The notes beneath the pieces are model-generated. The model had not been told where the DNA came from, searched no databases, and saw nothing but the letters and a program-made list of their open reading frames with translations. Shown here one piece after another: positions 1 to 64,000 of a stretch of 64,000 nt of DNA. How positions within the stretch are numbered: the first letter of the stretch is position 1; every line of letters starts with the position of its first letter. Origin of the DNA: an uncultured delta proteobacterium (GTDB taxonomy: Bacteria > Desulfobacterota > Desulfuromonadia > Desulfuromonadales > CAWBQR01); assembly GCA_963791005.1 (NCBI GenBank), contig CAWBQR010000017.1, forward strand, positions 29,455 through 93,454, given 5' to 3'. The translations under genes were made by a program, and so were the position numbers.

Positions 1-1581
1 GATGAGGCCCTCGACGACCCTCAGCGATAATTTTTCCTGCCGTCCTTCCTCACCGGCGACGAATGGATGGGAAAAGATGCACCCCAGCGGCACAAGCAGC
101 CACGAAAGGGCGATCGGGGGAATCAGACCCAGGTAGACCAGCGGGAACATGCAGACCGCGCCGCCGTAGAAAAGGGCGCCTGAGACCCCGAAGGGGTCAG
201 TCAGCAGCTCGACCCGGCTCACCCGTCCCCAAAGATTCCTGATGTGCAGCAGCAGACCGGAGAAGATCAGAAACACGCCGAGAGCCAGGGCCACGGCCAT
301 CAGGTAGGGAATGTTCTGAAAGGGTGAAAACCACAGGGCCGGCAGCAGCTCTTCCAGCCCGAAAACACTGCCGAAAAGAACCCCGAAGAGCGCGGCGGAG
401 CAGCCTACTTCGGCAAGAAGCAGCCCCTCTTCCCTGAAACGGGTGTACCGTCTCATCCCTATCCCCGCAGCCGCCAGAACGGCTCCCTGGCCGACGTCTG
501 CGAACATCATCCCGAACAGGACGAGAAAGCCCACTCCGAGAAGAGGCGTCGGCTCGACTTCCCCGTACAGAGGGGTACCGTAGATCGCCAGGATTTTCTG
601 GAAGGGGCGCAGAAGCCGCGGATTGGCCAGTTGAACCGGGGTATCGTCGCCCTTGGCCGCCAGGCGCCGCAGCACAAACCGCCCGGGGCAGACCTCCGTG
701 AGGAGATTTTTCAGTTCCCGGTACTTCAACCTGGGAAGCCACCCTCCGAGCATGACGACCCTGCGGGTGAAGCCGAAGGCGTTTTCAGCTTCCCGCAGGG
801 AGAGTTCGGCCGAGACGGCCAGATGGCGTAAGGCAAGGTGTTTGCGGTGCTCCTCGCGCAGGCCGGCCAGGCGGCCGTCGAGGGTAGAAATGTACTTGAG
901 AATCCTGGACTGTGTCTGCAGGACCCTTTGACGGACCTCGTCGAAGGAGCCGGAGATGGTTTGGGACAGGGGTTGAGGCTGAAAGTCCAGGCCGGTCAAG
1001 AGTTTTTCCAGCCCTGCCGAATAACCACTGGCGGTAAGAATGGCCACCAATAACTCGCGCTCGCTCCGCCAGGGGAAGAAAACGAGGCCAGGCAGGGTAT
1101 TGACGGGCAGTTTCTTTTCGGCTGCGACGGGTAGGAGACCGGTCAGGAGCCGGGCATGGCGCAGAGAAGCCAGTTCTGAAAAATCCCCTTCCAGCCCGTT
1201 CATGAGACTTAAAAAAGCCTCAAGTTGCTTGAGTGACCGCAGCTTTCTGGATACCTCCTCCCGCCTGTCCAGGATACGCCTCACGAACGCGGAAAGGTCA
1301 TTGGCCCAGCTTTCCCACAGGGAGAAATCCTCGATGGATAGAAGTTCCTCGGGTTTTTCACCTTCGAGGTCGAGGTCCCGGATAAGGGCATGGAGGACTT
1401 CGGACAGGGCCCGAACCCGTTCGGTGGCAGGCTCGTCCTCGATCGGACGTGAGGGCAGCCTCTGCCTGTCGACGGGACGCAGGTGCAGAATCCTCCCCTT
1501 GGCCAGGGCGCGTGACACTTCGGGCAGGTCACTTTTAAGGATCATAAGTTCGACCCTGTCCATGGGGTTCGGGTGAAACAT
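1..1581 (-). CDS. V/A-type ATP synthase subunit I (a), partial, runs off window edge
   Basis: Not in the ORF track (no stop in window). Translates MFHPNPMDRVELMILKSDL...GWLP...TPVQLANPRLLRPFQKILAIYGTPLYGEVEPTP...FGMMFADVGQG, which are hallmark subunit I motifs. Confidence 0.9.
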   Translation of the reverse strand, partial: MFHPNPMDRVELMILKSDLPEVSRALAKGRILHLRPVDRQRLPSRPIEDEPATERVRALSEVLHALIRDLDLEGEKPEELLSIEDFSLWESWANDLSAFVRRILDRREEVSRKLRSLKQLEAFLSLMNGLEGDFSELASLRHARLLTGLLPVAAEKKLPVNTLPGLVFFPWRSERELLVAILTASGYSAGLEKLLTGLDFQPQPLSQTISGSFDEVRQRVLQTQSRILKYISTLDGRLAGLREEHRKHLALRHLAVSAELSLREAENAFGFTRRVVMLGGWLPRLKYRELKNLLTEVCPGRFVLRRLAAKGDDTPVQLANPRLLRPFQKILAIYGTPLYGEVEPTPLLGVGFLVLFGMMFADVGQGAVLAAAGIGMRRYTRFREEGLLLAEVGCSAALFGVLFGSVFGLEELLPALWFSPFQNIPYLMAVALALGVFLIFSGLLLHIRNLWGRVSRVELLTDPFGVSGALFYGGAVCMFPLVYLGLIPPIALSWLLVPLGCIFSHPFVAGEEGRQEKLSLRVVEGLI

Positions 1582-1584
1582 GGC

Positions 1585-2595
1585 TCATCCTCTCCGGGCC
1601 GCAAGAAAAGCATCGATATTGTCGCCGCGTTTCAGCCGCAGGCCGTTCAGTACCACTTCCAGATCCCGTATTTCGATTTCCTTGAGCAGCAGTGAAGCCA
1701 GGGGAACGGAGATATTGAAGGGGTGCGAGCGCAGAGCCCTCTGCAGGCGGTGGTACAGACGGCGCCACAAGGCTGTTTCCCCCTCTGAGGAGAGGGGGTT
1801 GGGGACATGGGGCAGGGGAAACATGCGGGAGAGGGCATCTGCCGGTGAGGAAGAGCGAAGGGCCTCCCTGACCCAGCCGCGGCGGTAGATGCTCCCCATG
1901 GGAGGCAATACGTTCAGGACAAGCGCATCTTCCAGACCGGCCCGCCATCCGCGATGGATCAGGTTGAAGCGGTCGATGTCGGCTCTGAACCCAAGGATGT
2001 CCCCGGCGCCCCGCCGTTCAAACAGGGAGAGTTTACCGAGAAGATCCCCGATCCTGCACCAGAATTCATGATCAAGGCCCGTTTCGAGGTGAAAGAGCCT
2101 TCCGTCCTCCGGAAGCTCGAGAGCTTTGCGGAAAATCTTTCCGAAGGAATGAATGGGAAGGCTTCCGGCGAGTTCCTCGAAGGACCCGGCTTTCCGAAGA
2201 TTTTCAGGAGAAAGGCGGGTTTCCACCCCACCGGGGATCAGGAGGGGATGAAAGTCTTCCGCGGACCGGCCGGCGAGCAGACCCCTTGAGACGACCTTGA
2301 GGTTCTCCACGTCGACCCAGCCGAGATATCCCTTGACCAGAGCGGTGGCCCGGCCCGAGAGGGAACGGGAAATCAGCCGGCCGAAGTCGAGAAATTCGAG
2401 GTTAAGGCCTTCGCCGGTCCGGTAGAACTCGGCTCGAAAAACGGTTTTCTCCCGAAGCCTGGCCAGAGCCTTGTCGAGGGAGGGAAGCTGCGAGAGCTCT
2501 TCAAAATCCTTCTCTCCAAGGAATCGGGTTGCCAGCGCCCGCGCCCTGGTGGCGGCAAAGGGATATCGCATGGACCGCAGCAGCATGGACGTCAC
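1585..2595 (-). CDS. V/A-type ATPase subunit C (V0D/AC39 family)
   Basis: 336 aa; YPFAATRARAL N-terminus, DVENLKVVSRG and LLKEIEIRDLEVVLNG motifs; adjacent to subunit I. Confidence 0.85.
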   Translation of the reverse strand: MTSMLLRSMRYPFAATRARALATRFLGEKDFEELSQLPSLDKALARLREKTVFRAEFYRTGEGLNLEFLDFGRLISRSLSGRATALVKGYLGWVDVENLKVVSRGLLAGRSAEDFHPLLIPGGVETRLSPENLRKAGSFEELAGSLPIHSFGKIFRKALELPEDGRLFHLETGLDHEFWCRIGDLLGKLSLFERRGAGDILGFRADIDRFNLIHRGWRAGLEDALVLNVLPPMGSIYRRGWVREALRSSSPADALSRMFPLPHVPNPLSSEGETALWRRLYHRLQRALRSHPFNISVPLASLLLKEIEIRDLEVVLNGLRLKRGDNIDAFLAARRG

Positions 2596-2903
2596 TCCCC
2601 CAGCAGGTCAAAAACGTGATCGACCGCCTTCTGCCGGTTCCTCTCGGCTGATTTATGGAGAAAACTTTCCTTCTCGTGGACCTCCCTGCGAAGCTCGGCC
2701 GCCAGGCGATTTGTCTCTTCATCCGCTGCAGCCGTTTGGCTCTCCCTCTGGCGAACGATTTCCTCCTCGGTCTCACGAAGCAGGTCCTCGGCCTGCCTGC
2801 GGCAAACTTCGACGATACGAGCGGCATCCTCCCGTGCCAGGGAAAGACGTTTCTCCCCATCCCTTTCGAGTTCAAGAACTGCCTGGATCTCCTTGCGCAG
2901 CAT
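2592..2903 (-). CDS. V/A-type ATPase peripheral stalk subunit G/H
   Basis: About 103 aa charged coiled coil (MLRKEIQAVLELERDGEKRLSLAREDAARIV); overlaps the subunit C start. Confidence 0.75.
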   Translation of the reverse strand: MLRKEIQAVLELERDGEKRLSLAREDAARIVEVCRRQAEDLLRETEEEIVRQRESQTAAADEETNRLAAELRREVHEKESFLHKSAERNRQKAVDHVFDLLGE

Positions 2904-3072
2904 CCGGTTTACCCATCCCCCTTGTCTTCTTGGGACCGAAACCATCGTATAGAAAAATTATCAGTTTTTTCGAGGCTTTCAAGCCGCAAGGCGGTAAATT
3001 TCACCCCCCTCTCCGGCAGTTGCGTCAGGGACGGGGCCGTCAATCTCCCCCACCGCTTCGGACTTTTTCCCC

Positions 3073-3312
3073 GTGGGGCCACCGATCCTCTTCATACACA
3101 TCATTCTTCCGGTCTCTCTGATCATCCTGGCCGGTTTTGTCCTGGAAAAGGTCGCCCGCCTCGACTTTGGCACCCGGACTTACAGTTCGCTCTCTATCTC
3201 TTCACTCCCGCCCTGGTCATTTCAGCCCTGATGAAACGGCACGTCCGTCTGGACCTCGCTGCTCACCTCGGTCTGTTCACGGTTTTGTGCACGACGGTGC
3301 TCCTGGGTGTTT
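3073..3312 (+). pseudogene. Truncated AEC-family (membrane transport) gene remnant
   Basis: Reads ILFIHIILPVSLIILAGFVLEKVARLDF, then a frameshift, then LYLFTPALVISALM, resembling the AEC N-terminus; ends at a REP-like repeat. Confidence 0.55.
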
Positions 3313-3378
3313 TACTTCGCGGACTTCGCGCCTGCGCGCTGAAGCGCTCCGTCGCGCAAGCGCGGCTTCGCGTGAGAG
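3310..3378. repeat. REP-like short repeat (cttcgcg..cttcgcg..cttcgcgtgaga)
   Basis: Three CTTCGCG units around an imperfect GC hairpin, in an intergenic position. Confidence 0.5.
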
Positions 3379-3413
3379 ATGATTTTAAGAGGGGAACTTT
3401 TGTGCAGGTCGGA

Positions 3414-4385
3414 TTAGCGGATGATCCTGGTCGCTCGGCAGAGAGCCGAGAAGGGGATCTGAATGTCCATCATTTTGGCGGTCTTCAGGTTGATCACAAG
3501 GGATATGTTTCGCGGAGAACGGATGGAAATGGTTGGGTTCTTTTCTCCTGCCAGATAATGCCGGACACACTCGGCCATCAACTTCCCTTCTTCGGCAGGA
3601 TCCATTTCCAGGCCAATAAGAGCCCCCTGATCGGCGAGGCCGGGAATCTCCGAAATCAGCGGCAGGAATTTCCTGGCTGAAAATTCGAGGACATTTTGAA
3701 TCCCGGGATAAAAATCGGGGCTGTCGAAAAGAAAAAGGATGTTTACCCAGGGCGGAAAGGCCTCCAGGGCGGCGCCGAGGTCACCATGGGTTCGGATGTC
3801 GGACTTGATGAGGGAAAAACCGTATTTTCGCCCCAGGTCTTCGAGAATCTTCATCTTCTCCGCCGATTCGGGATCTGCGGAGGAAAAGAGCACCCCGAGC
3901 CTTTTAAACTCACGCGCCTCCCTGGCGGTCAGGATGAGGGTTTCCATTGGTGGGGCGCAAACACCTGCAATTATGGTTTTTTTGCCGTACAGAGCCGAAA
4001 TTTCACGGGCCTCCTCCCTTTGCAGTCCGGCATAGACCACCGGCACTCCGGTTTTTGCCCCGAGAACGGCCCGGGTTGCAAAGACGCCGTAGGTCAAAAC
4101 CAGGTCCGGGCGGCTTTCCAGTTTTTTCCGAACGGCGGACAGGCTTGAGCCCTGCCCGGGCGAAAGAGTGATCTGCTCACTCCTGAAGGGGGTCTCGCCC
4201 CTGCCCTCGAAAGACTTGAGAAAGGCCTGGTGAACCTGATGGTAGTGGGGCAAATCTGAGGAGAAAACAACCAGGATGTTCTTTGCCGCTAGGGCCGGCC
4301 CATTGAAAAGAAAAAACAGAAGAGGAGGGACGAGGAAGAGACGCCGAAGGATTTTCACACCACCACTCAAGACATCCGGAAACAA
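3414..4385 (-). CDS. ABC transporter substrate-binding-like periplasmic protein (ABC_sub_bind type)
   Basis: Signal peptide, VPVVYAG, KRLGVLFS and C-terminal LVINLKTAKMMDIQIP motif; start codon uncertain. Confidence 0.8.
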   Translation of the reverse strand: MFPDVLSGGVKILRRLFLVPPLLFFLFNGPALAAKNILVVFSSDLPHYHQVHQAFLKSFEGRGETPFRSEQITLSPGQGSSLSAVRKKLESRPDLVLTYGVFATRAVLGAKTGVPVVYAGLQREEAREISALYGKKTIIAGVCAPPMETLILTAREAREFKRLGVLFSSADPESAEKMKILEDLGRKYGFSLIKSDIRTHGDLGAALEAFPPWVNILFLFDSPDFYPGIQNVLEFSARKFLPLISEIPGLADQGALIGLEMDPAEEGKLMAECVRHYLAGEKNPTISIRSPRNISLVINLKTAKMMDIQIPFSALCRATRIIR

Positions 4386-4389
4386 GGTG

Positions 4390-4418
4390 AGTTCCCATCC
4401 GCCAGGCGGATGGGAACT
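4390..4418. repeat. Perfect 14-bp inverted repeat
   Basis: AGTTCCCATCCGCC-A-GGCGGATGGGAACT. Confidence 0.7.
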
Positions 4419-4733
4419 ACCAATGGCAAGAGCATCTCATTGCAAGGGAATACAACCCGCTTAGTGAACTCGGGGATTGAACAACAACTGTGAAGTTAAC
4501 ACTGCAAGAAACATGATAATTTTCAGGCCTGGAACAATCTTTTCTTTTTTTCGCAGTGATTCAGGTCGGTTTGAACTTTCACCCGAAGACGGTACCCGTC
4601 GCCCTTATCCCGGGGTGCTGGTTTTTGACGTAAACTCTGCCAAGTTCTTCGCCAAAAGACGGAAAGGCCGCCCTCCACCGGAGAGACGGTCTTTCTCAAA
4701 AAAACTCCATCCGAGTCCCTGTCCCTGCACCAT

Positions 4734-5822
4734 TCAAAACAACGTCCCCACGACAACCCCCAAGGCCGAAATGGGGCCGGTGTCGCCCAGCCCATCGACG
4801 GTTTTATCCACCTTGTGCAAGGTCGTCTTGGCGTCCCGGTACAGGTCGTCCTCATTGACGAGTCGCCCCATGGTCCCCTTGCCCTGATCGATTTTGGCCG
4901 CGATGCTGTTGGCGTGGGTCATTGTGCTGCGAGTCTCTTCGTAGAGGGAATCATCGTTGAGCAGTTTGCCCAGGGTCCCGACCCCATGGTTCGCCTTGTC
5001 GGAGATCTCCCGAAAATTGGCCAGGGCATCCGCCGCATCGGTATAAAGCCGGTCATCGGTAAAGAGGCGCCCGAGGGTTCCCTTTCCCTCTTTGACCCCA
5101 TCGGAGAGGCTGCGCAGGTTGGCTACCGTCACCCGGGTATCCTCGTACAAGCCCGGGTCCTTAAGGAGGCGACCCAGGGTTCCCTGCCCGCTCTCAAGCT
5201 CTGCCACGACCTTATGAAAACCGGCCACGGTTTTCTCGACTTCCGAGTAGAGACGGGGGTCGTTCACCAGCCGCCCCAGGCTCCCCTCTCCACGGTCGAT
5301 CTTGGCGGTGATGCTTTCCAGCTGTTTCGCCGTTTGGGACAATGGTTTTCGAGTTTCTTCGACCATTTGACCGAGGGCATGGAGGACCTGCTGCTGGTTC
5401 CGGTCCAGGTTGGTTATCAACTGGTCGACGTTGACCCTTTCCTCCGTCCTGACATTGGAGCCCGGAGGAAGCACGGGGCTTTGGGGAGCCCCGAAGGTCA
5501 GTCCCAGGAACTGGCCCCCAAGGAGGTTGGTCTGACGGACCCTGGCCACCGAATCCTTGCGAACGCTCGTTTCTTCGCTCACATCGAAGCGGACTTTCAC
5601 GCGATCTTGTTCCAGGGAGATGGTGCGAACTTTGCCCACCTCAACCCCGGCCATCTTGACCGGGTCCCCGACCTTCAGGCCGACCGTCGAGAGAAAAAGC
5701 GCCTGATACTCCTTGCGGGCCTGAAACGGATGCCATCCCTGGACGAGCTCGATCATCACCGCAAGCGCCACCAGCGCCAGCAGAAAAAAGATCCCAACCT
5801 TCTTTTCGGTGGACAGGGCCAT
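4734..5822 (-). CDS. mlaD: MCE/MlaD family protein with extended helical repeat tail
   Basis: N-terminal TM, MCE motif GLKVGDPVKMAGVEVGKV...NLLGGQFL, five 34-aa GxGTLGRL repeats. Confidence 0.9.
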   Translation of the reverse strand: MALSTEKKVGIFFLLALVALAVMIELVQGWHPFQARKEYQALFLSTVGLKVGDPVKMAGVEVGKVRTISLEQDRVKVRFDVSEETSVRKDSVARVRQTNLLGGQFLGLTFGAPQSPVLPPGSNVRTEERVNVDQLITNLDRNQQQVLHALGQMVEETRKPLSQTAKQLESITAKIDRGEGSLGRLVNDPRLYSEVEKTVAGFHKVVAELESGQGTLGRLLKDPGLYEDTRVTVANLRSLSDGVKEGKGTLGRLFTDDRLYTDAADALANFREISDKANHGVGTLGKLLNDDSLYEETRSTMTHANSIAAKIDQGKGTMGRLVNEDDLYRDAKTTLHKVDKTVDGLGDTGPISALGVVVGTLF

Positions 5823-5823
5823 G

Positions 5824-6634
5824 CTAATCCCCTCCCTTGATACCCTTGGTCGTGGTGTAAATGAAATTTCTGACGATGGGATTCGTGCTCGCCTTGATTT
5901 CGGCGGGCGTCCCGATTTCGACAATCCGCCCTTCGCTGATCATGGCCACCCGGTCGGAAAGGTAGAGTGCGAAGTTCAGGTCGTGGCTCACGATGATGGT
6001 GGTCAGGTTAACCTTCTCCTTCAGGTCCATGATGACCCGGGCCAGCTCATCGGAGGTGACCGGGTCGAGTTCGGCCGTCGGTTCGTCGTAGAGGATGAGG
6101 TCGGGGTTCATGGCCAGGGAGCGGGCAATTGCGACACGCTTCTTCATCCCCCCGGAGAGCTCCGAAGTCATCAGGTCTTCTTTGCCTTCGAGTCCGACCA
6201 GGCGAAAGTTTTTCCCGAATAATCCCGCGAATGCGGGATTCGACGCAAATGCGCTTTTCCCGGAGCCACAGGCCGACATTCTCTCCCACGGAAAGAGAAT
6301 TGAACAGGGCCGAGGATTGGAAAACCATGCTGTAGCGAAAACCCCGGCGCTCCTGCTCTCGAGGTTTGTAGATGTCCTGGCCGTCGATCAATATCCGGCC
6401 GCTGTCGGGTTTTTCCAATTTGACGATATGTTTCAGCAGGACGCTTTTCCCGGTTCCCGAGGGCCCTATGATGGAAAAGGTTTCCCCTGGCTCGATCTCG
6501 AGGTTGATGTCCTTGAGCACATGATTGCCGTTGAAGGACTTGTTCAGGTCGACGATGGCAATGCCGACCCCGTGGGAGTCGTCGTAGCCCGAGAGACATT
6601 CGCCATCGGTAAAAACCGAGGCGCGTTAAGCCAT
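5824..6634 (-). CDS. mlaF: MlaF-type ABC ATP-binding protein (frameshifted, probably assembly error)
   Basis: Walker A GPSGTGKS in ORF 6047-6520; LSGGMKKRVAIAR and LILYDEP in ORF 5824-6279; frame change near 6200; start approximate. Confidence 0.85.
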
Positions 6635-6704
6635 GTAGAAGTTTGGCTGAGCATAGTACTCTTATTGTTTACCTTTTTCCGGCCTTCGAATAGCGGACGT
6701 CGAC

Positions 6705-7473
6705 CTACATCATGAGCCGGGTCAGAAAATAGTCGGCGATGAATATCAGCAGAAAAGAAAGGACGACGGCCCGGGTGGTCGATCTGCCGATCCCTCTGGC
6801 CCCGCCGCTGGTCTTGAACCCGACATAACACCCGACATGAGCGACGATACCCCCGAAAACCGTGGCCTTGAGCAACCCCTTCAATATCTCCTTATAGTTC
6901 AGAACCTGGACCATATTGTCGTAGTAAACGCTGAAGGGAACGGCGATTTTGGGGTTGATGTCGCTTACCAGGCGCGCCTCCCGCGATGCCGATGATCACG
7001 GCAAAAACCACCAGGGCCGGCACAGCGAAAAGACAGGCGAGCAGTCGGGGCATGGCCAGGTAGCGCACCGGGTTGATCTCCAGGGTCTTGAGAGCGTCGA
7101 TCTCTTCGTACACTTCCATGGCGCCCACCTCGGCGGCCATGGCCGACCCGATGCGGCCGGCCACCAGGAGGCTGGTCATGACCGGTCCGAGTTCCTTGAC
7201 CATGGAAAGCCCGACGATAGCCCCGATGGCTTCCTGGGTGCCGTAAAGCGCCAGTTCGGTGCCGGTCTGCAGGGCCAGGACCATGCCGACGAAAAGGGCC
7301 ATCAGCGAGGCGATGGGGAGGGTTTCGACCCCGACTTCCCCCATCTGCCGGAAAATAGCCGGAAGATTGCGGGGAGCTTCCTTAAAATAGAAGAGGGTCT
7401 CCCACAGCAGAGTGAGCATCTCTCCGGCCATCTGGGCGACGGCGAGTATTTTTGCCCCCAATTTCTCAAGCAT
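6705..7473 (-). CDS. mlaE: MlaE-type ABC permease (frameshift near 6975)
   Basis: KELGPVMTSLLVAGRIGSAMAAEVGAM...EEIDAL motif; C-terminus GGARGIGRSTTRAVV is in a second frame. Confidence 0.88.
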
Positions 7474-8965
7474 GGTTCGATTTCCCTGAAATCCCCGGGG
7501 TCTTGTCTTCCCTCTTCCAGTCAAACCCCCAAGGCAGGTAAAAGAGGTTGATGCCTGCCTTGTCGGGCGATGCGTGATACTCGAAAAGTCCTTTCAGGAA
7601 CGAGAGCTCGGTGGTCCGTCCTTTCACATGCTTGTAGAAAAAAAGGGGGAAGACTTCCATGGCCAGGTTCTGCCCCTGGCGCTCTTTCCAGTAGAGGTTC
7701 CAAAGGAAGCTTGAAATTTCGTTTCCCCGGCGGTCCCATTTCCGTTGGTAGATGCGCCAGAGGGGCGCCCAGTTCCGTTCAATTCCCTGGTTTCCGGGGA
7801 AAAAGGGCTCCAGCAGCGACAGAGTGTAAAAACTGGAGACTCCCCGAACCCTTTCGTAGGTGAAAAAGGGCCATAAAGCTATCCGTCTTTTACCCCCTGT
7901 CTCATCGTTTCTGAGGGTCTCCCTCTGGTCGGAGTACAGGAAATAGAGCACCCTGTCCCTGCGTTGGTCAAGAAGCTTGTCGTGGGTTTCCTCGATTTTA
8001 TAAAGAGGCCATAAGTACCAGCGCTTGCGTGAGGTTCCATGCCTTTCGTCGGCAAAGATCGGCAGGAAGGTCACCCCTTCCCTGCCCGGTCCGCGGGAAA
8101 TTCTAAAAAGGGGCCAGGGGAAATCCCATTCTTCGTAGTTTTTTTTCCGGTTTTCAACATGGCTGAAGAACGGCCACAGACAGGTGCGGGAGGTTACGGC
8201 CGCGGAATCTTCAGCTACATAAAAGGGAAAGACGGCCCGCAGGCGCCGAGGATTTTCGGTATCGAGTTTCAGGTCGTAGGAAAAAAATATCGGCCAAAGA
8301 AAAAAGCGTTTTCTGTAAACTCCTTCTTTTCGACTCGCCCCGAACAGCGGCCAGACATTGAATCCCGATTCCTTATCGCCCTGGATTCTCGAAAAGACAG
8401 GCCAGAGTACATGCGTCTCGGTGGTATCCTTCTTTTGGGTCCGGGCATAGAGGGGGAAGAGTGCGAAGCGGATCTCATCCATCCCGAATTTGTCGTATAT
8501 TTTCCCTCCCAACGGGAAAAGAGCGAAATAATTGCCTCTCTCCTCCGTTTGGCCGTAAAAGAGCAGGGGAAAAAGCATGAACTCGTTTTGACTTCCGTTT
8601 CCCTTCGAACCGAAGTCGTAATTTAGCAGATGTATCCCTTGAAAGGAAAAACTGCCGGGCTCCGATTTTCTGGAGGCAACGGGGTAGAGATATTCGCTGT
8701 AGCTGAGATTTTCCGAAGGATCCCGGGTGTTGAAATAAAGGGGCCGCAGAGCGATTTCACGCTCGGAGTCCTTCTTTTCGTATTTGAAAATCGGCCCGAG
8801 CAAGTGGACGCTGGTATAGTGGGCCCCTTCCGAGTGCCGGTAGTCCAACACGGGCCACAGGGTGACGATCCGGCTCCCCTGCCCGTGAGCCGGTACGGGA
8901 GGCATTAAAAGCAGGAGGCCCAAAAGAAAGAACAGTCCCGTCCGTATCATCCCATAAGACCGCAA
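7466..8965 (-). CDS. Exported aromatic-rich repeat protein, putative outer-membrane beta protein
   Basis: 499 aa, signal peptide, more than 15 (L/V)(W/F)P(L/F)(F/Y) repeats; overlaps the mlaE start. Confidence 0.75.
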   Translation of the reverse strand: MRSYGMIRTGLFFLLGLLLLMPPVPAHGQGSRIVTLWPVLDYRHSEGAHYTSVHLLGPIFKYEKKDSEREIALRPLYFNTRDPSENLSYSEYLYPVASRKSEPGSFSFQGIHLLNYDFGSKGNGSQNEFMLFPLLFYGQTEERGNYFALFPLGGKIYDKFGMDEIRFALFPLYARTQKKDTTETHVLWPVFSRIQGDKESGFNVWPLFGASRKEGVYRKRFFLWPIFFSYDLKLDTENPRRLRAVFPFYVAEDSAAVTSRTCLWPFFSHVENRKKNYEEWDFPWPLFRISRGPGREGVTFLPIFADERHGTSRKRWYLWPLYKIEETHDKLLDQRRDRVLYFLYSDQRETLRNDETGGKRRIALWPFFTYERVRGVSSFYTLSLLEPFFPGNQGIERNWAPLWRIYQRKWDRRGNEISSFLWNLYWKERQGQNLAMEVFPLFFYKHVKGRTTELSFLKGLFEYHASPDKAGINLFYLPWGFDWKREDKTPGISGKSNHA

Positions 8966-9115
8966 TAACAGTTAATCTCCATTAAGCAAAAACCTGCAGA
9001 TAGTAGCAGGAGCCGGCACAAAACTCAACCGATCGGAAAAAGGCCCTTTGGCGTAGAGGACGGAGCCGGTGTTGAAGCCCCTACACCCTCGGCTGCCCAG
9101 GCTGGCCATGCCCGT

Positions 9116-9238
9116 TCAGGAAGGAGGATTTTTGTCTTTACGGCTACTGTTCACCAAGGCCATAATTCCGAAGATTACCGCCAGGACGAACAGAATAAAG
9201 ATAATGTCGCCGAGGAGCATGCCTGCCTCATGAATCAT
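9116..9238 (-). CDS. Small single-TM membrane protein (40 aa)
   Basis: MIHEAGMLLGDIIFILFVLAVIFGIMALVNSSRKDKNPPS; starts immediately after the TPR gene stop. Confidence 0.55.
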   Translation of the reverse strand: MIHEAGMLLGDIIFILFVLAVIFGIMALVNSSRKDKNPPS

Positions 9239-9239
9239 C

Positions 9240-10205
9240 TCAGCCACTCCTTCCGTCCAGGATCCGCTCTTTCCCTTCCAAGGCCGGAGTGAAGCCGGGG
9301 GCCAGTTCCAGCGCTTTGTCGAAGGCAGCAAAGGCTCCGGCCGCATCGCCGGTTCTCTCCCGGCAGGCGCCGAGAAGGTAGTAAAATTGGGCCGATGGGA
9401 ACTCGGAAGGGATGACTCCCTCCTCCTCCAGTCTTTCCACGATCGCCAGCGCTTCCCAGGCCTCCCCCGATGCCAGCCGCTCCATAGCCTCCCCGATCGC
9501 CTCGAGATCGTCGACCAGAGGGTAGTCGGGGACCTCCCGGCACTCTACCCGTTGGATTTTTTCCTGCAATGCCTCCCGGGTCGCGGCATCCGTCACCAGG
9601 TCGGCAACGGTGCTCCAGCGCCGGGTGGCAGCGGGATAGTCCCCGAAGAGAAAGTCGATTTCGCCCAGATAATTGAAGATACCCGGGTCTTCCGGGAGCT
9701 TTTTCAGGGATTGCTGTAGATATCTCATGGCCTTCAGCAGATGGGTCCGTGAATTTTTCAATTCAGGAAACATCAGGCCCAGCTCGAAACAGGTTTTCCC
9801 GAGCATTTGAAGGACCCGCGGATTTTCCGGTTCGAGAAGGGAGAAGATTTTCAGGAAGGTCAATTTGCGCTGAACATAAGGGGGGTCGACCTCCTTGTGA
9901 TCCAGCATGGCAATTTGCGCTCCGAGATCGGCGAGGTAGTGGGAAAAGGCATCCCTGAGCAATTCGGCATATTGCCGGTTGTGAGGACAGTCGGGAAACT
10001 GCCGGAGATAGTCGTAAATGCCCCTGCCGACGGCCTCGTCGGAGGGAAGGCCTTCCTCCATGTCGCCCCTGTGGACCGGAATCGGGATATTGGGAAGGGG
10101 AAAGGGGTGGCGGTCGGCCCCGATTTTCACGGTTATTCCTTCGCCGGGCGCCCACAGGAGGAAACCGGGGTTTTCTGTTGACAACTTCGGATCTTCGGAA
10201 GACAT
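9240..10205 (-). CDS. Tetratricopeptide repeat protein
   Basis: TPR-like helices (YLGEIDFLFGDYPAA; YYLLGACRERTGDAAGAFAAFDKALELAPGF). Confidence 0.8.
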   Translation of the reverse strand: MSSEDPKLSTENPGFLLWAPGEGITVKIGADRHPFPLPNIPIPVHRGDMEEGLPSDEAVGRGIYDYLRQFPDCPHNRQYAELLRDAFSHYLADLGAQIAMLDHKEVDPPYVQRKLTFLKIFSLLEPENPRVLQMLGKTCFELGLMFPELKNSRTHLLKAMRYLQQSLKKLPEDPGIFNYLGEIDFLFGDYPAATRRWSTVADLVTDAATREALQEKIQRVECREVPDYPLVDDLEAIGEAMERLASGEAWEALAIVERLEEEGVIPSEFPSAQFYYLLGACRERTGDAAGAFAAFDKALELAPGFTPALEGKERILDGRSG

Positions 10206-10432
10206 GGGAATATTCCTCAGGAGAGAATAGCTGACAACCTCCTCATCCCCCAATGTTGGTATCTGCTCGGGCAAAGAGATGGCGAAAAAAGGGGGTCGGC
10301 TTTTTTTACACCGGCGGATGGCGAAGGTCAACGGTCAAATGCCGGGATATTTAAAACAAGCCTGGTTGCCTTTCCACTCTTTGTTCAAATCTTCATCAGC
10401 TTCTGAAAGAGGCAAAGCGGAATCAGGCGGAG

Positions 10433-10464
10433 AAAAAAAGGTGGAGCGCGAATGGCTCCACCTT
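10433..10464 (-). terminator. Intrinsic terminator after the tRNA-Gln/Glu operon
   Basis: AAGGTGGAGC-loop-GCTCCACCTT followed by a T-run on the minus strand. Confidence 0.7.
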
Positions 10465-10492
10465 GGTGCCCTCCCTCGGGAGGGCTCGAACT

Positions 10493-10568
10493 TGGTGATC
10501 CCCACGGGAATCGAACCCGTGTTACCGACGTGAAAGGCCGGTGTCCTAGACCGCTAGACGAGGGGACC
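10493..10568 (-). tRNA. tRNA-Glu(TTC)
   Basis: GGTCCCCTCGTCTAGCGGTCTAGGACACCGGCCTTTCACGTCGGTAACACGGGTTCGATTCCCGTGGGGATCACCA; cloverleaf with encoded CCA. Confidence 0.97.
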
Positions 10569-10600
10569 GTATATTGAGCGGAGCAATCTCCGTTTGCAAC

Positions 10601-10675
10601 TGGCTGGGGTGCTAGGATTCGAACCTAGGTATGACGGAGTCAGAGTCCGTTGCCTTACCGCTTGGCGACACCCCA
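10601..10675 (-). tRNA. tRNA-Gln(CTG)
   Basis: TGGGGTGTCGCCAAGCGGTAAGGCAACGGACTCTGACTCCGTCATACCTAGGTTCGAATCCTAGCACCCCAGCCA. Confidence 0.97.
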
Positions 10676-10689
10676 AAAAGCGGATGCGA

Positions 10690-10718
10690 TATTTAACAGA
10701 CTTACCCGATGGAGTCAA
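10690..10718 (-). promoter_or_regulatory. Sigma-70 promoter of tRNA-Gln/Glu
   Basis: TTGACT-17 nt-TAAATA just upstream of the tRNA. Confidence 0.6.
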
Positions 10719-10763
10719 TAAAAAAATCTCCCGGGCCACCCGACTCTCCCCGGTCAGAACCGA

Positions 10764-13000
10764 TCATTGACCGGAAGTCAGTTCCTTGAGACGTTCGGTT
10801 GCCTGAGGGTTGCTCGGGTCGGTCAGAAGGATCCGGCGGTATTCTTCCGCGGCCTTGTAGGTGATTCCAAGACGCTCGTAAAGGCTGGCCGCTTTCGTTC
10901 TCAACTCGATGTCGTCAGGAAGGGAGTTCGTTCCGGACATGACGACGCTCAGGGCATCATCGATCCGGTTCTGGCCCAGGTAATGCCGATAAATCCTTTG
11001 AAAAACCTCCCGTTCAGGGGGCGACTCCCTTCCGGCGAGATAAAGCGCGGTGGTATAGCATTTTTCTCCTTCGGTTTTCTGCCCCAGGCCCAGGAGGTAG
11101 TCACCAAAGCCCAGATAAGCCAGGGACTTCTGGGGAAGAACCTGCTCCACTTTTTCTTTCGGTATCCCATAAGGAGCGAACAGTCCGAGATAAGCGGGGG
11201 TGTCTTCCGGGGCGAGGGTCAGAGCGGTTTTCGTCTGCTTCAATGCCTCGGAAATTTCTCCTTTTTCCAACAGCCAGGAAACGAAGCCTTTGGTATCTTC
11301 CCGAGTTGAAGCCTCCATACTTTACCCCGGCCTCGAGAAATCTCCCGGCGGTTTCATGTTCCCCCTGCCTGTCAAAAAGAAGACCTACTTCCTCGAGGTA
11401 TTTTCCGTTGGAAGGGTTCAGGTCGCAGGGCCTGAAGAAAGTACTCCCTGGCACCATCAAGGTCTTTCAGTGCCAGCCGACATCGCCCCGCGAAAAAGGG
11501 ATAATAAGGCTCAAACGGTGCCCAGCGAGCCGCCGTGAGGGCTTTCTCTTGGAGATTTTCAATTCGGGCGGTCCCTATATTTTCGAGCCCATCCAGCCCC
11601 AGTGCCTGGATTCTTCCGAGGAAAATCCCGGTGTTCAAAACAATGGCGGCCATTAGGAGCGGTGTCCAGATTGCCGGTCCAACCCTGAATCCCCCCCGGG
11701 CAGCCGTCTTCAATTCAGATTTCTCTCCATTCCTGGAGCTGGTATGGGCGCAGGAGACGGCCAGGCCGGCAAGAAAAAAAAGGATGATACTCCCCCTCCT
11801 GGTGAAAAAGCGCCGGGGAGCAGTGCGAAACCTGCCAGCAGGGACCCAAGACCGGCAAGAGCCGCAGGAAAAAGATGTAAGGCGGTTGTGTTTCTCCGCT
11901 CAAGCCAACTGGCCACGGACCCCGTCAGACAAGACAGGATAAACCAAACCAGAAACACTCCCCCCAGGATTTCGCCTGCAAGAAAGCGCAAAGGAGTACC
12001 CTCCGGTGAGACGCCGAAGCCTGTTCCATGCAAAAGCCGGGTTGCAAGGTACCCTAGGCTTGAATCAGAGGAGGCCCCAGGCTCCAAGAAGGAATGTGAG
12101 GCCAGGGGGGCAATGAGCGCTCCGGCAAGGAAAAAAGCCGCGTAGAGGAAAACTGTAAACCCGGATTTTTTCTGGCGATGAGCCAGCAGGAAAACCCCCA
12201 GAAGAAGGGTTGATAAAAGAGCGCATAGGTTGGCCCCCCTGGAAAAGCTCAAAAATATGGAGGCCGAGATCAGGATCGATACGACAGAAAAAACAAGGTG
12301 GTGGTTTGCCGTCGGCCGGGCAAGAAAATTGCCTATCCGGTCTCGCATGGTGCCGTATTTGATTCGGGGACGTGCGGCCAGAAACAGGCCGAGAAAGACC
12401 GGCAGCACCGTAACGGTCATAGCCAAAATGGTCTCAGTGGAGGGCAAATGGACAATGGTCCCGACTCCTTCCACATCCGGTATCAAATGACTCTTCGAAA
12501 AAAAGTTTCCAAGAACGGCAAAGAAAGAACAAGCCCCCACCGAGAGGGCAAAAAAGGACGCAGCGGATTTTACCCTGTCGCGGTCGATAAGAATATGAAG
12601 GGTCAGGAGGTACAGAACGACATAGATAGAGAAACGGCAAAATTCAGCCCCGGTGTCCACTGGGAAACGTCGAAAGGGGCATCCACTCTCCGGGGCTGGT
12701 TATCCAGACCGTTCCCGAATACAACTCCCAGGATTTGCCCGAAATCAACTTCAGGAAAAACGGCGGCAATGGCAGCAGTTGAAAAAGCATGAATGCGCCC
12801 AGTAAAAAGAGCGGCAGCAGACCGGGAGAAACCACGGACAGAACCCCGCCGGCTTCGGAAATGGATAAGCGCCAGAATAAACAACAGGGATAAAAGTCCG
12901 CCTTCGAAGGGGAAAGCCCAGTGGGGAAGCCAGAAATAAGCCGGGTTGCAGGGATAATCAATAAGCAGAACAGGTATGTAGAATAAATCACCCTAGACAT
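10764..13000 (-). CDS. O-antigen ligase-like membrane protein with C-terminal TPRs (split by several frameshifts)
   Basis: Fragments 12644-13000, 11710-12660 (SFSRGA, GTGFG), 11372-11713 and 10764-11318 (TPR) form one multi-TM ligase plus TPR architecture. Confidence 0.7.
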
Positions 13001-13698
13001 CAATGGTTTCCCCGGAAATAACCGCAGCGGGGTTGTTTTCCACCAGCCTGCGGGCCGCCGACCTCCCGATGATTTTTCCAGCGGCAATCACGCTTCCGGA
13101 AAGGACCGGGCGTCGATGGCGGGGGGAATGCGCATCTGAGGCCAGAAAATGGACTGAATGCCTTTTAAGCAGGAAGAGGCAGCAATCCATTACCTCCGGG
13201 CCAAAAAAACCGGTAAGGCTTTCTGCTGTGCATTGGACAAGGGCTCCGGCCTCGACCAAGTCGAATAAAACCTGGGGTCGGAGAATCACGGTCGGATTTC
13301 GCTCAGGATGAGTGATGATGGGCTTGAGCCCGGCCAGGATAGCCTTGAAAACCTGTTCGGGAGCATTTTGAGGGATATGGCTGTGGGGGAACTCGAACAG
13401 AACGTAGTCCGTACCGTTCAGGGTATATCTCCTGAGGATTTCCGGGTCCAGCAGGGCACTCGCGTCGGCCCCCAGAAGCACCTCGAGAGGAATTCCTTGA
13501 TTTTTCAAGCGTTTCGTTGAAAAGGGAAACCCGCTCTCGGAGGAGAGCGGGTGGGTGCAGAATTCCATTGATGTGAGGAGTAGCCACAATACGAACGATC
13601 CCGTCGGCAACGGCAATTTTGGCCATTTCCAGAGAATCGTCCAGCTTGCACGGTCCGTCATCCAGGCCGGGGAGTATGTGGCAGTGGATATCGATCAT
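12993..13698 (-). CDS. CpsB/CapC PHP-family tyrosine phosphatase (frameshift near 13500)
   Basis: MIDIHCHILPGLDDG, VATPH, THPERN and LASDAHS motifs across two frames. Confidence 0.9.
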
Positions 13699-13707
13699 TA
13701 TTTGCCT

Positions 13708-15888
13708 TCATGCCTCACCCGTTCTCACCCGATGCTGTTTCTGCCGATAGGACGTATAGTAATCGTATTGGTAGTAGTCGCTTTTTTTGTAATCGAGGGC
13801 GTTTATCACCATCCCGAGCACATGGGCATTGACATCATGCAGCGATTTCAAAGTCTGACCGGAGATGTCAAAGTTTGTCTTATGTGCCCTGGCCACGACA
13901 ATGACGCTGTCGAAAATTCGACTGAGAATACGGGGATCGGCGACGGACAGAACTGGCGGAGAGTCGCAGATGATGATGTCGAAATCTTTCCGCAGCCCTT
14001 CAAGCAAGGTTTTCATCCGGTTAGAACCGAGAAGTTCCGAGGGGTTGGGCGGCATCGGTCCCGAGGTCATCACCGCAAGATTTGCGACGGGGCCTTTTTT
14101 CAGGATATCCTTACCGGCCGAACCCGCCAGATAGACGCTCAATCCGTTTTCATTGTTCATCTTGAAAATCTTGTGGATCCGGGGTTTGCGCAAATCGCCA
14201 TCAATAAGAACAACCTTTTTTTCCGATTGGGCCAGAGCCAGAGCCAGGTTCACCGAGATGGTAGTTTTCCCCTCTCCCATCGCCGGACTGGTGACCAGGA
14301 TGGAGGCGGGGGGAGCGTCTGCCGAGGAGAGCAATATCGAGGTACGAAGAGCCCTGTAGTGTTCGGAAAAAAGAGATTGGGGGTCTTTTAGAAACATTTC
14401 TTCGAGGTCCTGGTCATTCCCCTTGCACAGGGGCACGACCCCCAGAACCGGTATACCGAGGGAAGCCTCGGTCTCTTCAGGGCTCTTCACCGTATTGTCC
14501 AGGTAGTCGAAGAAAAAGGCTAGGCCAATGCCTCCGAACAGACCAAGAAACAGGCCAAGCAGGAGGTTGAGGCCCTTTAAAGGCCTGGCAGGGAACAGGG
14601 GTACCGACGCTTCCTCGACAACCGAGAGATTGACCGGTTGAGTCTCCTGGGTAAGGCTCTGCTCTTTCAACTTGGTGAGCAGGGCATCGTATAGCTGGCG
14701 GCTGGTGTCCACCTCCCGGTTCATGGCATTGTATTGAATGAATTTTTCGTTGAGCCTCTGGGCTTCGTTCTTTGTCCTCTGAAGCTCCGCATGGAGGTTG
14801 TTTTCATTGGCACGCGCCAGCTCGTACTGATTCCGAATGGATTGAATGACCCTGCTAATCGCCTGATTTCTCTTTTGCTTCAGGATCTTCAAGTCTCCGA
14901 GGGCTTTGGTCATCACGGGATGCTTTGGCCCGAACTTGCCGGAGAGTTCCATGATATTTTTTTCGGAATCGATAATCTGACTCCGAAGGGTCTGTACCGA
15001 AGGGTCGTCGGCAACCGCTGCAATAGTCAACGCAACGGAGGGGTCCCTGGCCGCCTGTCTGACCTTTCGGTCCAGGACCTCCAGTTCCTTCCTTTTGGTC
15101 TCAGCCTGAACAAGTTGCGTGCTGACCTCGGATAATTTCCCAGGGGTTATGGTAAGACGATTCTCCAGTGTGACGATGTCATTGGCCTTCCTGTAGGCCT
15201 GGAGGGCATTTTCCGTCTTATCCAGTTTTTTGGCTTCCTCCCCTGCTTTCCTGGTCATCCAGGCCAGGGTCCTTCGGGTGGATTCCATCTTCATGTCAAG
15301 GGTTTCTTCGATATAGGCTTTGGCGGTGGCGTTAGCTACCTGGGCAGCCAACTCAGGATTGGGGGACAGGAAACTTATGGTCACGATATGGCTGTCGTTT
15401 ACGGGGGTGACTGAAATACCCTGGCTGATCGCCTGGGCCGCCAAATCCTCCTTCGACAGGACCTTGGTACCCTTCCCTGCTGCCTGGTTCGGCAGGATAA
15501 AGGCCATTGCTTTCCGTGCTGCGATGGTGAACCTGGACTGAACGGAATGGAGAATGGAGTTTTGTCCGGAACCGGTCAGTTGATCGATTTTGTCCCCGAG
15601 GCCCAGCATATCCACCACTCTGTGCGCAACGGGGGTGCTTTTTATCAACTGGAACTGGGTCGCATAGAATTCAGGGTCATAGCGAGACGAATGGTATGGC
15701 CCCGAAAGGTCGCTTGACTCCACCTTTTCTATGATGACCTTGGTCGTACCCTCGTATTGGGGCGTGGCGAGAAAAGTGCCTACAACCACCACCCCGAATG
15801 TGAGGGCTAAAAACACCACCACGGTCCTTCTGTGCTTTTTTATTACTTTCAGATAATCCCTTAAATGCGTGTACCTTCTCGTATTCAT
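13708..15888 (-). CDS. wzc: Wzc/GumC polysaccharide co-polymerase and tyrosine autokinase
   Basis: Two TMs, coiled periplasmic region, Walker A SPAMGEGKT, DGDLRKP, DSPP, C-terminal Tyr cluster. Confidence 0.95.
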   Translation of the reverse strand: MNTRRYTHLRDYLKVIKKHRRTVVVFLALTFGVVVVGTFLATPQYEGTTKVIIEKVESSDLSGPYHSSRYDPEFYATQFQLIKSTPVAHRVVDMLGLGDKIDQLTGSGQNSILHSVQSRFTIAARKAMAFILPNQAAGKGTKVLSKEDLAAQAISQGISVTPVNDSHIVTISFLSPNPELAAQVANATAKAYIEETLDMKMESTRRTLAWMTRKAGEEAKKLDKTENALQAYRKANDIVTLENRLTITPGKLSEVSTQLVQAETKRKELEVLDRKVRQAARDPSVALTIAAVADDPSVQTLRSQIIDSEKNIMELSGKFGPKHPVMTKALGDLKILKQKRNQAISRVIQSIRNQYELARANENNLHAELQRTKNEAQRLNEKFIQYNAMNREVDTSRQLYDALLTKLKEQSLTQETQPVNLSVVEEASVPLFPARPLKGLNLLLGLFLGLFGGIGLAFFFDYLDNTVKSPEETEASLGIPVLGVVPLCKGNDQDLEEMFLKDPQSLFSEHYRALRTSILLSSADAPPASILVTSPAMGEGKTTISVNLALALAQSEKKVVLIDGDLRKPRIHKIFKMNNENGLSVYLAGSAGKDILKKGPVANLAVMTSGPMPPNPSELLGSNRMKTLLEGLRKDFDIIICDSPPVLSVADPRILSRIFDSVIVVARAHKTNFDISGQTLKSLHDVNAHVLGMVINALDYKKSDYYQYDYYTSYRQKQHRVRTGEA

Positions 15889-15932
15889 AGGCGATCACTT
15901 TTTCAACAAGGGTTGCAAAAAGCCGAACAATG

Positions 15933-16739
15933 TCAGAAGAAGCTTTCCGGGACCACGATTACGTCTTCCGGCAATACCGGATCGTGCATCGAGACATTTT
16001 CCAGGATTTTTTCTTTTCCGTTGATTTTCCTGATGATTTTCACTTTGCCCGGGGCGGCGAGGTTGGTAAAGCCGCCCGCCATGGTGATTGCCTTAATAAC
16101 CGATGAACCGTCCTCCATTTTGTAAGCATCCGGCTTGTTGACCTGGCCGGTCACATAAAACATACCTGCTTTGGCCACAAAGACGTTGTCGCCGTCCATG
16201 ATGGGCATATCGAGAGAGGCATCCCCTTTTTCAAGCAGCTTCTTGAGGTTGATGGGAATGATTTTCTTCTCCGCTCCGGACCCCCTGGGCGCTCTTTTGA
16301 TGATGAGCTTGTCACCCGCATCGACCGTGACCCCTCCGGCTTTGGAAATCAACTCAAGAAGAGTAGTGGGGCCACTTAATTCGTATAGCCCCGGGTTTTT
16401 GATCTGTCCCAGGATGACCACTCTTTTACTCCGAAATTCCTCGATAAAAACCGACACCTGGGGGTTGACAATGTAGCCCTCGGCCAGTTTCCGGCCAATC
16501 TTATCGGCCACCTGGGAAACGGTCATCCCTGAGATTTTGATTTGACCGATGAGGGGGAAAATTATCGTCCCGTCGCTGTTGATCCGGGCTGTGGTTGTCA
16601 GGTCGGGATTGTCGTAAACTGAAATCTTAAGGACATCTCCCTCGCCGGCCAGATACCCGGAGTCATCGGCCGGGGCCGGCCTCGCCACTGCGGAAACGAT
16701 GAAAACCACCACCAAGGAGAAAAAAAACGCTCTTTTCAT
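15933..16739 (-). CDS. wza: Wza-like polysaccharide export protein (Poly_export plus SLBB)
   Basis: GDVLKISVY...DGTIIFPLIGQI and two SLBB repeats (AGG motifs). Confidence 0.9.
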   Translation of the reverse strand: MKRAFFFSLVVVFIVSAVARPAPADDSGYLAGEGDVLKISVYDNPDLTTTARINSDGTIIFPLIGQIKISGMTVSQVADKIGRKLAEGYIVNPQVSVFIEEFRSKRVVILGQIKNPGLYELSGPTTLLELISKAGGVTVDAGDKLIIKRAPRGSGAEKKIIPINLKKLLEKGDASLDMPIMDGDNVFVAKAGMFYVTGQVNKPDAYKMEDGSSVIKAITMAGGFTNLAAPGKVKIIRKINGKEKILENVSMHDPVLPEDVIVVPESFF

Positions 16740-16797
16740 ACTCGACGCTTCCTTTCGGCCTGAGGAAACAGGTCCCTCGGTCGAATGCACATGGTTG

Positions 16798-18141
16798 TCA
16801 TAAGGCGGCGGTAGCGCTCAGGAAAACGTAATTGGTCCGGTAGTCGTACTGATCGAAATTGGAATCTCTCCGTACATACGAATAACCCAGGTTCATATTG
16901 AGCCATCTCCGGAATGCGTATCCAAAGGCGACCCCGGCGCTGTAATAATCATCTTCCCGCTGCCCGGTCAGACCGCCTATCGTGGTCTGACCTTTATAAC
17001 TGTTTCTCCAGAAATAAAAATTCGCGGATCCCATAATCCTGGCGGTGAGTCTCTGGAGATATCGTGCTTCAATTCGATGGGTCAGCATCGACTGGCTGTC
17101 AGCCACGTCCGTTTCATTGGTTCTACGAAAAGCGCGAAGCGACACGGAGGTCTTCGGGGTAAATCGATGATCGAACTGGGCCTCGGCGATGAAATCGTTT
17201 CGGGTCTCGGCGTTTCCGGAAAAGTCCTTTACTCCAAGACCGGCTTTTATCCTGCCACGGGATTTGGCTGTGATCCTCCAGTCTGCTCCAACAAAATAAT
17301 GCTGCTCAGTGCTGTCCTGCAGTGTTTCCTTCCGGTAGTTGATGTCGATATAGTCATATTCGAGAAACGCAGAGGTTTTGGCGCCGACCATATAAAACGC
17401 GTAGAGGGAACCCGAATTGTCGTCGCGCTCACGAAAGGCATTCTGTTGGGAGGAGTAGCTCAAGGTATAGAAGGAATAATCGGCCCTGAGCCTGAGCCTG
17501 GGACCGACTTGATAGGAAACAAGGGCGTTAAGAAGGTTCGAATCGAACTCATCCAGCGTCCTCGAGGTTCCGGTGCCCAGGGGATCGTGGTCCTTTTGAA
17601 AGATATCGATCACCTCAAGGGAAAGCCCTCCGCGAAGGTTGCCTTGAAGGAGTCCCTCAGCCCGCTGATACACGTTGTTTTCGCTGGAAAACCTGCTGTG
17701 CTCCTCAATGTTGGCCCGATACAGGGCATATCCCTGAAAACGCCGGTCGGATACAGTTCGAAAGCGGCTTACTTCAAGCCCCCCGGGAGCCGTATTCCGT
17801 GTAGCAACCTGGAGCATCTGCTGCCTCGTAGCGGGCAAAGCCAGCCAGATGCCAGGGGTGATTACCGTGTAAAGTTCGCTCTCTTCATTGTTCGTATTGA
17901 AGAAGTTATCGGTAAAATATTCAGCTACGGATAAAAAGGGATGGATATGACCTTCCCTGGTGCCAAGCATTTCACTGGTTGCAGTCTTCTGTTCCAGAGG
18001 AAGCGGAATATAGGCTTCGGAAACGTTGGGTGTTGCAATTCCCGCCGGTGCAGCTTCTTCCTGTGCCCACAAGGGATGAAGGGGTTGAGTCAGAAAAAGA
18101 AAAAAAGTTCCCAAGATGAATACAACGGCTCGGGTTTTCAT
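16798..18141 (-). CDS. EPS-associated outer-membrane beta-barrel protein
   Basis: Signal peptide, alternating beta-strand pattern, C-terminal YSYVRRDSN...YDY; lies next to wza. Confidence 0.8.
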   Translation of the reverse strand: MKTRAVVFILGTFFLFLTQPLHPLWAQEEAAPAGIATPNVSEAYIPLPLEQKTATSEMLGTREGHIHPFLSVAEYFTDNFFNTNNEESELYTVITPGIWLALPATRQQMLQVATRNTAPGGLEVSRFRTVSDRRFQGYALYRANIEEHSRFSSENNVYQRAEGLLQGNLRGGLSLEVIDIFQKDHDPLGTGTSRTLDEFDSNLLNALVSYQVGPRLRLRADYSFYTLSYSSQQNAFRERDDNSGSLYAFYMVGAKTSAFLEYDYIDINYRKETLQDSTEQHYFVGADWRITAKSRGRIKAGLGVKDFSGNAETRNDFIAEAQFDHRFTPKTSVSLRAFRRTNETDVADSQSMLTHRIEARYLQRLTARIMGSANFYFWRNSYKGQTTIGGLTGQREDDYYSAGVAFGYAFRRWLNMNLGYSYVRRDSNFDQYDYRTNYVFLSATAAL

Positions 18142-18300
18142 GATTCCACTCCTCATTTCATTTAATGGACGGGCAATGATTTAAATTAAACCACAAAGCG
18201 ACTGCAAGGAATTGAAGCTTCTATATAAAGTCATGCTATCAACTAATCCTGCAATGTCAATTGAGGCCGATAAAAATTAATAAAACCGCCATTTCCCAAC

Positions 18301-20256
18301 TTAAGAACTGCCTGACTCTGCCCGATCCGGGACTATGTCCCCAGTCCTTTTCAGCATACCTGAGGCTGGCTTGAATAAAGGGACCGGGTCCGAAGGTTCG
18401 ATGCGCGGCTGGTATTCGGGAACTATGTCTCTCAGTATTTTGATAATGTCTCTCAGACTTCTTCTCCCTATGGCCCTTTCCAGTTCGTCCACCTTGTTTT
18501 CCAGGATCGCCTTCTCATGGAACTCGGATCGGGCGATTTTTATCTTTTCATGGGTGGTGGACAAAACGCCTTCCCCGGCCAGAAGAAGTTCTTCATAAAG
18601 CTTTTCTCCGGGCCGCAAACCAGTAAAGACAATATCGATATCCTCGTAGGCACGCAGACCCGACAGCCGAATCATCTCTTCGGCCAGATGGAGAATTTTT
18701 ACCGGCTCCCCCATATCCAAAAGGAATATTTCGTTGCCATGCCCCATGCTGCCGGCCTGAAGCACCAATTGCGCCGCTTCGGGAATAGTCATGAAAAAGC
18801 GGGTCACCTCCGGATGGGTAACGGTAACGGGACCGCCTGACTTGATCTGGTTTCGGAAGATGGGAACCACACTTCCGTTGCTGCCCAGAACGTTTCCGAA
18901 GCGAACGGTAACAAAGCTGATGGAAGCTCCGCCGGCGCGGGATTGCACGTAAACTTCGGCAGCCCTTTTGCTCGCTCCCATGACGTTGGTGGGGTTCACA
19001 GCTTTGTCGGTAGACACCATGACGAAATGCCGGGTACCGAAGGATCCGGCGCAATCGGCAAGAGATCTGGTGCCCAGCACGTTGTTCCTTAACGCTTCAA
19101 TCGGATTTTTTTCCGACATAGGAACATGTTTGTAGGCTGCAGCATGAAACACGACTTCAGGTCTGAACCTCGCGAAGACGTCCCTGGTTTCAAAGGCATC
19201 GCGGATATCGTTGAGACAGGTATGAAGCTTGACTTTCGGGAAGCGTTCTCTCAGCTCATTTTCAATATGGAACAAGGGGGTTTCCGCATTATCAAAAAGG
19301 ACGATTTGTTCGGGACAAAAATTGGCCATCTGTCGACAGATTTCGCTCCCGATGCTGCCTGCGGCGCCGGTGACGAGGATGGTCCTTCCGGAGAGATAGT
19401 TTTTGATTCCCTCCAGGTCCAGCCGAACCGGCTTTCTACCCAGGAGGTCCTCCACCTCGACGTTCCTGAGATGCTGAACCGAGACATCCCCGCTGATGAT
19501 ATCGGTCATCGCCGGCAGGATTTTCGACTCAATCCGGGCCTTGTGGCAAATCTCGACGATGTTTCGAAGCTCCCTGGGGCATAGGGCCGGCTGGGCGATT
19601 ATGACCTGGCCGATGAACTTTTCGCGGCAGGTATTTTCCAGCCTATCCGTGCTCCCGAGCACAGGAACGCCCTCAAACCATTGTTTTTGTCTATCCGGGT
19701 CGTTATCCAGAAACCCTGAAACCGTCTGAGTCAAATGGGGACTCTGTCGGATTTCCCGGGCAATGGTCTGCCCCACTGCCCCGGCGCCCACAATCAGAAC
19801 CCGTTGAGCATCGTTTCTTTCCTTTAAATTGAGGGTATAGGCTTCCCGGAGGATTCTGACGATGACTCGAATGCCGCTGGTCATCAGCAGACAAAGGATA
19901 AAGTCAAGAATGATGATTGAACGGGGAAAATGATTCCAATGCTGGAATAAAACGATATAAAGGAGGAACACCCCGGAAGCAAAAATGTTTGCCTTGATGA
20001 TTACCAACAAATCGGGGAGGGAAACATACTTCCACCAGCCTGAAAAAAGTCTCATTCGTAAAAAGACAAGAAATTTTATCAATACCAGCCAGGGCAAAAG
20101 CCCCCATAGTGTTTCCAAATAAATTTCAGGAACACCGCCGTCAAACCTAAGAAAGAAAGCAAGAAAAAAGGCCGAAACAATAGACAAGAGATGGATAGCC
20201 GCCGAAAGAAACTTGCGCTGTATTTTTAATTTGATAATTCGGATTTTTAATTCCAC
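18301..20256 (-). CDS. CapD/PglF/WbpM-type UDP-GlcNAc 4,6-dehydratase
   Basis: Four N-terminal TMs, GAAGSIGSE, HAAAYKHVP, STDKAVNPTNVMGASK, RFGNVLGSNGSV. Confidence 0.95.
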   Translation of the reverse strand: MELKIRIIKLKIQRKFLSAAIHLLSIVSAFFLAFFLRFDGGVPEIYLETLWGLLPWLVLIKFLVFLRMRLFSGWWKYVSLPDLLVIIKANIFASGVFLLYIVLFQHWNHFPRSIIILDFILCLLMTSGIRVIVRILREAYTLNLKERNDAQRVLIVGAGAVGQTIAREIRQSPHLTQTVSGFLDNDPDRQKQWFEGVPVLGSTDRLENTCREKFIGQVIIAQPALCPRELRNIVEICHKARIESKILPAMTDIISGDVSVQHLRNVEVEDLLGRKPVRLDLEGIKNYLSGRTILVTGAAGSIGSEICRQMANFCPEQIVLFDNAETPLFHIENELRERFPKVKLHTCLNDIRDAFETRDVFARFRPEVVFHAAAYKHVPMSEKNPIEALRNNVLGTRSLADCAGSFGTRHFVMVSTDKAVNPTNVMGASKRAAEVYVQSRAGGASISFVTVRFGNVLGSNGSVVPIFRNQIKSGGPVTVTHPEVTRFFMTIPEAAQLVLQAGSMGHGNEIFLLDMGEPVKILHLAEEMIRLSGLRAYEDIDIVFTGLRPGEKLYEELLLAGEGVLSTTHEKIKIARSEFHEKAILENKVDELERAIGRRSLRDIIKILRDIVPEYQPRIEPSDPVPLFKPASGMLKRTGDIVPDRAESGSS

Positions 20257-20296
20257 AATAAAACCCTCTCGGAATTAAAAAGACTGTCAATAAACC

Positions 20297-20453
20297 TGAT
20301 GCTTTCGCAAAAAATCTTCGGATGGCTAAGCAAAACTTTCGTCCTAGAAGGCCCGATTGTTTTTCAGGGGGCGAAGGCCTACATCAGGTAGGTCGAGGTC
20401 CTGAAAAGAGGCCGTAACGTCATACAAGGGCGGACTTTTTTGCGACGCCATCA
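20297..20453. mobile_element. MITE-like ~157 bp repeat, copy 1
   Basis: Imperfect terminal IRs TGATGCTTTCGCAAAAAA / TTTTTTGCGACGCCATCA; closely similar copy at 61289-61438. Confidence 0.8.
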
Positions 20454-20595
20454 AACCTGCTTTCAGGATATAGGGACTCAGATGCAATTCAATAACCCAA
20501 AAGGTTGATTCTTAACAGGAAAAAGAGTGAGACAAACTAAACCAAGGTTTGATTTCTAATGAGCACAGATGGGAGTGGGGGGGGGGTAGGCTTGT

Positions 20596-21300
20596 TTAAT
20601 TAAATTCGTGCCGAAGAAGACTGGAGTTTGCCCTAGAGGCGCAAAGAGCGAGTTTGACCCTGTTGGGAACACCGAATTTTTTAAACAGATGATTACAATG
20701 AGACTTGACCGTTTGTTCGCTGACGCAGAGTTGTTGGGCAATGTGTTTATTCGAATAGCCGTCACAAATATAGTGTAGTATTTCTGCTTCTTTCTTGGTA
20801 AGGTTAACAGGATGTTTTTCATCCCCATTATTATAAAGAAGATTTGTAATGGTTTTATGGTCTATCCACAGTTCTCCTGAGTCCAATGCAACTATGGCTT
20901 TTTTGAGAATAGTTGAATCGGAATTGTTCGGCATTATTCCTCCCAACCCCCTGGCAACCATTTCCTGCAAATCGACATAGGAAATACTTAAATCTGGATA
21001 ATCATTGATAAGAAGGATTTTCCCGGCATGTTTTTTATACATGTCTTTAATAATCTTGGCGCAGCAGACATAGTCGGCAACGATCACTTCCTTCCCAAGA
21101 GGCAGAATTGCCTTCAAATCATCTCCCTCACAGGCAATCCCGGCAATTTCAAACTGCTCATCTTCCTCGAGAAGTCTCTTCAGGCTTTCGGCGAAAAGAT
21201 AGACCCGGCAGCAAATATAAAGACGTATAGGGGTCTCTTGAATTCTTTTTTCACCGGGTATGGCGGTGGGCGAACGTGACTGCCCTCTTTTTTCATACAT
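20596..21300 (-). CDS. LuxR/CsgD-type transcriptional regulator with atypical receiver domain
   Basis: C-terminal LTKKEAEIL...GYSNKHIAQQLCVSEQTVKSH HTH; REC-like N-terminus. Confidence 0.9.
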   Translation of the reverse strand: MYEKRGQSRSPTAIPGEKRIQETPIRLYICCRVYLFAESLKRLLEEDEQFEIAGIACEGDDLKAILPLGKEVIVADYVCCAKIIKDMYKKHAGKILLINDYPDLSISYVDLQEMVARGLGGIMPNNSDSTILKKAIVALDSGELWIDHKTITNLLYNNGDEKHPVNLTKKEAEILHYICDGYSNKHIAQQLCVSEQTVKSHCNHLFKKFGVPNRVKLALCASRANSSLLRHEFN

Positions 21301-21399
21301 TCCATATTCCTCTATATGATCGTAATTGACGGGTTATCTCAAGCATAACCCATAAAAATTCAATTTCAATAATCCGGATTTTATTTTAAAAACAGAGCA

Positions 21400-22641
21400 T
21401 TACCGGCTTGCATACTCCAAAACCCTGTTTACGACTTGACCGGTCCAATTCAGGGCATTCTCACTCAGGGTCGGATGCACGAGAAACATCAGACTCGTCT
21501 CTCCCAGCATTTTTGCTACCGGAAGCCGCTTCGCGGGACCGAGTCCGGCTGTGCGAAAAGCTTTTTCCAGATATATTTCGCTGCAACTACCACTGAAGCA
21601 CGGCGCCCCCTCTGAATTGATTGCCTCAATCACCCGATCCCGACTCCAGTTCTTTTTCAAACGTTCAGTCATTAAAAATGCATAATACTTATAATAGGAA
21701 TGCCCGAATTTCTCGGGAGGTTCAGGAACCAGTAAAGCGGGAGATTTCTTAAAGGCCCGGGTTAGAACCCGGGCGTTCCGTCGTCGGAGTTCCAACCACT
21801 GAGGTATTTTCCTGAGAGTCACTCGTCCGATGGCCGCCTGCATTTCTGCCATTCGCCAGTTGGTTCCGAAAGAATCATGAACCCACCGGAAGACCCAGGG
21901 ATGGGGATTGGGGGTAAGGGCCTCGAAGGATTTCCCATGGTCTTTGAAGGCCCAGGCCCTCCTCCAGATTTCTTCGTCATTGGTGACGAGCATCCCTCCC
22001 TCTCCGCCGGTGGTCATAATCTTGTCCTGGCAGAAGGAAAAAGCTGCCGCATGACCCATCGAGCCGACCGGCCTCCCTTTGTAGGTGGCCCCCTGGGCCT
22101 GGGCACAGTCTTCTATGACCTTCAAGCCGTGCTCTTCGGCCAACTCCAGGATAGGGTCCATGTCGCAGGGCCATCCGGCCAGATGTACCGCGATGATTGC
22201 CCTGGTACGCGGTGTAAGAACCCCCCGAAGGGTATCCGCGGTAATATTCTGGCTCAATGGGTCCACGTCCGCAACGACGGGAATGCCGCCGCGCCTGGCG
22301 ACTGCGCTTGCCGAAGCGATGAAAGTTCGACTGGAGGTAACGACTTCGTCTCCCTCCCCGATGCCGAGCGCATACAGTGCCAGCTCGAGGGCCACGGTCC
22401 CGTTGGTCAGGGCCACGGCATAGCGGCAGCCGCAGGAGGATGCGAATTCGGCCTCGAACTGTCGTCCCTCCTGACCGCTCCAGTAATTGAGCCTTCCCGA
22501 TTTCAGAACCGCGACGGCAGCCCCGATTTCCTCGGAACCCAAATGGGGCCAGGGTGCAAAGGATGGCCGCTCGGCCTGCCTGCCGGCCGCGACCCGGGAG
22601 ATGAGGTCCTCGTGGTTGTTGTTGAGAGATCCATTCTTCAT
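21400..22641 (-). CDS. DegT/DnrJ/EryC1/StrS sugar aminotransferase
   Basis: NGTVAL, VHLAG, IEDCAQA and FSFCQDKIMTTGGEGGM motifs. Confidence 0.95.
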   Translation of the reverse strand: MKNGSLNNNHEDLISRVAAGRQAERPSFAPWPHLGSEEIGAAVAVLKSGRLNYWSGQEGRQFEAEFASSCGCRYAVALTNGTVALELALYALGIGEGDEVVTSSRTFIASASAVARRGGIPVVADVDPLSQNITADTLRGVLTPRTRAIIAVHLAGWPCDMDPILELAEEHGLKVIEDCAQAQGATYKGRPVGSMGHAAAFSFCQDKIMTTGGEGGMLVTNDEEIWRRAWAFKDHGKSFEALTPNPHPWVFRWVHDSFGTNWRMAEMQAAIGRVTLRKIPQWLELRRRNARVLTRAFKKSPALLVPEPPEKFGHSYYKYYAFLMTERLKKNWSRDRVIEAINSEGAPCFSGSCSEIYLEKAFRTAGLGPAKRLPVAKMLGETSLMFLVHPTLSENALNWTGQVVNRVLEYASR

Positions 22642-22662
22642 CTCATACTCCTCCTGCCCGAT

Positions 22663-23895
22663 TCAGGGGCAATTGTAATAGGCGCCTATCCCCGCACGGC
22701 CGAAATATTGGAAAGCCTCTTTCATCCGCCGGCGAATGATTTTTTCGGGCACCTTTTCAGCGATTTTCACGGACATGGTCCCCGTCTTTTCGTGGTAGGG
22801 AAAAACCACCACGGCATTGAATCCTGAATCCTTCACCAGTTCTAATGTCGAATAAAAGTCCTCCCGGGTCTCCGAAGGAAAGCCTATGATAATCTGTGTT
22901 TCAAAGAGAATGTCCGGATGCCGTCGTTTGATTTTAAGCACGGACTCCTTGACCATCCGGCCGGTATGTTCTCTTTGCATTAATCCCAGAATTCTGTCGC
23001 TTCCGGACTGAACGGGGCAGAGAATGCTTTTAACGCTGTCGAACCTTTCCATCTCGAGGAAGGCGTCAGTGTAATGTATCAGGAATTTCGGATGGATCTC
23101 CTTGATGTGGAAGCGCGTGCCGTCATGAGCCTCCTCATCTGCTTCCGGCCTGGAATCGGCGGCAAAAAGCTCCCGAAGCAAATCCGGGAAGGTACTTTGG
23201 ATGTCCAGACCATAGCAGCCCGGGTCGTCACCGAGGAGGCTGAAATCGTGATACCCCTTCCCGAGCCCCGCCTGGAACTCGCCAAGGATCCGGCCGATGG
23301 GTTTGCTCCTGACAGTACCGACCGAATTCCTTATGGCGCAGTAGCTGCACTTCCCCATGCATCCGCGACAGATAAAAAGGAACCAGCTTTTTGCAGGCTT
23401 GCAAAAGCGTTCTTTCAGGAGTTTTCTTCCCGTGGATTTTAACTGTTCCCACAAGTAATGGTCCAAAACAAGACCCGTTTCCATTTTCCTTTTTACGGAA
23501 GTGAAAAAGCTGCCATCTCTTTTGCCGATCAGGTTGGCTTCGGCAACCTTTTGGTAGGGGACACGGATGCTTCCAAAATGCTCATCGATTGTATGAATTT
23601 CTTTCGGAGCGATTTTAGGAATGTCAAGGAATTCCTTGTATCGTTCGGGAGCGATGTCCGGAAGGCACCCGTAGACAAGGATGTCGACCCCATATTTTTC
23701 GAGGAATCGCAAACGATTTACCGACTCCCGCTCCTCCTTTTCCTTGAAGGCACAGGTACTGACGAGGATCCTGTCTGCGTTTTCCGGCCGGTCAACCAGA
23801 ACGTAGCCGTTCAGTTCCAGATATTTTCTGATGGTCTTTATGTCCAGTTGCCTTCTATTGCAGCCACCCGCTTCAACATAAATTTTTTTATTCAT
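22663..23895 (-). CDS. MiaB/RimO-like radical SAM methylthiotransferase lacking TRAM domain
   Basis: UPF0004 cysteines (GGCNRR, STCAF, YGCLP), CMGKCSYC, PVQSGSDRIL, IIGFPSETREDF; ends before any TRAM domain. Confidence 0.85.
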   Translation of the reverse strand: MNKKIYVEAGGCNRRQLDIKTIRKYLELNGYVLVDRPENADRILVSTCAFKEKEERESVNRLRFLEKYGVDILVYGCLPDIAPERYKEFLDIPKIAPKEIHTIDEHFGSIRVPYQKVAEANLIGKRDGSFFTSVKRKMETGLVLDHYLWEQLKSTGRKLLKERFCKPAKSWFLFICRGCMGKCSYCAIRNSVGTVRSKPIGRILGEFQAGLGKGYHDFSLLGDDPGCYGLDIQSTFPDLLRELFAADSRPEADEEAHDGTRFHIKEIHPKFLIHYTDAFLEMERFDSVKSILCPVQSGSDRILGLMQREHTGRMVKESVLKIKRRHPDILFETQIIIGFPSETREDFYSTLELVKDSGFNAVVVFPYHEKTGTMSVKIAEKVPEKIIRRRMKEAFQYFGRAGIGAYYNCP

Positions 23896-23898
23896 TTT

Positions 23899-24755
23899 TT
23901 ATTCCTCAATATTGGAAGGCTCTTTTTTAAGGCACAACACCCAGTGGTTAGAGAAAAAGCATAAAAATTTAAAGTATTTCTTATTCCCGATTCTTGAAAG
24001 CTGTTCACTTAGCTTTATGGACGTCTTTACTGGCAACAGTTCTTTTCTAAAGAACAAAAAGGGCCCAAAACTTACGTTGTAATTAGCTATTTTTCCAAGG
24101 TTTTGGTTCTTTAATTTTTTATTTAATTTTATAAAATTGTACCTCCTTATGATTTGGACTTTTTTTTGATTCGGTGATTTTATAAATATCTTTATGAATT
24201 TCTTTAATGGCCAAATAATAAGATAAAAGGGATCAAAAAATTTATTGATCATATAAAAATTTGGCGAGGCAACGACGATAACCCCCTTATTTTTGACCAC
24301 TCGAGCAATTTCTGATATGGCTTTATGATCTTCGTTCAGGTAGGAAAGGACGCCTATACATAATACGAGGTCGAAGGATTCATTCAAAAAAGGAAGACGT
24401 TCGATATCCGACTGGACCAAATGAAAGGGTATTTTGACATTTTCTCTTGCTTGAAGAAGCGATCGGTGATTGAGGTCCACCCCTGTCAACCGGGTTCCAT
24501 TAAAATCAAGGGCCCCAAGAATCCCCCCCTGCCCACACCCGCAGTCCAAAACCCTTTTCTCCCCCCCTGCCCTAAGAATTTTCTCACCGACTCGACCACC
24601 AACTCTTTTCTTTTGATCATTTCATAACTGAAAAACCCTCTTGGAAGACCAGGGTCGTAAACTTCAGCCCACCAGGAATATTCCCGGTCGAAAAAGGATA
24701 TGATCCGTTTATTCTGCAGGTCCGCCCCACCACCCGACGGCTCTTCCTTTTTCAT
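23899..24755 (-). CDS. Class I SAM-dependent methyltransferase (frameshift near 24550)
   Basis: LDCGCGQG, DIERLPF..ESFDLV; N-terminus in ORF 24486-24755; homopolymer runs at the junction. Confidence 0.85.
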
Positions 24756-24800
24756 TTTGTTCCCCTCTTCCGCAGCCGCCCGATGAATCCTCCGATGGCC

Positions 24801-25490
24801 TCAACCATTTTGGGAGGTTTCCACCGTTTTCCTGAAATTTTGCCGCTCCTGATCCAAATCGGTTTCAACCGTATCCGGGTCCGGCGCCACCCCCTGCCTT
24901 CTAATCACCTGCATGCATGTTCGCAGAAGAATGGACAGGTCTAAAGATAACGAACGATTCTGAACATACCAGACATCCAGTGCCAGCCTTTGGTCCCAGG
25001 GAAGGTAGTTGCGTCCATGAATTTGAGCCCATCCCGTGATTCCCGGCCTCACGGAATGCCGGAGCCCCTCCCGCTCGGTATAGTACGGCAGATATTTCAT
25101 AAACAGCGGCCTGGGCCCGACCAGGCTCATATCCCCCTTGAGTACGTTGAAAAGCTCCGGCAATTCATCCAGGCTCGAATTGCGCAAGAATCTCCCTAGG
25201 GAGGTCAGGCGTTCCCCGTCGGAAAGAAGCCTCCCGCTCCCATCCGTTTCATTGATCATGGTGCGGAATTTGAGTATGGTAAACGGACGCCCCCTCAGCC
25301 CGGGCCGCACCTGTCGGAACAGGACAGGCGTGCCCATCCGCAACCTTACCAAAAGGGCAACCAGTCCAAGTATCGGCGACAGCAACATTAATGCTGCCGC
25401 CGAAAGGCATGAATCCAGCACTCTCTTAGACCCTTCTCTGCCCAAAACAGATCTTCGTACGACCACGGTCCCAATCTGGTCTCTCGGCAT
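24801..25490 (-). CDS. PglC/WcaJ-type initiating phosphoglycosyltransferase
   Basis: KFRTM, LRNSSLDELPELFNVLKGDMSLVGPRP, RPGITGWAQ. Confidence 0.95.
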   Translation of the reverse strand: MPRDQIGTVVVRRSVLGREGSKRVLDSCLSAAALMLLSPILGLVALLVRLRMGTPVLFRQVRPGLRGRPFTILKFRTMINETDGSGRLLSDGERLTSLGRFLRNSSLDELPELFNVLKGDMSLVGPRPLFMKYLPYYTEREGLRHSVRPGITGWAQIHGRNYLPWDQRLALDVWYVQNRSLSLDLSILLRTCMQVIRRQGVAPDPDTVETDLDQERQNFRKTVETSQNG

Positions 25491-25505
25491 GGGGTAAAAC
25501 CTCCT

Positions 25506-26384
25506 CTAGCCCACCTTTCCAACCCATCCGAAAAGCATGCTTCCTCTTCCCAGCATCCTTGAAAGGGTCCAGATGCCGACAAAGGCCATGTTACCGGCCG
25601 ACCGCATGTTGTTGGAAGTCACAAACATCGGGTCGACGGGTGTGGTCGTACCTAGTCGATAAACCCTGAAGCCGACCCTGGAAAAAAGCCGATGCAAGGT
25701 CTTAGGGGTGAAGCCGTGGATATGATGGGGAGGTGGCACCGTCGCAACCGTTGAGCGTTTTGGAACAAATACTCTTCGCACCAGGCTCGGAAAACCATCC
25801 TCGTTCGGGGTCGAAAAAAGAACGACCCCTCCCGGGGCCAGCAGGCGGTCGATTCGGCAGAGGGTTTCGTAAGGATTCGGAAGATGCTCGATAACGTCTC
25901 TCAACCGGATGAAATCAAATTGCTCATCTTCGAGATTGCTTTCCAGCAGAGGAGAACATCGGAGATCGACCTGAAGCTGGTCGATGCCGGCCTTGATCAA
26001 ATCCGGGTCGATGTCGACGCCGATGGCACTCCAGCCAAGCTCGATAGCGGCCCGGACCGATCCCCCGGATCCGCAGCCGACGTCGAGAAACCGAACCGTT
26101 TCAAGAGGTCTCTGCGTCAGACGGCGGATCTCCTCCAGGTTGGCCTGGAGTTGTTTTTTTTCATACGAAATGATATCGGGGGTGATCTTCTGGTGCATGT
26201 ACCGGGTATATTGGAACTCACGGGAAATTTCGGAAAATTCCGGATTGGGTTCGAAAAAAGGTGCGGGATTGACGTAAATCAGTCCGCAGTTCCCGCATTT
26301 CCCAATCGACCAATCTTCAACATTTGAAACGATTTTATAGTCGTTTTCGCCACAAGCATTACACGATATCCATTCTTTTCGCAT
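25506..26384 (-). CDS. Class I SAM methyltransferase with N-terminal Zn-ribbon
   Basis: CNAC...CGNCGL, FLDVGCGSG, DVIEHLPNP. Confidence 0.88.
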   Translation of the reverse strand: MRKEWISCNACGENDYKIVSNVEDWSIGKCGNCGLIYVNPAPFFEPNPEFSEISREFQYTRYMHQKITPDIISYEKKQLQANLEEIRRLTQRPLETVRFLDVGCGSGGSVRAAIELGWSAIGVDIDPDLIKAGIDQLQVDLRCSPLLESNLEDEQFDFIRLRDVIEHLPNPYETLCRIDRLLAPGGVVLFSTPNEDGFPSLVRRVFVPKRSTVATVPPPHHIHGFTPKTLHRLFSRVGFRVYRLGTTTPVDPMFVTSNNMRSAGNMAFVGIWTLSRMLGRGSMLFGWVGKVG

Positions 26385-26448
26385 AGTATTTATTCCTTTA
26401 TTAAAGTTTTGCAGAACAGTTGAATACTTTTTTCTATTCGCTTAATTC

Positions 26449-27669
26449 TCAATGATTTGGAATCTTACCCAAACCTTGACCTGTATTACTTCCTAAGCCA
26501 AGGTGGCCTAATGTCTCCCTGCACCCTGCCTTAAAAAGAAAGGATGTTCTTTTAAAAATAGGTCTCGGATCCTTCAAATCAAAAATTGCAAAAACGTGCG
26601 GATTGAAATAGGGCCGAAGGTATTCCCGAACCGAATATTTCTCCTGCTTGAAATACATTGCGCTGTACCCCAAATCCCGGGCGCTGTCGATCCAGTAGAT
26701 ACCTTTCCGATAATCTGAAACGCCGGGGGTATCTCCGTACGCAAGGTGGCGGTAATGAAGCCAGGGAAAATTAATGCCGCAACGCACCGCCAGAAGGGTT
26801 GACAGGTTGTGGCGTCCGTTGACCTCCATCAGTTTGAATACGCCGTTCCGCGGGTCTTTTTTGAACTCGGTGCAGGCATAACCGGAAAACCCCAGAGCCC
26901 GGAGAATTTTCCGCCCCGGTTCAAGAACCTCGGGGATATCCTGGCTGATCACCACCCGTGGCGACCCGAACCACGGAGGAGCGTTCCTGACATGCCTGGC
27001 AGTGAATTCCGCCAGTGGTTTTCCATCCCAGAAATAAGCGTTGTAGTTGACGACCAGATTGTCATCACCCGGGATATATTCCTGAAGCATTACTTCGAGC
27101 CCGTGTTCCCGGGCTTGAACGAACACCTCTTTCATCCGGCCCGGATTGTCCACCTGAAACATCTTCGTCCCGAAACATTGGTAAAACAGGTGGCTCTGGC
27201 AAGGCTTGATCAGGCAGGGAAATTCGATGGTCTTTCCGTACCTTTCAACCTCTTCCAGACTTGCCGGGACGAGTGTCCTGGGAGCCGGTATGCCATGGGC
27301 ATCCGCCAGAGAGTAGGTAAATTTTTTATCAATGAACTTTCGGGTGACATCCCATCCCGTGCAGGCAACGGCATACAGATTCTCGAGTTCCGCGATGTTT
27401 CTGGAGACGGCAACCAGGGTCTCATCCGAAACGGGTATCAGCACTCCGCCTTTGAACTGAACTGAAATCTCCCTGAGCAGTTCCATGAATTCCTTTTCGC
27501 ACCTACCCGGATGAGGGGCCTCAATTGCCCTCACCACATATTTGGAAACATGCGCCATGTCCCTTTCTTCATAATGCACAAGAACTACAGGCACCCCCCT
27601 CTCCCCTAAAGAGCGGACGACTCCCAAGGCCATTGTATGCCCGGACAGGATGATCGCAGGCTTCAGCAT
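26449..27669 (-). CDS. ATP-grasp carboxylate-amine ligase (D-aspartate ligase-like)
   Basis: LGVVRSLG, FPCLIKP, LQEYIPG, EFKKDPRNG..KLMEVNGR. Confidence 0.85.
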   Translation of the reverse strand: MLKPAIILSGHTMALGVVRSLGERGVPVVLVHYEERDMAHVSKYVVRAIEAPHPGRCEKEFMELLREISVQFKGGVLIPVSDETLVAVSRNIAELENLYAVACTGWDVTRKFIDKKFTYSLADAHGIPAPRTLVPASLEEVERYGKTIEFPCLIKPCQSHLFYQCFGTKMFQVDNPGRMKEVFVQAREHGLEVMLQEYIPGDDNLVVNYNAYFWDGKPLAEFTARHVRNAPPWFGSPRVVISQDIPEVLEPGRKILRALGFSGYACTEFKKDPRNGVFKLMEVNGRHNLSTLLAVRCGINFPWLHYRHLAYGDTPGVSDYRKGIYWIDSARDLGYSAMYFKQEKYSVREYLRPYFNPHVFAIFDLKDPRPIFKRTSFLFKAGCRETLGHLGLGSNTGQGLGKIPNH

Positions 27670-27847
27670 ATCTCTTTCCCTCCAGATACAACTTGAGTAA
27701 GTTTGTATTAATGGATATACCCGGGAAGCGTTAATTCAATTCCCCAAAAGTTTGATTTTAAAACTGATTTTTTAAAACGAAAGTTTGGTTCTTAATGAGG
27801 GAGATGAGAAAGAAAATGAAACCGTGTGGAGGGAACCAGGAAATTTT

Positions 27848-28906
27848 TCAGGAGAGAGAATTTGTCCTATACAAAGGAAAATAGCCCAAGTATCTAGATT
27901 TCCTATCTAATGTTTCAGTTTTTGATTTAGCCAGATAATCATATTTTTCTTCATCGAATATCATTCGATAAGTATAAAAACTTTTTCTCAAAGGAGAAAA
28001 TCCACACTTAAAATTAAAAAGCGAATCGTTTTCGCCGCCGAACCCTCCACCGAGATGAAGTTTTTTTATTTTTTTTTCAATTCCCCATGAAGTCATAAAA
28101 TCAAAAATAATTTTTGATGGAGCCTTTTTAAGGAATTTCTCTTTTGTTCCGCCAAGATGATATTCAATAATATCAATGGTTTCAGTAAACAATCCCGATG
28201 CAGCAACTTCTCCTGACGGAGAAAACACGGTACATAAATGCAGGGCAGACTTAAGCTGGCTTCTCAAATCCTCGAAATATGAAGTGGGAAAAAAGTAAAA
28301 ATTGTCGGCGTTCAATCTTCTCATGGATTCGTAGTATATTTCCTTGAAATCATTGTAATAATTCCATTCATCCATTTTTACTGTAAACCCCTCTTTATAA
28401 AGTTTCTTTATGTCTCGCTTGTGGTTTTCTCTTAACTGCTTCCAAATTTCATTTTTATTCTGAGTAAGGTTTATGAAAACCGTTTCCCCGTGCTTAACCA
28501 GTACCCCATATTCTTCGAGGATCTCCAACGGCAATGGCAGAAGGGGGTGAAGTCGGATAAAGGCGGAAATCATGTTTCTGGCCCGGCATGTTTCGGCCCA
28601 AGCTTCCAGGAAATCGTTTAATTGTACTAAATTTTTTCCCGGATAAAAAATGGGTGAAGGATATCCGTAGGGGTTTATCAAATCGCGCCAATCATTGGGG
28701 GCGCCAAGTTCCGGGGGAATTTGTCTGACCAGCAGCGGCATAAGGAATTTTTCCCCTTGATCCTCGCAAAAAAAAGCGAGAGGGCCTCCCCCCTCGTGCT
28801 TCCCTGACAAGAGGAGGAATTCGGGACGTTGGTAAATATCATGAGGCGCCGACCTCAACAAATCGGCCCATCGTCCATCTGAGGGTTCGATAAATTCAGC
28901 TCGCAT
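27848..28906 (-). CDS. GNAT/FemAB-like acyl- or aminoacyl-transferase
   Basis: PYGYPSP, FIRLHPLL, YHLGGT, LHLGGG...LFNFKCGF. Confidence 0.8.
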   Translation of the reverse strand: MRAEFIEPSDGRWADLLRSAPHDIYQRPEFLLLSGKHEGGGPLAFFCEDQGEKFLMPLLVRQIPPELGAPNDWRDLINPYGYPSPIFYPGKNLVQLNDFLEAWAETCRARNMISAFIRLHPLLPLPLEILEEYGVLVKHGETVFINLTQNKNEIWKQLRENHKRDIKKLYKEGFTVKMDEWNYYNDFKEIYYESMRRLNADNFYFFPTSYFEDLRSQLKSALHLCTVFSPSGEVAASGLFTETIDIIEYHLGGTKEKFLKKAPSKIIFDFMTSWGIEKKIKKLHLGGGFGGENDSLFNFKCGFSPLRKSFYTYRMIFDEEKYDYLAKSKTETLDRKSRYLGYFPLYRTNSLS

Positions 28907-28917
28907 GTTCTTTCTAT

Positions 28918-30090
28918 TTATTGCTTTGTTTTTAAAGATTCAACCATATCATCGTTCCCTAAAATCGTCTTTTTCTGGACGAGCCCGAGATTTTTCATGA
29001 TTACCTGATTAACTTTGGTCACCTCATATTTTTCTTCGGCAATTTTTCTGCTTTCCATGCCCATCGGGGGAATCAGAGTGGGGTTGTAAATGAACTTTTC
29101 CATGGCTTCCACAAGTGCCGGGACGTTTTTTACGGGCACCAGAAAACCATTGATCCCCTCCCTGACTGTCTCGCGACAGCCTGGAGCATCCGTGGTAATG
29201 ATGGGCCGGCCCATTGCCATTGCCTCAAGTACCGTACGCGGTGTCCCCTCCCGGTAGGAAGGAAGAACGTAAACCGAAGAATTCGCAATAGCGGGCCTAA
29301 CGTCATCTAACATACCTAGATATTCCACAACTCCTTCCTGCGTCCAACAATCCAAATCTTGCTTTTTAATTGCGGTCGGGTTTCTGTCAATAAATCCGAC
29401 CAGGTAAAATTTGGCCTTATATCCTTTGTTTTTAATGATAGAGGCAGCCTCGATGTATTCAAGAATCCCCTTGTCCTTTATCAAACGGGCAATCAACAAA
29501 AAGGAAATCTCTGTTGGAAAATTTTGGGGATAAAAATATTTGGTATCCACACCAGAACCGTTAATTAATGTTTGATTTATATTTTTATTCGTTATTTTTA
29601 AATCTGAAAATAATTTCAAATCATCCGGGTTTTGAAAGAAGATAATACTATTAAACCGTAGTGCAATTTTGTATAATTTTATTACAAAAATTTTAATTAT
29701 TTTCGTTCTAAAATCTTTACCTATAAAAGAATATCCAAGACCAGTTATAATTGAAGAAACAAAAGGGATATGTGCAATTTTTGCACAAATTGAACCGTAA
29801 ACAACAGGCTTTATTGTATAAAACAAAACCTTATCTGGTTTTAGTTTTTTGAAAATTCCAACAAGAACGCTTAAGTCCTGGATGTCTGTCACTGGATTGA
29901 TTCCAACCCTGTTGAAATTTACCTTGATAGGTTCGACTCCAATATCAATAAGAATTTTTTTAATATATTCAGGAAAACTTGGCGCACAGACGATAACCTC
30001 ATGTCCGTTTTCAACCATCTCCTCCAAAAGCTTACCTCTGAAGGTAACAAGTGACTCCCCAACATTTCCTAAAACCAGAACTCTTCCCAT
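28918..30090 (-). CDS. Glycosyltransferase family 4 (CapM-like)
   Basis: IKPVVYG, FQNPDD, LPSYREGTPRTVLEAMAMG. Confidence 0.92.
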   Translation of the reverse strand: MGRVLVLGNVGESLVTFRGKLLEEMVENGHEVIVCAPSFPEYIKKILIDIGVEPIKVNFNRVGINPVTDIQDLSVLVGIFKKLKPDKVLFYTIKPVVYGSICAKIAHIPFVSSIITGLGYSFIGKDFRTKIIKIFVIKLYKIALRFNSIIFFQNPDDLKLFSDLKITNKNINQTLINGSGVDTKYFYPQNFPTEISFLLIARLIKDKGILEYIEAASIIKNKGYKAKFYLVGFIDRNPTAIKKQDLDCWTQEGVVEYLGMLDDVRPAIANSSVYVLPSYREGTPRTVLEAMAMGRPIITTDAPGCRETVREGINGFLVPVKNVPALVEAMEKFIYNPTLIPPMGMESRKIAEEKYEVTKVNQVIMKNLGLVQKKTILGNDDMVESLKTKQ

Positions 30091-30127
30091 AATCAAAGGC
30101 CCAAAAAGAGTTTACCCGGATAACGGA

Positions 30128-31351
30128 CTACTTATTCGTCCCCTTTATATTCATGAATTTTTCCGTCCGTTCCTTTACGTTTTTGTAAAATTCAACCCGC
30201 CTTTTTTGCAATAATTCGCTTCGGTACCCTTTTGATTTTTCCAAATTCCGAATGCTCATTTGAGCCATTCTGTCTGGGTCGCTCAAAATATCCCGGATTT
30301 TTTTGCCGAGGGAATCCACATCGTCAGGCGGAACCAGATCATCGGCGTCAAGAAGCTCCGGAATCCCACTTGCCGTAGAGCCGATACAGGGCAATCCCCT
30401 GGCCATTGCTTCGATCATGGCCCTCGGCAGCCCCTCGCCCCTGGAAGGCAGAACAAAAAGGTCGGCTTTGTCCAATTGCTCCCTTATCGCCTCCCCCGAA
30501 GGCAATCGGCCCAAAAAACGAATTCTTCCTTCCAGTCCCTTGGATGCCACCCTTTGTTCCAGACCAGGACGAAATTTCCCGTCGCCGATGATGTTTAAGT
30601 GTAGCTCCACGCCTAGGGCGCCGCAAAGAACGACAGAATCTATCAATATGTCGGGAGCCTTATACAATTGATCAAGAGTCCCTACAAAAATTAGATTGTA
30701 TTTTTCTTTTTTATTAAAATTTCTGGGCTTTTCAATATATGCCCCTTGTTTCATCTGAATGCTTGAATAGTGGGTACTGAAAGCACCTACTGACGGAGGA
30801 TAACGTTTTTGCAAGGCAAATTCAGTTACATACGAAACAGCACAAGCTCTGGAACATTGATACTTTAATTTATTTGTAAACATGATTCTGAAAATTGGAC
30901 GCAAAGGGTGTCTTATAGCTCCTGGTCCAAATACGTCATAGGGGTCTGATACGACTTCCATCCCATAGGGAAATTTACTTTTATTAAACTCATCAATAAA
31001 AAGAGACCCTATCTTTCCAGGGGTTCTGGCAATAAAGGAAGAATTCATTTTCTGTTTCAAAAAAACGGATCGTACCTTTTTTTTAATCTCAATTGATTTT
31101 TTCAAGTATTGCGTTGGTCCGTGGTAATAAGGGAGCGAAACAAAAAACACCCCCTCACCTGTAACTGGACTCATTGCCTGCTTTATGTCTGGAATATTCT
31201 TATCTTGAAGTCTACCAACAACTATTACTCTATCAAATGCGTCTAGATATTTTTTGAAATAGTTGTATCCTGCTCCATGTTCATTATTTGTAACTACATT
31301 TCCATAAGAGTCCAATATAAACCGTGTCTCAGAAGTTAGAACAAGATTCAT
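30128..31351 (-). CDS. Glycosyltransferase family 4
   Basis: FVLPSRGEGLPRAMIEAMARG (EX7E motif). Confidence 0.9.
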   Translation of the reverse strand: MNLVLTSETRFILDSYGNVVTNNEHGAGYNYFKKYLDAFDRVIVVGRLQDKNIPDIKQAMSPVTGEGVFFVSLPYYHGPTQYLKKSIEIKKKVRSVFLKQKMNSSFIARTPGKIGSLFIDEFNKSKFPYGMEVVSDPYDVFGPGAIRHPLRPIFRIMFTNKLKYQCSRACAVSYVTEFALQKRYPPSVGAFSTHYSSIQMKQGAYIEKPRNFNKKEKYNLIFVGTLDQLYKAPDILIDSVVLCGALGVELHLNIIGDGKFRPGLEQRVASKGLEGRIRFLGRLPSGEAIREQLDKADLFVLPSRGEGLPRAMIEAMARGLPCIGSTASGIPELLDADDLVPPDDVDSLGKKIRDILSDPDRMAQMSIRNLEKSKGYRSELLQKRRVEFYKNVKERTEKFMNIKGTNK

Positions 31352-31361
31352 ATTAATTCTC

Positions 31362-32798
31362 CTAAGGATGTTGCCTAAACTTATATTCGTAATTTTTATT
31401 TTTCTTTGAATTTAATTTAGAAATTTGAACCATAAAAAACAATAGAACAAAACCCATTACTATAGTTGAAGGCACAAAAACGAATCCATTTCTTACCTGT
31501 ATAAGCAAAGGGAATAATATGAATCCTGCGGCAAGTTGGCGGATTTGAGTTGAAGGCCACAAGTCCATCCAAGCCAAAAGGATTCCCGTGAAAAGCATTA
31601 TCAACAAAACTCCCGTTTTTCCAAAATTTCGATAAGCTTCAGCAATGGGAGAAAATCCTATCGGTCCAACTCTTTGTTGAATCAAGACATTCATAAGCCG
31701 AACATCCTCATCGGCTGGAGGCCGGGACCACCCTGGGATCAAATAGATCATCGCCCTATCAAATGGAGCCCAGTAACTGCTGCCATGAATGAACGGCTCT
31801 CCGGCCTGTGCCCAGGACACGGCTTCCACCACGGGCCTGATGGACCCCCCCAACTCCGCCAGTCCACCAATTGGGCTTATCTGACCACTTGAAGGTTCAA
31901 ACTCGCCAAGGCCCACATGCCTTATTTGCTTAAACAGGGAGATGGCGCTCAGGAGACATATTCCCAAAACAAAGGTTTTCCTGGGGGACAAAGGAATCTT
32001 TTTCATAGATACAACCGCCAGAGCGGAAAAAACCGGGAAAAGGACTTCTCCCCTCAGGCCCAGAGGAAGACCCACCAGGGCAAAGATGGAAAAGATCAAA
32101 AAACCGGCCCGTCTTGCCCTGGACGGCGGACACACCGCCAGGATAATCAACCCCCATGCCATGCAGAAATATAACCAGTTCAGATGAGAACCTTTCGTGA
32201 CGGCCAGGAATACCGGATAGGAGGTTCTCAATAGCAATTTAAACCCTCCAAGGCGAAAGACCGTTAAAAACCACAAAAAGGTGGAAAAGCTTATAAGAAA
32301 AAATCCAGTTTTCCAAAGGACATTATTTAAATCAGGGATACTTTCATCACTATTATCCCATACTTTTTCTGGTTTTTTTCTAAATAGATTCACTAAAGAG
32401 ACGCCAGCAACAAGTCCTGTAAATCCTATATTTACCAATATAATGGCATACTTTGATTCATAAGAATAAAACCAAGTTGCCAAATAAGAATTAAATGAGG
32501 ATGACAAATTAAATCCCAAACCAATAACTAGTATTAAACCGTAATGAAATAAACAAAATATTATCCCATAAACTGAATAAATGGACCAGAATGTTTTTTT
32601 GCTAGATTTCATTAAATAAATTACAGAAATAAGCATTATTACAATTGAAATTGAAAATAATTTTGAAAATGACCATGTTTCCATTACAACTAGATATTCA
32701 CATTGTGCGACACTTATAAAAACAAAAAACAACAAACCAAAAACAAAAAATAAGCTGTGGCGTTCTCCTTCTTGATCTAATTCGGTGTATTCAGCCAT
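31362..32798 (-). CDS. wzy: Wzy polysaccharide polymerase
   Basis: About 11 TM helices, LGLRGEVL and IGFSPIAEAYRNFG motifs, inside the GT cluster. Confidence 0.8.
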   Translation of the reverse strand: MAEYTELDQEGERHSLFFVFGLLFFVFISVAQCEYLVVMETWSFSKLFSISIVIMLISVIYLMKSSKKTFWSIYSVYGIIFCLFHYGLILVIGLGFNLSSSFNSYLATWFYSYESKYAIILVNIGFTGLVAGVSLVNLFRKKPEKVWDNSDESIPDLNNVLWKTGFFLISFSTFLWFLTVFRLGGFKLLLRTSYPVFLAVTKGSHLNWLYFCMAWGLIILAVCPPSRARRAGFLIFSIFALVGLPLGLRGEVLFPVFSALAVVSMKKIPLSPRKTFVLGICLLSAISLFKQIRHVGLGEFEPSSGQISPIGGLAELGGSIRPVVEAVSWAQAGEPFIHGSSYWAPFDRAMIYLIPGWSRPPADEDVRLMNVLIQQRVGPIGFSPIAEAYRNFGKTGVLLIMLFTGILLAWMDLWPSTQIRQLAAGFILFPLLIQVRNGFVFVPSTIVMGFVLLFFMVQISKLNSKKNKNYEYKFRQHP

Positions 32799-32813
32799 TT
32801 GGGAACTCCATTA

Positions 32814-33947
32814 TCAATGAGACCATATCTCTAAAAGCTTCCTTTTGCAGTTATCCAAATCGAACGGACTATCGGCAATTCGATCAAGAGCCTCCTCCCG
32901 AAAGTTTTGGGAAGGTTTGGCACAAATCTCGGACGCCGTCGAGGCCCAGACCTGGTCCGGGGCATCAACCGGCAAGCACGTGATCAAACCATCCAGCACG
33001 CTCTTGATTTCCACAATCCCCGCCAGATGACTTGCCAGAACCGGAGTTCCGGCAGCACAGGATTCGACGACAGCCCCAGGCAAACCTTCCCATAAAGAAG
33101 GGAAAAGCATCAGGTCGGCCGCCTTGAGAAGCCTGGGCACATCCTCGCGTTCACCCGCAAACACGACCCTTCCGTCCACACCCAGAGCCAGGGCCTGCTG
33201 CCTCAACTCCTCCCCCATCTGGTTGTCCTCCCGCCCAACAACCAAAAGGCGGGCATTCGGATCAAGGCGGCCTATTTGCTGAAATACAGCCAGAAGCTTT
33301 CGATGGTTTTTGGCTGGAGTCATTCTCCCAACGTGTATGTAAAGCCTGCAGGGTTCGGGCAAACCGAATTCCCTTCGTACTTCTTTTGGCACAGGCTTCC
33401 CTTTAAATGGGGAAAGGTCAAATCCGTTGTAGATTACCTCGCAGCGAGAATCAAAGGTCCAGTCCGTTCCCCAGGCCGAAACCATTGCCGCTTCCGAGAC
33501 CGAGACAATTTTCGATGCGTAGCGATTTAAAAAGTATTTCATAACCATGGTCTTACAACGCCTGGCCAGGGTGTTTTTTTTCCCGTCATTGGTACTTCTG
33601 AAATGAGCCACCCGCACCGGCACTTTTTCCCATGCAGCCAGGAGCAGCATTAATCCAGAGGCCATAAAGACGTGCGAGTGAACCGTATGAAATCTCTTCT
33701 TTTGGAGAAGGCGCCGAAATTTGAACGGAAAATCCGGCCCGATTTTGAGAAAATGAATATCGCCCCCCAGCTGCAGAATTTCTTCATCGAGCTCTCCGGG
33801 CAAGCCGGAGAGGACGCAAAACTCAAATTTGAACTGCGAAGGGTCGATACTCCGCATCAATTCAATGGTCCGTATCTCCGCTCCTCCACGGACCATTCGT
33901 CCGAAAATATGAAGAATTGTCCTGGGGGAAGGGTTCTCATTTGACAT
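32814..33947 (-). CDS. Glycosyltransferase family 4 (EpsF/CapH-like)
   Basis: GGAE, HVGRMTPAKNH, PSLWEGLPGAVVE. Confidence 0.9.
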   Translation of the reverse strand: MSNENPSPRTILHIFGRMVRGGAEIRTIELMRSIDPSQFKFEFCVLSGLPGELDEEILQLGGDIHFLKIGPDFPFKFRRLLQKKRFHTVHSHVFMASGLMLLLAAWEKVPVRVAHFRSTNDGKKNTLARRCKTMVMKYFLNRYASKIVSVSEAAMVSAWGTDWTFDSRCEVIYNGFDLSPFKGKPVPKEVRREFGLPEPCRLYIHVGRMTPAKNHRKLLAVFQQIGRLDPNARLLVVGREDNQMGEELRQQALALGVDGRVVFAGEREDVPRLLKAADLMLFPSLWEGLPGAVVESCAAGTPVLASHLAGIVEIKSVLDGLITCLPVDAPDQVWASTASEICAKPSQNFREEALDRIADSPFDLDNCKRKLLEIWSH

Positions 33948-33961
33948 TTTTGGATATTTCC

Positions 33962-35281
33962 TCAAGCATATGTATTTCTAAGAGCATGAGAAATTACATA
34001 TATTTTAATCGGAATCTGAACAATAAACATATTAATTATACTTATAGCAGCCCCCATGATTCCCATAACTGGTATAAGGAAATATGAGGATATGGAAACT
34101 ACCAACAAAGAGGCAATGGCTATGGGCACCTGTACTTTAAAATGTCGAGCAGATGTAATTGCCACACCTAGAAATGATGATATATAACTAAGACATGATG
34201 CTATCATTATAAAAAGGAACACTTCATTATATTGTGAATATTCCTTTCTATACAAAATGCTCAAAATTTCTTTTCCAAAAATTCTTATAATAAATATACC
34301 GGATATTCCGACTACCGCTCCTATTCCAACCAGTTTAACTAACAACCCGACAAACTTCAAAGACCCTTGCGATGAATAATATTTTGCCAATCGTGGACTT
34401 GCCGCCTGACCAAGTGCAGATACTATCGCAGTCCCGGCAACCATGAGATAGGCCATAGCCGCAAAAATACCCAAATCATGCTCACCATTAAATTTTTCGA
34501 TCAAGTATCTTGGAATATTGGTATTTAACGAATTCAACATGGTCACTATCCCCAAAGGAAGAGACAATAATGTTAAATTTTTCATAATATTTTTACTAGT
34601 TTTCAATGAGTGCAAATAACTTGAAATATTCTTGCTGGCAAATAGTCTGAATTTACCATTTGTGAATCTTTTCCCGTTAGGATAATCATAGAAAAAAAAT
34701 ATTATGATTTTTGCAAAAACAAGACTTAATGTTGCAAAAAATACATCTCTTGTTACCAAAAAACCAAGAAACATTGCCGTCAGTGACAATATCCCCCTTA
34801 AGATCATTGATTTTCCAATTACATTCATGGATTCATTTTTTTGAAAAAGTCCATAAAATGCATCACTTAATGCCTCAACGCTTTTGCTTCCCGCAACAGC
34901 CAAAACGACCAGTGCCGTTTCAACTTTATATTTAGTAAAAAATATAATAATTAAAATCAATATCGCTGCAAGAGACGTCATGACAACTCTGAGTTTAAAG
35001 TAGTCTTCAAAACAAAAAGAATTTTTTGCATCTGTTGCCTGCACAGCCCGGAGGTTGAGATTTGCAAACATGAAAACAGGGGCTGCAACTGCAAGGCCCA
35101 GCGCAAACTGTCCCACGCTGTCAGGGGTCCCCAGTTTTGCAAGAACCACCAAAATTCCCCACTGGCACCCCGCATAAATGACATTCCCGGCCAGGGTCCA
35201 GGAAAAATTTCTGCGCAGGGACAATCCCTTTTTTATTCCTGTCTGGGCATCGGCTGCCGTGTTCAGACTGATATGAGGCAT
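33962..35281 (-). CDS. wzx: Wzx flippase
   Basis: LRRNFSWTLAGNVIYAGCQW...GQFALGLA; about 12 TMs. Confidence 0.88.
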   Translation of the reverse strand: MPHISLNTAADAQTGIKKGLSLRRNFSWTLAGNVIYAGCQWGILVVLAKLGTPDSVGQFALGLAVAAPVFMFANLNLRAVQATDAKNSFCFEDYFKLRVVMTSLAAILILIIIFFTKYKVETALVVLAVAGSKSVEALSDAFYGLFQKNESMNVIGKSMILRGILSLTAMFLGFLVTRDVFFATLSLVFAKIIIFFFYDYPNGKRFTNGKFRLFASKNISSYLHSLKTSKNIMKNLTLLSLPLGIVTMLNSLNTNIPRYLIEKFNGEHDLGIFAAMAYLMVAGTAIVSALGQAASPRLAKYYSSQGSLKFVGLLVKLVGIGAVVGISGIFIIRIFGKEILSILYRKEYSQYNEVFLFIMIASCLSYISSFLGVAITSARHFKVQVPIAIASLLVVSISSYFLIPVMGIMGAAISIINMFIVQIPIKIYVISHALRNTYA

Positions 35282-35526
35282 AAGTACTTCCAACCTGCAA
35301 ATTAGCTTCGGCAAACGTCTAAGGGGCTGTTATCGGAAACACCGGAATTCCAATGGTTTCATAACGTATCCATTTTTTAAATTGATATCGTGTATATATT
35401 TGATATAGCTCAAAAAAACATGATGTCAATCGAACACGGGACCAGAAGCTTTCACTTGATAAAGAGTTTATTTGAAAGAATTTCAATAATGTCCTTCCCT
35501 TAGGGCTCCTGAATACATCCGCGGAT

Positions 35527-36807
35527 TCAGGGGCGCGGAGCAACAGAATGAAAAAACCTGCGACCGGCAGATCGGTGATTCATATCGGCTATGTCGACAC
35601 TCTCGAAGTCGGCTGCAGTGACCTTTCCACCGAACCCTTGTCCCCTGCTGGCGGTAATGGTGGTGGCAGAGCCGATTCTGTCCCCCCCTCCCCCGAAGGA
35701 TATGGCCTGGGACACGGTATTGTTTGCGTGGGGCAAACTCCAATTGGTTCCGTTATGGTAGGCAATACATCCCGTGAACGAACTGCCGTTGGTCGTACCA
35801 TTTTCATCAAACCCCCTGGCACGGTTCCCTATGGCGAAGCAGCGAATCAGGGTATGGCCCCCTCCCGACGAATCCGAATTGGGACGATAACCAAGGGCCT
35901 TGCCGAGCTTGAAGCCGTTCCCGTCGCCCTTTCTCCCCTTGCCGTTCCCAGCGGAAATGCAATCCTCATAATAATTGCCGACCGAGGCCCAGTTGTCCCA
36001 CCCGTCGTCGGAGTTGCCCATCGAGACGCAGCGATAGAAGATATTCTGCCCCCCCGAGGTGATGGAATAGCCATCGCCGGTATTCCCTGCGGTTTGGATG
36101 TTCGCATTGTCGCTGGAGGTGCAGTTGAAGAATTTCACCCGATACATCTCCTTGGCGTTGAATCCGGCTCCGTTGTTGTTGTGCAGATAAATGTTGTGGA
36201 ATTCACAGTCGGTCAGATTTTCGCCATAAATGCCGTTGGCGTTTTTGGTGGGATCGCTGTTTCGGATCTCCAGATTCCGGAAGATGAGCCAGGATTCGTT
36301 CAACAGGCGGACGAGATTTCCCCTCCCGTCGCTGCCGGTGCCGTCGATAATCGCCCATTCGCCGGGATAGGAGCGGATTTCCATGGGATGCTGCCGAGTT
36401 CCGAGCGCGTTCCTATTGATGATCACGGGAGAATAATAGATGCCCCCGCGCAGATAGATGGTGTCCCCGGCACTGGAGTGGGTCATGCCGTACTGGATGT
36501 GCTGCCACGGGGAGGAGATGGTGCCGGTGCCGCTGTCGGAGCCTGCAGGTGAGACATACCGGGAGACCCCGCCGTAGGGTGCAGCCTTGGGGTCGTCCTG
36601 GGCCACCATCGCCTTGTCGTAGCCGTAAAAGACAGGTTTTGTCTTATTCGGCAGGTTCAGGTCGGCAGGGGAAACGACCTTCCCGACTGAGGGAGTTGGA
36701 TGGTCTCTGCCGGAGGGAATTTCAATGGTAGGAGGGACTGCCCGCGCGCCGCATCCTTGGACGGAAAACAGAAAAACAAGCAAAGCGCCTACCAGCGAAT
36801 ACCTCAT
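35527..36807 (-). CDS. Lipoprotein with PL9-like right-handed beta-helix polysaccharide lyase domain
   Basis: Lipobox VQGC; YVSPAGSD..G, AGDTIYLRGG, NSDDGWD, GDGNGFKLG. Confidence 0.8.
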   Translation of the reverse strand: MRYSLVGALLVFLFSVQGCGARAVPPTIEIPSGRDHPTPSVGKVVSPADLNLPNKTKPVFYGYDKAMVAQDDPKAAPYGGVSRYVSPAGSDSGTGTISSPWQHIQYGMTHSSAGDTIYLRGGIYYSPVIINRNALGTRQHPMEIRSYPGEWAIIDGTGSDGRGNLVRLLNESWLIFRNLEIRNSDPTKNANGIYGENLTDCEFHNIYLHNNNGAGFNAKEMYRVKFFNCTSSDNANIQTAGNTGDGYSITSGGQNIFYRCVSMGNSDDGWDNWASVGNYYEDCISAGNGKGRKGDGNGFKLGKALGYRPNSDSSGGGHTLIRCFAIGNRARGFDENGTTNGSSFTGCIAYHNGTNWSLPHANNTVSQAISFGGGGDRIGSATTITASRGQGFGGKVTAADFESVDIADMNHRSAGRRFFHSVAPRP

Positions 36808-36991
36808 TCATCCTCATTTCCGTGTCCGGTTAAGGGCCTGTGCAAGCCCCATCCGGGGCACAATATCCGAAAAGGTCCAATCCTTGCGGTGCTTCAGTTT
36901 CCCAATAGCATAATTCTGAGGGTAATCAAGGCAATTCGGGGACAGGTAAAAGAATTGCCATGGTCCACCCACCCGCAAGGGGGGGGCAGAT

Positions 36992-37029
36992 AAAAAAATG
37001 AGGCTTCCACCTTGCGGTGGAAGCCTCAT
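36992..37029 (-). terminator. Intrinsic terminator after the Ig/PL9 gene
   Basis: 14-bp stem ATGAGGCTTCCACC-GCAA-GGTGGAAGCCTCAT plus T-run. Confidence 0.85.
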
Positions 37030-37051
37030 ATTCATTCTATTTTCGTTATTC

Positions 37052-39592
37052 TTAGAACAGAGGAACGACGGGATAGAAGTACCTCTGCCCGGCTGTCTGG
37101 TTGTTCATATTGGCAACGTCGACGCTTTCGTAGTCGGAGGTAGCGACCGATCCTCCGAACACCTGACCCATGCTGTCAATAACGTTGGTGGCGGAACCGA
37201 CGCTGCCCCCGGAGCCTCCGAAGGAGATGCCGTTGGTAACGGTATTGTTGGCATTGGGCAGGTGCCAGTTGGTGGCGTTGTTGTAGGAAATGCATCCCGT
37301 GAAGGTAATGCCGTTGGTCGTACCGTTCTCGTCAAATCCCCGGGAGCGGTTCCCGCTGGAGATACAACGAACCAGGGTATGCCCGCCACCCTCGGAATCG
37401 GGGTTGGGGGAATAGCCAAGAGCTTTGCCGAGCTTGAAGGCATTGCCGTTGCCGTTTGCCAACTTCCCGTTGTTGGCGGAAATGCAGTCCTCGTAATAAT
37501 TGCCGACAGAGGCCCAGTTGTCCCACCCGTCATCGGAGTTGCCTATCGAGACGCAACGGTAGAACTCGTTCTGCCCCCCCGAGGTGATGGAAAAACCATC
37601 GCCCGTGTTCCCGGCGGTTTGGATGTTCGCGTTGTCGCTGGCGGTGCAGTTGTAGAACTTCACGCGGTACAGCTCTTTGGCGTTCATACCGGCCCCGTTG
37701 TTGTTGTGCAGATAGATGTTGTGGAATTCACAATCGGTCAGATTTTCGCCATAAATGCCGTTGGCGTTTTTGGTGGGGTCGCTGTTTCTGATCTCCAGGT
37801 TTCGGAAGATAAGCCAGGACTCGTTTATCAGCCGGACGAGATTGCCGTTCCCATCGCTGCCGGTGCCGTCGATAACCGCCCATTCGCCGGGATAGGAACG
37901 GATCTCCATGGGATGCTGCTGGGTCCCGGGCGCGTTCCCGTTGATGGTCACGGGGGAATAATAAACCCCGCCACGCAGGTAGATGGTGTCCCCGGCGTTG
38001 GAGTGGGTCATGGCGTACTGAATATGCTGCCACGGGGAGGAGATGGAGCCGGTGCCGTTGTCGGACCCCGTGGGAGAAACATAACGGGAAACACCGCCGT
38101 AGGGCGCGGCATTGGAGTCGTCGTTGGCCCCCAACGTCTTGTCGTAACCGTAAAAGACTGTTGAGGAGGATGGTTGGGTGCTGGCGGGAGCAGAGATATT
38201 TACCGTCAAGGTGACGGGGCTGGAAACCCGGCTGTTCCCCGCCGCATCATAGGCCTTGGCGGTGAAGCTGTGGGTGCCGTCGGTTGAGCTCGAAACCGCC
38301 CACGCATAGATGTAAGGCGCCGCGCTATCGGTCCCCTTCAAGGTGGAGCCGTCATAGAACTCCACCTTGCTGATCCCCACGTTGTCCGAGGCCGAGGCGG
38401 TAACCGTCACGGTCTGGGCGCTGGTGTAGGTCGCATTGGCCGAAGGGCTGGAGATCGAAACGGTGGGCGCGGTGGTGTCTGCCGAAGCTTTATCATCGTC
38501 CACGATCGTTACGGCTGCCGTGGTGGGAGAGCCCAGGGTCGCTCCCCCGGTCGGGTTGTTTAGAAGAACGTTGAACGTTTCATTCCCTTCCACCAGGGTG
38601 TCCTGAATAATGTTGACGCTTACCACCTTGCTGGTTTCCCCGTCCGCAAAGGTCAGCGGAGTCCAGGAAACTCCCTGGTAGTCGACGTTGACCGTGGCGG
38701 TATTCTGCTGGGTGCCCCAATCGACCGTAACCGTGCCACCGCTGCCGCCGACCCGATTAACGGTGAGGTTGACCTTACCGGCCCCTTCTCCCACCGAGTA
38801 GGAAGCAGAACCGAATTGAAAGGTTCCAGGAGAAGAGGTGGAAGCGGATGCGATGTTCACGTTCAAGGTGTCCGGACTCGAAGTGGCGCTGTTGCCGGCG
38901 GCATCATAGGCCTTGGCGGTGAAGTTGTGGGTGCCGTCGAGAGAGCTGGAAATCGTCCACGAGCAGGTGAACGGAGAGGAGGTGTCGGTCCCCTTCAAGA
39001 TGGACCCGTCATAGAATTCCACCTTGCTGACCCCCACGTTGTCCGAAGCCGAAGCGGCAATCGTCACGGTCTGGGCGCTGGTGTAGGTGGTATTGGCCGC
39101 GGGGCTGGAAATCGAAACGGTCGGGGCGGTCGTGTCTGAGGGAGGCACTGCCACCGGTGCAGCAATATTCACCGCGAGGCTTACAGGGCTCGAAGTGGCG
39201 CTGTTTCCGGCGGCGTCATAGGCCCTGGCGGTAAAATTGTGCGTCCCGTTATTGGAGCTCGACACCGGCCACGAATAGGTGTAAGGCGCGGTGGTGTCTG
39301 TACCTTTCAAGGTGGACCCGTCATAGAACTCCACCTTGGTGACACCCACGTCATCCGATGCCGTAGCGGTAATGTTGACGGTTTGGGCGGAGGAGAAGGT
39401 GGTGTTCCCGGAGGGGGAGGTAATTGCTACCTGGGGAGGAGTCGTATCGCCGTGGCTCGTTATGAACTTATACCACGATGAAGCCCAGGTAGGGGGGGAT
39501 GCCTGTGCTTTTTGAGCATTTGCCAAACCAAAAAAGGTCAAGGACAATGCAACAAAGATAAACAAAGAAATTGAACGGTTTCTTGCCAACAT
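37052..39592 (-). CDS. Secreted protein: three bacterial Ig-like domains, Calx-beta and PL9-like beta-helix
   Basis: Signal peptide; three DTTxP...ASDxVGVxKVEFYDG...AYDAAGN repeats; Calx-beta (FADGETSK..DTLVEGNETF); NSDDGWD and NGNAFKLG. Confidence 0.88.
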   Translation of the reverse strand: MLARNRSISLFIFVALSLTFFGLANAQKAQASPPTWASSWYKFITSHGDTTPPQVAITSPSGNTTFSSAQTVNITATASDDVGVTKVEFYDGSTLKGTDTTAPYTYSWPVSSSNNGTHNFTARAYDAAGNSATSSPVSLAVNIAAPVAVPPSDTTAPTVSISSPAANTTYTSAQTVTIAASASDNVGVSKVEFYDGSILKGTDTSSPFTCSWTISSSLDGTHNFTAKAYDAAGNSATSSPDTLNVNIASASTSSPGTFQFGSASYSVGEGAGKVNLTVNRVGGSGGTVTVDWGTQQNTATVNVDYQGVSWTPLTFADGETSKVVSVNIIQDTLVEGNETFNVLLNNPTGGATLGSPTTAAVTIVDDDKASADTTAPTVSISSPSANATYTSAQTVTVTASASDNVGISKVEFYDGSTLKGTDSAAPYIYAWAVSSSTDGTHSFTAKAYDAAGNSRVSSPVTLTVNISAPASTQPSSSTVFYGYDKTLGANDDSNAAPYGGVSRYVSPTGSDNGTGSISSPWQHIQYAMTHSNAGDTIYLRGGVYYSPVTINGNAPGTQQHPMEIRSYPGEWAVIDGTGSDGNGNLVRLINESWLIFRNLEIRNSDPTKNANGIYGENLTDCEFHNIYLHNNNGAGMNAKELYRVKFYNCTASDNANIQTAGNTGDGFSITSGGQNEFYRCVSIGNSDDGWDNWASVGNYYEDCISANNGKLANGNGNAFKLGKALGYSPNPDSEGGGHTLVRCISSGNRSRGFDENGTTNGITFTGCISYNNATNWHLPNANNTVTNGISFGGSGGSVGSATNVIDSMGQVFGGSVATSDYESVDVANMNNQTAGQRYFYPVVPLF

Positions 39593-39666
39593 GTTTTCAC
39601 CTCACGAGTTTGATTTTTTCCTCCCCGATTTGGTATTTAAATTCAATGAACAGACATAAAAGACGT

Positions 39667-39704
39667 AAAAAATGCGTTTGCCTTTTTTTGCCGAAGACAA
39701 ACGC
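39667..39704 (-). terminator. Riboswitch-associated intrinsic terminator
   Basis: GCGTTTGTCTT-loop-AAGGCAAACGC followed by ATTTTTT, in the leader downstream of the proximal aptamer. Confidence 0.75.
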
Positions 39705-39751
39705 TTTCCCTTGAAGCCAAATCGTTCTTATCTGGCTGGAAAATTGTTGCT

Positions 39752-39830
39752 CTCTTCGGCAGCCGGACGGTCCCTCGTCAGGGATCCCTGGCTTTGCGTA
39801 ACAGGATTTCTCCGGTTTTGCCCTTTCGGA
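39752..39830 (-). ncRNA. Cyclic di-GMP-I (GEMM-I) riboswitch, proximal, G20 type
   Basis: CCGAAAGGGCAAAACCGGA-GAAA-TCCTGTTACGCAAAGCCAGGGATCCCT...AGGGACCGTCCGGCTGCCGAAG matches the GEMM-I P2/P3 pattern. Confidence 0.88.
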
Positions 39831-39984
39831 GTTTTTGAAGAACTGCTTTAAGTGATTAATGTAGCTTGTACTATTTAGTAGGCTCCTTTCCTTTGTTCGT
39901 CTTGCCGGATGCCTTGCGCAATTATCCTGCTTAACCTACCCAAATTTAAATGCCGGGTGGCCGGGTAAAATGTATTCACATCCA

Positions 39985-40064
39985 CTTCGGCAACCCGGCT
40001 ATCCTATCTTGCAAGGACCCGTGGCTTTGCGTCCCCGAATCTCTTCGAGTTTGCGCTTATCGGT
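39985..40064 (-). ncRNA. GEMM-I riboswitch, distal, C at position-20 equivalent
   Basis: CCGATAAGCGCAAACTCGAA-GAGA-TTCGGGGACGCAAAGCCACGGGTCCT...AGGATAGCCGGGTTGCCGAAG. Confidence 0.9.
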
Positions 40065-40209
40065 AATGTTTAAATATGTGGGTAAGCCTTAAGGAAGAAC
40101 GGAAGCGGTCGGAAATTTTCAAGTTTTTCCGGCCTGGCTTGAATAAAATTTACTTTTCTAGTCTTAAATATAAAAAACAACGAAATTCTAAAACGTTACA
40201 GCCATTCTA

Positions 40210-40226
40210 AGCACGTCCCGTGCCAA
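40210..40226 (-). promoter_or_regulatory. Sigma-54 (-24/-12) promoter
   Basis: TTGGCACGGGACGTGCT: GG-N10-GC with a near-consensus TGGCACG. Confidence 0.75.
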
Positions 40227-40662
40227 CTCATAAACCACTGAGAATATTTGCGTTCGATTTCCTGGTCTTCCAATTGTGTTTCATCTCGACAACACCTTGA
40301 TGCAATTAGGACACAATCTGAGCTAACCACGATCTGCTATTTGCACGTCTTCCGATCTTCTTGTCCCGAGACCAGAATCCCTCAAAACAAAACCGCGAAA
40401 TGACAAAATTGGACACCAGAAGAACGTCATTTGGCGATGATTAATAGGATTAAATAGGTGAGCCTTACTTTTTTATTTCATGACAACCGAAACTGAGCCA
40501 GATTTGACACAGACACTGCCTTCCAAGTTCAACATCATTGCAGGGAAGTTCTACCCCGAAGTTTCATCTTTCACTAGGTGCGGCCCCGCAGGATAAGAAG
40601 AACCCATCCACCTTTCCATCCTGTTCATTTGCACAGTTGAGCTTGTTCTGAAAATTGAAAAT

Positions 40663-40705
40663 AAAAAAGCCCGACGCGGGCATAATGCCGGTCGGGCAAA
40701 AAAAA
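40663..40705 (-). terminator. Terminator downstream of gltX
   Basis: GCCCGAC...GTCGGGC hairpin with a T-run on the minus strand. Confidence 0.65.
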
Positions 40706-40726
40706 GGCTGAGTGGGAAAGACTGAA

Positions 40727-42127
40727 TTACGGCTCCAGCTTCCCCTGGACGCTCTTCAGGCGCCGCAGGCTCTCGTCCTTTCCCAGGACGGAAATGACTT
40801 CATAAATGCCGGGGCTGACCGTCCCCCCGGTCAAAGCCACCCGAACAGCGGGACCGATTTTCCCGAGCTTCAGACCGGTTTCAGCCATGACCTCGGCAAA
40901 GGCATTGCCGATTCCCTGTTCGGAAAAATCATGACATGCCGCGAGGCGGCGGATGACGGCATCAAACACAGGAGCCTTGTCAGGTGTCAGGAACCTGGCC
41001 GCAGCTTCCGGGTCGTATTCAATCTCATTTTTAAAGTAGAAGGCCGCTCCCTGGGCCATTTCGACCATCGTCCTTGCCCGCTCCTGAAGCGTTTTAACCA
41101 CCGCCGGCAACTCCGGGCCTCCCTCAGGGTCTACACCCTGCCCGGGAAGATATCCCCGCAGCAGGTCTCCCAGCCGTTCGGGGTCGCCGGTTTTGATGTA
41201 ATGGGCATTCAGCCAGAGAAGTTTGTCCGGGTTGAAGACCCCGGCCGACCTCCCAACGTTTTCCAGGCTGAACTTTTCGATAAGCTCCTCCATGGAAAAA
41301 ATCTCCTGATCGCCAAAGGACCATCCAAGGCGTACCAGGTAGTTCACCATGGCTTCGGGAAGATACCCCAACTCCCGATAGGCCATCACCGAGGTAGCCC
41401 CGTGGCGCTTGGAAAGCCGCGTCTTGTCGGCGCCGAGAATCATCGGAACGTGGGCGAACTCGGGAACGGGGTAGCCGAGGGCCTGGTACATCAGGATCTG
41501 CCTGGGAGTATTGTTGATGTGGTCGTCCCCCCGCACGACGAGGGTCATCCCCATGGTAGCGTCGTCCACGACGACGACGAAATTATAGGTCGGCGTGCCG
41601 TCGGAGCGCTGGATGATGAGGTCGTCAAGCTCCTCATTCTGAAATGTTATGGAGCCTTTTATGCGGTCGTGGAAGGAGGTCTCTCCTACCTGGGGAGAGC
41701 GGAAACGTACCACGAAAGGCTTGTCCTTCGGCTGGTCGCTTCGGTGTCGGCAGGTCCCGTCGTATTTGGGTTTCTGCCCGGTTTTCAGGGCCTGTTCCCT
41801 TTTGGTTTCCAGCTCCTCGGGGGTGCAGTAACACCGGTATGCTTTACCTTCGGAGAGCAGCTGGTCCACCTTTTCCCGGTAGAGATCGAAACGCTCGGAC
41901 TGGTAATAGGGCCCCTCGTCGCAGGAGAGCCCCAACCAGTCCATGGCCTGAAGAATGGCATCCACCGATTCCTGGGTCGAGCGGGCGACATCGGTATCCT
42001 CGATGCGCAGAACAAAGGTCCCATTTTCCCTGCGAGCCAGAAGATAATTGAAAAGGGCCGTCCGGGCACCCCCGATATGGAGGTAGCCGGTGGGGCTGGG
42101 AGCAAAACGGACACGCAAGCCGGACAT
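40727..42127 (-). CDS. gltX: Glutamate--tRNA ligase
   Basis: [14 protein letters not shown] (HIGH motif) and RLSKRHG (KMSKS motif). Confidence 0.98.
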
Positions 42128-42249
42128 TCTTCTCTCCTTTTTGCCAGGGTACTAAAAGAAAAGGGCCGCCGACGGCGGCCCCGCTTTTTATACTGCAACC
42201 TTCCTGCAATGACAAGGCCTTTTTCCGGCGACAACCCGCAGGTTCGGGG

Positions 42250-43053
42250 CTATTCCACGATGACTCCGGCATACCCGACCACCTGGGACTGGTCCCCGGT
42301 GACATCCCCCGAATTGCCGTAGTGGACCAGGGTGGCCCTGGCGGCGCCCAACTGCCTGGCGGCGACCAGCATGACCACCACCGGGAGGACTCCGCACATG
42401 GAAATCTCCCCCTCCCTGACGGTCCGAAAAAGGCCCTCGGGATCCAGGGCCAGGATACGGTCCAGGGCCCGCCGGTCCTTTTCACGGGCCGCCTCTCCCG
42501 GTTCATAATGGGTCATGTCGGAGCTGGCGACCATGAGCACCCCCCTTCCCTGCTCCGACAGGACCTTTCCGAGGGCTTCTCCCATGGCAAGAAGGTCGGG
42601 GAGGGGGACATGCCCCAGGCAAATCGGTACGATGGTGGCCTCGGGGGCCAGGGCCTGAATGAAGGGGACCTGGACCTCCAGGGAATGTTCGAAACGATGG
42701 GCGGCCTCGTCGGCGGTCATCTTCGGGCACGACCTAAGAATGTCCTGTGCCAACCGGCTGTCGATGCCGACTTTGCCCAAAGGGGTCAACCAGGTTCCGG
42801 AAGGGTAGACGGCGGCGGGAGGTCCGAATCCGTGATGATTGGGACCCAGGATGACGATTTTGCCCGGAATTTCAACCCGTGCGAAGGTTTTTCCCGCTAT
42901 AGCGCCGGAGTACACGTATCCGGCATGGGGGGAAATGATTCCCAGGGCGGGGCGCTTGCTCGAAGGGCTGGGGATGAGTTCCGAAAGCAGCTTCCGCAGG
43001 GACTCGGCCTTAACGGGGTAGAATTGTCCGGCCACTGCAGGTTGTCTTTCCAC
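42250..43053 (-). CDS. amrB: AmmeMemoRadiSam system protein B (MEMO1 family)
   Basis: RQPAVAGQFYP, PHAGYVYSG, EHSLEVQVPF, ASSDMTHY, SMCG, VVGYA. Confidence 0.93.
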   Translation of the reverse strand: MERQPAVAGQFYPVKAESLRKLLSELIPSPSSKRPALGIISPHAGYVYSGAIAGKTFARVEIPGKIVILGPNHHGFGPPAAVYPSGTWLTPLGKVGIDSRLAQDILRSCPKMTADEAAHRFEHSLEVQVPFIQALAPEATIVPICLGHVPLPDLLAMGEALGKVLSEQGRGVLMVASSDMTHYEPGEAAREKDRRALDRILALDPEGLFRTVREGEISMCGVLPVVVMLVAARQLGAARATLVHYGNSGDVTGDQSQVVGYAGVIVE

Positions 43054-43089
43054 GGCAGCATCCTCCTGGCGCCATCCTGGCTGGACGGC

Positions 43090-43914
43090 TCAGCTAAAAA
43101 GCAACTGGATCACGAACCGGCTCCCGATGACGATCTGAACGAGGGCAAATATTTTTGCCAGTTTATCATGGGGAACCCGGCCGGCAACCCGGACTCCCAA
43201 CCGGGCAAAGAGAATGGAAAAAGGTACCACCACCGCCGCCACCAGGAGATTGACATAGCCAAGAGAAAAGGGGGCCAGCCCGGGGCGGCCCCACCCGTGA
43301 AGGATATAGGAGAGGGTTCCGAAAAAGGAGGAAACTACGATGAGGGCGCTGGCATTGCCGACCGCCAGATGGATGGGAAGATGAAGGGCAATGACCATCA
43401 GGGGCACCGTGACCACCCCGCCCCCAACTCCGAAGAAAGCGGAAAATCCTCCTCCGGCAAGCCCGACCAGAAGCAGCGGGACGACGGGAATAGAGGTTTC
43501 CCTTTCGGGGGGCAGGCGACGCTGGGAAAAGAACATCTTCACCCCTACCAGGAGCAGCATGATTCCAAAAATCCCCTTGAGATGCCCTCCTGAGATAAGG
43601 GCGGCGAGGGTGGCTCCCAGGATGGCGCCGCAGGCTCCTCCGATGGCCAGATAGGCGACGTGCCGCCAGTTGACGTTGCCGCGTCGCCGGTGGGCCAGGG
43701 CACTGCTGCAGGCGGTAGGAATGATGATGCCGAGGCTGGTACCGAGAGCGGCATGGACCAGTCCCTGCGGGTCGAAACCGGCCAGGGGAAAAGACCAGAG
43801 GAAAAGGGGCACGAGGATGATGCCGCCTCCGATCCCGAGAAGGCCGGCGCAGAATCCGGCCAGAGCGCCGCTGGCGCAGAGAATGAAAAGGATTTCCGGG
43901 GAGAAAATGGACAT
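43090..43914 (-). CDS. TauE/SafE sulfite exporter family protein
   Basis: AGLLGIGGG and FFGVGGG internal repeats; about 8 TMs. Confidence 0.9.
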   Translation of the reverse strand: MSIFSPEILFILCASGALAGFCAGLLGIGGGIILVPLFLWSFPLAGFDPQGLVHAALGTSLGIIIPTACSSALAHRRRGNVNWRHVAYLAIGGACGAILGATLAALISGGHLKGIFGIMLLLVGVKMFFSQRRLPPERETSIPVVPLLLVGLAGGGFSAFFGVGGGVVTVPLMVIALHLPIHLAVGNASALIVVSSFFGTLSYILHGWGRPGLAPFSLGYVNLLVAAVVVPFSILFARLGVRVAGRVPHDKLAKIFALVQIVIGSRFVIQLLFS

Positions 43915-43922
43915 AGGGCATT

Positions 43923-43951
43923 AAAAAAAGCCAGCCCCTCAGGGCTGGCTT
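43923..43951 (-). terminator. Terminator after tRNA-Cys
   Basis: AAGCCAGCCC-loop-GGGCTGGCTT plus T-run. Confidence 0.75.
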
Positions 43952-43961
43952 GGAATTTGGA

Positions 43962-44035
<74 letters not shown>

Positions 44036-44071
44036 GTCAACGGCAACGGATGTGCCGCTAAAAGCTCGGTA

Positions 44072-44100
44072 TTGATATCAAATCGACGGAAGGGTGTCAA
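44072..44100 (-). promoter_or_regulatory. Sigma-70 promoter of tRNA-Cys
   Basis: TTGACA-17 nt-TATCAA with extended -10 TG. Confidence 0.65.
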
Positions 44101-44123
44101 GGGGAAAATCCCTTAAGGCAGGG

Positions 44124-44372
44124 TCATGCGCTGCGTCTCCGCCACAAAACCAGAGCCATCACTGCAAGGCCGAGAGGGAGGCCGACCACCACCAGCTTGG
44201 CCACCTCGACCCAGGCCGCATAGAAGCTCTCCTGAACGGTGAACCGCGGGGGATAAAAGGTTTTCAGATAATGAATTTCTCCCAAGCTGTGCCAGGCGAG
44301 TGCTCCGAAACCGACAAGCAGCCCGAGCACGATGCAAAACCGCAGGAATCCCGACATCCCCGTCCTCCCCAT
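44124..44372 (-). CDS. Small two-TM membrane protein
   Basis: 82 aa, two hydrophobic helices, operon-like spacing. Confidence 0.55.
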   Translation of the reverse strand: MGRTGMSGFLRFCIVLGLLVGFGALAWHSLGEIHYLKTFYPPRFTVQESFYAAWVEVAKLVVVGLPLGLAVMALVLWRRRSA

Positions 44373-44399
44373 GCGATTTGTTCAAAGGACCAATCAGGT

Positions 44400-44627
44400 T
44401 CAGGAAAACACCGCCAGCTGCCGCAGAATTTCCCGGTGCGGGATACCTTCTACGGAAACCTCCCCTCCCTCCAGAAGAGAAACCAGACGGAAAAGGGTTT
44501 CATTCTCCCCGTTGATAACCGCATCGTCGGCAACCGTCGCCAAGCTGATAACCGCTTCCCAGTCCTGGCGGGTGATGCGGTTTTCCTGCAGCGCCTTCTC
44601 CAGCACATTTCGAATTCGAAGGATCAC
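44400..44627 (-). CDS. Hypothetical protein (75 aa)
   Basis: GTG start after a strong AGGAGG RBS; protein-like composition. Confidence 0.6.
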   Translation of the reverse strand: MILRIRNVLEKALQENRITRQDWEAVISLATVADDAVINGENETLFRLVSLLEGGEVSVEGIPHREILRQLAVFS

Positions 44628-44667
44628 TTTTCCCTCCTATGAGCATTAACTCGTTCCCATCCGGAAA

Positions 44668-45024
44668 CTACCTGTTGCGAGGCCGGTCGTCTCCCGCCAG
44701 ATAACCGGCAAGTAAGCTGCGGCTGTGTTCATCATCGTGGCAGTAGACACAAAGATTTTCCCAGTTGCTGCCGTCTGAGGGATTATTGAGGTGATTGCCG
44801 TCCTTATGGTGGACGGTGAGAAGATGCAGGTTATGGGCTTCGAACTCGCGCCCGCATTTGGCGCAAATCCAACCGTGGAGTTTAAGAGACTTTTCCCGAT
44901 AGTTTTCACCTGCCTCGGCTTGGGCTTTCATTTTCCGGACCAGCGCGTCGATCTCCTCAGGGGATTTCCCCCCTTGGGGTTTGACGGGTCCTTTTGACCG
45001 GCGGGGCTTGAAAGATCGGGCCAT
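44668..45024 (-). CDS. YajD-family HNH nuclease
   Basis: YREKSLKLHGWICAKCGREF...TVHHKDGNH.NNP.DGSNWENLCVYCHDDEHSR. Confidence 0.9.
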   Translation of the reverse strand: MARSFKPRRSKGPVKPQGGKSPEEIDALVRKMKAQAEAGENYREKSLKLHGWICAKCGREFEAHNLHLLTVHHKDGNHLNNPSDGSNWENLCVYCHDDEHSRSLLAGYLAGDDRPRNR

Positions 45025-45175
45025 TTACAATTTCTCCTCCACTGAAAACCTCCCTTCCGGCTCTTGAGGAGGGGACTCTTACTTCAACAGCACCCGTACG
45101 ACTCTCCATTGATAGATGCCATATTGTCAACTATAGATAATTTTCGGACGTCTGCATCCCTCACCTGCCCAAGAT

Positions 45176-46246
45176 TTAAAGTTCTTCACTTTGCCTAAAG
45201 GCGACCCGGGCTTTCCAAAGGAGCCATGCGAGAACCAGGACACCCAGAACCAGAACGACAAAAAAGGCGTACATGGACGAGTAGCGGGAAACGACTTCCA
45301 TACGTTCGACGGAAAAAAAGGGCTTCAGGTATCCACTGCGGACATAAGCCCGGACGAAGGACATGAGGTAAACCAGGGGCAGAACCGCACAGGCGGCGCC
45401 GGCCAGGCTCCGCCTCAGCCCGGCAGCCAGGGCCACCATGGCCAGGACAAAAGCCGCCAGGAAGACACCGGTCGCCCCCGGATCCCCGCCCAGGAACATG
45501 AGCTTGACGTCTTTCGGAAGGAAGGTCAGGAAGAAGATGCCGTCGATAACCTGCACCAGGGTCAGGTAGCCGAACACCCGCATCCCCAGGTCGACGGCAT
45601 AGCTTCCCAACGCGGGGTCCTTTCTACCCAGGAACCGGCCGAAGCCCGCTACGAACAGACCCCCGACGGCGAGAGCGCCGATCACCATATGCAGGTAGCG
45701 GGGGATGAGTGTCGGGTCGTTGAGATTCAGCAATGTACCATGGGGATCGGCAAAATAGGCGCTCCAGACCCCGGGTCGCAGCATGAGGGTCATGTTGTTG
45801 GTGAAGAGAAAAGGAATGGCCAGCAGCAGAAGCACCGCAGAGCCGATGACGAGCACCCCGCCTCCCCGGAACCGGGCAAACCGGAAATCGTAAATATAGA
45901 GGAGGTAATAGACCGACATCACCAGAAGAATAACGCTCAGCCAGAAAGCACCCATCAGCACGGAACTGGAGTAGAAAAACTGCCCGTAGAGAACCTGGAG
46001 GAAGAGAAGCGCCCCGACGCCGAAATTGACGACGAAGGCGACCAGGATGGGCAGCAGACGGGCCAGTTCGTGGGCAAGCTTGCCGGGCAGATCTCCCTTT
46101 TTCGCATGGGCGTAGAAGGAAATGGCGGCGGAACCGACCATGAAGTTCATGAACAGCAGGTGAATCGGGAAAAGAAGGAGGAGAAAAAACTGAAAATATC
46201 CCGGAGGTACGAGCAGATAGTCAGGGGTCGGAATCAGAGTATTCAA
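45176..46246 (-). CDS. CydA-like second subunit of a cytochrome bd-superfamily complex
   Basis: About 9 TMs, N-terminal IHLLFMNF His, RYLH; translationally coupled to the CydA-cytochrome c gene. Confidence 0.65.
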   Translation of the reverse strand: MNTLIPTPDYLLVPPGYFQFFLLLLFPIHLLFMNFMVGSAAISFYAHAKKGDLPGKLAHELARLLPILVAFVVNFGVGALLFLQVLYGQFFYSSSVLMGAFWLSVILLVMSVYYLLYIYDFRFARFRGGGVLVIGSAVLLLLAIPFLFTNNMTLMLRPGVWSAYFADPHGTLLNLNDPTLIPRYLHMVIGALAVGGLFVAGFGRFLGRKDPALGSYAVDLGMRVFGYLTLVQVIDGIFFLTFLPKDVKLMFLGGDPGATGVFLAAFVLAMVALAAGLRRSLAGAACAVLPLVYLMSFVRAYVRSGYLKPFFSVERMEVVSRYSSMYAFFVVLVLGVLVLAWLLWKARVAFRQSEEL

Positions 46247-47835
46247 CGGGCACCTCCCTGCCCCAGTCGGGCCAGAAAATCGGCCAGGGCATCCTTTTCG
46301 GCCGCAGAGGCATTCAGCGGCGGCATGGCCGGATTGAGCTGCGGCAGCCGGTCGAGAGCCTGGCGGATCCGGTCCCGGCTCCAGCCCGAGACCCTTTTCC
46401 GGATGGAATTGGGCCCTTCACCCAGCTGGTGGCAGAACGAGCAGTGTTCCTCGAATACCGCCTTGCCCATCGAGGCCCCCGGAAGCGTCGGCTCTTTCCC
46501 GGTTGTCTCCTCGCCGAGCAGGGCGGCCGCAGGAGGAATCTCGCCGCCATGCAGATCCTTGACGATCCATGCTGCCAGCGCCTTGGCCTCCGTATCGGTG
46601 CCGGCAAAGGGAGGCATGAAGTACCGGATCTGGTGAATCCGTTCGATATATCCCTCCAGGGCGTGGAAGGTCATGCCCCGGGTCCGGGCGACGATGTCGT
46701 TGTTCAGCCCCCCTACGGTGTGGCAGGCATAGCACTGAAACTGGAAGAGCTCCTCTCCGGCCGAAAGGAGGTTTTTCTCGTTCACCTCCTTGAAGCGGGT
46801 CCAGCGGGCGGAAGAGAGAAACCCTTTTTTTTGAACGGAGACCATCTCGTCAGGGGTCATGCTGTCGGAATAGAAGACTCCGGGGCTGCCGTCGACGACA
46901 TAAGGCCGGCGAGCGTTCTCCCGGGTCCACTCGAAGGTCCCGACGATCATGAAGGCGCAACCCAGCACCAGAAATGCCACGACCTTGTTTTGCCATGCCG
47001 GTTTGGCCAGCGAGAAGACCAGGGTCAGCACCAGCAGGCCGACGGCGGCATACATCCCGTACCGGACCGCCACACTGATGGTCGGCATCCGCCCGTCGAG
47101 AAGAAGGCGGGCCTCTCCGGGCAGGCTCCTCATGTACCAGTAGCCCGAGGGAACGCCCCCTATGAGGGCCAGAAGAACCCACTTCCCGGAAAAGCGGCCC
47201 AAGGTCCTCTTGAGGGCGGAATTCCGCTGAAAAGAGACGATGAGAAGCGCGAAGGCGCCCGCCAGCATCAGGGCGACGAAGGTGCGGAAAAAGGTGGAGG
47301 GCCAGAAGGTCGGGTTAAAGAACCCCGCCCAGAAGTCATGATTCTTTTTCCATCCCCCGGGAGAAAGCATGAAGGCGATGATGCCGTTTATAATAAAGAG
47401 GCTGAACCAGCCAGCGATGAAGTAAACCCAGCCAACGGCCTGGTGGGTGCGGTCGTCCATCCTGCCGAAGGTATAGAAATAAATTGTAATGGAGACGATT
47501 TCGACGAGGAATACCACCCATTCGGAGGCCCAGGCGAAAACGAAATTGTGTATCAGCAAAGAGGTGGCCGCCGGGTTGACCAGGGAGATGACGAACCAGA
47601 TGCCCACACCGGTGATGCTGCCGTAGACGAGGGTGAGCAGCACGAAGAATTTGGTGAATTTCCGGGTGAATTCGAGAAGGGCCGGGTCGTTCTCCCGAAT
47701 GGCCTTCCGCTCAGCCAGAACGAGGTACAGTCCCCCTCCCACCGCGAACTGGCTGACGAACACATGAGTAACGGCGATGATCGCAATCAGGGTCCCTCCC
47801 CCGATTCCGGGCAGATACCAGACCGGATAGTTCAT
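46243..47835 (-). CDS. Cytochrome bd subunit I-like protein fused to two c-type hemes
   Basis: THVFVSQF, EWVVFLVE, EWTRENARRPY; CYACH and CSFCH. Confidence 0.8.
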   Translation of the reverse strand: MNYPVWYLPGIGGGTLIAIIAVTHVFVSQFAVGGGLYLVLAERKAIRENDPALLEFTRKFTKFFVLLTLVYGSITGVGIWFVISLVNPAATSLLIHNFVFAWASEWVVFLVEIVSITIYFYTFGRMDDRTHQAVGWVYFIAGWFSLFIINGIIAFMLSPGGWKKNHDFWAGFFNPTFWPSTFFRTFVALMLAGAFALLIVSFQRNSALKRTLGRFSGKWVLLALIGGVPSGYWYMRSLPGEARLLLDGRMPTISVAVRYGMYAAVGLLVLTLVFSLAKPAWQNKVVAFLVLGCAFMIVGTFEWTRENARRPYVVDGSPGVFYSDSMTPDEMVSVQKKGFLSSARWTRFKEVNEKNLLSAGEELFQFQCYACHTVGGLNNDIVARTRGMTFHALEGYIERIHQIRYFMPPFAGTDTEAKALAAWIVKDLHGGEIPPAAALLGEETTGKEPTLPGASMGKAVFEEHCSFCHQLGEGPNSIRKRVSGWSRDRIRQALDRLPQLNPAMPPLNASAAEKDALADFLARLGQGGAR

Positions 47836-47916
47836 TATTTCCTCTCCTTTAAATTCTCCGAAAAACCTGTCACCTGCCAAGCTCAGCGACAAGCCGAAAA
47901 TTCAGCCCGGAACGGC

Positions 47917-49757
47917 TTAAACCTCGACGTACACGCCTCGTCTCTTCTCCAACTCCTTCGCGTAACGGGCCAGGAGTGAGCGCCGCGATAGCATGAATAG
48001 AACCCTTCCAGGTTTTGCCCCGTCCACGACGGGAAGTTCCTCCAGACCCCGGCTGGAGAGTTTGCCGAGAACCTGGTTCAAGGTTTCGTCCATCCGGCAG
48101 GTGATCACCCGCGGAACGGCGATGTCCCTCGCTAGAACCAGTCCCGGTGGAATCTCTTCGTTCAGAATTCTCCGGATGTCGTTCACGGAAAATATTCCTG
48201 TCATGCTGCCTTCGTCGTCGATGACGGGATAGTACGCCCCTTCAGCGGTGGCGATCCGCACCAGGATGTCCGACAAGGGAAGACTTTCAGGGATGAAGGT
48301 CGGCTTTCTCCCCTGTTCCGCCAGGTCGGCCACCGTAATGCCTTCCAGCACATCGATAACGAAATCCCCCAGGTGGGCCGGGGAGTCGATTCGGCTCTTG
48401 ACCTGTTTTTCATAGATGCCGTTTTGCCTGGCCGTCATCATGGCGACGACGCAGACCAGCATGAGGGGGGCAAGGAGACCATAGTTTCCAGTCAGCTCAC
48501 TGACCATGATGAGGGTTGCGACGGGGGTCTTGGAGGCGCCTGCAAAAAAGCCGGCCATCCCCACCAGGACGTAGGCCCTGGGGTCGGTGACCATGGTGGG
48601 AAACATCCCATTGGCCATGGCCCCGAAGGCCCCGCCCAGGAGGGCTCCCATGACGAGACTGGGAGCGAAAACCCCGCCCGAACCGCCGGAAGGTATGGTC
48701 AGACTGGTGGCCAGGATTTTCGCCAGGGCAACGACCAGCATCACCCAGAGCGCAACTTTCCCGTAAAGGGCGGCCTGGACCCAGCTGTACCCCGAGCCGA
48801 GCACCTGGGGAACCGCCATGGCGAGAAGCCCCAACAGCAGCCCCCCCAGAGCCGGCTTGACCGCCCTGGGAATCCCAATTTTTTGAAAAATATCCCTCAG
48901 CCCGTAGAAGGTCTTTACGTACACCCCGCCCAGAGCGGCGCAGAGCAGGCCGAGTAAAAGATAGAGGAGGAGTTCGCTGGGATGTTCGAAGCGAAACCGG
49001 GGGGTGGTCAGAAGGGGCGCCCAACCGGTCACGGCCCCGAAAAGGGAATAGGCCAGGATGGATGAGATGATGCAGGGGATCAGGGCCTCATGTTCGAACT
49101 CGGGCTCCCTATAGAGAACTTCAACGGCAAAGAGCGCGCCTCCGAGGGGAGCGCGGAAGGTGGCCCCGATTCCGCCGGCAATGCCGGCCAGAAGAAGAAT
49201 CCGGCGTTCGCTCACGGGCAGATTGAGACGGTTGGCCAGATAGGAGCCGAATCCCGCTCCGATTTGGGCAATCGGCCCTTCCCGGCCCGCCGAGCCGCCC
49301 GTACCGATGGTGGCGACGGAGGCAAGAGCCTTGATCCAGGGGACCCGCCCTCGAATGGCGCCTCCCTTGTTGTGGAAGGCGTCAATGGCCGCATCCGTAC
49401 CATGCCCTTCGGCTTCGGGAGCGAAGGTGAAAACCAGAAGCCCCGATATCAGCCCCCCAGAGCGGGAAGTAAAAACAGAAACCAACGATGACCCATGTGC
49501 AGGGATTCGATCATTCCCCCGGGTGAGGCCATTCTTTCGGCGGGAGGATGGTAGCCCGCAAGCTTTCCGAGAACCCAGAAATCAGCGGCATTGGTGGCGA
49601 AATAAAACCCCACGGCAGCCAATCCTGCCATGACGCCCACCACGGCCCCGAGAGCGATGTGGCGGTGGACCAATCGAACAGCTAGATTCCGGAGGGCGGT
49701 TGCAACGGCTCCTGGACGGAAGCTCACCAACGCACCTCCCCGCGACACCCTCCACAA
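47917..49757 (-). CDS. ClC chloride channel/antiporter with CBS pair (frameshift near 49460)
   Basis: GHGTD, GSAGREGP, GGVFAP, C-terminal CBS domains; N-terminus in ORF 49449-49757. Confidence 0.88.
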
Positions 49758-50095
49758 TGACTCGTCATTTCAATTCCATTCACCATCTTACCGGGGTTAA
49801 TTAATCCAATCGTCCGATGCTCGTCCAAACCGGAATATTTCACGATATGGCAGGATGCCGCGACACGGCCCGGCACCTTTGCGAATCGAGGGGACACAGT
49901 GAGAGACTGCCCCCGTAACGCATCCAATTTATTAAAGTATAGAAAAAAGAATCGAAAAAGAAAAGGGACTCGAAGGAAGGGAGACCCCAGATTTCAATCT
50001 CAGGCCCATGCCAGGCCGTTCCCTCACCACCTCCCCCCGCCATGGACAGGGGATGGATAGCCGGGCCTGCGCAGGACCTGCGATGAGTTCGAAAA

Positions 50096-50386
50096 CTACT
50101 TGAAATGGTAGAACGCCTCGTTGAGATAAGCGACTACGTCGGCTTTCTTGACGTCATTCCATCCGGTATGGGCATTTTGGGAGCACACCTCCACCTGCCC
50201 CCGGAGGGCATCCAGAGAGTCGACCCGCCGGTCCGGGCGGGTGTAAACCTCCGAGCCATGGCACCGGGTGCAATTTTTCTCCACCAGAGTTTTTCCCTTT
50301 TGAGGGTCGGCAGTCAGGGATAATGCCGTTGCCGCCACCAGGAGAAACCCGAGGACGACCACCCCCCACATGAATGCGTTTTTCAT
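50096..50386 (-). CDS. Small monoheme cytochrome c
   Basis: Signal peptide and CTRCH. Confidence 0.85.
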   Translation of the reverse strand: MKNAFMWGVVVLGFLLVAATALSLTADPQKGKTLVEKNCTRCHGSEVYTRPDRRVDSLDALRGQVEVCSQNAHTGWNDVKKADVVAYLNEAFYHFK

Positions 50387-50421
50387 CCCATCCTCCTTCT
50401 TTCGAGCCGCCAGGCCATGAC

Positions 50422-51543
50422 CTAATGGTCCAGCTCACTCAAAGCAGGTTTGACGACTTTGGGTAATTGGCCTGTCAAGGCCTTCAGGAATTCGAGCAGG
50501 TCGGATTTTTCCTGCTTGGTCAGCCCAAGGGGTTCGAGAAGTTTCGATTTGTTCGGGCTCTCTCCCCCTCCCCTGTCGTAAAAATCGATGACCTCCTTCA
50601 GCGTTTCCAGGGCACCATTGTGCATGTAAGGACCGGTCTGGGTTACGTTCCTGAGCGTCGGGGTCTTGAAGGCCCCCTTGTCTGCGGGCTTTTTCGTCAC
50701 CAGGTAGCGTCCCATATCCCGGTCGAGCTTCTGGTAGTCCTTGATGCCCATGCGTTGGGCGTCGAAGCGGATGGATGCCAGTACCTTGGGGTCCCTCATG
50801 TATGGCGGGTCGGGATCTCCCAGATTGTGGAAACCCTGGTCGGTGAAATTCGGACCGTTGTGGCAAAGAGTACAGTGCCCTTTACCCTTGAAGATGGACA
50901 TACCCCGTTTGGCCGCATCGCTCATCGCGTCCTTCTTCTCTTTCATGTACTGGTCAAACGGGGAATCGGAGGTCACCAGCGTCCGCTGAAAGGCGGCAAG
51001 GGCCTTGCTTATCCCGGCAGGGGTTATCCCGGTGCCGAAAACCTTCTTGAATCGTTTTTTGTATCCCGGGACGATATTCAGGTCCTGAATGAGCAGGTCG
51101 GTATTTTTGTTCATATGCAAGGGGTTTTTGACCGGGCCCAGAGCCTGCTTCTCCAGCGTCGGAGCCCGGCCATCCCAGATCAGAGCCGTATCATAGGCGA
51201 CGTTAATAAGGGTCGGTGAGTTTCTCCGCTCCTTATTGCTAGGATAGGCGGGGGAAAGTCGGGTATGAGTCGCCCACCCCTGCTCCGGAAGATGACAGGT
51301 GACGCACCCCATACTCCCGTCGCCCGAGAGGCGGGTGTCGAAAAAAAGGAATTTCCCCAGTTCGATCTTCTCCGGCGTCATCGGGTTGTCTTCCGGAACC
51401 GGAACCGGTGGAAGGAGTCCGATTTCCCTGGGCGTCTGGGCGACGTCTGAGGCAAGGGCCACGTTGGGAGCCTGCGGTCCAAAGGCCACAGAAACTCCCC
51501 ATACAACCAGCAGAAAGAACAGAAATTTAATTCTCCGTCTCAT
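50422..51543 (-). CDS. Diheme cytochrome c peroxidase (CCP/MauG family)
   Basis: ELGKFLFFD.RLS, CVTCH, RNSPT, WDGRA, CTLCH, FKTPTLRN..PYMHNG. Confidence 0.92.
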   Translation of the reverse strand: MRRRIKFLFFLLVVWGVSVAFGPQAPNVALASDVAQTPREIGLLPPVPVPEDNPMTPEKIELGKFLFFDTRLSGDGSMGCVTCHLPEQGWATHTRLSPAYPSNKERRNSPTLINVAYDTALIWDGRAPTLEKQALGPVKNPLHMNKNTDLLIQDLNIVPGYKKRFKKVFGTGITPAGISKALAAFQRTLVTSDSPFDQYMKEKKDAMSDAAKRGMSIFKGKGHCTLCHNGPNFTDQGFHNLGDPDPPYMRDPKVLASIRFDAQRMGIKDYQKLDRDMGRYLVTKKPADKGAFKTPTLRNVTQTGPYMHNGALETLKEVIDFYDRGGGESPNKSKLLEPLGLTKQEKSDLLEFLKALTGQLPKVVKPALSELDH

Positions 51544-51779
51544 GGGCGCCTCCTCGATAGCTGGGACGTTTATGAGACATGTTTAACACGGCTTTCTCAG
51601 GGAACAAGCGGGCAGGAACAAAAAATTCTTCGAGACGGGGGAGGGCCGAAGTCGTCAAACCGGAGACGTCTCCCGGTTGCACCCTCCCAGCTCCCACGTA
51701 TACTTGTCTGGGGCTGGAAGAAAGACCTCGGTCGGCTTGCGCTTATTCTAACAGGAAATGAGATGAAATGAGGCGTTGA

Positions 51780-52760
51780 ATGAAACACGATTCCCGGACA
51801 CTGGGTGTTGACCTGGGCGGAACCAAGATCGAGGTAGCCTGGGTGGATTCCGAAGGAAAGATCGGCAGCCGAACCCGCAAGCCCACGCTGGTGGAAAAGG
51901 GTGCAGAAGACATTATCGGAGAGATTATTCAAGCCACCCGACAGCTTCTGAAGGAGTTCGGGCAAAAAGCCGCTCGGCATCGGAGTTGGCGTGGCAGGAC
52001 AGGTCGAAAGGGGGACCGGAAAGGTGAGGTTCGCCCCCAACCTCGATTGGCATGAAGTTCCTCTTCAGGACCGCCTGAACGAGGCGCTCGACCTTCCGGT
52101 AGTGGTCACCAACGATGTGCGCGCGGCCACATGGGGCGAATGGCGTTATGGGTCGGGACAAAACTGCGACGATTTGGTCTGTCTTTTTGTAGGAACCGGA
52201 GTCGGCGGGGGAGTGGTCAGCGGCGGAAGAATCCTTTCCGGCGCCAGCAATGCCGCAGGGGAACTGGGCCATATGACCGTCGACCTCCACGGTCCCCCCT
52301 GCCATTGCCATAATCACGGTTGCCTGGAGGCCCTGGCCGGGGGGTGGGCCATAGCCCGTCGGGCCCGCCAGGCGGTTGCCGATGACCCCGCCGCGGGAGC
52401 CAACCTGCTGCAGATGGTCGTGAACCGAAGAGAGTCCCTCACCGCCGAGGTCGTGGCCCGTGCCGCCAGAGCTGGCGACCCTCTGGCGGGCAGGATCGTA
52501 GAGGAGACGCTGCAAGCCCTGGTCGCCGGCTGTGTCGGCCTGGTAAACGCCTTCAACCCGACCCGCCTCATCCTGGGAGGAGGCGTCATCGAGGGGCTTC
52601 CCGAACTGGTGGGAAAAATCGAGGAAGGCATTCATTCCCGGGCACTGAAGGCAACTCTGGGCCCGTTGAAAGTTCTAAAATCGGCCCTTGGCAATGATGC
52701 GGGAGTCATCGGCGCGGCGGCCCTGGCCATGAAAAAGTTTGGCGCATCAAGGAGACTATC
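51780..52760 (+). CDS. glk: ROK-family glucokinase (frameshift near 51970; no in-frame stop before tkt)
   Basis: [39 protein letters not shown]. Confidence 0.85.
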
Positions 52761-52761
52761 G

Positions 52762-54845
52762 ATGACGACAATAACAGCCGAGAAACTATCGGGAATGCCC
52801 CTGGATGAACTCTGCATCAACACCATCCGAATGCTCTCCGTGGACATGGTCGAGAAGGCCGATTCGGGCCATCCCGGCATGCCGATGGGCGCTGCGTCCA
52901 TGGCCTATGTGCTCTGGACGCGGTTTCTGCGGCACAACCCCGGGAACCCCGCCTGGCCGGATCGGGACCGATTCGTCCTTTCAGCCGGACACGGCTCCGC
53001 CCTTCTCTATTCCCTCCTCCATCTGACGGGGTATGAGATCTCCCTCGACGACATCCGGCAGTTTCGTCAGTGGGGAAGCATCACACCGGGACACCCCGAG
53101 AGGGAAAGGACCCGCGGCGTGGAGGTGACTACAGGCCCCCTCGGGCAGGGCTTCGCCAACGGGGTCGGCATGGCCCTGGCGGAAAGTTTTCTGGCCGCCC
53201 GCTTCAACCGCCCCGGATTCGAAATCGTCAACCACTTCACCTACGCCATCTGCAGCGACGGCGACCTCATGGAGGGGATCGCCTCTGAGGCCGCTTCCCT
53301 GGCGGGGCATCTCAAGCTGGGCAAGCTCATCTACTTCTACGACAGCAACAGCATCTCGCTTGCCGCAGCCACCAGGATCACCTTTACAGAGGATGTCGGT
53401 GAGCGCTTCGAGGCCTACGGCTGGCACGTGCAACGGGTAGAGGACGGAAACGATCTGAGCGCACTGGAAAAGAGTGTGGAGGCGGCCCGAAAGGAAGGCG
53501 GTCGTCCCTCCCTCATCATCGTCCGAACCCATATCGGCTACGGAAGCCCTCACAAGCAGGACTCCTTCGAGGCCCACGGATCCCCGCTCGGCGCAGATGA
53601 GGTCAAGGCCGCCAAAAGAAATCTCGGCTGGCCCGAGGATGCCCAATTCCTGGTCCCGGAACGGGCCGCCGACCACTTTCGCCGGGCGCTCCTGAACGGC
53701 CGTGACCTCGAAGTCCAATGGAGAACCAGGTTTGAGGAGTACGGCCGGAAATACCCCGAGTTGCACGATCAGTGGACAAGGTTCATGGAAGGCGGATTGC
53801 CCGAGGGGTGGGACCTGGAAATTCCCTTTTTCGGCTCCGACCAAAAACCCATCGCAACCCGCTCGGCCGGAAAGGAGGTCATCAACGCCATTGCCGAAAA
53901 GGTCCCCAACCTGGTCGGCGGATCCGCGGACCTCGACCCCTCCACCAAGACCGTCCTCAAGGGGAAGGGAAGCTTCCACCCTCCCGGCTCCGGAGACGAC
54001 AGCGTACAGGGCGCCCCTGGAGGCGAGTGGTCCTACGGGGGGTCGAACATTGCCTTCGGCGTCAGGGAACATGCCATGGGAGGCATTCTCAACGGCATCG
54101 CCGCACACGGCGGCCTCATCCCCTTCGGGGCGACCTTTTTGATCTTCTCCGACTACATGCGCCCTGCCATGCGGCTGGCGGCGCTGAGCAAACTGCCCGT
54201 CATCTACGTTTTCACCCACGACTCGGTGGCCCTTGGCGAGGACGGTCCGACCCATCAGCCCATCGAACACCTGGCCAGTTTCCGGGCGATGCCCAACATG
54301 GTTCTCATCCGGCCCGCGGACGCAAACGAGGTGGCCGAGGCCTGGAAGGCGGCCATGGTCCGGCGGGAGGGCCCCACGATGCTGGTTATGAGCCGCCAGA
54401 ACCTGCCGGTTATCGACCGAGAGCGCTTCGCCCCCGCCGGGGAATTGAAGAGAGGGGCCTACGTCTTGGCGGACCCTGCGGAAGGAAGTCCCCAGGTCAT
54501 CCTCATCGCCACCGGCTCTGAGGTTCACATCGCCCTGGAGGCCTCGGAGAAACTCGCCGCCGACGGGATCCTCGCCCGGGTGGTCAGCATGCCCTCCTGG
54601 GAACTCTTTGAACATCAGGACGAGGCCTACAGAAAAGAGGTCCTTCCGCCTCACCTCACGGCCAGGATAGCCGTTGAGGCGGCCTCACCGCTCGGATGGC
54701 ACAAATACGTCGGCCCGGGGGAAGAATCATCGCCATCGACCATTTCGGCGCATCGGCCCCCGGAGAGGTCAACATGGAAAAGTTCGGCTTTACCGTGGAA
54801 CACATCGTGGCCGAGGCGAAGGAAATTCTGGGAAAATATAGCTGA
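52762..54845 (+). CDS. tkt: Transketolase (frameshift near 54720)
   Basis: [36 protein letters not shown]; own AAGGAG RBS; C-terminus DHFGASAPG in a shifted frame. Confidence 0.95.
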
Positions 54846-54849
54846 AGCC

Positions 54850-54911
54850 GTGAGGTGTGGGGAATGAGGAGAAGAATCCTAAGGTTTTACCCTCCCCCCT
54901 CACCCCTCACC
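54850..54911. repeat. REP-like tandem/inverted repeat (gtgagg... / cctcacccctcac)
   Basis: Purine-rich GTGAGG units paired with CCTCAC units in the tkt-tal gap. Confidence 0.5.
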
Positions 54912-54929
54912 AGATTAGTGGAGACAAAA

Positions 54930-56072
54930 ATGGCAAATACCCTCATTGAACTGAAAAAGGCCGGCCAGAGCCCCTGGGTCGATTATCTGAGTCGCGACCT
55001 CATTCAGTCCGGCAAACTGAAGAGCCTGAGAGACGAGAATGGTCTGTGCGGGGTCACTTCCAACCCGACCATCTTTCAGGAGGCGATGTCCCAAAGCGAC
55101 CTCTATGACGATCGCCTGAAAAAGTTGCTCGATCTGGGGCTTCGGGGAGAAAAGGACCTCTTCGTCGGTCTCAGTCTGCAGGATATCGCCGATGCGGCCG
55201 ACATCCTCCGCCCTGTGTACGACTCGGCCAACGGGCGCGACGGCTTCATCAGCATCGAGGTCTCCCCCGACCTGGCCTACGACGTCGAAGCCACCGTCGA
55301 GGAGGCGCTCCGCCTCTTCACCAGCCTCGCCCGCAAAAATGTAATGATCAAGGTTCCGGCGACTCTCCCTGGCCTGGAGGCCATAGAGAGGTTGACCTCG
55401 GAGGGTGTGAATGTCAACGTGACCCTGCTGTTTTCGGTGGCCCGTTATGGGGAGGTGGTCGAGGCTTATCTTTCAGGGCTTGAAAAGCGCCTTAAAGACG
55501 GAAAGGAGAGCTCGGGAATCGCCTCCGTAGCGAGTTTTTTCGTCAGCCGGGTCGACGTTCTGGTGGATAAATTACTCGAAGAAAGGATATCCAATACCCC
55601 TTCGGAAAAAGAAAAAGATGCTCTTCGAAAACTTCGGGGGCAGACGGCGGTAGCCAATGCCCGACTTGCCTACCAGAAGTTTAAGGAGTTTTTCGCAAGC
55701 GACCGTTTCATCGAGCTCGAATCAAAGGGCGCCCACGTGCAGCGGCTTCTCTGGGGAAGCACCAGCACCAAGAATCCTTCCTATAGCGATATCAAGTACG
55801 TGCAGGAGCTGATCGGGAAAAACACGGTCAACACCATGCCCGAAGAGACGATGATGGCCTTCAAAGATCACGGCGAGGTGAAAATAACCATCGAGAAGGA
55901 TCTCGATGCCGCCCGGGCCCTCTTTCCGGAGCTGGAGAAAGTCGGCATAGACCTCCAACAAGTGACCGATCAGCTCGAAAAGGAAGGGGTAAGAAAATTT
56001 TCGGATTCCTTCGTCAAGGTCCTCTCTGAAACCGCCGCAAAGCGCGACCGGATTCTCATGGAGAGAAAATAG
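54930..56072 (+). CDS. tal: Transaldolase
   Basis: GVTSNPTIF, SIEVSP, MIKVPAT, ASFFVSRVD, QRLLWGST. Confidence 0.95.
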   Translation: MANTLIELKKAGQSPWVDYLSRDLIQSGKLKSLRDENGLCGVTSNPTIFQEAMSQSDLYDDRLKKLLDLGLRGEKDLFVGLSLQDIADAADILRPVYDSANGRDGFISIEVSPDLAYDVEATVEEALRLFTSLARKNVMIKVPATLPGLEAIERLTSEGVNVNVTLLFSVARYGEVVEAYLSGLEKRLKDGKESSGIASVASFFVSRVDVLVDKLLEERISNTPSEKEKDALRKLRGQTAVANARLAYQKFKEFFASDRFIELESKGAHVQRLLWGSTSTKNPSYSDIKYVQELIGKNTVNTMPEETMMAFKDHGEVKITIEKDLDAARALFPELEKVGIDLQQVTDQLEKEGVRKFSDSFVKVLSETAAKRDRILMERK

Positions 56073-56087
56073 CCCGAAATTTCATGG

Positions 56088-56546
56088 ATGGAAATGATGC
56101 GCGTGGGAATTGCCGCCGACCACGGCGGCTTTGAACTCAAGCAGTACCTGGACGTCCGGCTGAAGGAAGCCGGGCATGAGGTGGTGGACTTCGGGGCCGG
56201 CGAAATGGTCCCTGGCGATGACTTTCCCGATTTCGTCGTCCCCCTGGCCGAGGCCGTCTCCGGCGGGAAGGTCGACCGCGGCATCGCGGTCTGCGGCAGC
56301 GGCGTCGGAGCCGCCATTGCCGCCAACAAGGTTCCGGGAGCGAGGGCCGCCCTCGTCCACGAGCCCTATTCGGCACACCAGGGGGTAGAGGACGACGACA
56401 TGAATCTGGTCTGCCTTGGGGGCCATGTTCTCGGACGGGACCTGGCCTGGGAGCTGACCGCCATCTTTCTTCAAGCTCGCTTCAAAGGCCTTGAGCGGTA
56501 CCGCAGAAGACTGGCCAAGATAACGGCATTGGAACATACGCGTTGA
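56088..56546 (+). CDS. rpiB: Ribose-5-phosphate isomerase B
   Basis: ADHGGFELK and CGSGVG...ANKVPG. Confidence 0.93.
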   Translation: MEMMRVGIAADHGGFELKQYLDVRLKEAGHEVVDFGAGEMVPGDDFPDFVVPLAEAVSGGKVDRGIAVCGSGVGAAIAANKVPGARAALVHEPYSAHQGVEDDDMNLVCLGGHVLGRDLAWELTAIFLQARFKGLERYRRRLAKITALEHTR

Positions 56547-56558
56547 ACGGAGAACTCC

Positions 56559-57209
56559 ATGGCGGCCGCGCAGACTATCAAAACCCTTTTTCTTGACATC
56601 GGGGGGGTCCTGCTCACCAACGGATGGGACCACAACAGCCGGCAGCAGGCGGCCAGGGAGTTCAATCTCGATTACGAGGAGATGAACGAACGCCATCATC
56701 TGACCTTCGACGCCTACGAATCGGGAAAAATAAGCCTGTCGCAGTACCTGGACCGTGTTGTTTTTTTCCGGAAGCGCCCTTTCACCCCGGGAGAATTTTG
56801 CGAATTCATCTTCTCCCGGTCCCGTCCCCATCCCGAGATGATTGCCTTGGTCAAGGCCCTCAAATCGCAGTTAGACCTCAAAATCGCCGCGGTGAGCAAC
56901 GAAGGCCGGGAACTGACCGCCTATCGCATCGACAAGTTCCGCCTCCGGGAATTCATCGATTTTTTCATTTCCTCCTGTTTCGTCCATCTCCGCAAGCCCG
57001 ACGAGGATATTTTCCGCATTGCTCTCGATATCTCGCAGACGGCTCCTGAACATGTCCTCTATATCGACGACCGGCGGATGTTCGTGGAGGTAGCGCGAAC
57101 TCTTGGAATTCGCGGACTCCACCACACAAACTACCTGTCAACTCGCCAGGGGCTGAAGGATTTGGGTCTGTTGACAGAGAGATTTCACTCGGAAAGGGAC
57201 CAGAGCTGA
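56559..57209 (+). CDS. HAD-family phosphatase
   Basis: LFLDIGGVLL, RKPD, YIDDR. Confidence 0.9.
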   Translation: MAAAQTIKTLFLDIGGVLLTNGWDHNSRQQAAREFNLDYEEMNERHHLTFDAYESGKISLSQYLDRVVFFRKRPFTPGEFCEFIFSRSRPHPEMIALVKALKSQLDLKIAAVSNEGRELTAYRIDKFRLREFIDFFISSCFVHLRKPDEDIFRIALDISQTAPEHVLYIDDRRMFVEVARTLGIRGLHHTNYLSTRQGLKDLGLLTERFHSERDQS

Positions 57210-58631
57210 TGGCCAAAGAAGCAGAGCTCGGCATGGTGGGATTGGGCGTCATGGGACGCAACTTACTCTTCAACATCGCCGACCACGATTTCGCGGTGGC
57301 AGGCTTCGACCGGGACGCGCAAAAAGTCGGGCAGCTTGAAGGAGGAGGGGGGCTCGGGAAAGGTCTATGCGGTGGGCAGCATCCAGGCCCTGACGGCCGC
57401 CCTGCGCCGCCCCGGGCGGTCATGATGCTGGTTCCCGCCGGAGAGCCGGTCGACAGCCGTCATCGAGGGACCTCGCCCCCTTTCTGGAGCCGGGGGACAT
57501 GCTCATCGATGGCGGCAACTCCCATTTCTACCGACACCGACCGCCGGCAGAAGGAGCATGCAGAAAAAGGGGCTTCACTTTCTCGGAGTAGGCGTCTCAG
57601 GGGGAGAGTACGGCGCCCGCCACGGTCCGAGCATCATGCCGGGAGGGGACAGGGAGGCCTATGAGCGGCTGCGGCCGATGCTGGAAGCCGCTGCCGCCCG
57701 GGTCGACGGCGAACCCTGTGTCGCCTGGCTGGGTCCGGGGTCTGCCGGCCATTTCGTCAAGATGGTCCACAACGGCATCGAGTACGGCCTGATGGAACTG
57801 ATCGCCGAGAGCTTACGATCTGATGAAACGGGGGCTGGAGCTTGACCAACGCCGAACTGCAGGCCGTCTACCGCAGATGGAACGATGGGGCCCTCAACAG
57901 CTTCCTGGTGGAGATCACCGCCGATATCTTCGGCCAGCAGGATGAGCGCAGCGGAGGCTGATCTGATCGACGCATCCTCGACGCCGCCCGCCAGAAAGGA
58001 ACGGGCATGTGGACCTCCCAGGATGCCCTCGAGCTGCAGGTGCCCGTCCCCGCCATCGATATGGCCGTCGATCGATGCGCGATCTCTCCGCCCTCGAGGA
58101 GGAGCGACGGCAGGGCCTCAGAAGCGCTTCGGGGCCCCGACCACCGGATCCGCAGAGAACCGGGAGGCGACTCTCGAACGGCTCGAAAACGCCCTCCGCG
58201 CGGCCTTCCTCATCTCCTATGCGCAGGGAATGGCGCTTCTCCGCGGGCTTCGGCAGAACACGGTTACGGCCTGAAACTCGACGAGGTGGCCCGCATCTGG
58301 CGAGGCGGCTGCATCATCCGCGCCGCCCTGCTGGAGGAAATCCGGACGGCCTACGGAGGCCGCCCGACCTGCCCAACCTCCTTCTCGACCGACGCTGGCC
58401 AGCAAGGTCGTCGCGCTCCAGGAAGACCTGCGTACAGTGCGGGCGCTGGCCGCCCAGCATGGGATTCCGGCGCCCGGCGCTGATGGCCTGCCCTGGCCTA
58501 TTTCGACGGCTACCGCAGCGCCCGCCTGCCGGCCAACCTGATCCAGGCCCAGCGCGACTATTTCGGCTCCCACACCTACGAACGCATCGACGCCGAAGGC
58601 ACTTTCCACACCGAGTGGAACCGAGGAGTGA
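57209..58631 (+). CDS. gnd: 6-phosphogluconate dehydrogenase (multiple frameshifts)
   Basis: [47 protein letters not shown] and QAQRDYFG spread over several frames. Confidence 0.9.
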
Positions 58632-58635
58632 ACCG

Positions 58636-60156
58636 ATGAGGGACGCGCTGAAGCACCCCGAACCGACAGTTTTCGTCATCTTCGGCGCCGCAGGGGACCT
58701 GACCCGCCGCAAGCTGGTCCCGGCCCTCTACAATCTTTTCGTCGACGGCAGCTCCCGGAGCGTTTCCAGGTCCTCGGGGTGGACGCAAGCGACCTTCGAC
58801 GACGGGAAGTTCCGCCAGCACCTGCGCCAGGGGATGGCGGCAATTCTCCCGGCGCGGCAAGGTCGAGGAAAAGGTCTGGGCGGATTTCGCCAAGTCCCTC
58901 TCCTATATCGGTGGAGACTTCACCGATGCCGCAGACCGGCGAGACGCTGAAGGAGACGCTGGAAGATATGACCGCGAATGGGACGCCAAGGCCGACCCGA
59001 ATCTTCTACCTGGCCACTCCGCCTACTCTGGTCGCGCCCCTGGCCAGTCACCTGAACGAGACGGGACTGTGCAGGGACTGCGGCGGGACCGCCTGGTGGT
59101 GGAAAAACCCTTCGGCCACGACCTGGAGTCGGCCCGGACCCTCGACGGCATCCTGACCGGATCTCTTCGAGGAGAGCCAGATCTACCGCATCGACCACTA
59201 CCTCGGGCAAGGAAACGGTCCAGAACATCCTGGCCTTCCGCTTCGCCAACGCCCTTTTCGAACCGATCTGGGACCGCCGTTACATCGATCATGTGCAGAT
59301 CACCGTGGCCGAAACCGTCGGCGTCGGGCACCGCGGCGGGTACTACGACCATGCCGGGGCCCTGCGGGACATGGTGCAGAACCATCTGCTGCAGCTTCTC
59401 TGCCTGATAGCCATGGAATCCCCGTCTCCTTCGAGGCCGACGAGATCCGCAACAAGAAGGTCGACGTCCTGCGGGCCGTCCGTCCCGATCCGACCCGAGG
59501 AGGTCCACCGATTCGCGGTCCGAGGCCAGTACGGCAAGGGGCATCTCGAACGGCAAAACGGTCGCCGGCTACCGGGAGGAGGAAAAGGTCGCCCCCGACT
59601 CCTCCACCGAGACCTTCGCCGCCCTCAAGCTCTGCATCAACAACTGGCGCTGGGAAGGGGTTCCCTTCTACCTGCGCACCGGCAAGCGCCTGGCGCCAAG
59701 GTCACCGAGGTCTCGATCATCTTTCGGCCGGCTCCGCACCAGCCCTTCCCCTCCTCCGCGGTGGAGAACTGGCAGCCGAACCGGCTGGTGATCCGCATCC
59801 AGCCCGAGGAGGGGATCCTCATGCGCATCCAGGCCAAGCAGCCCGGCACCCGGATGGTCGCTCGGACCCGGTGGAGATGAAGTTTCTCTACGAAGAAGCC
59901 TTCAGGACCGTCTCCCCTGCAGCCTACGAAACGCTGCTGCTCGATGTGATGCGAGGGGATGCCACCCTCTTCATGCGCGCCGACCAGGTCGAAGACGGCC
60001 TGGTCGGTCATCACGCCCGTTCTCGAAGCCTGGGAGGCCGTCCCTTCGGGGGATTTCCCCGATTACCTTCCCGGCAGCTGGGGCCCGGAGACGGCCGACA
60101 TTCTCATCACCCAGGATGGCAGGAACTGGTTGACGCCAATCCTGAAAGATGAATGA
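58636..60156 (+). CDS. zwf: Glucose-6-phosphate dehydrogenase (multiple frameshifts)
   Basis: [45 protein letters not shown] and AYE.LL.D across frames. Confidence 0.9.
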
Positions 60157-60905
60157 ACCGGGCAGATAAGGACATAGTCCGGATTTTTCCCGGCCACGAG
60201 GCCCTCAGCCGGTGTGCGGCGGCCCTGTTCACCGAAACGGCGCAGGCCGCCGTCCGGGACCGGGGCCGTTTCTGCGTGGCCCTGGCCGGCGGGAGCACCC
60301 CGAGGCACACCTACGAGCTGCTGGCCCTCCCCTCTTTCCGTGATCAAGTGCCCTGGTCCGGCATCCACGTCTTCTGGGGAGACGAGCGGTGCGTTCCTCC
60401 CGAGGACCCGCAAAGCAACGAGCGCATGGCTCGGGAAGCCCTCCTCGACCGGGTCCCCCTCCCGAGGGAACAGATACACCCAATCCGCTGCGCAGCCCAA
60501 CCTGAAGCGGCCGCCCTGGATTACGAGAGGCTTCTCAGAAAATATTTCGGGGAGGAGGGGCCCTCCTTCGACATGGTTTTCCTCGGCCTGGGGGAGAACG
60601 GTCATACCGCCTCCCTCTTTCCCGGAGACCCGATTCTATGGGAAAGAGATCGTTGGGCTGCCGACGTCTTTCCTGGCGGAGAGGGCATTCGGAGGGTTAC
60701 CCTGACCGCCCCTATTCTCAACCGGGCGCGGGAGGTGGCATTTCTGGTGAGCGGAAAGGGGAAAGCCCAGATTTTGCTGGAGGTGCTGGAGGGGGCAAAT
60801 GACCCGGAGAGGCTCCCGGCCCAGCTCATCCGGCCCGAACCGGGACGGCTTCACTGGCTGGTGGACCGGGAGGCGAATAGGCTGGCCGGGTTGGTGGAGG
60901 GTTAA
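60153..60905 (+). CDS. pgl: 6-phosphogluconolactonase
   Basis: LAGGSTP, FWGDERCVP, LGLGENGHTASLFP. Confidence 0.95.
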   Translation: MNRADKDIVRIFPGHEALSRCAAALFTETAQAAVRDRGRFCVALAGGSTPRHTYELLALPSFRDQVPWSGIHVFWGDERCVPPEDPQSNERMAREALLDRVPLPREQIHPIRCAAQPEAAALDYERLLRKYFGEEGPSFDMVFLGLGENGHTASLFPGDPILWERDRWAADVFPGGEGIRRVTLTAPILNRAREVAFLVSGKGKAQILLEVLEGANDPERLPAQLIRPEPGRLHWLVDREANRLAGLVEG

Positions 60906-60907
60906 AT

Positions 60908-60985
60908 CGACGGCACAGAGAGAGGCGAAATCCAGTTCCTCGGATTTTCTCCGTGCCCTCTGGTGAGCGAAGCGAACGGGTGCTG
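60908..60985. repeat. REP-like repeat
   Basis: ggcacagagag...ctccgtgccctctggtgagcgaagcgaacgggtg imperfect inverted repeat after pgl. Confidence 0.45.
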
Positions 60986-61047
60986 AAAAAGAAATTATGG
61001 GCCTGATTCCAACCACTTGAGCCAACTGTAAAACCAGATTACGCTTT

Positions 61048-61218
61048 TTATCCTTCCCCCTCCTGCAAATCCCGCTCTGTAATCCAGTACGTCTGCTTGT
61101 GCGGGCTGCGGGTCAGTTCGGCCAGGCGCTTCTCGGCGGGTCGCCTTTCGGGGAAGGAGTCGACCAGAAAACGGTTGCCGTTGTCGTCCTGGCGCCAGAG
61201 ATCAAAGAGTGTTTCCAT
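61048..61218 (-). CDS. Small conserved protein (56 aa) missing from the ORF track
   Basis: METLFDLWRQDDNGNRFLVDSFPERRPAEKRLAELTRSPHKQTYWITERDLQEGEG; the WRQDDNGNRF...HKQTYW pattern is a recognisable small-protein family. Confidence 0.75.
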   Translation of the reverse strand: METLFDLWRQDDNGNRFLVDSFPERRPAEKRLAELTRSPHKQTYWITERDLQEGEG

Positions 61219-61288
61219 CCGCAAATGTCTCGTTTGACATTGGAGAGTTTTCCCCCGGCCGCCGCATCAGTCCTCCCTAAAAATACTC

Positions 61289-61438
61289 CTTTCGCAAAAA
61301 CTTCATTGGATGGCTAAGCGAAAATTTCGTCCTACAAGGCCTGGTGGTTTTTCAGGGGCGAAGGCCTACATCAGGTAGGTCGAGGTCCTGAAAAACCGCT
61401 GTAACGCCGCCAAGGGCGGACTTTTAGCGACGCCATCA
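61289..61438. mobile_element. MITE-like repeat, copy 2
   Basis: Shares GGATGGCTAAGC...CAGGGG(G)CGAAGGCCTACATCAGGTAGGTCGAGGTCCTGAAAA...GCGACGCCATCA with 20297-20453; left IR eroded. Confidence 0.8.
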
Positions 61439-62326
61439 AAAATACCCCTCTTCATAATCGGACACCTGGGCGAACCACTCGGGGTGTTTTCGCCCTTCTA
61501 CCAGCGCCCGCTCGGCCTGTTGGATGATAGTCTCGCGATCCTTCGGGTAGCCTCCTGCCAGGTGAAGGATGTTTGAGACGTGGTTGGACCTCAGGATGGT
61601 GCGCTTTGGGTTCAGCCCCCGGACGACGGCCAGCGCCTCCTCGAGCACCTCCCCGTTGCTGAGCGGTTGGATGAGCTTGAAATACGCATCGTTGTGCCTC
61701 CGGAACATCGTCAGAAGCGAAAAGTACTCGGGAGACAGGGCGCTGACCCAGCCGGCCGTCGCTGCGGCGTGTTCGGCGCTCCTCTCCCTCCCCGCCAGAC
61801 CGAGGATCGCCGTAACCGACACCTTCATCCCCGCCTCGCGGGCCTTTCGGCAAAGGGTCAACGATTCCTCGGGCTCAAACCCCTTTCGAATGAGTCTGAG
61901 CGTTTCGGCGTCGCCACTCTCCAGCCCGAAATAGAGGATGCGCAATTTTCTCCGTCGGAGCTGTTCGAGGTCCTCCCTCGACTTGGTGGTCAGGCTGTTG
62001 GGCGAGGCATAGGCCCCCACCCGGGTCAGGTTGGGAAAGGTTTCGGAAAGCCGCTCCAGAAGGGCGACCAGGTGATTCTGCGGGCAGACCAGCCCGTCGC
62101 CGTCCCCCAGAAAAATCCGCTGGATATGCGGACGGTGGGCCGGCGGGACGCTGGCTATCTCCTCGAAGATTTCCTCCACAGGCCGGATGCGGAACCGCTT
62201 CATTTTGTACATGCCGCAAAAACCGCAGGTGTTCTGGGAACACCCGATGGTGGCCTGCAGGATCAGGGAGTGCGCCTCGGAGGGTGGGCGGAAGACCGGT
62301 TCGTTGTAGTCGAAATAATAGAACAT
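61436..62326 (-). CDS. Radical SAM protein
   Basis: RPPSEA.SLILQATIGCSQNTCGFCGMY (CxxxCxxC) and GLESGD. Confidence 0.9.
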   Translation of the reverse strand: MFYYFDYNEPVFRPPSEAHSLILQATIGCSQNTCGFCGMYKMKRFRIRPVEEIFEEIASVPPAHRPHIQRIFLGDGDGLVCPQNHLVALLERLSETFPNLTRVGAYASPNSLTTKSREDLEQLRRRKLRILYFGLESGDAETLRLIRKGFEPEESLTLCRKAREAGMKVSVTAILGLAGRERSAEHAAATAGWVSALSPEYFSLLTMFRRHNDAYFKLIQPLSNGEVLEEALAVVRGLNPKRTILRSNHVSNILHLAGGYPKDRETIIQQAERALVEGRKHPEWFAQVSDYEEGYF

Positions 62327-62413
62327 AACCTATCTTAGCAGATTCTACAGCAGACCGACTACCGACAGGACCAGCGCCAGTCGAGTCGCTACGCGCCATG
62401 CCTGGCGCACACG

Positions 62414-62446
62414 AAAAAAGGGCCAGACCTTCCGGCCTGGCCCTTT
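62414..62446 (-). terminator. Terminator after tRNA-Gly
   Basis: AAAGGGCCAG-loop-CTGGCCCTTT plus T-run. Confidence 0.75.
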
Positions 62447-62454
62447 GAAATTTC

Positions 62455-62529
<75 letters not shown>

Positions 62530-62563
62530 TCACTTTTAAAGCCCGCTGTCGCAAGCGGGCATA

Positions 62564-62592
62564 TTAATAACAAAAGGACAGGGGCAAGTCAA
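62564..62592 (-). promoter_or_regulatory. Sigma-70 promoter of tRNA-Gly
   Basis: TTGACT-17 nt-TATTAA. Confidence 0.65.
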
Positions 62593-62631
62593 CAAAAATT
62601 TCGCCCCGAAAGAAATCTCCCTTCCTCCCCC

Positions 62632-63219
62632 CTATTTGGCGATAACCTTAAAGAATTTAACAAGATAGTCGGCACCGGACCAGATCGTCAGGACGAAGGC
62701 AATGTAAAAGAAAAAGATTCCGGCGGTCTGCATGGAGACATGAAAAACCTGCCATCTCAGGCCGAAGAACCAGTAGTAGTCATAGTGCAGCAGCAGGCCG
62801 ATGATAGCCACCATCTGAAAGATGGTTTTGTACTTACCCAGGTCGCTGGCGGCGATGACGATCCCTTCGGAGGAGGCGATGGAGCGCAGGCCCGTCACCA
62901 CCATCTCCCGTGCCAGGATCAGGAAGACCGCCCAGGCGGGAACCCGGCCCAGAGGAATGAGCATGATCAGGGCGGCCATGACGATGAGTTTGTCGGCCAG
63001 AGGATCGAGGAATTTCCCCAGAACGGTCACGACCCCCCATTTGCGGGCCAGCCACCCGTCCAGCCAGTCGGTGACCGCCGCAGCGCTGAAGACCGCTGCC
63101 GCCCAGAAACCGGCCCACCGCGTATCGAAGAAAAGAAGAACCACCAGAACCGGGATGGCGGCGATGCGCCCGAGGGTAAGGATATTGGGCAGGTTGAGAA
63201 GTCCGGAGCGCATGTTCAT
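62632..63219 (-). CDS. pgsA: CDP-diacylglycerol--glycerol-3-phosphate 3-phosphatidyltransferase
   Basis: NLPNILT..R and D.LDG.LAR....T..G..LDP.ADK motif; followed by tRNA-Gly. Confidence 0.96.
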   Translation of the reverse strand: MNMRSGLLNLPNILTLGRIAAIPVLVVLLFFDTRWAGFWAAAVFSAAAVTDWLDGWLARKWGVVTVLGKFLDPLADKLIVMAALIMLIPLGRVPAWAVFLILAREMVVTGLRSIASSEGIVIAASDLGKYKTIFQMVAIIGLLLHYDYYWFFGLRWQVFHVSMQTAGIFFFYIAFVLTIWSGADYLVKFFKVIAK

Positions 63220-63797
63220 AGGTATCGGTCCTTGCCCCGGCGATAGATCTCCAGGTATTTTTTGACCTTCTGCACGTAGCGGCGGGTTTCAGTAAAGGGA
63301 GGGATGCCGTCGTGCTCGGCCACCGCCCCCGGTCCGGCATTGTAGGCCGCCAGTGCCAGGTCCAGGTTTCCCTGGAACCGATCGAGCATTCGCCGCAGAT
63401 ACATGCTGCCGCCGCGGATGTTCTCCTCCACGTTCAGCGGGTCGCTGACGTTCATATCCCGGGCGGTTTCGGGCAGTAGCTGCATGATGCCCAGGGCGCC
63501 CCTGGAGGAGACGGCTCGGGGGTTGAAATCGCTCTCGACCTTGATGACCGCCCGGACCAGCGCCGAATCGAGGTGGAAGGCCGAAGCATAATGCCGGATG
63601 ATGTCTCCCACCCCCCTCCGGCTTCGATGCTCCCGAAGATAGATCTTATAATTGCTACTGGTCGGGGTGTTGGTGAAATGGACCACCCCACTCGGGTCGA
63701 CGTACTTGTATATATCTGCCCGCCCCTTCCCCGCACTACCGAGGATGATGGCCAGGCCGAGCAGGGAGCCGACAAAAAGCGGTCTGGTTCCGCGCAT
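63216..63797 (-). CDS. Lytic transglycosylase (SLT) with N-terminal DUF4124-like segment
   Basis: IYKYVD..G.VHFTN; VIKVESDFNPRAVS..GALGIMQL; ALAAYNAG. Confidence 0.92.
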   Translation of the reverse strand: MRGTRPLFVGSLLGLAIILGSAGKGRADIYKYVDPSGVVHFTNTPTSSNYKIYLREHRSRRGVGDIIRHYASAFHLDSALVRAVIKVESDFNPRAVSSRGALGIMQLLPETARDMNVSDPLNVEENIRGGSMYLRRMLDRFQGNLDLALAAYNAGPGAVAEHDGIPPFTETRRYVQKVKKYLEIYRRGKDRYL

Positions 63798-63875
63798 TTT
63801 CCCTCCTGATGGATGCAACGTTCGAAATATAGCCCAAAAGATCTTGTATTTCAACCTATTTAGCCGGCAAAATTC

Positions 63876-63905
63876 TTGACATTAAGGACCCTGGAAACCG
63901 ATAAT
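63876..63905 (+). promoter_or_regulatory. Possible divergent sigma-70 promoter pointing out of the window
   Basis: TTGACA-18 nt-GATAAT. Confidence 0.45.
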
Positions 63906-64000
63906 GACCTCCGTGTGCGACCCGTGGATGCGCCTCTTTCTTCCCGCGGGTCTTTGTTGGAAGCCCCAAACATTCACAACAGCAAGGGGCGGGCCGAAAG

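Follow-up and report, generated by a model that had tools for sequence, protein, structure and literature searches.

Which substrate does a methylthiotransferase-like enzyme modify when its gene lies within an exopolysaccharide (EPS) locus? The question is raised by a stretch of 64,000 nucleotides from an uncultured delta proteobacterium (the window), whose minus strand encodes at positions 22663–23895 a radical SAM protein of 410 aa that consists of a UPF0004 domain and a radical SAM core and has no TRAM domain, as seen from its translation, Pfam, NCBIfam, an alignment and an AF2 model. For methylthiotransferases, the available excerpts of PMC2952846 and PMC10702137 name two types of substrate only, tRNA at adenosine 37 and ribosomal protein S12 at one aspartate. 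A preliminary description of the gene had proposed a non-RNA substrate connected to the polysaccharide. Our analysis also indicates that the enzyme probably modifies a sugar appendage and not RNA, for which we know of no case among methylthiotransferase-type enzymes.

All motifs named in the preliminary description were found in the translation. The UPF0004 cysteines are located in EAGGCNRR (C12, the GGC motif), VSTCAF (C48, STC) and VYGCLP (C77, YGC), the CxxxCxxC radical SAM motif reads CMGKCSYC (C179, C183 and C186), and both QSGSDRIL and GFPSETREDF (GFPSET..DF) are present. The Pfam scan gave the domains predicted there, as PF00919 (UPF0004) matches residues 4–88 (1.2e-14) and PF04055 (Radical_SAM) residues 175–354 (1e-15) and PF01938 (TRAM) was not detected even with E values of up to 1. 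The B12-binding domain PF02310 was not matched by Pfam either, the N-terminus being UPF0004. Using NCBIfam, TIGR00089 (MiaB/RimO) fell short of its cut-off of 251 with 213.4 bits, and the alignment to the profile stops at position 354 of 429. The best specific match is TIGR01578 (e-MtaB) with 185.5 bits versus a cut-off of 314.7; the other equivalogs are also below theirs (TIGR01125, 164 versus 357; TIGR01574, 152.7 versus 355; TIGR01579, 151.9 versus 357), and TIGR04013 and TIGR04014 cover just the radical SAM core (54–59 bits).

The protein had been described as ending where TRAM would begin, which agrees with the end of the TIGR00089 match and with a profile built from 26 homologs: its best match among PDB sequences is RimO (3.6e-51), and the match ends at residue 352 of 438 in RimO and at residue 379 of 457 in MiaB, just ahead of TRAM. 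The gaps around the gene are indeed as small as reported: the methyltransferase ORF upstream stops (23899) 3 nt before the ATG of the enzyme (23895), and the enzyme gene stops (22663) 21 nt before the DegT start (22641). Therefore no space is left for a TRAM of 60–70 aa in another frame. As the C-terminus AYYNCP fits the consensus AYYxCP of the 26-sequence alignment, the protein is complete and not cut short. A TRAM hidden by a 3' frameshift was thus ruled out by the nearby DegT gene and the C-terminus conserved in the family, and a truncated pseudogene by the homologs, since the best 120 of 1202 matches (339–447 aa) are equally devoid of PF01938 and show the same architecture.

To place these proteins among the known methylthiotransferases we reconstructed two unrooted trees. 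In the first, a quick one with 95 rows, a branch with an SH-aLRT support of 99 sets off the canonical clades, and in the second, a careful one with 48 rows, the split between 30 TRAM-less and 18 canonical rows is supported with 100/100. In both trees the TRAM-less proteins are located outside the MiaB, RimO, MtaB and e-MtaB clades. Judged from these sequences, the 410-aa protein is a member of a populated, uniformly TRAM-less family outside the four canonical clades and not a truncated tRNA enzyme.

Could such an enzyme still act on tRNA or a ribosomal protein and work without TRAM, for example with a partner protein? Its core is homologous, and canonical miaB and rimO, which the preliminary description had wanted to see confirmed elsewhere in the host genome, were not found in this 65% complete genome, whose MtaB-like gene is interrupted by the end of a contig. 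Against this function stand the separate clade and the position of the gene in a low-GC variable glycan cassette, and also the gene content of relatives: from 15 genomes of the same order none has a copy resembling the TRAM-less enzyme, but MiaB (15/15), MtaB (15/15) and RimO (14/15) are above cut-off, the missing RimO being below cut-off and apparently split. Furthermore, MiaB, MtaB or e-MtaB and TRAM-less proteins co-exist in other genomes, and all five archaeal genomes with TRAM-less copies, some of which hold 4–5 paralogs, retain canonical e-MtaB. A tRNA or ribosomal function is therefore hardly credible and, as far as the gene content tells, the TRAM-less enzyme is no replacement for tRNA methylthiotransferases.

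The fold of the enzyme is that of a methylthiotransferase. Its AF2 model (pLDDT 87.4) matches best MtaB (9a6d), MiaB (7mjz, 7mjw) and RimO (4jc0) with E values from 1e-26 to 3e-24 and a TM of ~0.7. MiaB and MtaB are at the top (E ~1e-26, TM ~0.72), and these tRNA A37 C2 methylthiotransferases (7mjv–7mjz, 9a6d) have, like e-MtaB/CDKAL1, the same two-cluster architecture, whereas the TRAM-less enzyme is far under their equivalog cut-offs (315–357 bits), has no TRAM and lies outside their clades. RimO, the uS12 Asp beta-methylthiotransferase (TIGR01125; fold match 3e-24), shares with it the three-Cys UPF0004 domain, the CxxxCxxC radical SAM core and the core motifs QxGS..IL..M.R and GFPxETxEDF, and is the sole characterised member acting on an amino acid side chain, the chemistry that we propose here. 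In contrast to RimO, the TRAM-less enzyme forms a separate clade without TRAM, scores 164 bits against the RimO cut-off of 357, has an inter-domain linker that is ~35 residues longer and modelled with low confidence, and is encoded in a glycan locus, whereas the context of RimO is housekeeping.

The next folds after the methylthiotransferases are MgmA 9ccb (2e-17), TsrM and AprD4 6fd2 (1e-12), followed by OxsB, TokK and CysS. AprD4, TsrM, MgmA, TokK and OxsB (N-terminal flavodoxin-like domain) resemble our enzyme in a non-RNA substrate, a biosynthetic-cluster context and a two-domain fold (E 2e-17 to 1e-9). As these include sugar- or side-chain-modifying enzymes with a similar N-terminal domain, for example AprD4 acting on paromamine, the same fold might here catalyse a different chemistry on a sugar or appendage, such as C-methylation, epimerisation, dehydration or C–C bond formation, with the N-terminal cluster used for substrate binding or electron transfer. 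This would agree with the score below the TIGR00089 cut-off, with a position outside all four characterised clades and with the separate SAM methyltransferase that is nearly always adjacent, as a self-sufficient methylthiotransferase needs none. However, MgmA, TsrM, OxsB and TokK are cobalamin enzymes according to their entry titles and none of the five is filed as a methylthiotransferase, whereas our protein carries UPF0004 instead of a B12-binding domain. Its three auxiliary-cluster cysteines and the radical SAM cysteines (C12, C48, C77, C179, C183 and C186) are invariant in 26/26 aligned homologs, its methylthiotransferase-type core motifs can be aligned with those of RimO and MiaB, and all characterised enzymes with the UPF0004 and radical SAM pair are methylthiotransferases according to the excerpts of PMC2952846 and PMC10702137. 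We consider a chemistry without sulfur transfer unlikely.

In the window the enzyme is part of a complete Wzx/Wzy-dependent EPS locus, as Bac_transf, Polysacc_synt (Wzx), O-ag_pol_Wzy, Wzz/GNVR/AAA_31 (Wzc) and Poly_export (Wza) are all present. All genes described here are on the minus strand. The export block (12993–18156) encodes a CpsB phosphatase, the Wzc tyrosine kinase/co-polymerase, Wza and an EpsL-like outer-membrane barrel. It is followed by a membrane-anchored Polysacc_synt_2 (PglF/CapD/PseB-like) UDP-HexNAc 4,6-dehydratase (18301–20256), a LuxR/GerE-type regulator (weakly EpsA-like; 20596–21300) and a DegT/DnrJ/EryC1 sugar aminotransferase (PseC/LegC-like, under equivalog cut-offs; 21400–22641). 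On the other side of the enzyme gene are a class I SAM methyltransferase (Methyltransf_11, weakly like the DVU_1556 family; 23899–24755), a small Bac_transf initiating phosphoglycosyl transferase (24801–25490), a second class I SAM methyltransferase (Methyltransf_23; 25506–26384), an ATP-grasp carboxylate-amine ligase (26449–27669), a FemAB-like/Acetyltransf_6 protein with weak matches (27848–28906) and, at 28918–35314, two GT4 glycosyltransferases, the Wzy polymerase, a third GT4 and the Wzx flippase. The enzyme gene thus lies between DegT and the initiating transferase, within a block of closely spaced genes of the same strand. The frame of the adjacent methyltransferase is shifted in a G-run near 24501–24570, which splits the gene into two pieces (24486–24755 and 23899–24549); hence the pathway may be impaired here, or the assembly may be wrong. 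The clustered homologs of this methyltransferase are 246–347 aa long, with a median of 289 aa. Sequence searches against the PDB gave generic or no matches for this methyltransferase, the ATP-grasp ligase, the FemAB-like protein and a 321-aa cassette protein. Three DNA sequencing runs from soil and sediment metagenomes matched with small shares (0.25, 0.22 and 0.11) and no RNA run was listed, which has no bearing on habitat or expression.

Is this neighbourhood conserved? Of the 70 loci considered, only that of Paenibacillus piscarius P121 (L055) is from an isolate, and its enzyme is distant (28% identity). In a close group of 21 loci (enzyme identity of at least 37%, the window counted in) a core glycan gene is found within 8 kb of the enzyme in 16, a class I SAM methyltransferase adjoins the enzyme also in 16 (14 in the main count plus L018 and L012), and an ATP-grasp carboxylate-amine ligase accompanies it in 13 (12 within 3 kb plus L016). 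In a more distant Bacteroidales clade all 13 loci are polysaccharide loci, mostly with a flippase on one side and a pyruvyl transferase on the other. A glycan context, which the preliminary description had wanted to see examined as wzx/wzy linkage, thus recurs independently in relatives, but five of the 21 close loci (L012, L015, L017, L026 and L030) show no recognisable glycan genes. Their neighbours encode TrkH, a metallo-beta-lactamase-fold protein, an MFS transporter, RmuC, AhpC and a PAS histidine kinase, and consequently the enzyme, with or without the methyltransferase, can occur apart from glycan loci. A methyltransferase is the sole conserved neighbour in L012, L026 and L030, L015 and L017 have none, and no small accessory protein common to the five loci was found. 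This part of the data would fit an enzyme that serves, together with the adjacent methyltransferase, a small metabolite unrelated to glycans, its position in polysaccharide loci being secondary or coincidental. We regard this as very unlikely in view of the 16 close and 13 Bacteroidales glycan loci and of the tight block between DegT and the initiating transferase in the window.

The distance of only 21 nt to DegT and thereby to a nucleotide-sugar block might also point to the methylthiolation or thiolation of the sugar itself, either as NDP-sugar or as lipid-linked unit, and not of an amide-linked appendage. In Bacteroidales and Bacteriovoracaceae-type loci (n=50) no ATP-grasp gene was detected within 3 kb and a FemAB-like gene only once, yet they encode glycosyltransferases, a flippase and pyruvyl and sulfo transferases. 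Outside the close group, counts are lower bounds, as the neighbour HMMs were built from the very loci analysed here. However, in the close group it is the sugar pathway that varies (PglF/DegT in the window, WbpA/B/D/E-like genes in L014, L016 and L018–L023), while the genes for ligase, methyltransferase and radical SAM enzyme stay constant. Moreover, one metagenomic protein (P0121) is a natural fusion of an ATP-grasp ligase with the TRAM-less enzyme, and the ligase of the window is 47% identical to its N-terminal half, although just one sequence on one contig represents P0121, and an error in gene calling or a frameshift could have produced it. Thus, we judge a modification of the sugar itself to be quite unlikely, and the co-travelling ligase, the FemAB-like protein and the fusion favour an amino-acid or acyl appendage as the target. 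More distant clades have other partners, namely pyruvyl transferase, sulfotransferases and B12 and SPASM radical SAM enzymes, and from these gene contents no single substrate would fit all clades.

With the observed domain architecture, conserved cluster cysteines, fold, separate clade and conserved neighbourhood of the TRAM-less enzyme at hand, we can suggest a biosynthesis model. The PglF-like dehydratase and the DegT aminotransferase would form a UDP-4-amino-4,6-dideoxy-HexNAc, to which the ATP-grasp ligase, possibly together with the FemAB-like protein, might attach an amino-acid-like or acyl group by an amide bond. The radical SAM enzyme would then abstract a hydrogen from an unactivated carbon of this appendage or of its free precursor, and sulfur, most likely as methylthio, would be moved from the auxiliary cluster to that carbon as in RimO. 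Further methyl groups could come from the two class I methyltransferases. We infer the transfer of sulfur or methylthio solely from the fold and from the conservation of the auxiliary-cluster cysteines, and with chemistry, substrate and order of steps proposed by analogy, sulfur insertion or methylthiolation of an amide-linked amino-sugar appendage or its free precursor appears to be the best reading. That a two-[4Fe-4S]-cluster radical SAM enzyme from a TRAM-less sister group of MiaB, RimO and MtaB tailors the EPS repeat unit, and not tRNA or a ribosomal protein, has in our view an even chance of being correct. More tentatively, the TRAM-less proteins might represent a fifth, substrate-diverse class of methylthiotransferases acting on small molecules. 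The member in the window would then, in concert with the ligase, equip the amino-acid-like appendage of an amino sugar with a methylthio (or thiol) group. The non-RNA substrate proposed in the preliminary description is therefore favoured by a separate TRAM-less family in recurrent glycan context, with the appendage as the preferred one of its options, and is weakened by the five close loci without glycan genes.

There is no product precedent for a methylthio-bearing substituent of this kind, and to our knowledge the enzyme making methylthio-F430 is also still unknown. In the accessible part of a glycan NMR review mycobacterial 5-methylthio-xylofuranose is the only methylthio sugar named. For the mycobacterial methylthio sugar, PMC9912281 quotes an S-CH3 signal near 2.1/17 ppm. 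An excerpt of a 2026 paper (PMC13389010) states that no enzyme has been assigned to any methylthio transfer to small metabolites by gut bacteria. In the limited literature collection that we searched, no report deals with TRAM-less methylthiotransferases or describes enzymes of this type from polysaccharide loci. If the model is true, this would be the first polysaccharide decorated via radical SAM methylthiolation, and sulfur-bearing glycan substituents would be spread over many uncultured phyla and archaea. A large TRAM-less sister group in glycan-tailoring cassettes would extend methylthiotransferase chemistry to sugars or their appendages and would predict sulfur-containing substituents of surface polysaccharides that are absent from structural surveys. 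The ligase, the methyltransferase and the radical SAM enzyme represent a defined gene set with which this can be tested.

The ATP-grasp ligase was modelled as well (AF2, pLDDT 89.9). Its fold search gave generic ATP-grasp enzymes (biotin carboxylases); two of the top five are L-amino acid ligases (3vot and 4wd3), and no specific substrate was indicated. A complex prediction of the TRAM-less enzyme with the ligase, run without controls, scored 0.00 and weighs neither way. Among the structural neighbours of the ligase are clusters that carry a fusion with Methyltransf_11 or with a polysaccharide deacetylase.

The radical SAM enzyme is encoded on the minus strand at 22663-23895 of the window and comprises 410 residues. 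Its translation contains all motifs named in the preliminary description, namely the three N-terminal cysteines (C12, C48 and C77), the CxxxCxxC motif as CMGKCSYC (C179, C183 and C186) and the core motifs QSGSDRIL and GFPSETREDF. The HMM scan suggested there assigns residues 4-88 to UPF0004 and residues 175-354 to Radical_SAM and gives no Pfam match to TRAM at E up to 1, in line with the claimed absence of this domain. A TRAM domain masked by a frameshift, named there as the alternative, is excluded because the spacings are indeed as described: the start of DegT lies 21 nt past the stop codon of the gene, and a methyltransferase ORF stops 3 nt before the radical SAM gene starts. The nearest NCBIfam model is the MiaB/RimO family TIGR00089, with 213 bits versus a cut-off of 251 bits and a match that stops at profile position 354 of 429, and all four equivalog models score the protein at 152-186 bits versus cut-offs of 315-357. 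Besides the six cluster ligands it carries the conserved cysteines C227 (GDDPGCYG), C293 (LCPxQSGS, conserved at 90% or more) and the penultimate C409.

A homologue search over 5.8 billion proteins yielded 1202 matches, and the domain content was taken from the best 120 (E up to 7e-100, 339-447 aa, 40-58% identity). PF04055 together with PF00919 is present in 119 of these 120 and PF04055 alone in one, and TRAM was found in none of the best 120 of the 1202 homologues. An alignment of 26 of the best homologues shows the six cluster cysteines to be invariant and the C-terminus AYYxCP to be common to all, and the closest ESM Atlas clusters also consist of UPF0004 and Radical_SAM without TRAM. Judging from these sequences, the protein is complete and a member of a real family. 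No NCBIfam model names this TRAM-less family, and the sources call its members only 'radical SAM protein' or give them automatic labels of tRNA enzymes.

The AlphaFold2 model (mean pLDDT 87.4, low confidence at residues 126-167 and 251-257) matches best to MtaB (9a6d), MiaB (7mjz and 7mjw) and RimO (4jc0) with E values from 1e-26 to 3e-24 and a TM score of about 0.7, followed by MgmA, TsrM and AprD4 and then OxsB, TokK and CysS. Among PDB sequences the family profile finds RimO (3.6e-51) and MiaB (2.5e-48), the matches ending at residue 352 of 438 and 379 of 457, respectively. Compared with RimO the inter-domain linker is about 35 residues longer; it overlaps the low-confidence helices of the model and might stand in for TRAM as a substrate lid.

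For the phylogeny we combined eight MiaB, eight RimO and eight MtaB from genomes of the same order, five e-MtaB and one e-MtaB-like paralogue from archaeal genomes, and family ORFs clustered from 70 public loci and the window, of which we kept 65 out of 74 and left out nine whose length was outside 380-450 aa. In a quick tree of these 95 rows a single branch (SH-aLRT 99, length 0.73) sets off the canonical enzymes, with which L077 (the same gene as the e-MtaB-like L108) groups, and all TRAM-less rows lie on its opposite side, the query in an 18-row clade with a support of 99. In a careful tree of 48 rows, hand-chosen to span the clades, 30 TRAM-less and 18 canonical rows separate at 100/100 and in 100% of 200 bootstrap trees, so that the proposed comparison with MiaB, RimO and MtaB places the query outside their clades; as the tree is unrooted, 'sister group' denotes a split and not an order of events. 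Members of the query clade come from Bacteroidota, Actinomycetota, Latescibacterota, Pseudomonadota, Nitrospirota, Geobacteraceae, Lentisphaerota, Ignavibacteriota, Chlorobiota and one archaeon, a mixture that fits horizontal movement. The enzyme is methylthiotransferase-like and differs from the canonical members in TRAM, score and clade: a two-cluster methylthiotransferase-type scaffold without the RNA-binding domain, in a separate clade.

Among 15 genomes of the same order, MiaB and MtaB exceed the cut-off in all 15 and RimO in 14, the RimO of one genome appears split, and a query-like TRAM-less gene was found in none. Canonical e-MtaB is also present in all five archaeal genomes with TRAM-less copies, two of which have about four or five TRAM-less paralogues; in archaeal genomes with four or five (G017, contig C3, 10011-13649; G016, several contigs), three of the paralogues form a tandem and a single canonical e-MtaB is present alongside. 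In the window's own genome (G000), which is 65% complete, neither MiaB nor RimO was found, best explained by the missing third, and the only canonical-type gene seen is MtaB-like and lies at the start of contig C18, split among three frames. The MnmA-like gene next to it in this region (L002, bases 1-3564) is likewise broken over several frames, making local assembly errors plausible.

Every gene in the window from 39592 down to 12993 lies on the minus strand, in the order Big_7/Calx-beta/beta-helix protein, PelN-like beta-helix protein, Wzx, GT4, Wzy, GT4, GT4, FemAB-like protein, ATP-grasp ligase (26449-27669), methyltransferase, Bac_transf initiating transferase, second methyltransferase, radical SAM enzyme, DegT, LuxR-type regulator, PglF/CapD-like dehydratase, EpsL-like barrel, Wza, Wzc and CpsB. 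The GC content at 20000-36000 is 40-53% versus 53-66% in the flanks; lower GC is usual in variable glycan cassettes, and this stretch is probably the variable, horizontally acquired part of the polysaccharide locus. The methyltransferase directly upstream of the radical SAM gene occupies two frames (24486-24755 and 23899-24549, minus strand) with the break in a G-run near 24501-24570, and its clustered homologues are single-frame with a median length of 289 aa; either the assembly is wrong here, or the gene is truly inactivated or subject to phase switching. No hexapeptide acetyltransferase was found among the 20 window ORFs scanned, and therefore some other activity may acylate the amine that DegT makes. 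The two proteins at the locus head (35527-39592, minus strand), one of 846 aa with three Big_7 domains, a Calx-beta domain and a beta-helix and the PelN-like one of 426 aa, may be secreted polysaccharide-binding or polysaccharide-cleaving proteins.

We sorted the 70 loci into three groups, for which identity to the query and tree clade were the criteria and context played no part. The close group (37% identity or more) has 21 loci including the window, and in one of them, L010 from a Desulfuromonadales MAG, the locus is nearly that of the window. As to the suggested linkage of homologues to glycan genes, a core glycan gene was found within 8 kb at 16 of the 21, and all 13 loci of a Bacteroidales clade (31-33% identity) are polysaccharide loci, with the order GT2, GT4, GT4, sulfotransferase, GT, flippase, enzyme, pyruvyl transferase, SPASM radical SAM in those of full length. 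Against a glycan role count five close loci (L012, L015, L017, L026 and L030) without recognisable glycan neighbours, their neighbours being TrkH, a metallo-beta-lactamase-fold protein, an MFS transporter, RmuC, AhpC and a PAS histidine kinase; at L030 a divergent polysaccharide deacetylase lies near the enzyme. Within the close group a class I methyltransferase occurs within 1.5 kb at 14 loci (six-frame HMMs), plus L018 (tblastn) and L012 (Pfam), an ATP-grasp homologue within 3 kb at 12, plus L016, a FemAB-like gene within 4 kb at 11 and DegT within 8 kb at 13. The sugar pathway varies, with a PglF-like dehydratase in the window, L010 and L011, and, at L014, L016 and L018-L023, WbpA/B/D/E-type genes for GFO/IDH/MocA, hexapeptide acetyltransferase, DegT and UDP-sugar dehydrogenase. 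Since the genes for the ligase, the methyltransferase and the radical SAM enzyme are retained across these pathways, the substrate would lie on an appendage rather than a particular sugar. At L009, a Bacteroidetes MAG (1-7000), two tandem enzyme copies (54% identity to the query) precede a methyltransferase, a carbamoyltransferase and DegT.

The search for longer relatives returned P0121, a single metagenomic ligase-radical SAM fusion of 813 aa, whose N-terminal half shares 47% identity with the ATP-grasp protein of the window (379 residues) and whose C-terminal half shares 45% with the radical SAM enzyme. Another protein, P0122 (724 aa), has an N-terminal extension of about 310 residues without family assignment. 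The ligase model (pLDDT 89.9) is an ATP-grasp fold whose nearest matches are biotin carboxylases and L-amino acid ligases, and Atlas clusters label its relatives carboxylate-amine ligases; its structural neighbour clusters include one fusion to Methyltransf_11 and one to polysaccharide deacetylase. The radical SAM enzyme is co-inherited with this carboxylate-amine ligase and with a SAM methyltransferase, for the most part at glycan loci. In the proposed pathway an amino-acid-like acid would be joined to a sugar amine by the ligase, possibly assisted by the FemAB-like enzyme, the radical SAM enzyme would abstract hydrogen and give auxiliary-cluster sulfur or methylthio to the attached group or its free precursor, as RimO does to an aspartate, and the methyltransferases would complete the decoration. 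We regard a non-RNA, glycan-pathway enzyme as probable and give sulfur or methylthio transfer overall about even chances; the substrate class would be new. The original observation holds, and its proposal of a non-RNA substrate and perhaps a sulfur-modified exopolysaccharide is supported in part, by the separate TRAM-less clade and the mostly glycan context, the five non-glycan close loci weighing on the other side. According to PMC2952846, methylthiotransferases form four clades, all three-domain, targeting tRNA A37 or S12. A 2023 study found tRNA to be the actual substrate of an archaeal enzyme that was a candidate for making methylthio-F430, and names no methylthiolated biomolecules other than tRNA, S12 and F430 (PMC10702137); the only methylthio sugar mentioned in a glycan NMR review is mycobacterial 5-methylthio-xylofuranose (PMC9912281). 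In the main texts searched we found no account of methylthiotransferases that lack TRAM, nor of enzymes of this kind at polysaccharide loci.

Of the other 37 loci (Bacteriovoracaceae, archaea and others), at least 23 contain B12 or SPASM radical SAM genes within 6 kb and at least 17 a core glycan marker within 8 kb, both counts being lower bounds from HMMs made from these loci themselves. At L041-L073 (Bacteriovoracaceae and related), two TRAM-less enzymes share dense clusters with B12-binding and SPASM radical SAM enzymes, a fatty-acid hydroxylase, a cupin/JmjC protein and GT2/GT4/GT9 transferases, a separate candidate tailoring system.

Follow-up and report, generated by a model that had tools for sequence, protein, structure and literature searches.

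A predicted sigma-54 promoter and two GEMM-I aptamers with opposite-looking expression platforms in the leader of a gene for a secreted PL9-like protein

Sequence and folding analysis of a 64,000-nucleotide stretch of DNA (the window) suggests that a gene for a secreted protein with Ig, Calx-beta and PL9-like domains would be transcribed alone from an enhancer-dependent sigma-54 promoter, through a leader that carries two GEMM-I riboswitches in series. When aptamer 1 is unliganded, its 3' half would pair downstream to form a long hairpin with a weak U tract behind it, causing a premature stop, and binding of its ligand (ligand 1) would block this hairpin and let transcription continue. When aptamer 2 is unliganded, its 3' strand would pair with the 5' arm and loop of an intrinsic terminator and give read-through, and c-di-GMP would lock the closing helix (P1) of aptamer 2, free the terminator and stop transcription. 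Output of the gene would need three inputs, namely the activator signal, ligand 1 and low c-di-GMP. We put forward this logic, activator AND ligand 1 AND NOT c-di-GMP, as a tentative reading that falls somewhat short of probable. Repression by c-di-GMP of a gene in a matrix locus is contrary to the usual expectation.

The elements all belong to the minus strand and occupy the 1,134-nt interval that separates gltX from the 846-codon ORF; with their neighbours they are arranged as follows:

40727-42127: gltX, with its own terminator at 40681-40669
40226-40210, minus strand: sigma-54 type -24/-12 element TTGGCACGGGACGTGCT, with GG at 40224-40223 and GC at 40212-40211
40065-40198, minus strand: 5' leader before aptamer 1, about 134 nt with the inferred start, AT-rich, with one small hairpin
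39985-40064, minus strand: GEMM-I aptamer 1, with C20 (40055), A47 (40028) and C92 (39990); its first hairpin has a GAGA tetraloop
39942-39999, minus strand: platform 1, a 17-bp three-tier hairpin (39999-39952, -26.8 kcal/mol) with tail AUUUAAAUUU (39951-39942)
39755-39832, minus strand: GEMM-I aptamer 2, with G20 (39822), A47 (39795), C92 (39759) and a GAAA tetraloop
39749-39761, minus strand: 3' strand of aptamer 2 with flank, UGCCGAAGAGAGC, the predicted 5' strand of the antiterminator, with its partner at 39702-39689
39705-39744, minus strand: self-contained spacer hairpin that separates the antiterminator strands, present whether the fold is free or bound-like
39667-39704, minus strand: intrinsic terminator of platform 2, with an 11-bp stem, a 9-nt loop and A+U6; 39702-39689 is the predicted antiterminator 3' strand
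37052-39592, minus strand: regulated ORF, 846 aa, with a GAGGTG ribosome site at 39603-39598 and the ATG at 39592
36998-37029, minus strand: strong terminator of the regulated gene, a 14-bp stem and then T7

A spacer of about 110 nt separates platform 1 from aptamer 2. From the usual sigma-54 spacing, transcription would start near 40198, giving a leader of roughly 600 nt. The leader sequence was matched with no differences by three contigs, X1 (39729-40290, in two pieces), X2 (39560-39840) and X3 (39560-39665).

A sequence-only reading of this DNA had placed the regulatory elements upstream of an Ig/PL9 gene, and the ORF at 37052-39592 (minus strand), with its Ig-like domains and PL9-like beta-helix, bears this out. 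Its 846-aa product has a signal peptide, three Big_7 domains, a Calx-beta domain and a right-handed beta-helix, and the PL9 pectate lyase 1RU4 aligns to residues 503-783 (E 9e-7). Judging from these domains, the secreted lyase-like protein could remodel or degrade matrix. Because a 14-bp hairpin followed by T7 stands directly 3' of the stop codon, the leader should govern this single gene. The beta-helix part has a paralogue in the adjoining gene (35527-36807), with 78% identity, and behind that gene lies a Wzx/Wzy-type polysaccharide cluster.

The -24/-12 element claimed at 40210-40226 is present on the minus strand as TTGGCACGGGACGTGCT, with the sigma-54 dinucleotides GG and GC at exact spacing on the gene's strand (TGGCACG-N4-GTGCT, 40225-40210). 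The pattern TGGCAC-N6-TGCW matched once in the window, against 0.15 matches expected, and at least once in 15 of 100 shuffles. Over the whole assembly (6.79 Mb, both strands) it matched 18 times, where simple arithmetic gives about 13 by chance, and because this genome count is near chance level the match in the window is weak evidence when taken alone. Conservation was assessed by searching with the 846-aa protein against 233 genomes of the order, in which 18 other genomes matched at E <= 1e-30, and by comparing the upstream regions of 12 homologue loci. At least one GEMM-I aptamer was found in 11 of these 12 regions. The relaxed pattern TGGCAY-N5-NTGCW occurred on the gene's strand, 87-162 nt 5' of the first aptamer, in 10 of the 11 aptamer-bearing homologous leaders and in 7 of 8 genera, of which the genus count is the safer figure, related genomes being non-independent; the corresponding distance from the element to aptamer 1 in the window is 161 nt. 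As controls, the relaxed pattern matched only once on the opposite strand of the homologue upstream stretches, six times in 61,922 nt elsewhere in the homologue loci (0.04 per 450 nt), at 0.03 per 450 nt across the full assembly, and at none of the nine other aptamer loci of the genome, several of which have sigma-70-like hexamers instead. Conservation across homologous leaders thus supports the predicted sigma-54 promoter.

The genome contains rpoN and 22 matches to the Sigma54_activat domain, 16 of them near full length, and none of the 22 is on the window's contig. Further upstream, only three short inverted repeats were seen, and inspection by eye against the homologues revealed no activator site in common; no credible sigma-70 site was found between the -24/-12 element and aptamer 1. 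We count as new the apparent conservation of a sigma-54 promoter together with a riboswitch before this family of PL9-like genes; no literature linking sigma-54 promoters with GEMM riboswitches was found in open-access text.

When the whole window was searched with Rfam cmscan, six matches scored above the gathering score, comprising four tRNAs and the two GEMM-I aptamers. Aptamer 1 (39985-40064, minus strand) matched RF03167 with 62.1 bits (cut-off 59, E 2.9e-12), and aptamer 2 (39755-39832, minus strand) matched RF01051 with 56.9 bits (cut-off 35, E 1.7e-8). Scored against RF01051 alone, aptamer 1 reached 67.5 bits, the second best of 12 matches in the whole assembly. The sequence-only reading had seen two complete aptamers, at 39985-40064 and 39752-39830, and had suggested a check against RF01051 and its variant covariance models; both aptamers score above the curated cut-offs, and its coordinates were right to within three bases. 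Its wider proposal of layered control was also largely right, since the sigma-54 element is conserved in 10 of 11 leaders, rpoN and activators are encoded, and both aptamers are real and share one leader.

In Vc2 numbering, the two ligand bases are read by G20 and C92, one each, with A47 stacked between the bases, while A20 is the mark of the cGAMP-sensing GEMM-Ib subclass (PMC6140456, PMC9481103). The cmscan alignment, with an asterisk as posterior at the pocket columns, agrees with the claim that the two aptamers have different discriminator bases, C20 in aptamer 1 and G20 in aptamer 2. The pocket of aptamer 2 is G20/A47/C92, all standard, and by its sequence this aptamer is of the standard G20 c-di-GMP type. 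The pocket of aptamer 1 is C20/A47/C92 (GAUAAG-C-GCAAAC), and an assignment of aptamer 1 to the A20 subclass fails because position 20 is C and not A. The hallmark adenine of GEMM-Ib is absent from both aptamers, with C at 40055 in the first and G in the second. All the same, aptamer 1 shares 85% identity over 82 nt with one of this genome's A20 aptamers (C6:191210, GAUAAG-A-GCAAAC), and position 20 across the 12 aptamers of the assembly is G in six, A in five and C in one. Aptamer 1 would descend from the cGAMP-type (GEMM-Ib) aptamers of this genome, with A20 replaced by C20.

Two described variant models come close to aptamer 1 in different respects. Its score against RF03167 (c-di-GMP-I-GGC) is just above the cut-off (62.1 vs 59), but that model has a consensus G where aptamer 1 has A47, with GACGCAAA in aptamer 1 vs GACGCGAA in the model, and aptamer 1 reads GACGCAAAGCC against the RF03167 consensus GACGCGAAgCc. 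The A at this consensus-G position rules out aptamer 1 as a true RF03167 variant, and many ordinary A47 aptamers of the order match the same model. RF03168 (c-di-GMP-I-UAU) has a consensus U at position 20, so pyrimidine-20 pocket variants exist, but the combination C20/A47/C92 is described by neither model.

To place C20 among other aptamers, we tabulated position 20 in 31 aptamers from loci not chosen by base (eight regex matches without the first hairpin had been removed by eye), and found 23 with G, 8 with A and none with C or U. Within the order, the C20 pattern had 16 other matches, and 3 of the 11 loci scanned are Rfam-confirmed aptamers with an aligned C20. One of the three stands before a multihaem-cytochrome-like ORF, and the other two come from two species of a single genus, each ahead of a membrane sensor of the same kind. 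In metagenomes, AAG-C-GCAAA...GACGCAAAGCC was found at 52 loci, of which 13 were kept by eye for an inner segment resembling a tetraloop hairpin (6 of the 13 also passed a scripted filter), and 12 of the 13 passed the Rfam cut-offs. C20 is rare, yet it recurs in Rfam-confirmed aptamers of several lineages. The C20 of the window itself was matched with no differences in two low-depth contigs from one run, possibly the source sample itself. The full context pattern of aptamer 1 had no match in metagenomes. Two broader scans were set aside: the exact context CGAWAAGCGCAAAC had 19 other matches in the 233 genomes, none of which is GEMM-I by Rfam and which are explained by chance (a reversed-pattern control gave 9), and a GTDB-wide C20 scan returned at least 119 loci, mostly chance matches that give no frequency.

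The N4-amino/N3 edge of cytosine would offer the same donor-acceptor pattern as the N6-amino/N1 edge of adenine, with which A20 aptamers read their ligand, and by analogy with A20 a protonated C20 could read guanine (PMC6140456). Because the cytosine edge resembles the adenine edge, our best guess for the ligand of aptamer 1 is 3',3'-cGAMP, or a mixed response to cGAMP and c-di-GMP. No ligand data for C20 GEMM-I aptamers were found in the literature text accessible to us, and with C20 in aptamer 1 a pairing of c-di-GMP with cGAMP on this leader is therefore a guess. A Ser348-type residue together with GGDEF is the Hypr signature of cGAMP-making enzymes (PMC6456294), and 1 of 14 GGDEF-motif matches in the genome, which is 65% complete, has it; this Hypr GGDEF candidate is a motif match only.

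The intrinsic terminator that the sequence-only reading had claimed after aptamer 2 was found at 39704-39667 (minus strand), but that reading saw only this one and overlooked hairpin 1, the platform of aptamer 1 itself. In hairpin 1, the 3' strand of aptamer 1 (GCCGGGU.GCCG) serves as the 5' arm and pairs with CGGC.ACCCGGC to give a 17-bp three-tier structure of -26.8 kcal/mol. Aptamer 1 and hairpin 1 are mutually exclusive because both use the aptamer's 3' strand, and in folding runs 11 of 12 hairpin arm pairs formed when the RNA was free and 0 of 12 when aptamer 1 was enforced. The stem is strong, and its tail AUUUAAAUUU is a poor, interrupted U tract that leaves the strength of the stop uncertain; a simple terminator scan listed nothing at hairpin 1. 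Three other aptamers of the genome have the same mutually exclusive design with clean U tracts, and the aptamer and terminator hairpin of the pilM ON switch are likewise mutually exclusive (PMC9262584). We infer from the modelled folds that hairpin 1 would terminate transcription and, by analogy, that switch 1 has an ON design like that of pilM.

An alternative is that only switch 2 works, and that aptamer 1 is a decaying duplicate, with an A-to-C change in its pocket and an eroded U tract, which polymerase passes regardless of ligand, leaving the locus to behave as the homologues' leaders with one riboswitch do. Such decay would fit the weak tail AUUUAAAUUU, the single aptamer in 10 of the 11 riboswitch-bearing homologous leaders and the lack of C20 in the 31 aptamers from loci not chosen by base (0/31). 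We judge it unlikely, as aptamer 1 has intact helices and an intact GNRA loop and is the second best of the 12 aptamers (67.5 bits), its competing 17-bp hairpin is intact at -26.8 kcal/mol, and C20 recurs in Rfam-confirmed form at 3 of 11 scanned loci of the order and 12 of 13 screened metagenome loci, two of the three in the order, from a pair of species in a single genus, preceding sensor genes of the same kind.

Platform 2 has a different construction. In its terminator, an 11-bp stem (GCGUUUGUCUU/AAGGCAAACGC) closing a loop of 9 nt gives -14.2 kcal/mol and leads into A+U6; the simple scan missed it because the rules of that scan allow only loops of 3-8 nt. This terminator shares no strand with aptamer 2, so that both can form at once. 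Within aptamer 2, UGCCGAAG (39761-39754) is the exact 8-nt complement of CUUCGGCA (39696-39689), a segment that runs from the upper 5' arm of the terminator into its loop; by our estimate, such a complement would turn up by chance among 24 positions with a probability of about 4e-4. When the flank is counted too, the antiterminator takes up 9 of the 11 bases in the 5' arm. The unconstrained fold is the antiterminator (-56.6 kcal/mol), and enforcing aptamer 2 gives the aptamer together with the terminator (-48.1 kcal/mol), so that the free fold is better by 8.5 kcal/mol. All 11 pairs of the terminator stem form when aptamer 2 is enforced and none of the 11 when the RNA is free, and 7 of 8 antiterminator pairs form when aptamer 2 is not enforced.

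In 12 of the 23 aptamers examined in other genomes, as in aptamer 2, the sequence that pairs best with the aptamer's 3' strand falls on the 5' arm of the terminator downstream, and the variable flanks co-vary with the terminator arm (CCGAAGAGAUGAGG with CCCUCAUCUUCGG, and CCGAAGUGGGUG with CGCCCACCUUCGG). Duplex z-scores against shuffles were mostly modest (-0.4 to -4.9), and the closest protein orthologues, at loci L192-L194, showed no clear antiterminator pairing (z about 0). A related leader, L024, has both types of terminator after a single aptamer, and because under simple logic this leader would always stop, our ON/OFF logic may be incomplete. In the Cd1 riboswitch the aptamer and terminator coexist, the antiterminator takes the aptamer's 3' strand, and the switch is experimentally OFF (PMC9262584). 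By analogy, switch 2 would have an OFF design like that of Cd1.

The polarity of switch 2 could also be the reverse, with c-di-GMP turning the gene on through a structure that nested-pair folding misses, such as a pseudoknot. Since part of the aptamer strand's complement is in the terminator loop, geometric reasoning allows the lower stem to persist as an H-type pseudoknot, and an ON response to c-di-GMP is usual for surface and matrix genes. The two terminators of L024, irreconcilable with simple logic, and the Bc1 riboswitch of Bacillus, which shows that dual-terminator GEMM-I platforms can behave unexpectedly (PMC11218506), point the same way. We nonetheless consider a reversed switch 2 improbable, because with aptamer 2 enforced no sequence competes with the strong terminator, the extended antiterminator occupies most of the terminator's 5' arm (9 of 11 nt), and the design matches that of Cd1, which is experimentally OFF (PMC9262584).

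When the leader was folded in the four combinations of bound and free aptamers, the two units behaved independently, and each aptamer with its own competing hairpin acted in these folds as a separate expression platform. Hairpin 1 and terminator 2 were both unformed only in the state with aptamer 1 bound and aptamer 2 free. Cross-talk, in which the freed strand of hairpin 1 would pair with aptamer 2, was considered and is unsupported by the four-state folds. The sequence-only reading had noted that tandem copies can sharpen a response or integrate two signals, and had raised a two-ligand logic gate as a possibility. Because each aptamer has its own platform and the two look opposite in polarity, an 'A AND NOT B' gate or a band-pass is the likely form, and not a sharpened response. 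That both aptamers sense c-di-GMP in the same direction, as an ordinary pseudo-cooperative doublet that does no more than sharpen the response, deserves little credence: most published GEMM-I doublets are read so (347 doublets and 12 triplets; PMC9481103, PMC12452182), A47 and C92 are standard in both aptamers and another GEMM-I doublet exists in the genome (C6:191209-191520), but the platforms differ in kind, hairpin 1 excluding aptamer 1 and terminator 2 coexisting with aptamer 2, and the discriminators differ, C vs G.

For the opposed arrangement of an ON-type switch 1 before an OFF-type switch 2, the outcome depends on what C20 reads. If it reads 3',3'-cGAMP or another dinucleotide, a transient-attachment signal would be set against a biofilm signal at a matrix-lyase gene; if it reads c-di-GMP with a different affinity, the leader would be a natural band-pass filter for c-di-GMP. 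The broader claim, that the opposed GEMM-I pair is a natural logic device and that C20/A47/C92 is an undescribed functional pocket variant, we regard as possible but rather doubtful. Tandem GEMM-I riboswitches are usually taken as sharpening one signal, and an opposite-polarity pair with different pocket bases, if true, would mean that two-signal or band-pass control can arise from small changes within a single aptamer class. Since cGAMP and c-di-GMP mark different surface lifestyles in Geobacter-like bacteria (PMC6456294), a gene that needs one dinucleotide and the absence of the other would, if the logic is true, be a direct read-out of the lifestyle choice. The recurrent, Rfam-confirmed C20 aptamers are a candidate new specificity variant, and the putative sigma-54 and riboswitch cassette kept across genera suggests that enhancer-dependent initiation and attenuation are paired as a rule and not by accident.

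The riboswitch class and its tandem arrangement are already known. Tandem GEMM-I riboswitches are enriched in Thermodesulfobacteriota (PMC12452182), the c-di-GMP-I catalogue reads its 347 doublets and 12 triplets as pseudo-cooperative (PMC9481103), and G. sulfurreducens has several tandem GEMM-Ib pairs with RNA-seq support (PMC6456294). The genome analysed here has its second doublet at C6:191209-191520, and a mixed A20/G20 tandem occurs in the order, the triple at locus L199 reading A, G, G. Like the pair in the window, the Geobacter tandem pairs, such as the one before omcAHG (GSU2885), belong to a Geobacter-like lineage and place two complete aptamer-plus-platform units in a leader whose gene encodes a surface or extracellular protein. 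The published pairs are taken to share ligand and direction, whereas the pair in the window has C vs G as discriminator and platforms of opposite type. Each platform has a characterized counterpart: platform 1 shares the mutually exclusive aptamer and hairpin of the pilM cGAMP riboswitch of G. metallireducens (ON), which differs in having A20 where aptamer 1 has C20 and a weak U tract, and platform 2, like the Cd1 c-di-GMP riboswitch of C. difficile (OFF), allows aptamer and terminator together, with an antiterminator formed through the aptamer's 3' strand. In contrast to pilM and Cd1, both designs stand here in series on one leader, as seen in sequence and folding. No natural band-pass riboswitch was found in the literature text available to us, that of PMC9481103 included, and the two-input table (Table 2) of that article lists no gate made from two GEMM-I members. 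The ZTP/THF-I and Na+-I/c-di-AMP 'A AND NOT B' gates likewise place an ON switch before an OFF switch, each with its own terminator, ahead of one gene (PMC9481103), but they join unrelated riboswitch classes, whereas the pair in the window belongs to one class and differs by one pocket base. By sequence comparison, what is new here is the rare C20 pocket in a GEMM-Ib-like aptamer and the placement of a predicted ON-type and a predicted OFF-type platform in series.

The gene behind the aptamer-bearing leader, which encodes an 846-aa secreted Ig/Calx-beta/PL9-like protein, is followed on the same strand by a second lyase-like gene and a polysaccharide locus; apart from the two aptamers, the Rfam matches above the gathering score in the window are tRNAs.

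Window 35527-36807, minus strand: 426-aa beta-helix protein, sharing 78% identity with residues 469-844 of the regulated protein (846 aa)
Window 26449-35314, minus strand: Wzx/Wzy-type polysaccharide cluster, directly behind both lyase-like genes
Window 10496-10675 (two, adjacent), 43965-44035 and 62458-62529, all minus strand: four tRNA genes (Rfam scan)

The smaller protein is a tandem paralogue of the regulated protein that lacks the Ig and Calx-beta part, and the same pair of large and small genes is present at the closest orthologous locus (G207:C19). The cluster behind them encodes a flippase, a Wzy polymerase, three GT4 glycosyltransferases, a FemAB/GNAT-like protein and an ATP-grasp protein.

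Two aptamer-bearing loci of note lie in other genomes.

L199 (G084:C12), 1553-2276: a run of three GEMM-I aptamers (A20, G20, G20) upstream of a gene homologous to the regulated one

No sigma-54 motif was found within 450 nt upstream of this triple array, the sole such case among the homologous aptamer-bearing leaders examined. At another locus (L024, G026:C305), a single G20 aptamer is followed by a U-tract hairpin that overlaps it; beyond this hairpin lies a separate terminator with a loop complementary to the 3' strand of the aptamer. Under simple switch logic, constant termination would be expected from this layout.

The C at position 20 of the first window aptamer recurs in Rfam-confirmed aptamers of other genera, at L263 (G041), L273 (G198) and L274 (G024). 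One of these three lies upstream of a multihaem-cytochrome-like ORF. The other two come from different species of a single genus; they have a sigma-70-like promoter, and the gene downstream of them encodes a membrane sensor. For a C20 aptamer on a metagenome contig (L292), the highest score came from RF03168, the UAU variant model (70.0 bits vs a cut-off of 65.9). The 3' junction of this aptamer is altered (UUGCUGGAG), and the aptamer may represent a further pocket combination.

Elsewhere in the window's own assembly (G000), further aptamers and candidate signaling genes were located.

C6:191209-191520, plus strand: second tandem aptamer pair (L001), A20 in both aptamers
C12:61512-61614, plus strand: aptamer (L011) in which G occupies the A47 position (GACGCGAAGCC)
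C2:229656-230152, minus strand: two adjoining partial sigma-54 activator domain matches (model positions 2-97 and 78-167, separate frames)
C2, about 271715, minus strand, outside the window: GGDEF protein with motif FKEVNDRHGHLAGSTAL plus GGDEF (motif match)

Translational control is suggested for the second L001 aptamer because a complement of its own 3' strand (CUUCGGCGG) lies downstream, together with a pyrimidine stretch able to mask the ribosome site. The activator-domain matches, just upstream of a GEMM-I aptamer at C2:228779-228918, may belong to one frameshifted sigma-54 activator gene. The G of L011 is the base of the RF03167 (GGC variant) consensus, yet this aptamer scored best with the c-di-GMP-I model RF01051. 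Only one of the 14 GGDEF-motif matches in the assembly, the C2 protein, carries Ser at the place that marks the cGAMP-making Hypr GGDEF enzymes; it is a candidate Hypr GGDEF.

What the first reader, a model, noticed from the sequence alone, without database searches (positions are those of the whole stretch)
39667..39830. Visible expression platform predicts a c-di-GMP OFF switch for a secreted lyase
Seen: the aptamer 3' strand UGCCGAAGA (39761-39753) is exactly complementary to UCUUCGGCA (39697-39689), which spans the left arm and loop of an 11-bp terminator. A second strong terminator (36992-37029) closes the downstream gene. Inference: without ligand the antiterminator forms; ligand-stabilised P1 frees the terminator. 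High c-di-GMP would therefore shut off only the large lyase gene, which fits a biofilm-dispersal or matrix-release enzyme encoded at the head of its own EPS locus.
Basis: partly seen in the sequence, partly recalled or inferred. Interest (0 to 1): 0.7.

Follow-up and report, generated by a model that had tools for sequence, protein, structure and literature searches.

The report
Tandem cyclic-dinucleotide riboswitches before secreted lyase
The leader of a gene for a predicted secreted sugar-chain-cutting enzyme carries two cyclic-dinucleotide RNA sensors in a row; the second likely stops transcription when c-di-GMP is high, but an overlooked pairing seen in related switches could make it work the other way, so the direction is untested.

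Summary
The 9-nt complement, the 11-bp terminator and the terminator after the gene are all present, and the RNA is a real c-di-GMP-I aptamer with G20. The gene encodes a predicted secreted PL9 lyase with Ig and Calx-beta domains, placed first in a Wzy-type polysaccharide cluster.

(1) A second aptamer lies 232 nt upstream; it has C20 and an ON-type hairpin with a weak U tail, behind a sigma-54-like promoter, and the genome has a Hypr-type GGDEF gene. (2) The 9-nt pairing is ordinary in related switches (20 of 38 exact). (3) A segment between aptamer and terminator can also capture the aptamer strand; in 18 of 21 closest-type switches it does so, which implies ON logic. This copy departs from that pattern towards OFF.

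Folding models give either polarity: OFF about 0.45, ON 0.35, weak or constitutive 0.2. It is a new member of a known class. A cGAMP-AND-NOT-c-di-GMP gate is possible (about 0.12). Unchecked scan notes report the tandem here, and similar tandems and a riboswitch-led glycanase in other genomes.

The parts
40210..40225 (-). sigma-54-type -24/-12 promoter-like site, about 135 nt before the first aptamer
   Evidence: Pattern match; the strict pattern occurs 3 times in the genome; a looser match lies upstream of the ortholog's aptamer; rpoN is present. Consensus recalled; function inferred.
39985..40064 (-). Upstream (distal) GEMM-I aptamer with C at Vc2 position 20 (window 40055), A47 and C92 kept
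   Evidence: Rfam 62.1 bits; RF01051 67.5 bits; 85% identical to an A20 aptamer of the same genome
39942..39999 (-). ON-type (pilM/Gm0970-like) hairpin that swallows the distal aptamer's P3 and P1 3' strand (39999-39952), followed by a weak A/U tail with 6 U in 10 nt
   Evidence: -27.0 kcal/mol, z -5.0; same layout as the sister-order switches; termination efficiency untested
39755..39832 (-). Proximal c-di-GMP-I aptamer: G20 at 39822, C92 at 39759, 5-nt J1/2 (a natural subtype)
   Evidence: RF01051 56.9 bits; 5-nt J1/2 in 6 of 41 aptamers surveyed
39753..39761 (-). Strand A: aptamer 3' strand, shared between P1, segment I and the antiterminator
39729..39743 (-). Segment I: complementary to the P3 3' strand and strand A (13 bp in three pieces), a possible anti-antiterminator
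   Evidence: 11-12 expected pairs while the 3' end is at 39729-39717; duplex -13.1 kcal/mol, shuffle p 0.105 on its own
39705..39722 (-). Segment I': pairs with I (14 bp); predicted to free strand A and to cap the antiterminator helix
   Evidence: Dominant once the 3' end reaches 39713; -11.8 kcal/mol
39689..39697 (-). Strand T core: 9-nt complement of A across the terminator's left arm and loop
39667..39704 (-). Intrinsic terminator: 11-bp stem, 9-nt loop, A plus U6
37052..39592 (-). 846-aa predicted secreted protein: signal-peptide-like N-terminus, 3 Big_7 Ig domains, Calx-beta, C-terminal PL9 beta-helix with D665, D687, D688, D691, K720
   Evidence: Pfam, 1ru4 match, alignments, model pLDDT 94.6 with best matches 1ru4 and 5olq, positions
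36991..37029 (-). Strong terminator after the lyase gene, also present after the ortholog's gene
35527..36807 (-). Second PL9 gene, 79% identical in the catalytic domain, with a lipoprotein-like signal (Cys at residue 19); outside the predicted riboswitch transcript
   Evidence: lipobox read by eye
12993..35314 (-). Wzy-dependent polysaccharide cluster: wzx, three GT4 genes, wzy, tailoring enzymes, priming transferase, aminotransferase, LuxR-type regulator, dehydratase, porin, wza, wzc, phosphatase
   Evidence: Pfam and NCBIfam

Best explanation
The flagged RNA is a c-di-GMP-I aptamer with a terminator, the second of two GEMM-I aptamers in one leader, and it likely works as an OFF switch that would stop transcription of a predicted secreted PL9 lyase gene when c-di-GMP is high. 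Inferred steps: transcription starts at a sigma-54-type promoter and passes the upstream C20 unit, whose ON-type hairpin has a weak tail and probably attenuates only partly. Without c-di-GMP, segment I' removes segment I, strand A pairs with the terminator arm and loop, and the polymerase reads through. With c-di-GMP bound, strand A is held in P1, the loop is free and the terminator forms. The strong terminator after the gene would confine the effect to this gene, leaving the lipoprotein paralog and the polysaccharide genes to other promoters. The enzyme would trim or release the cell's own uronic-acid-containing matrix (inferred from family and position).
For: Aptamer and G20/C92 shown; G20 marks c-di-GMP recognition (PMC6140456, passages). 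Equilibrium: antiterminator probability 0.89-0.91 from 39689 to 39675 without ligand; terminator when the aptamer is masked to any of five end points. Kinetic model with a locked bound core: more terminator bound than free in 5 of 7 parameter sets, about 1.0 in both states in the other 2. The copy departs from its kin towards OFF: no A:I pairs in the pre-terminator fold, where 18 of 21 of its subtype have 10 or more; I:I' -12.5 against a median of -6.6; ligand-compatible A':T -5.5 against a median of -10.6. The layout (aptamer, hairpin, separate terminator) matches the tested OFF switch Cd1 (PMC9262584). PL9 fold and residues. The ortholog keeps a G20 aptamer, leader terminator, gene, second terminator and second PL9 gene.
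Against: Segment I does pair with A for about 15 nt of synthesis. The slow regime that gives OFF fails both published-type ON controls (free termination at most 0.09 at k0 1e5). In the fast regime the unbound RNA terminates fully, weak binding gives 77% antiterminator and strong binding terminates again. Of 24 scanned genes behind this platform type, 5 encode Ig/Fn3 surface proteins, 2 SCPU pilins, 2 OmpA, 5 signalling proteins, 1 FapA and 9 have no family; adhesins and pilins usually rise with c-di-GMP (PMC6366702). The upstream unit has ON architecture, and the published Geobacter tandems all respond as ON (PMC6456294). The ortholog's direction is unclear: OFF at equilibrium, weakly ON or unswitched in the kinetic model. 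At full length the two folds lie within about 2 kcal/mol.
Confidence: 0.45

Rival explanations
1. The proximal unit is an ON switch. Without ligand, segment I captures the P3 3' strand and strand A early, so the terminator forms. Bound c-di-GMP protects the aptamer, I pairs with I', and strand T then takes A. The 9-nt pairing is still the antiterminator, but it is reached from the bound state. With the upstream ON-type unit this is an ON/ON tandem, and the lyase would be made together with matrix and adhesins.
For: 18 of 21 switches with the same 5-nt J1/2 have 10 or more A/P3:I pairs before T appears (median 15 against 6.4 for shuffles). 22 of 25 fold to the terminator without ligand at full length, so they could be expressed only from the bound state. 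Three loci have an A:I hairpin with a U-rich tail and a second CUUCGG terminator under one aptamer. Gene associations. A sister-order genome has an A20 ON-type aptamer followed by a second aptamer before a Big_7-repeat protein similar to this one. The fast kinetic regime gives ON at weak binding.
Against: In this copy I' displaces A from I at equilibrium and the toehold is weak; A:I alone is not significant (p 0.105). Only 3 of the 21 beat all 30 shuffles, and the relatives are not independent. The kinetic model showed at most a weak ON response, in 1 of the 6 loci run. Strong binding terminates in every run. I found no tested switch of this platform type.
Confidence: 0.35
2. The proximal unit regulates weakly or not at all: it terminates in both states, or responds only over a narrow ligand range. 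Expression is then set mainly by the sigma-54 promoter and the upstream unit.
For: Near-complete termination in both states in 2 of 7 parameter sets; a non-monotonic response at k0 1e7 and 3e6; mismatches in P2 and P3; Bc1 binds c-di-GMP without regulating its genes (PMC11218506, abstract).
Against: All ligand-contact positions and the C44-G83-type contact are kept; five complementary strands are maintained; the ortholog keeps an aptamer and a terminator.
Confidence: 0.2

Closest known systems
c-di-GMP-I (GEMM-I, RF01051) transcriptional OFF switch Cd1 of Clostridioides difficile
   Same: G20 aptamer, an intervening hairpin and a separate terminator whose arm pairs with the aptamer's 3' strand (PATH scheme; PMC9262584, part 1 and passages)
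   Different: Here the 5' strand of the intervening hairpin also pairs with the aptamer (segment I), J1/2 is 5 nt, the unit is second in a tandem, and the gene is a lyase rather than a flagellar operon. I could not check whether Cd1's hairpin has the same property.
Geobacter GEMM-Ib (3',3'-cGAMP) ON switches pilM, pgcA and Gm0970, including tandem pairs
   Same: The upstream unit has the same hairpin, which includes the aptamer's P3/P1 strand; tandem spacing is similar; the genome has a GGDEF gene with the Hypr Ser and the Tyr304-type residue
   Different: C rather than A at position 20, a weaker U tail, and a partner with a separate terminator. The published tandems all fall in a gacA mutant (PMC6456294, section 8 and supplement rows).
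Tandem c-di-GMP-I riboswitches (347 doublets, 12 triplets; Sherlock et al. 2022, PMC9481103)
   Same: Two GEMM-I aptamers in one leader, each with its own platform
   Different: Those are treated as same-ligand, same-direction pairs; its Table 2 lists no c-AMP-GMP/c-di-GMP-I gate (passages).
Polysaccharide lyase family 9 (Pel9A 1RU4; rhamnogalacturonan lyase 5OLQ)
   Same: Right-handed beta-helix with the calcium-binding Asp set and the catalytic Lys motif (PMC6627557 passages)
   Different: About 20% identity, Ig and Calx-beta domains in front, located in a biosynthetic cluster, far below the PelN cut-off; substrate unknown.
Vibrio cholerae RbmB
   Same: Secreted lyase encoded in the biofilm cluster, cuts the cell's own polysaccharide and aids dispersal (PMC11637428, passages)
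   Different: Only a distant beta-helix match (E 4e-4); the paper has no mention of c-di-GMP.

Membership tests
c-di-GMP-I riboswitch (proximal unit) | Rfam RF01051 above the gathering score | tested here: met
   56.9 bits against 35
c-di-GMP-I riboswitch (proximal unit) | G20, A47, C92, GNRA tetraloop and the C44-G83-type contact | tested here: met
   Read from the alignment; J1/2 is one base short, as in 6 of 41 aptamers
c-di-GMP-I riboswitch (proximal unit) | Binds c-di-GMP selectively | not testable with these tools
   Needs in-line probing or ITC
Cd1-type transcriptional OFF switch | Separate terminator whose arm pairs with aptamer strand A | tested here: met
Cd1-type transcriptional OFF switch | Read-through without ligand, termination with ligand | tested here: inconclusive
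   Direction changes with model parameters
GEMM-Ib cGAMP riboswitch (distal unit) | A at position 20 | tested here: not met
   C at 40055; a public contig agrees
GEMM-Ib cGAMP riboswitch (distal unit) | Host encodes a Hypr GGDEF | tested here: met
   1 of 16 GGDEF domains inspected (of 20 matches) has Ser at the signature position; it also has the Tyr304-type residue; activity untested
pilM-type ON platform (distal unit) | Terminator hairpin overlaps the aptamer 3' strand | tested here: met
pilM-type ON platform (distal unit) | U-rich tract sufficient for termination | tested here: inconclusive
   6 U in 10 nt, split by AAA; not called by the scan; weaker than the tails
Polysaccharide lyase family 9 | Parallel beta-helix fold closest to PL9 | tested here: met
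   Foldseek best matches 1ru4 (E 3e-14) and 5olq/5olr
Polysaccharide lyase family 9 | Calcium-binding Asp residues and catalytic Lys | tested here: met
   Invariant in 6 of 6 close homologs and in 90% or more of 81
Polysaccharide lyase family 9 | Beta-elimination on a uronic-acid polymer | not testable with these tools
   Needs an enzyme assay

The most novel reading that the evidence does not exclude
One leader computes cGAMP AND NOT c-di-GMP. The upstream C20 aptamer reads cGAMP as an ON switch: cytosine offers the same donor and acceptor pattern as A20, and 6 of 7 pyrimidine-20 aptamers found have C. The downstream G20 unit has been flipped from its family's ON logic to OFF by a stronger I' hairpin and a weaker toehold. 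The matrix-cutting enzyme is then made only in the loosely attached, high-cGAMP, low-c-di-GMP state. If the C20 aptamer reads c-di-GMP instead, the leader is a natural band-pass filter.
Probability: 0.12. Interest if true: 0.72.

Novelty: new member of a known kind. Interest (0 to 1): 0.38.

Why it matters
If the OFF reading holds, the locus links c-di-GMP directly to shutting off a matrix-cutting enzyme in Desulfuromonadales. With the upstream unit it could be a two-messenger gate, a kind absent from the 2022 catalogue of tandem riboswitches. Either way, the five-strand platform (A, I, I', T, H) is common in this order and I found no tested example. One in vitro termination assay on this leader and two or three relatives would fix the direction for many switches controlling surface proteins. 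It is also a warning: a perfect aptamer-to-terminator complement does not by itself give the direction of a switch.

Tried and rejected
More orthologs: a class-wide protein search found the gene in 2 of 401 genomes, this one included. The metagenome scan returned only distant PL9 relatives, or short pieces of them. The loci of two closer homologs (P0003, P0005) could not be fetched.

Expression: no RNA holder listed; contigs cannot show 3' ends.

The 9-nt pairing as a peculiarity of this locus: rejected; 20 of 38 aptamers surveyed have CUUCGG downstream and 25 of 38 have it or a one-letter variant (sample biased to top-scoring and look-alike hits). A degenerate proximal aptamer because J1/2 is short: rejected, it is a recurring subtype. 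A local duplication after the distal aptamer: rejected, it is the standard ON-hairpin arm. C20 as an assembly error: not supported. The ortholog as clean independent support for OFF: withdrawn.

The kinetic model is home-made (direct-path barriers, no polymerase footprint, no tertiary energy) and fails its ON controls at usual rates, so it is used only to show which states compete. The window rows and the terminator column were void (wrongly picked pairs) and were redone. One search printed all 12 jobs; one search ran 6 of 8. The first structure model (6 sequences, pLDDT 57) was dropped.

The weak sigma-70-like match at 39950-39921 is within chance (3 found, 2.5 expected), so a separate promoter for the proximal unit is neither shown nor excluded. 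Kellenberger 2015, Nelson 2015 and Weinberg 2017 are not held; they and their supplements may already cover C20 aptamers. Searches found no C20 data, and one search found no natural band-pass tandem among the 15 papers listed.

Full report
Observation. The strand 39761-39753 is the exact complement of 39697-39689. The terminator has an 11-bp stem (39704-39674), a 9-nt loop and a U6 tail, -14.2 kcal/mol, z -3.5. A complement this long arises in 25 of 5000 shuffles of the platform. The aptamer is Rfam RF01051 at 39832-39755 with G20, A47 and C92. G20 is the c-di-GMP signature and A20 the cGAMP signature (PMC6140456, passages). The terminator after the gene is very strong.

Organism. The genome is a 3.39-Mb, 60% G+C, 65% complete assembly with 12 RF01051 matches; by my reading 6 have G20, 5 have A20 and 1 has C20. 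No other member of its family was returned. The one ortholog found by name is in Pelobacter sp. UBA6812, and the class-wide search found the gene in one other genome, of the same order (2 of 401). I therefore place it in Desulfuromonadales (GTDB placement recalled). GEMM-I matches occur in 130 of 151 genomes of the order.

The gene. ORF 39592-37052 encodes 846 aa: a signal-peptide-like start, three Big_7 domains, one Calx-beta domain and a beta-helix. The only solved sequence match is Pel9A, 1RU4. A model from 81 sequences (pLDDT 94.6) matches 1RU4 and the PL9 rhamnogalacturonan lyase best. D665, D687, D688, D691 and K720 are invariant in 6 of 6 close homologs and fit the calcium ligands and catalytic lysine described for PL9 (PMC6627557, passages). 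The lyase call is sound; the substrate is unknown. The next gene is a 79% identical PL9 paralog with a lipoprotein-like signal, followed by a Wzy-dependent polysaccharide cluster. The ortholog keeps the order: sigma-54-like site, G20 aptamer, terminator, large lyase, terminator, second lyase, GT4 genes. It has one aptamer only. The conserved terminator after the gene supports the claim that the switch acts on this gene alone, but promoters for the downstream genes were not shown.

The missed upstream unit. A second aptamer lies at 40064-39985, about 135 nt after a sigma-54-like site whose strict pattern occurs 3 times in the genome. It has C at position 20 and is 85% identical to an A20 aptamer elsewhere in the genome. 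A strict pattern for pyrimidine-20 aptamers hit 7 of 401 genomes, 6 with C and 1 with U. Cytosine has the same donor and acceptor pattern as adenine on the pairing edge, so a cGAMP preference is plausible (my inference). Uracil at this position weakens c-di-GMP binding in Vc2 (10.1101/617340, passages); I found no data on C20 (three key papers not held). The genome has a GGDEF gene with the Hypr serine and the Tyr304-type residue (residue context from PMC6456294 passages and primer table). After the aptamer comes a -27 kcal/mol hairpin that includes its P3 and P1 strand. This is the layout of the ON switch pilM (PMC9262584) and of most switches in two sister-order genomes. Its tail is weak, so it may attenuate only partly or be a relic.

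Direction of the proximal switch: the case for OFF. Without ligand, the antiterminator has probability about 0.9 until the terminator is complete; with the aptamer masked, the terminator forms. This is the Cd1 scheme. A home-made cotranscriptional model with a locked bound core gave more terminator bound than free in 5 of 7 parameter sets and near-complete termination in both states in 2.

The case for ON. The complement is not special: 20 of 38 surveyed aptamers have CUUCGG downstream. Folding in stages showed that 39743-39729 (segment I) pairs with the aptamer's P3 3' strand and strand A before the terminator arm exists, and that 39722-39705 (I') later pairs with I. Among 21 switches with the same short J1/2, 18 have 10 or more A/P3:I pairs at that stage, against a shuffled median of 6.4; only 3 beat all 30 shuffles and the relatives are not independent. 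Among 22 with a 6-nt J1/2 only 5 do. Across 41 platforms the duplex test gave p at most 0.05 in 14. 22 of 25 fold to the terminator without ligand at full length. Such switches can be expressed only if ligand protects A from I and T then takes it, which is ON logic. The genes behind this platform include Ig/Fn3 surface proteins and pilins. All genes behind GEMM-Ib switches in G. sulfurreducens fall when cGAMP is lost, tandems included (PMC6456294, section 8 and supplement rows). The kinetic model reproduces its ON controls only at fast rates; at those rates this RNA terminates without ligand, antiterminates 77% with weak binding and terminates with strong binding.

Weighing. The window's copy is one of the 3 of 21 exceptions. 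Its A:I duplex (-13.1) is weaker than the -17 to -22 of most of its subtype, its I:I' hairpin is about twice the median, and the part of A:T that is compatible with bound ligand is about half the median. These changes favour read-through without ligand and termination with it. The kinetic model showed at most a weak ON response among the 6 other loci run at the fast rate, so it cannot confirm the family logic either. The ortholog is ambiguous. I give OFF 0.45, ON 0.35 and weak or constitutive 0.2. A lyase in a biofilm cluster can serve dispersal, as RbmB does (PMC11637428, passages), but being encoded with the matrix genes fits ON as easily.

Novelty. The class is known, and tandem c-di-GMP-I switches are the most common tandems (347 doublets; PMC9481103, passages). 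That catalogue lists no c-AMP-GMP/c-di-GMP-I gate. I found no description of this five-strand platform. The scan's own unchecked notes had flagged the tandem and promoter here (I had both and my note), an opposite-polarity tandem and two mixed tandems in other genomes, and a GEMM switch before a beta-helix glycanase. The gate reading needs three untested steps, each near even odds, hence about 0.12.

Verdict. A real riboswitch, a real lyase-type gene and a correct observation; the direction is open and the leader has a second input that the finding left out. New member of a known kind; interest 0.38.

Noticed in passing
G000:C2:271380-271838 (-): GGDEF domain with Ser at the Hypr signature position and Tyr at the GacA Tyr304 position, a likely cGAMP synthase; the open frame is only 252 aa, possibly cut by an assembly frameshift.
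   Followed up: partly
G000:C6:191209-191520 (L001): A second tandem in this genome: two A20 aptamers before a multiheme cytochrome gene; the first has a separate strong terminator, the second a CUUCGG hairpin without a U tail.
   Followed up: partly
L171, L176, L179: Single aptamers followed by an A:I hairpin with a U-rich tail and then a second CUUCGG terminator: two possible terminators under one aptamer, in doublets and triplets.
   Followed up: partly
L142, L144, L145 (G078): GEMM-I aptamers with G instead of C at the position that pairs with the ligand's second guanine; two are the downstream partner of an A20 aptamer before secreted Ig/Fn3-type proteins. The ligand may differ.
   Followed up: no
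L134, L136-L140: Six other pyrimidine-20 aptamers (5 C, 1 U), before genes that include FapA, a PAS-GGDEF protein, a Cache-HAMP protein and a multiheme cytochrome.
   Followed up: partly
window 22663-23895 (-): MiaB/RimO-like radical SAM gene inside the polysaccharide cluster, with no TRAM domain called; also noted in an earlier scan report.
   Followed up: no
window 27848-35314: The wzx/GT4/wzy block is 41% G+C against 60% for the genome, suggesting an exchanged serotype-like cassette; the ortholog has GT4 genes directly after the second lyase.
   Followed up: no
window 20596-21300 (-): LuxR-type regulator whose best match is CsgD (below cut-off), embedded in the polysaccharide cluster.
   Followed up: no
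G000:C18:270093-271510; C1:16201-16669; C12:63304-63694; C20:132621-133078: rpoN and three GGDEF matches come in pieces, which suggests indel errors in this assembly.
   Followed up: no
window 51991-54867 (+): A ROK-family domain in one open frame with transketolase, followed by transaldolase.
   Followed up: no
G000:C22:17896-17974 and C22:29750-29828: Two near-identical variant GEMM-I aptamers with ON-type hairpins and U tails, 12 kb apart, before similar leaders.
   Followed up: no
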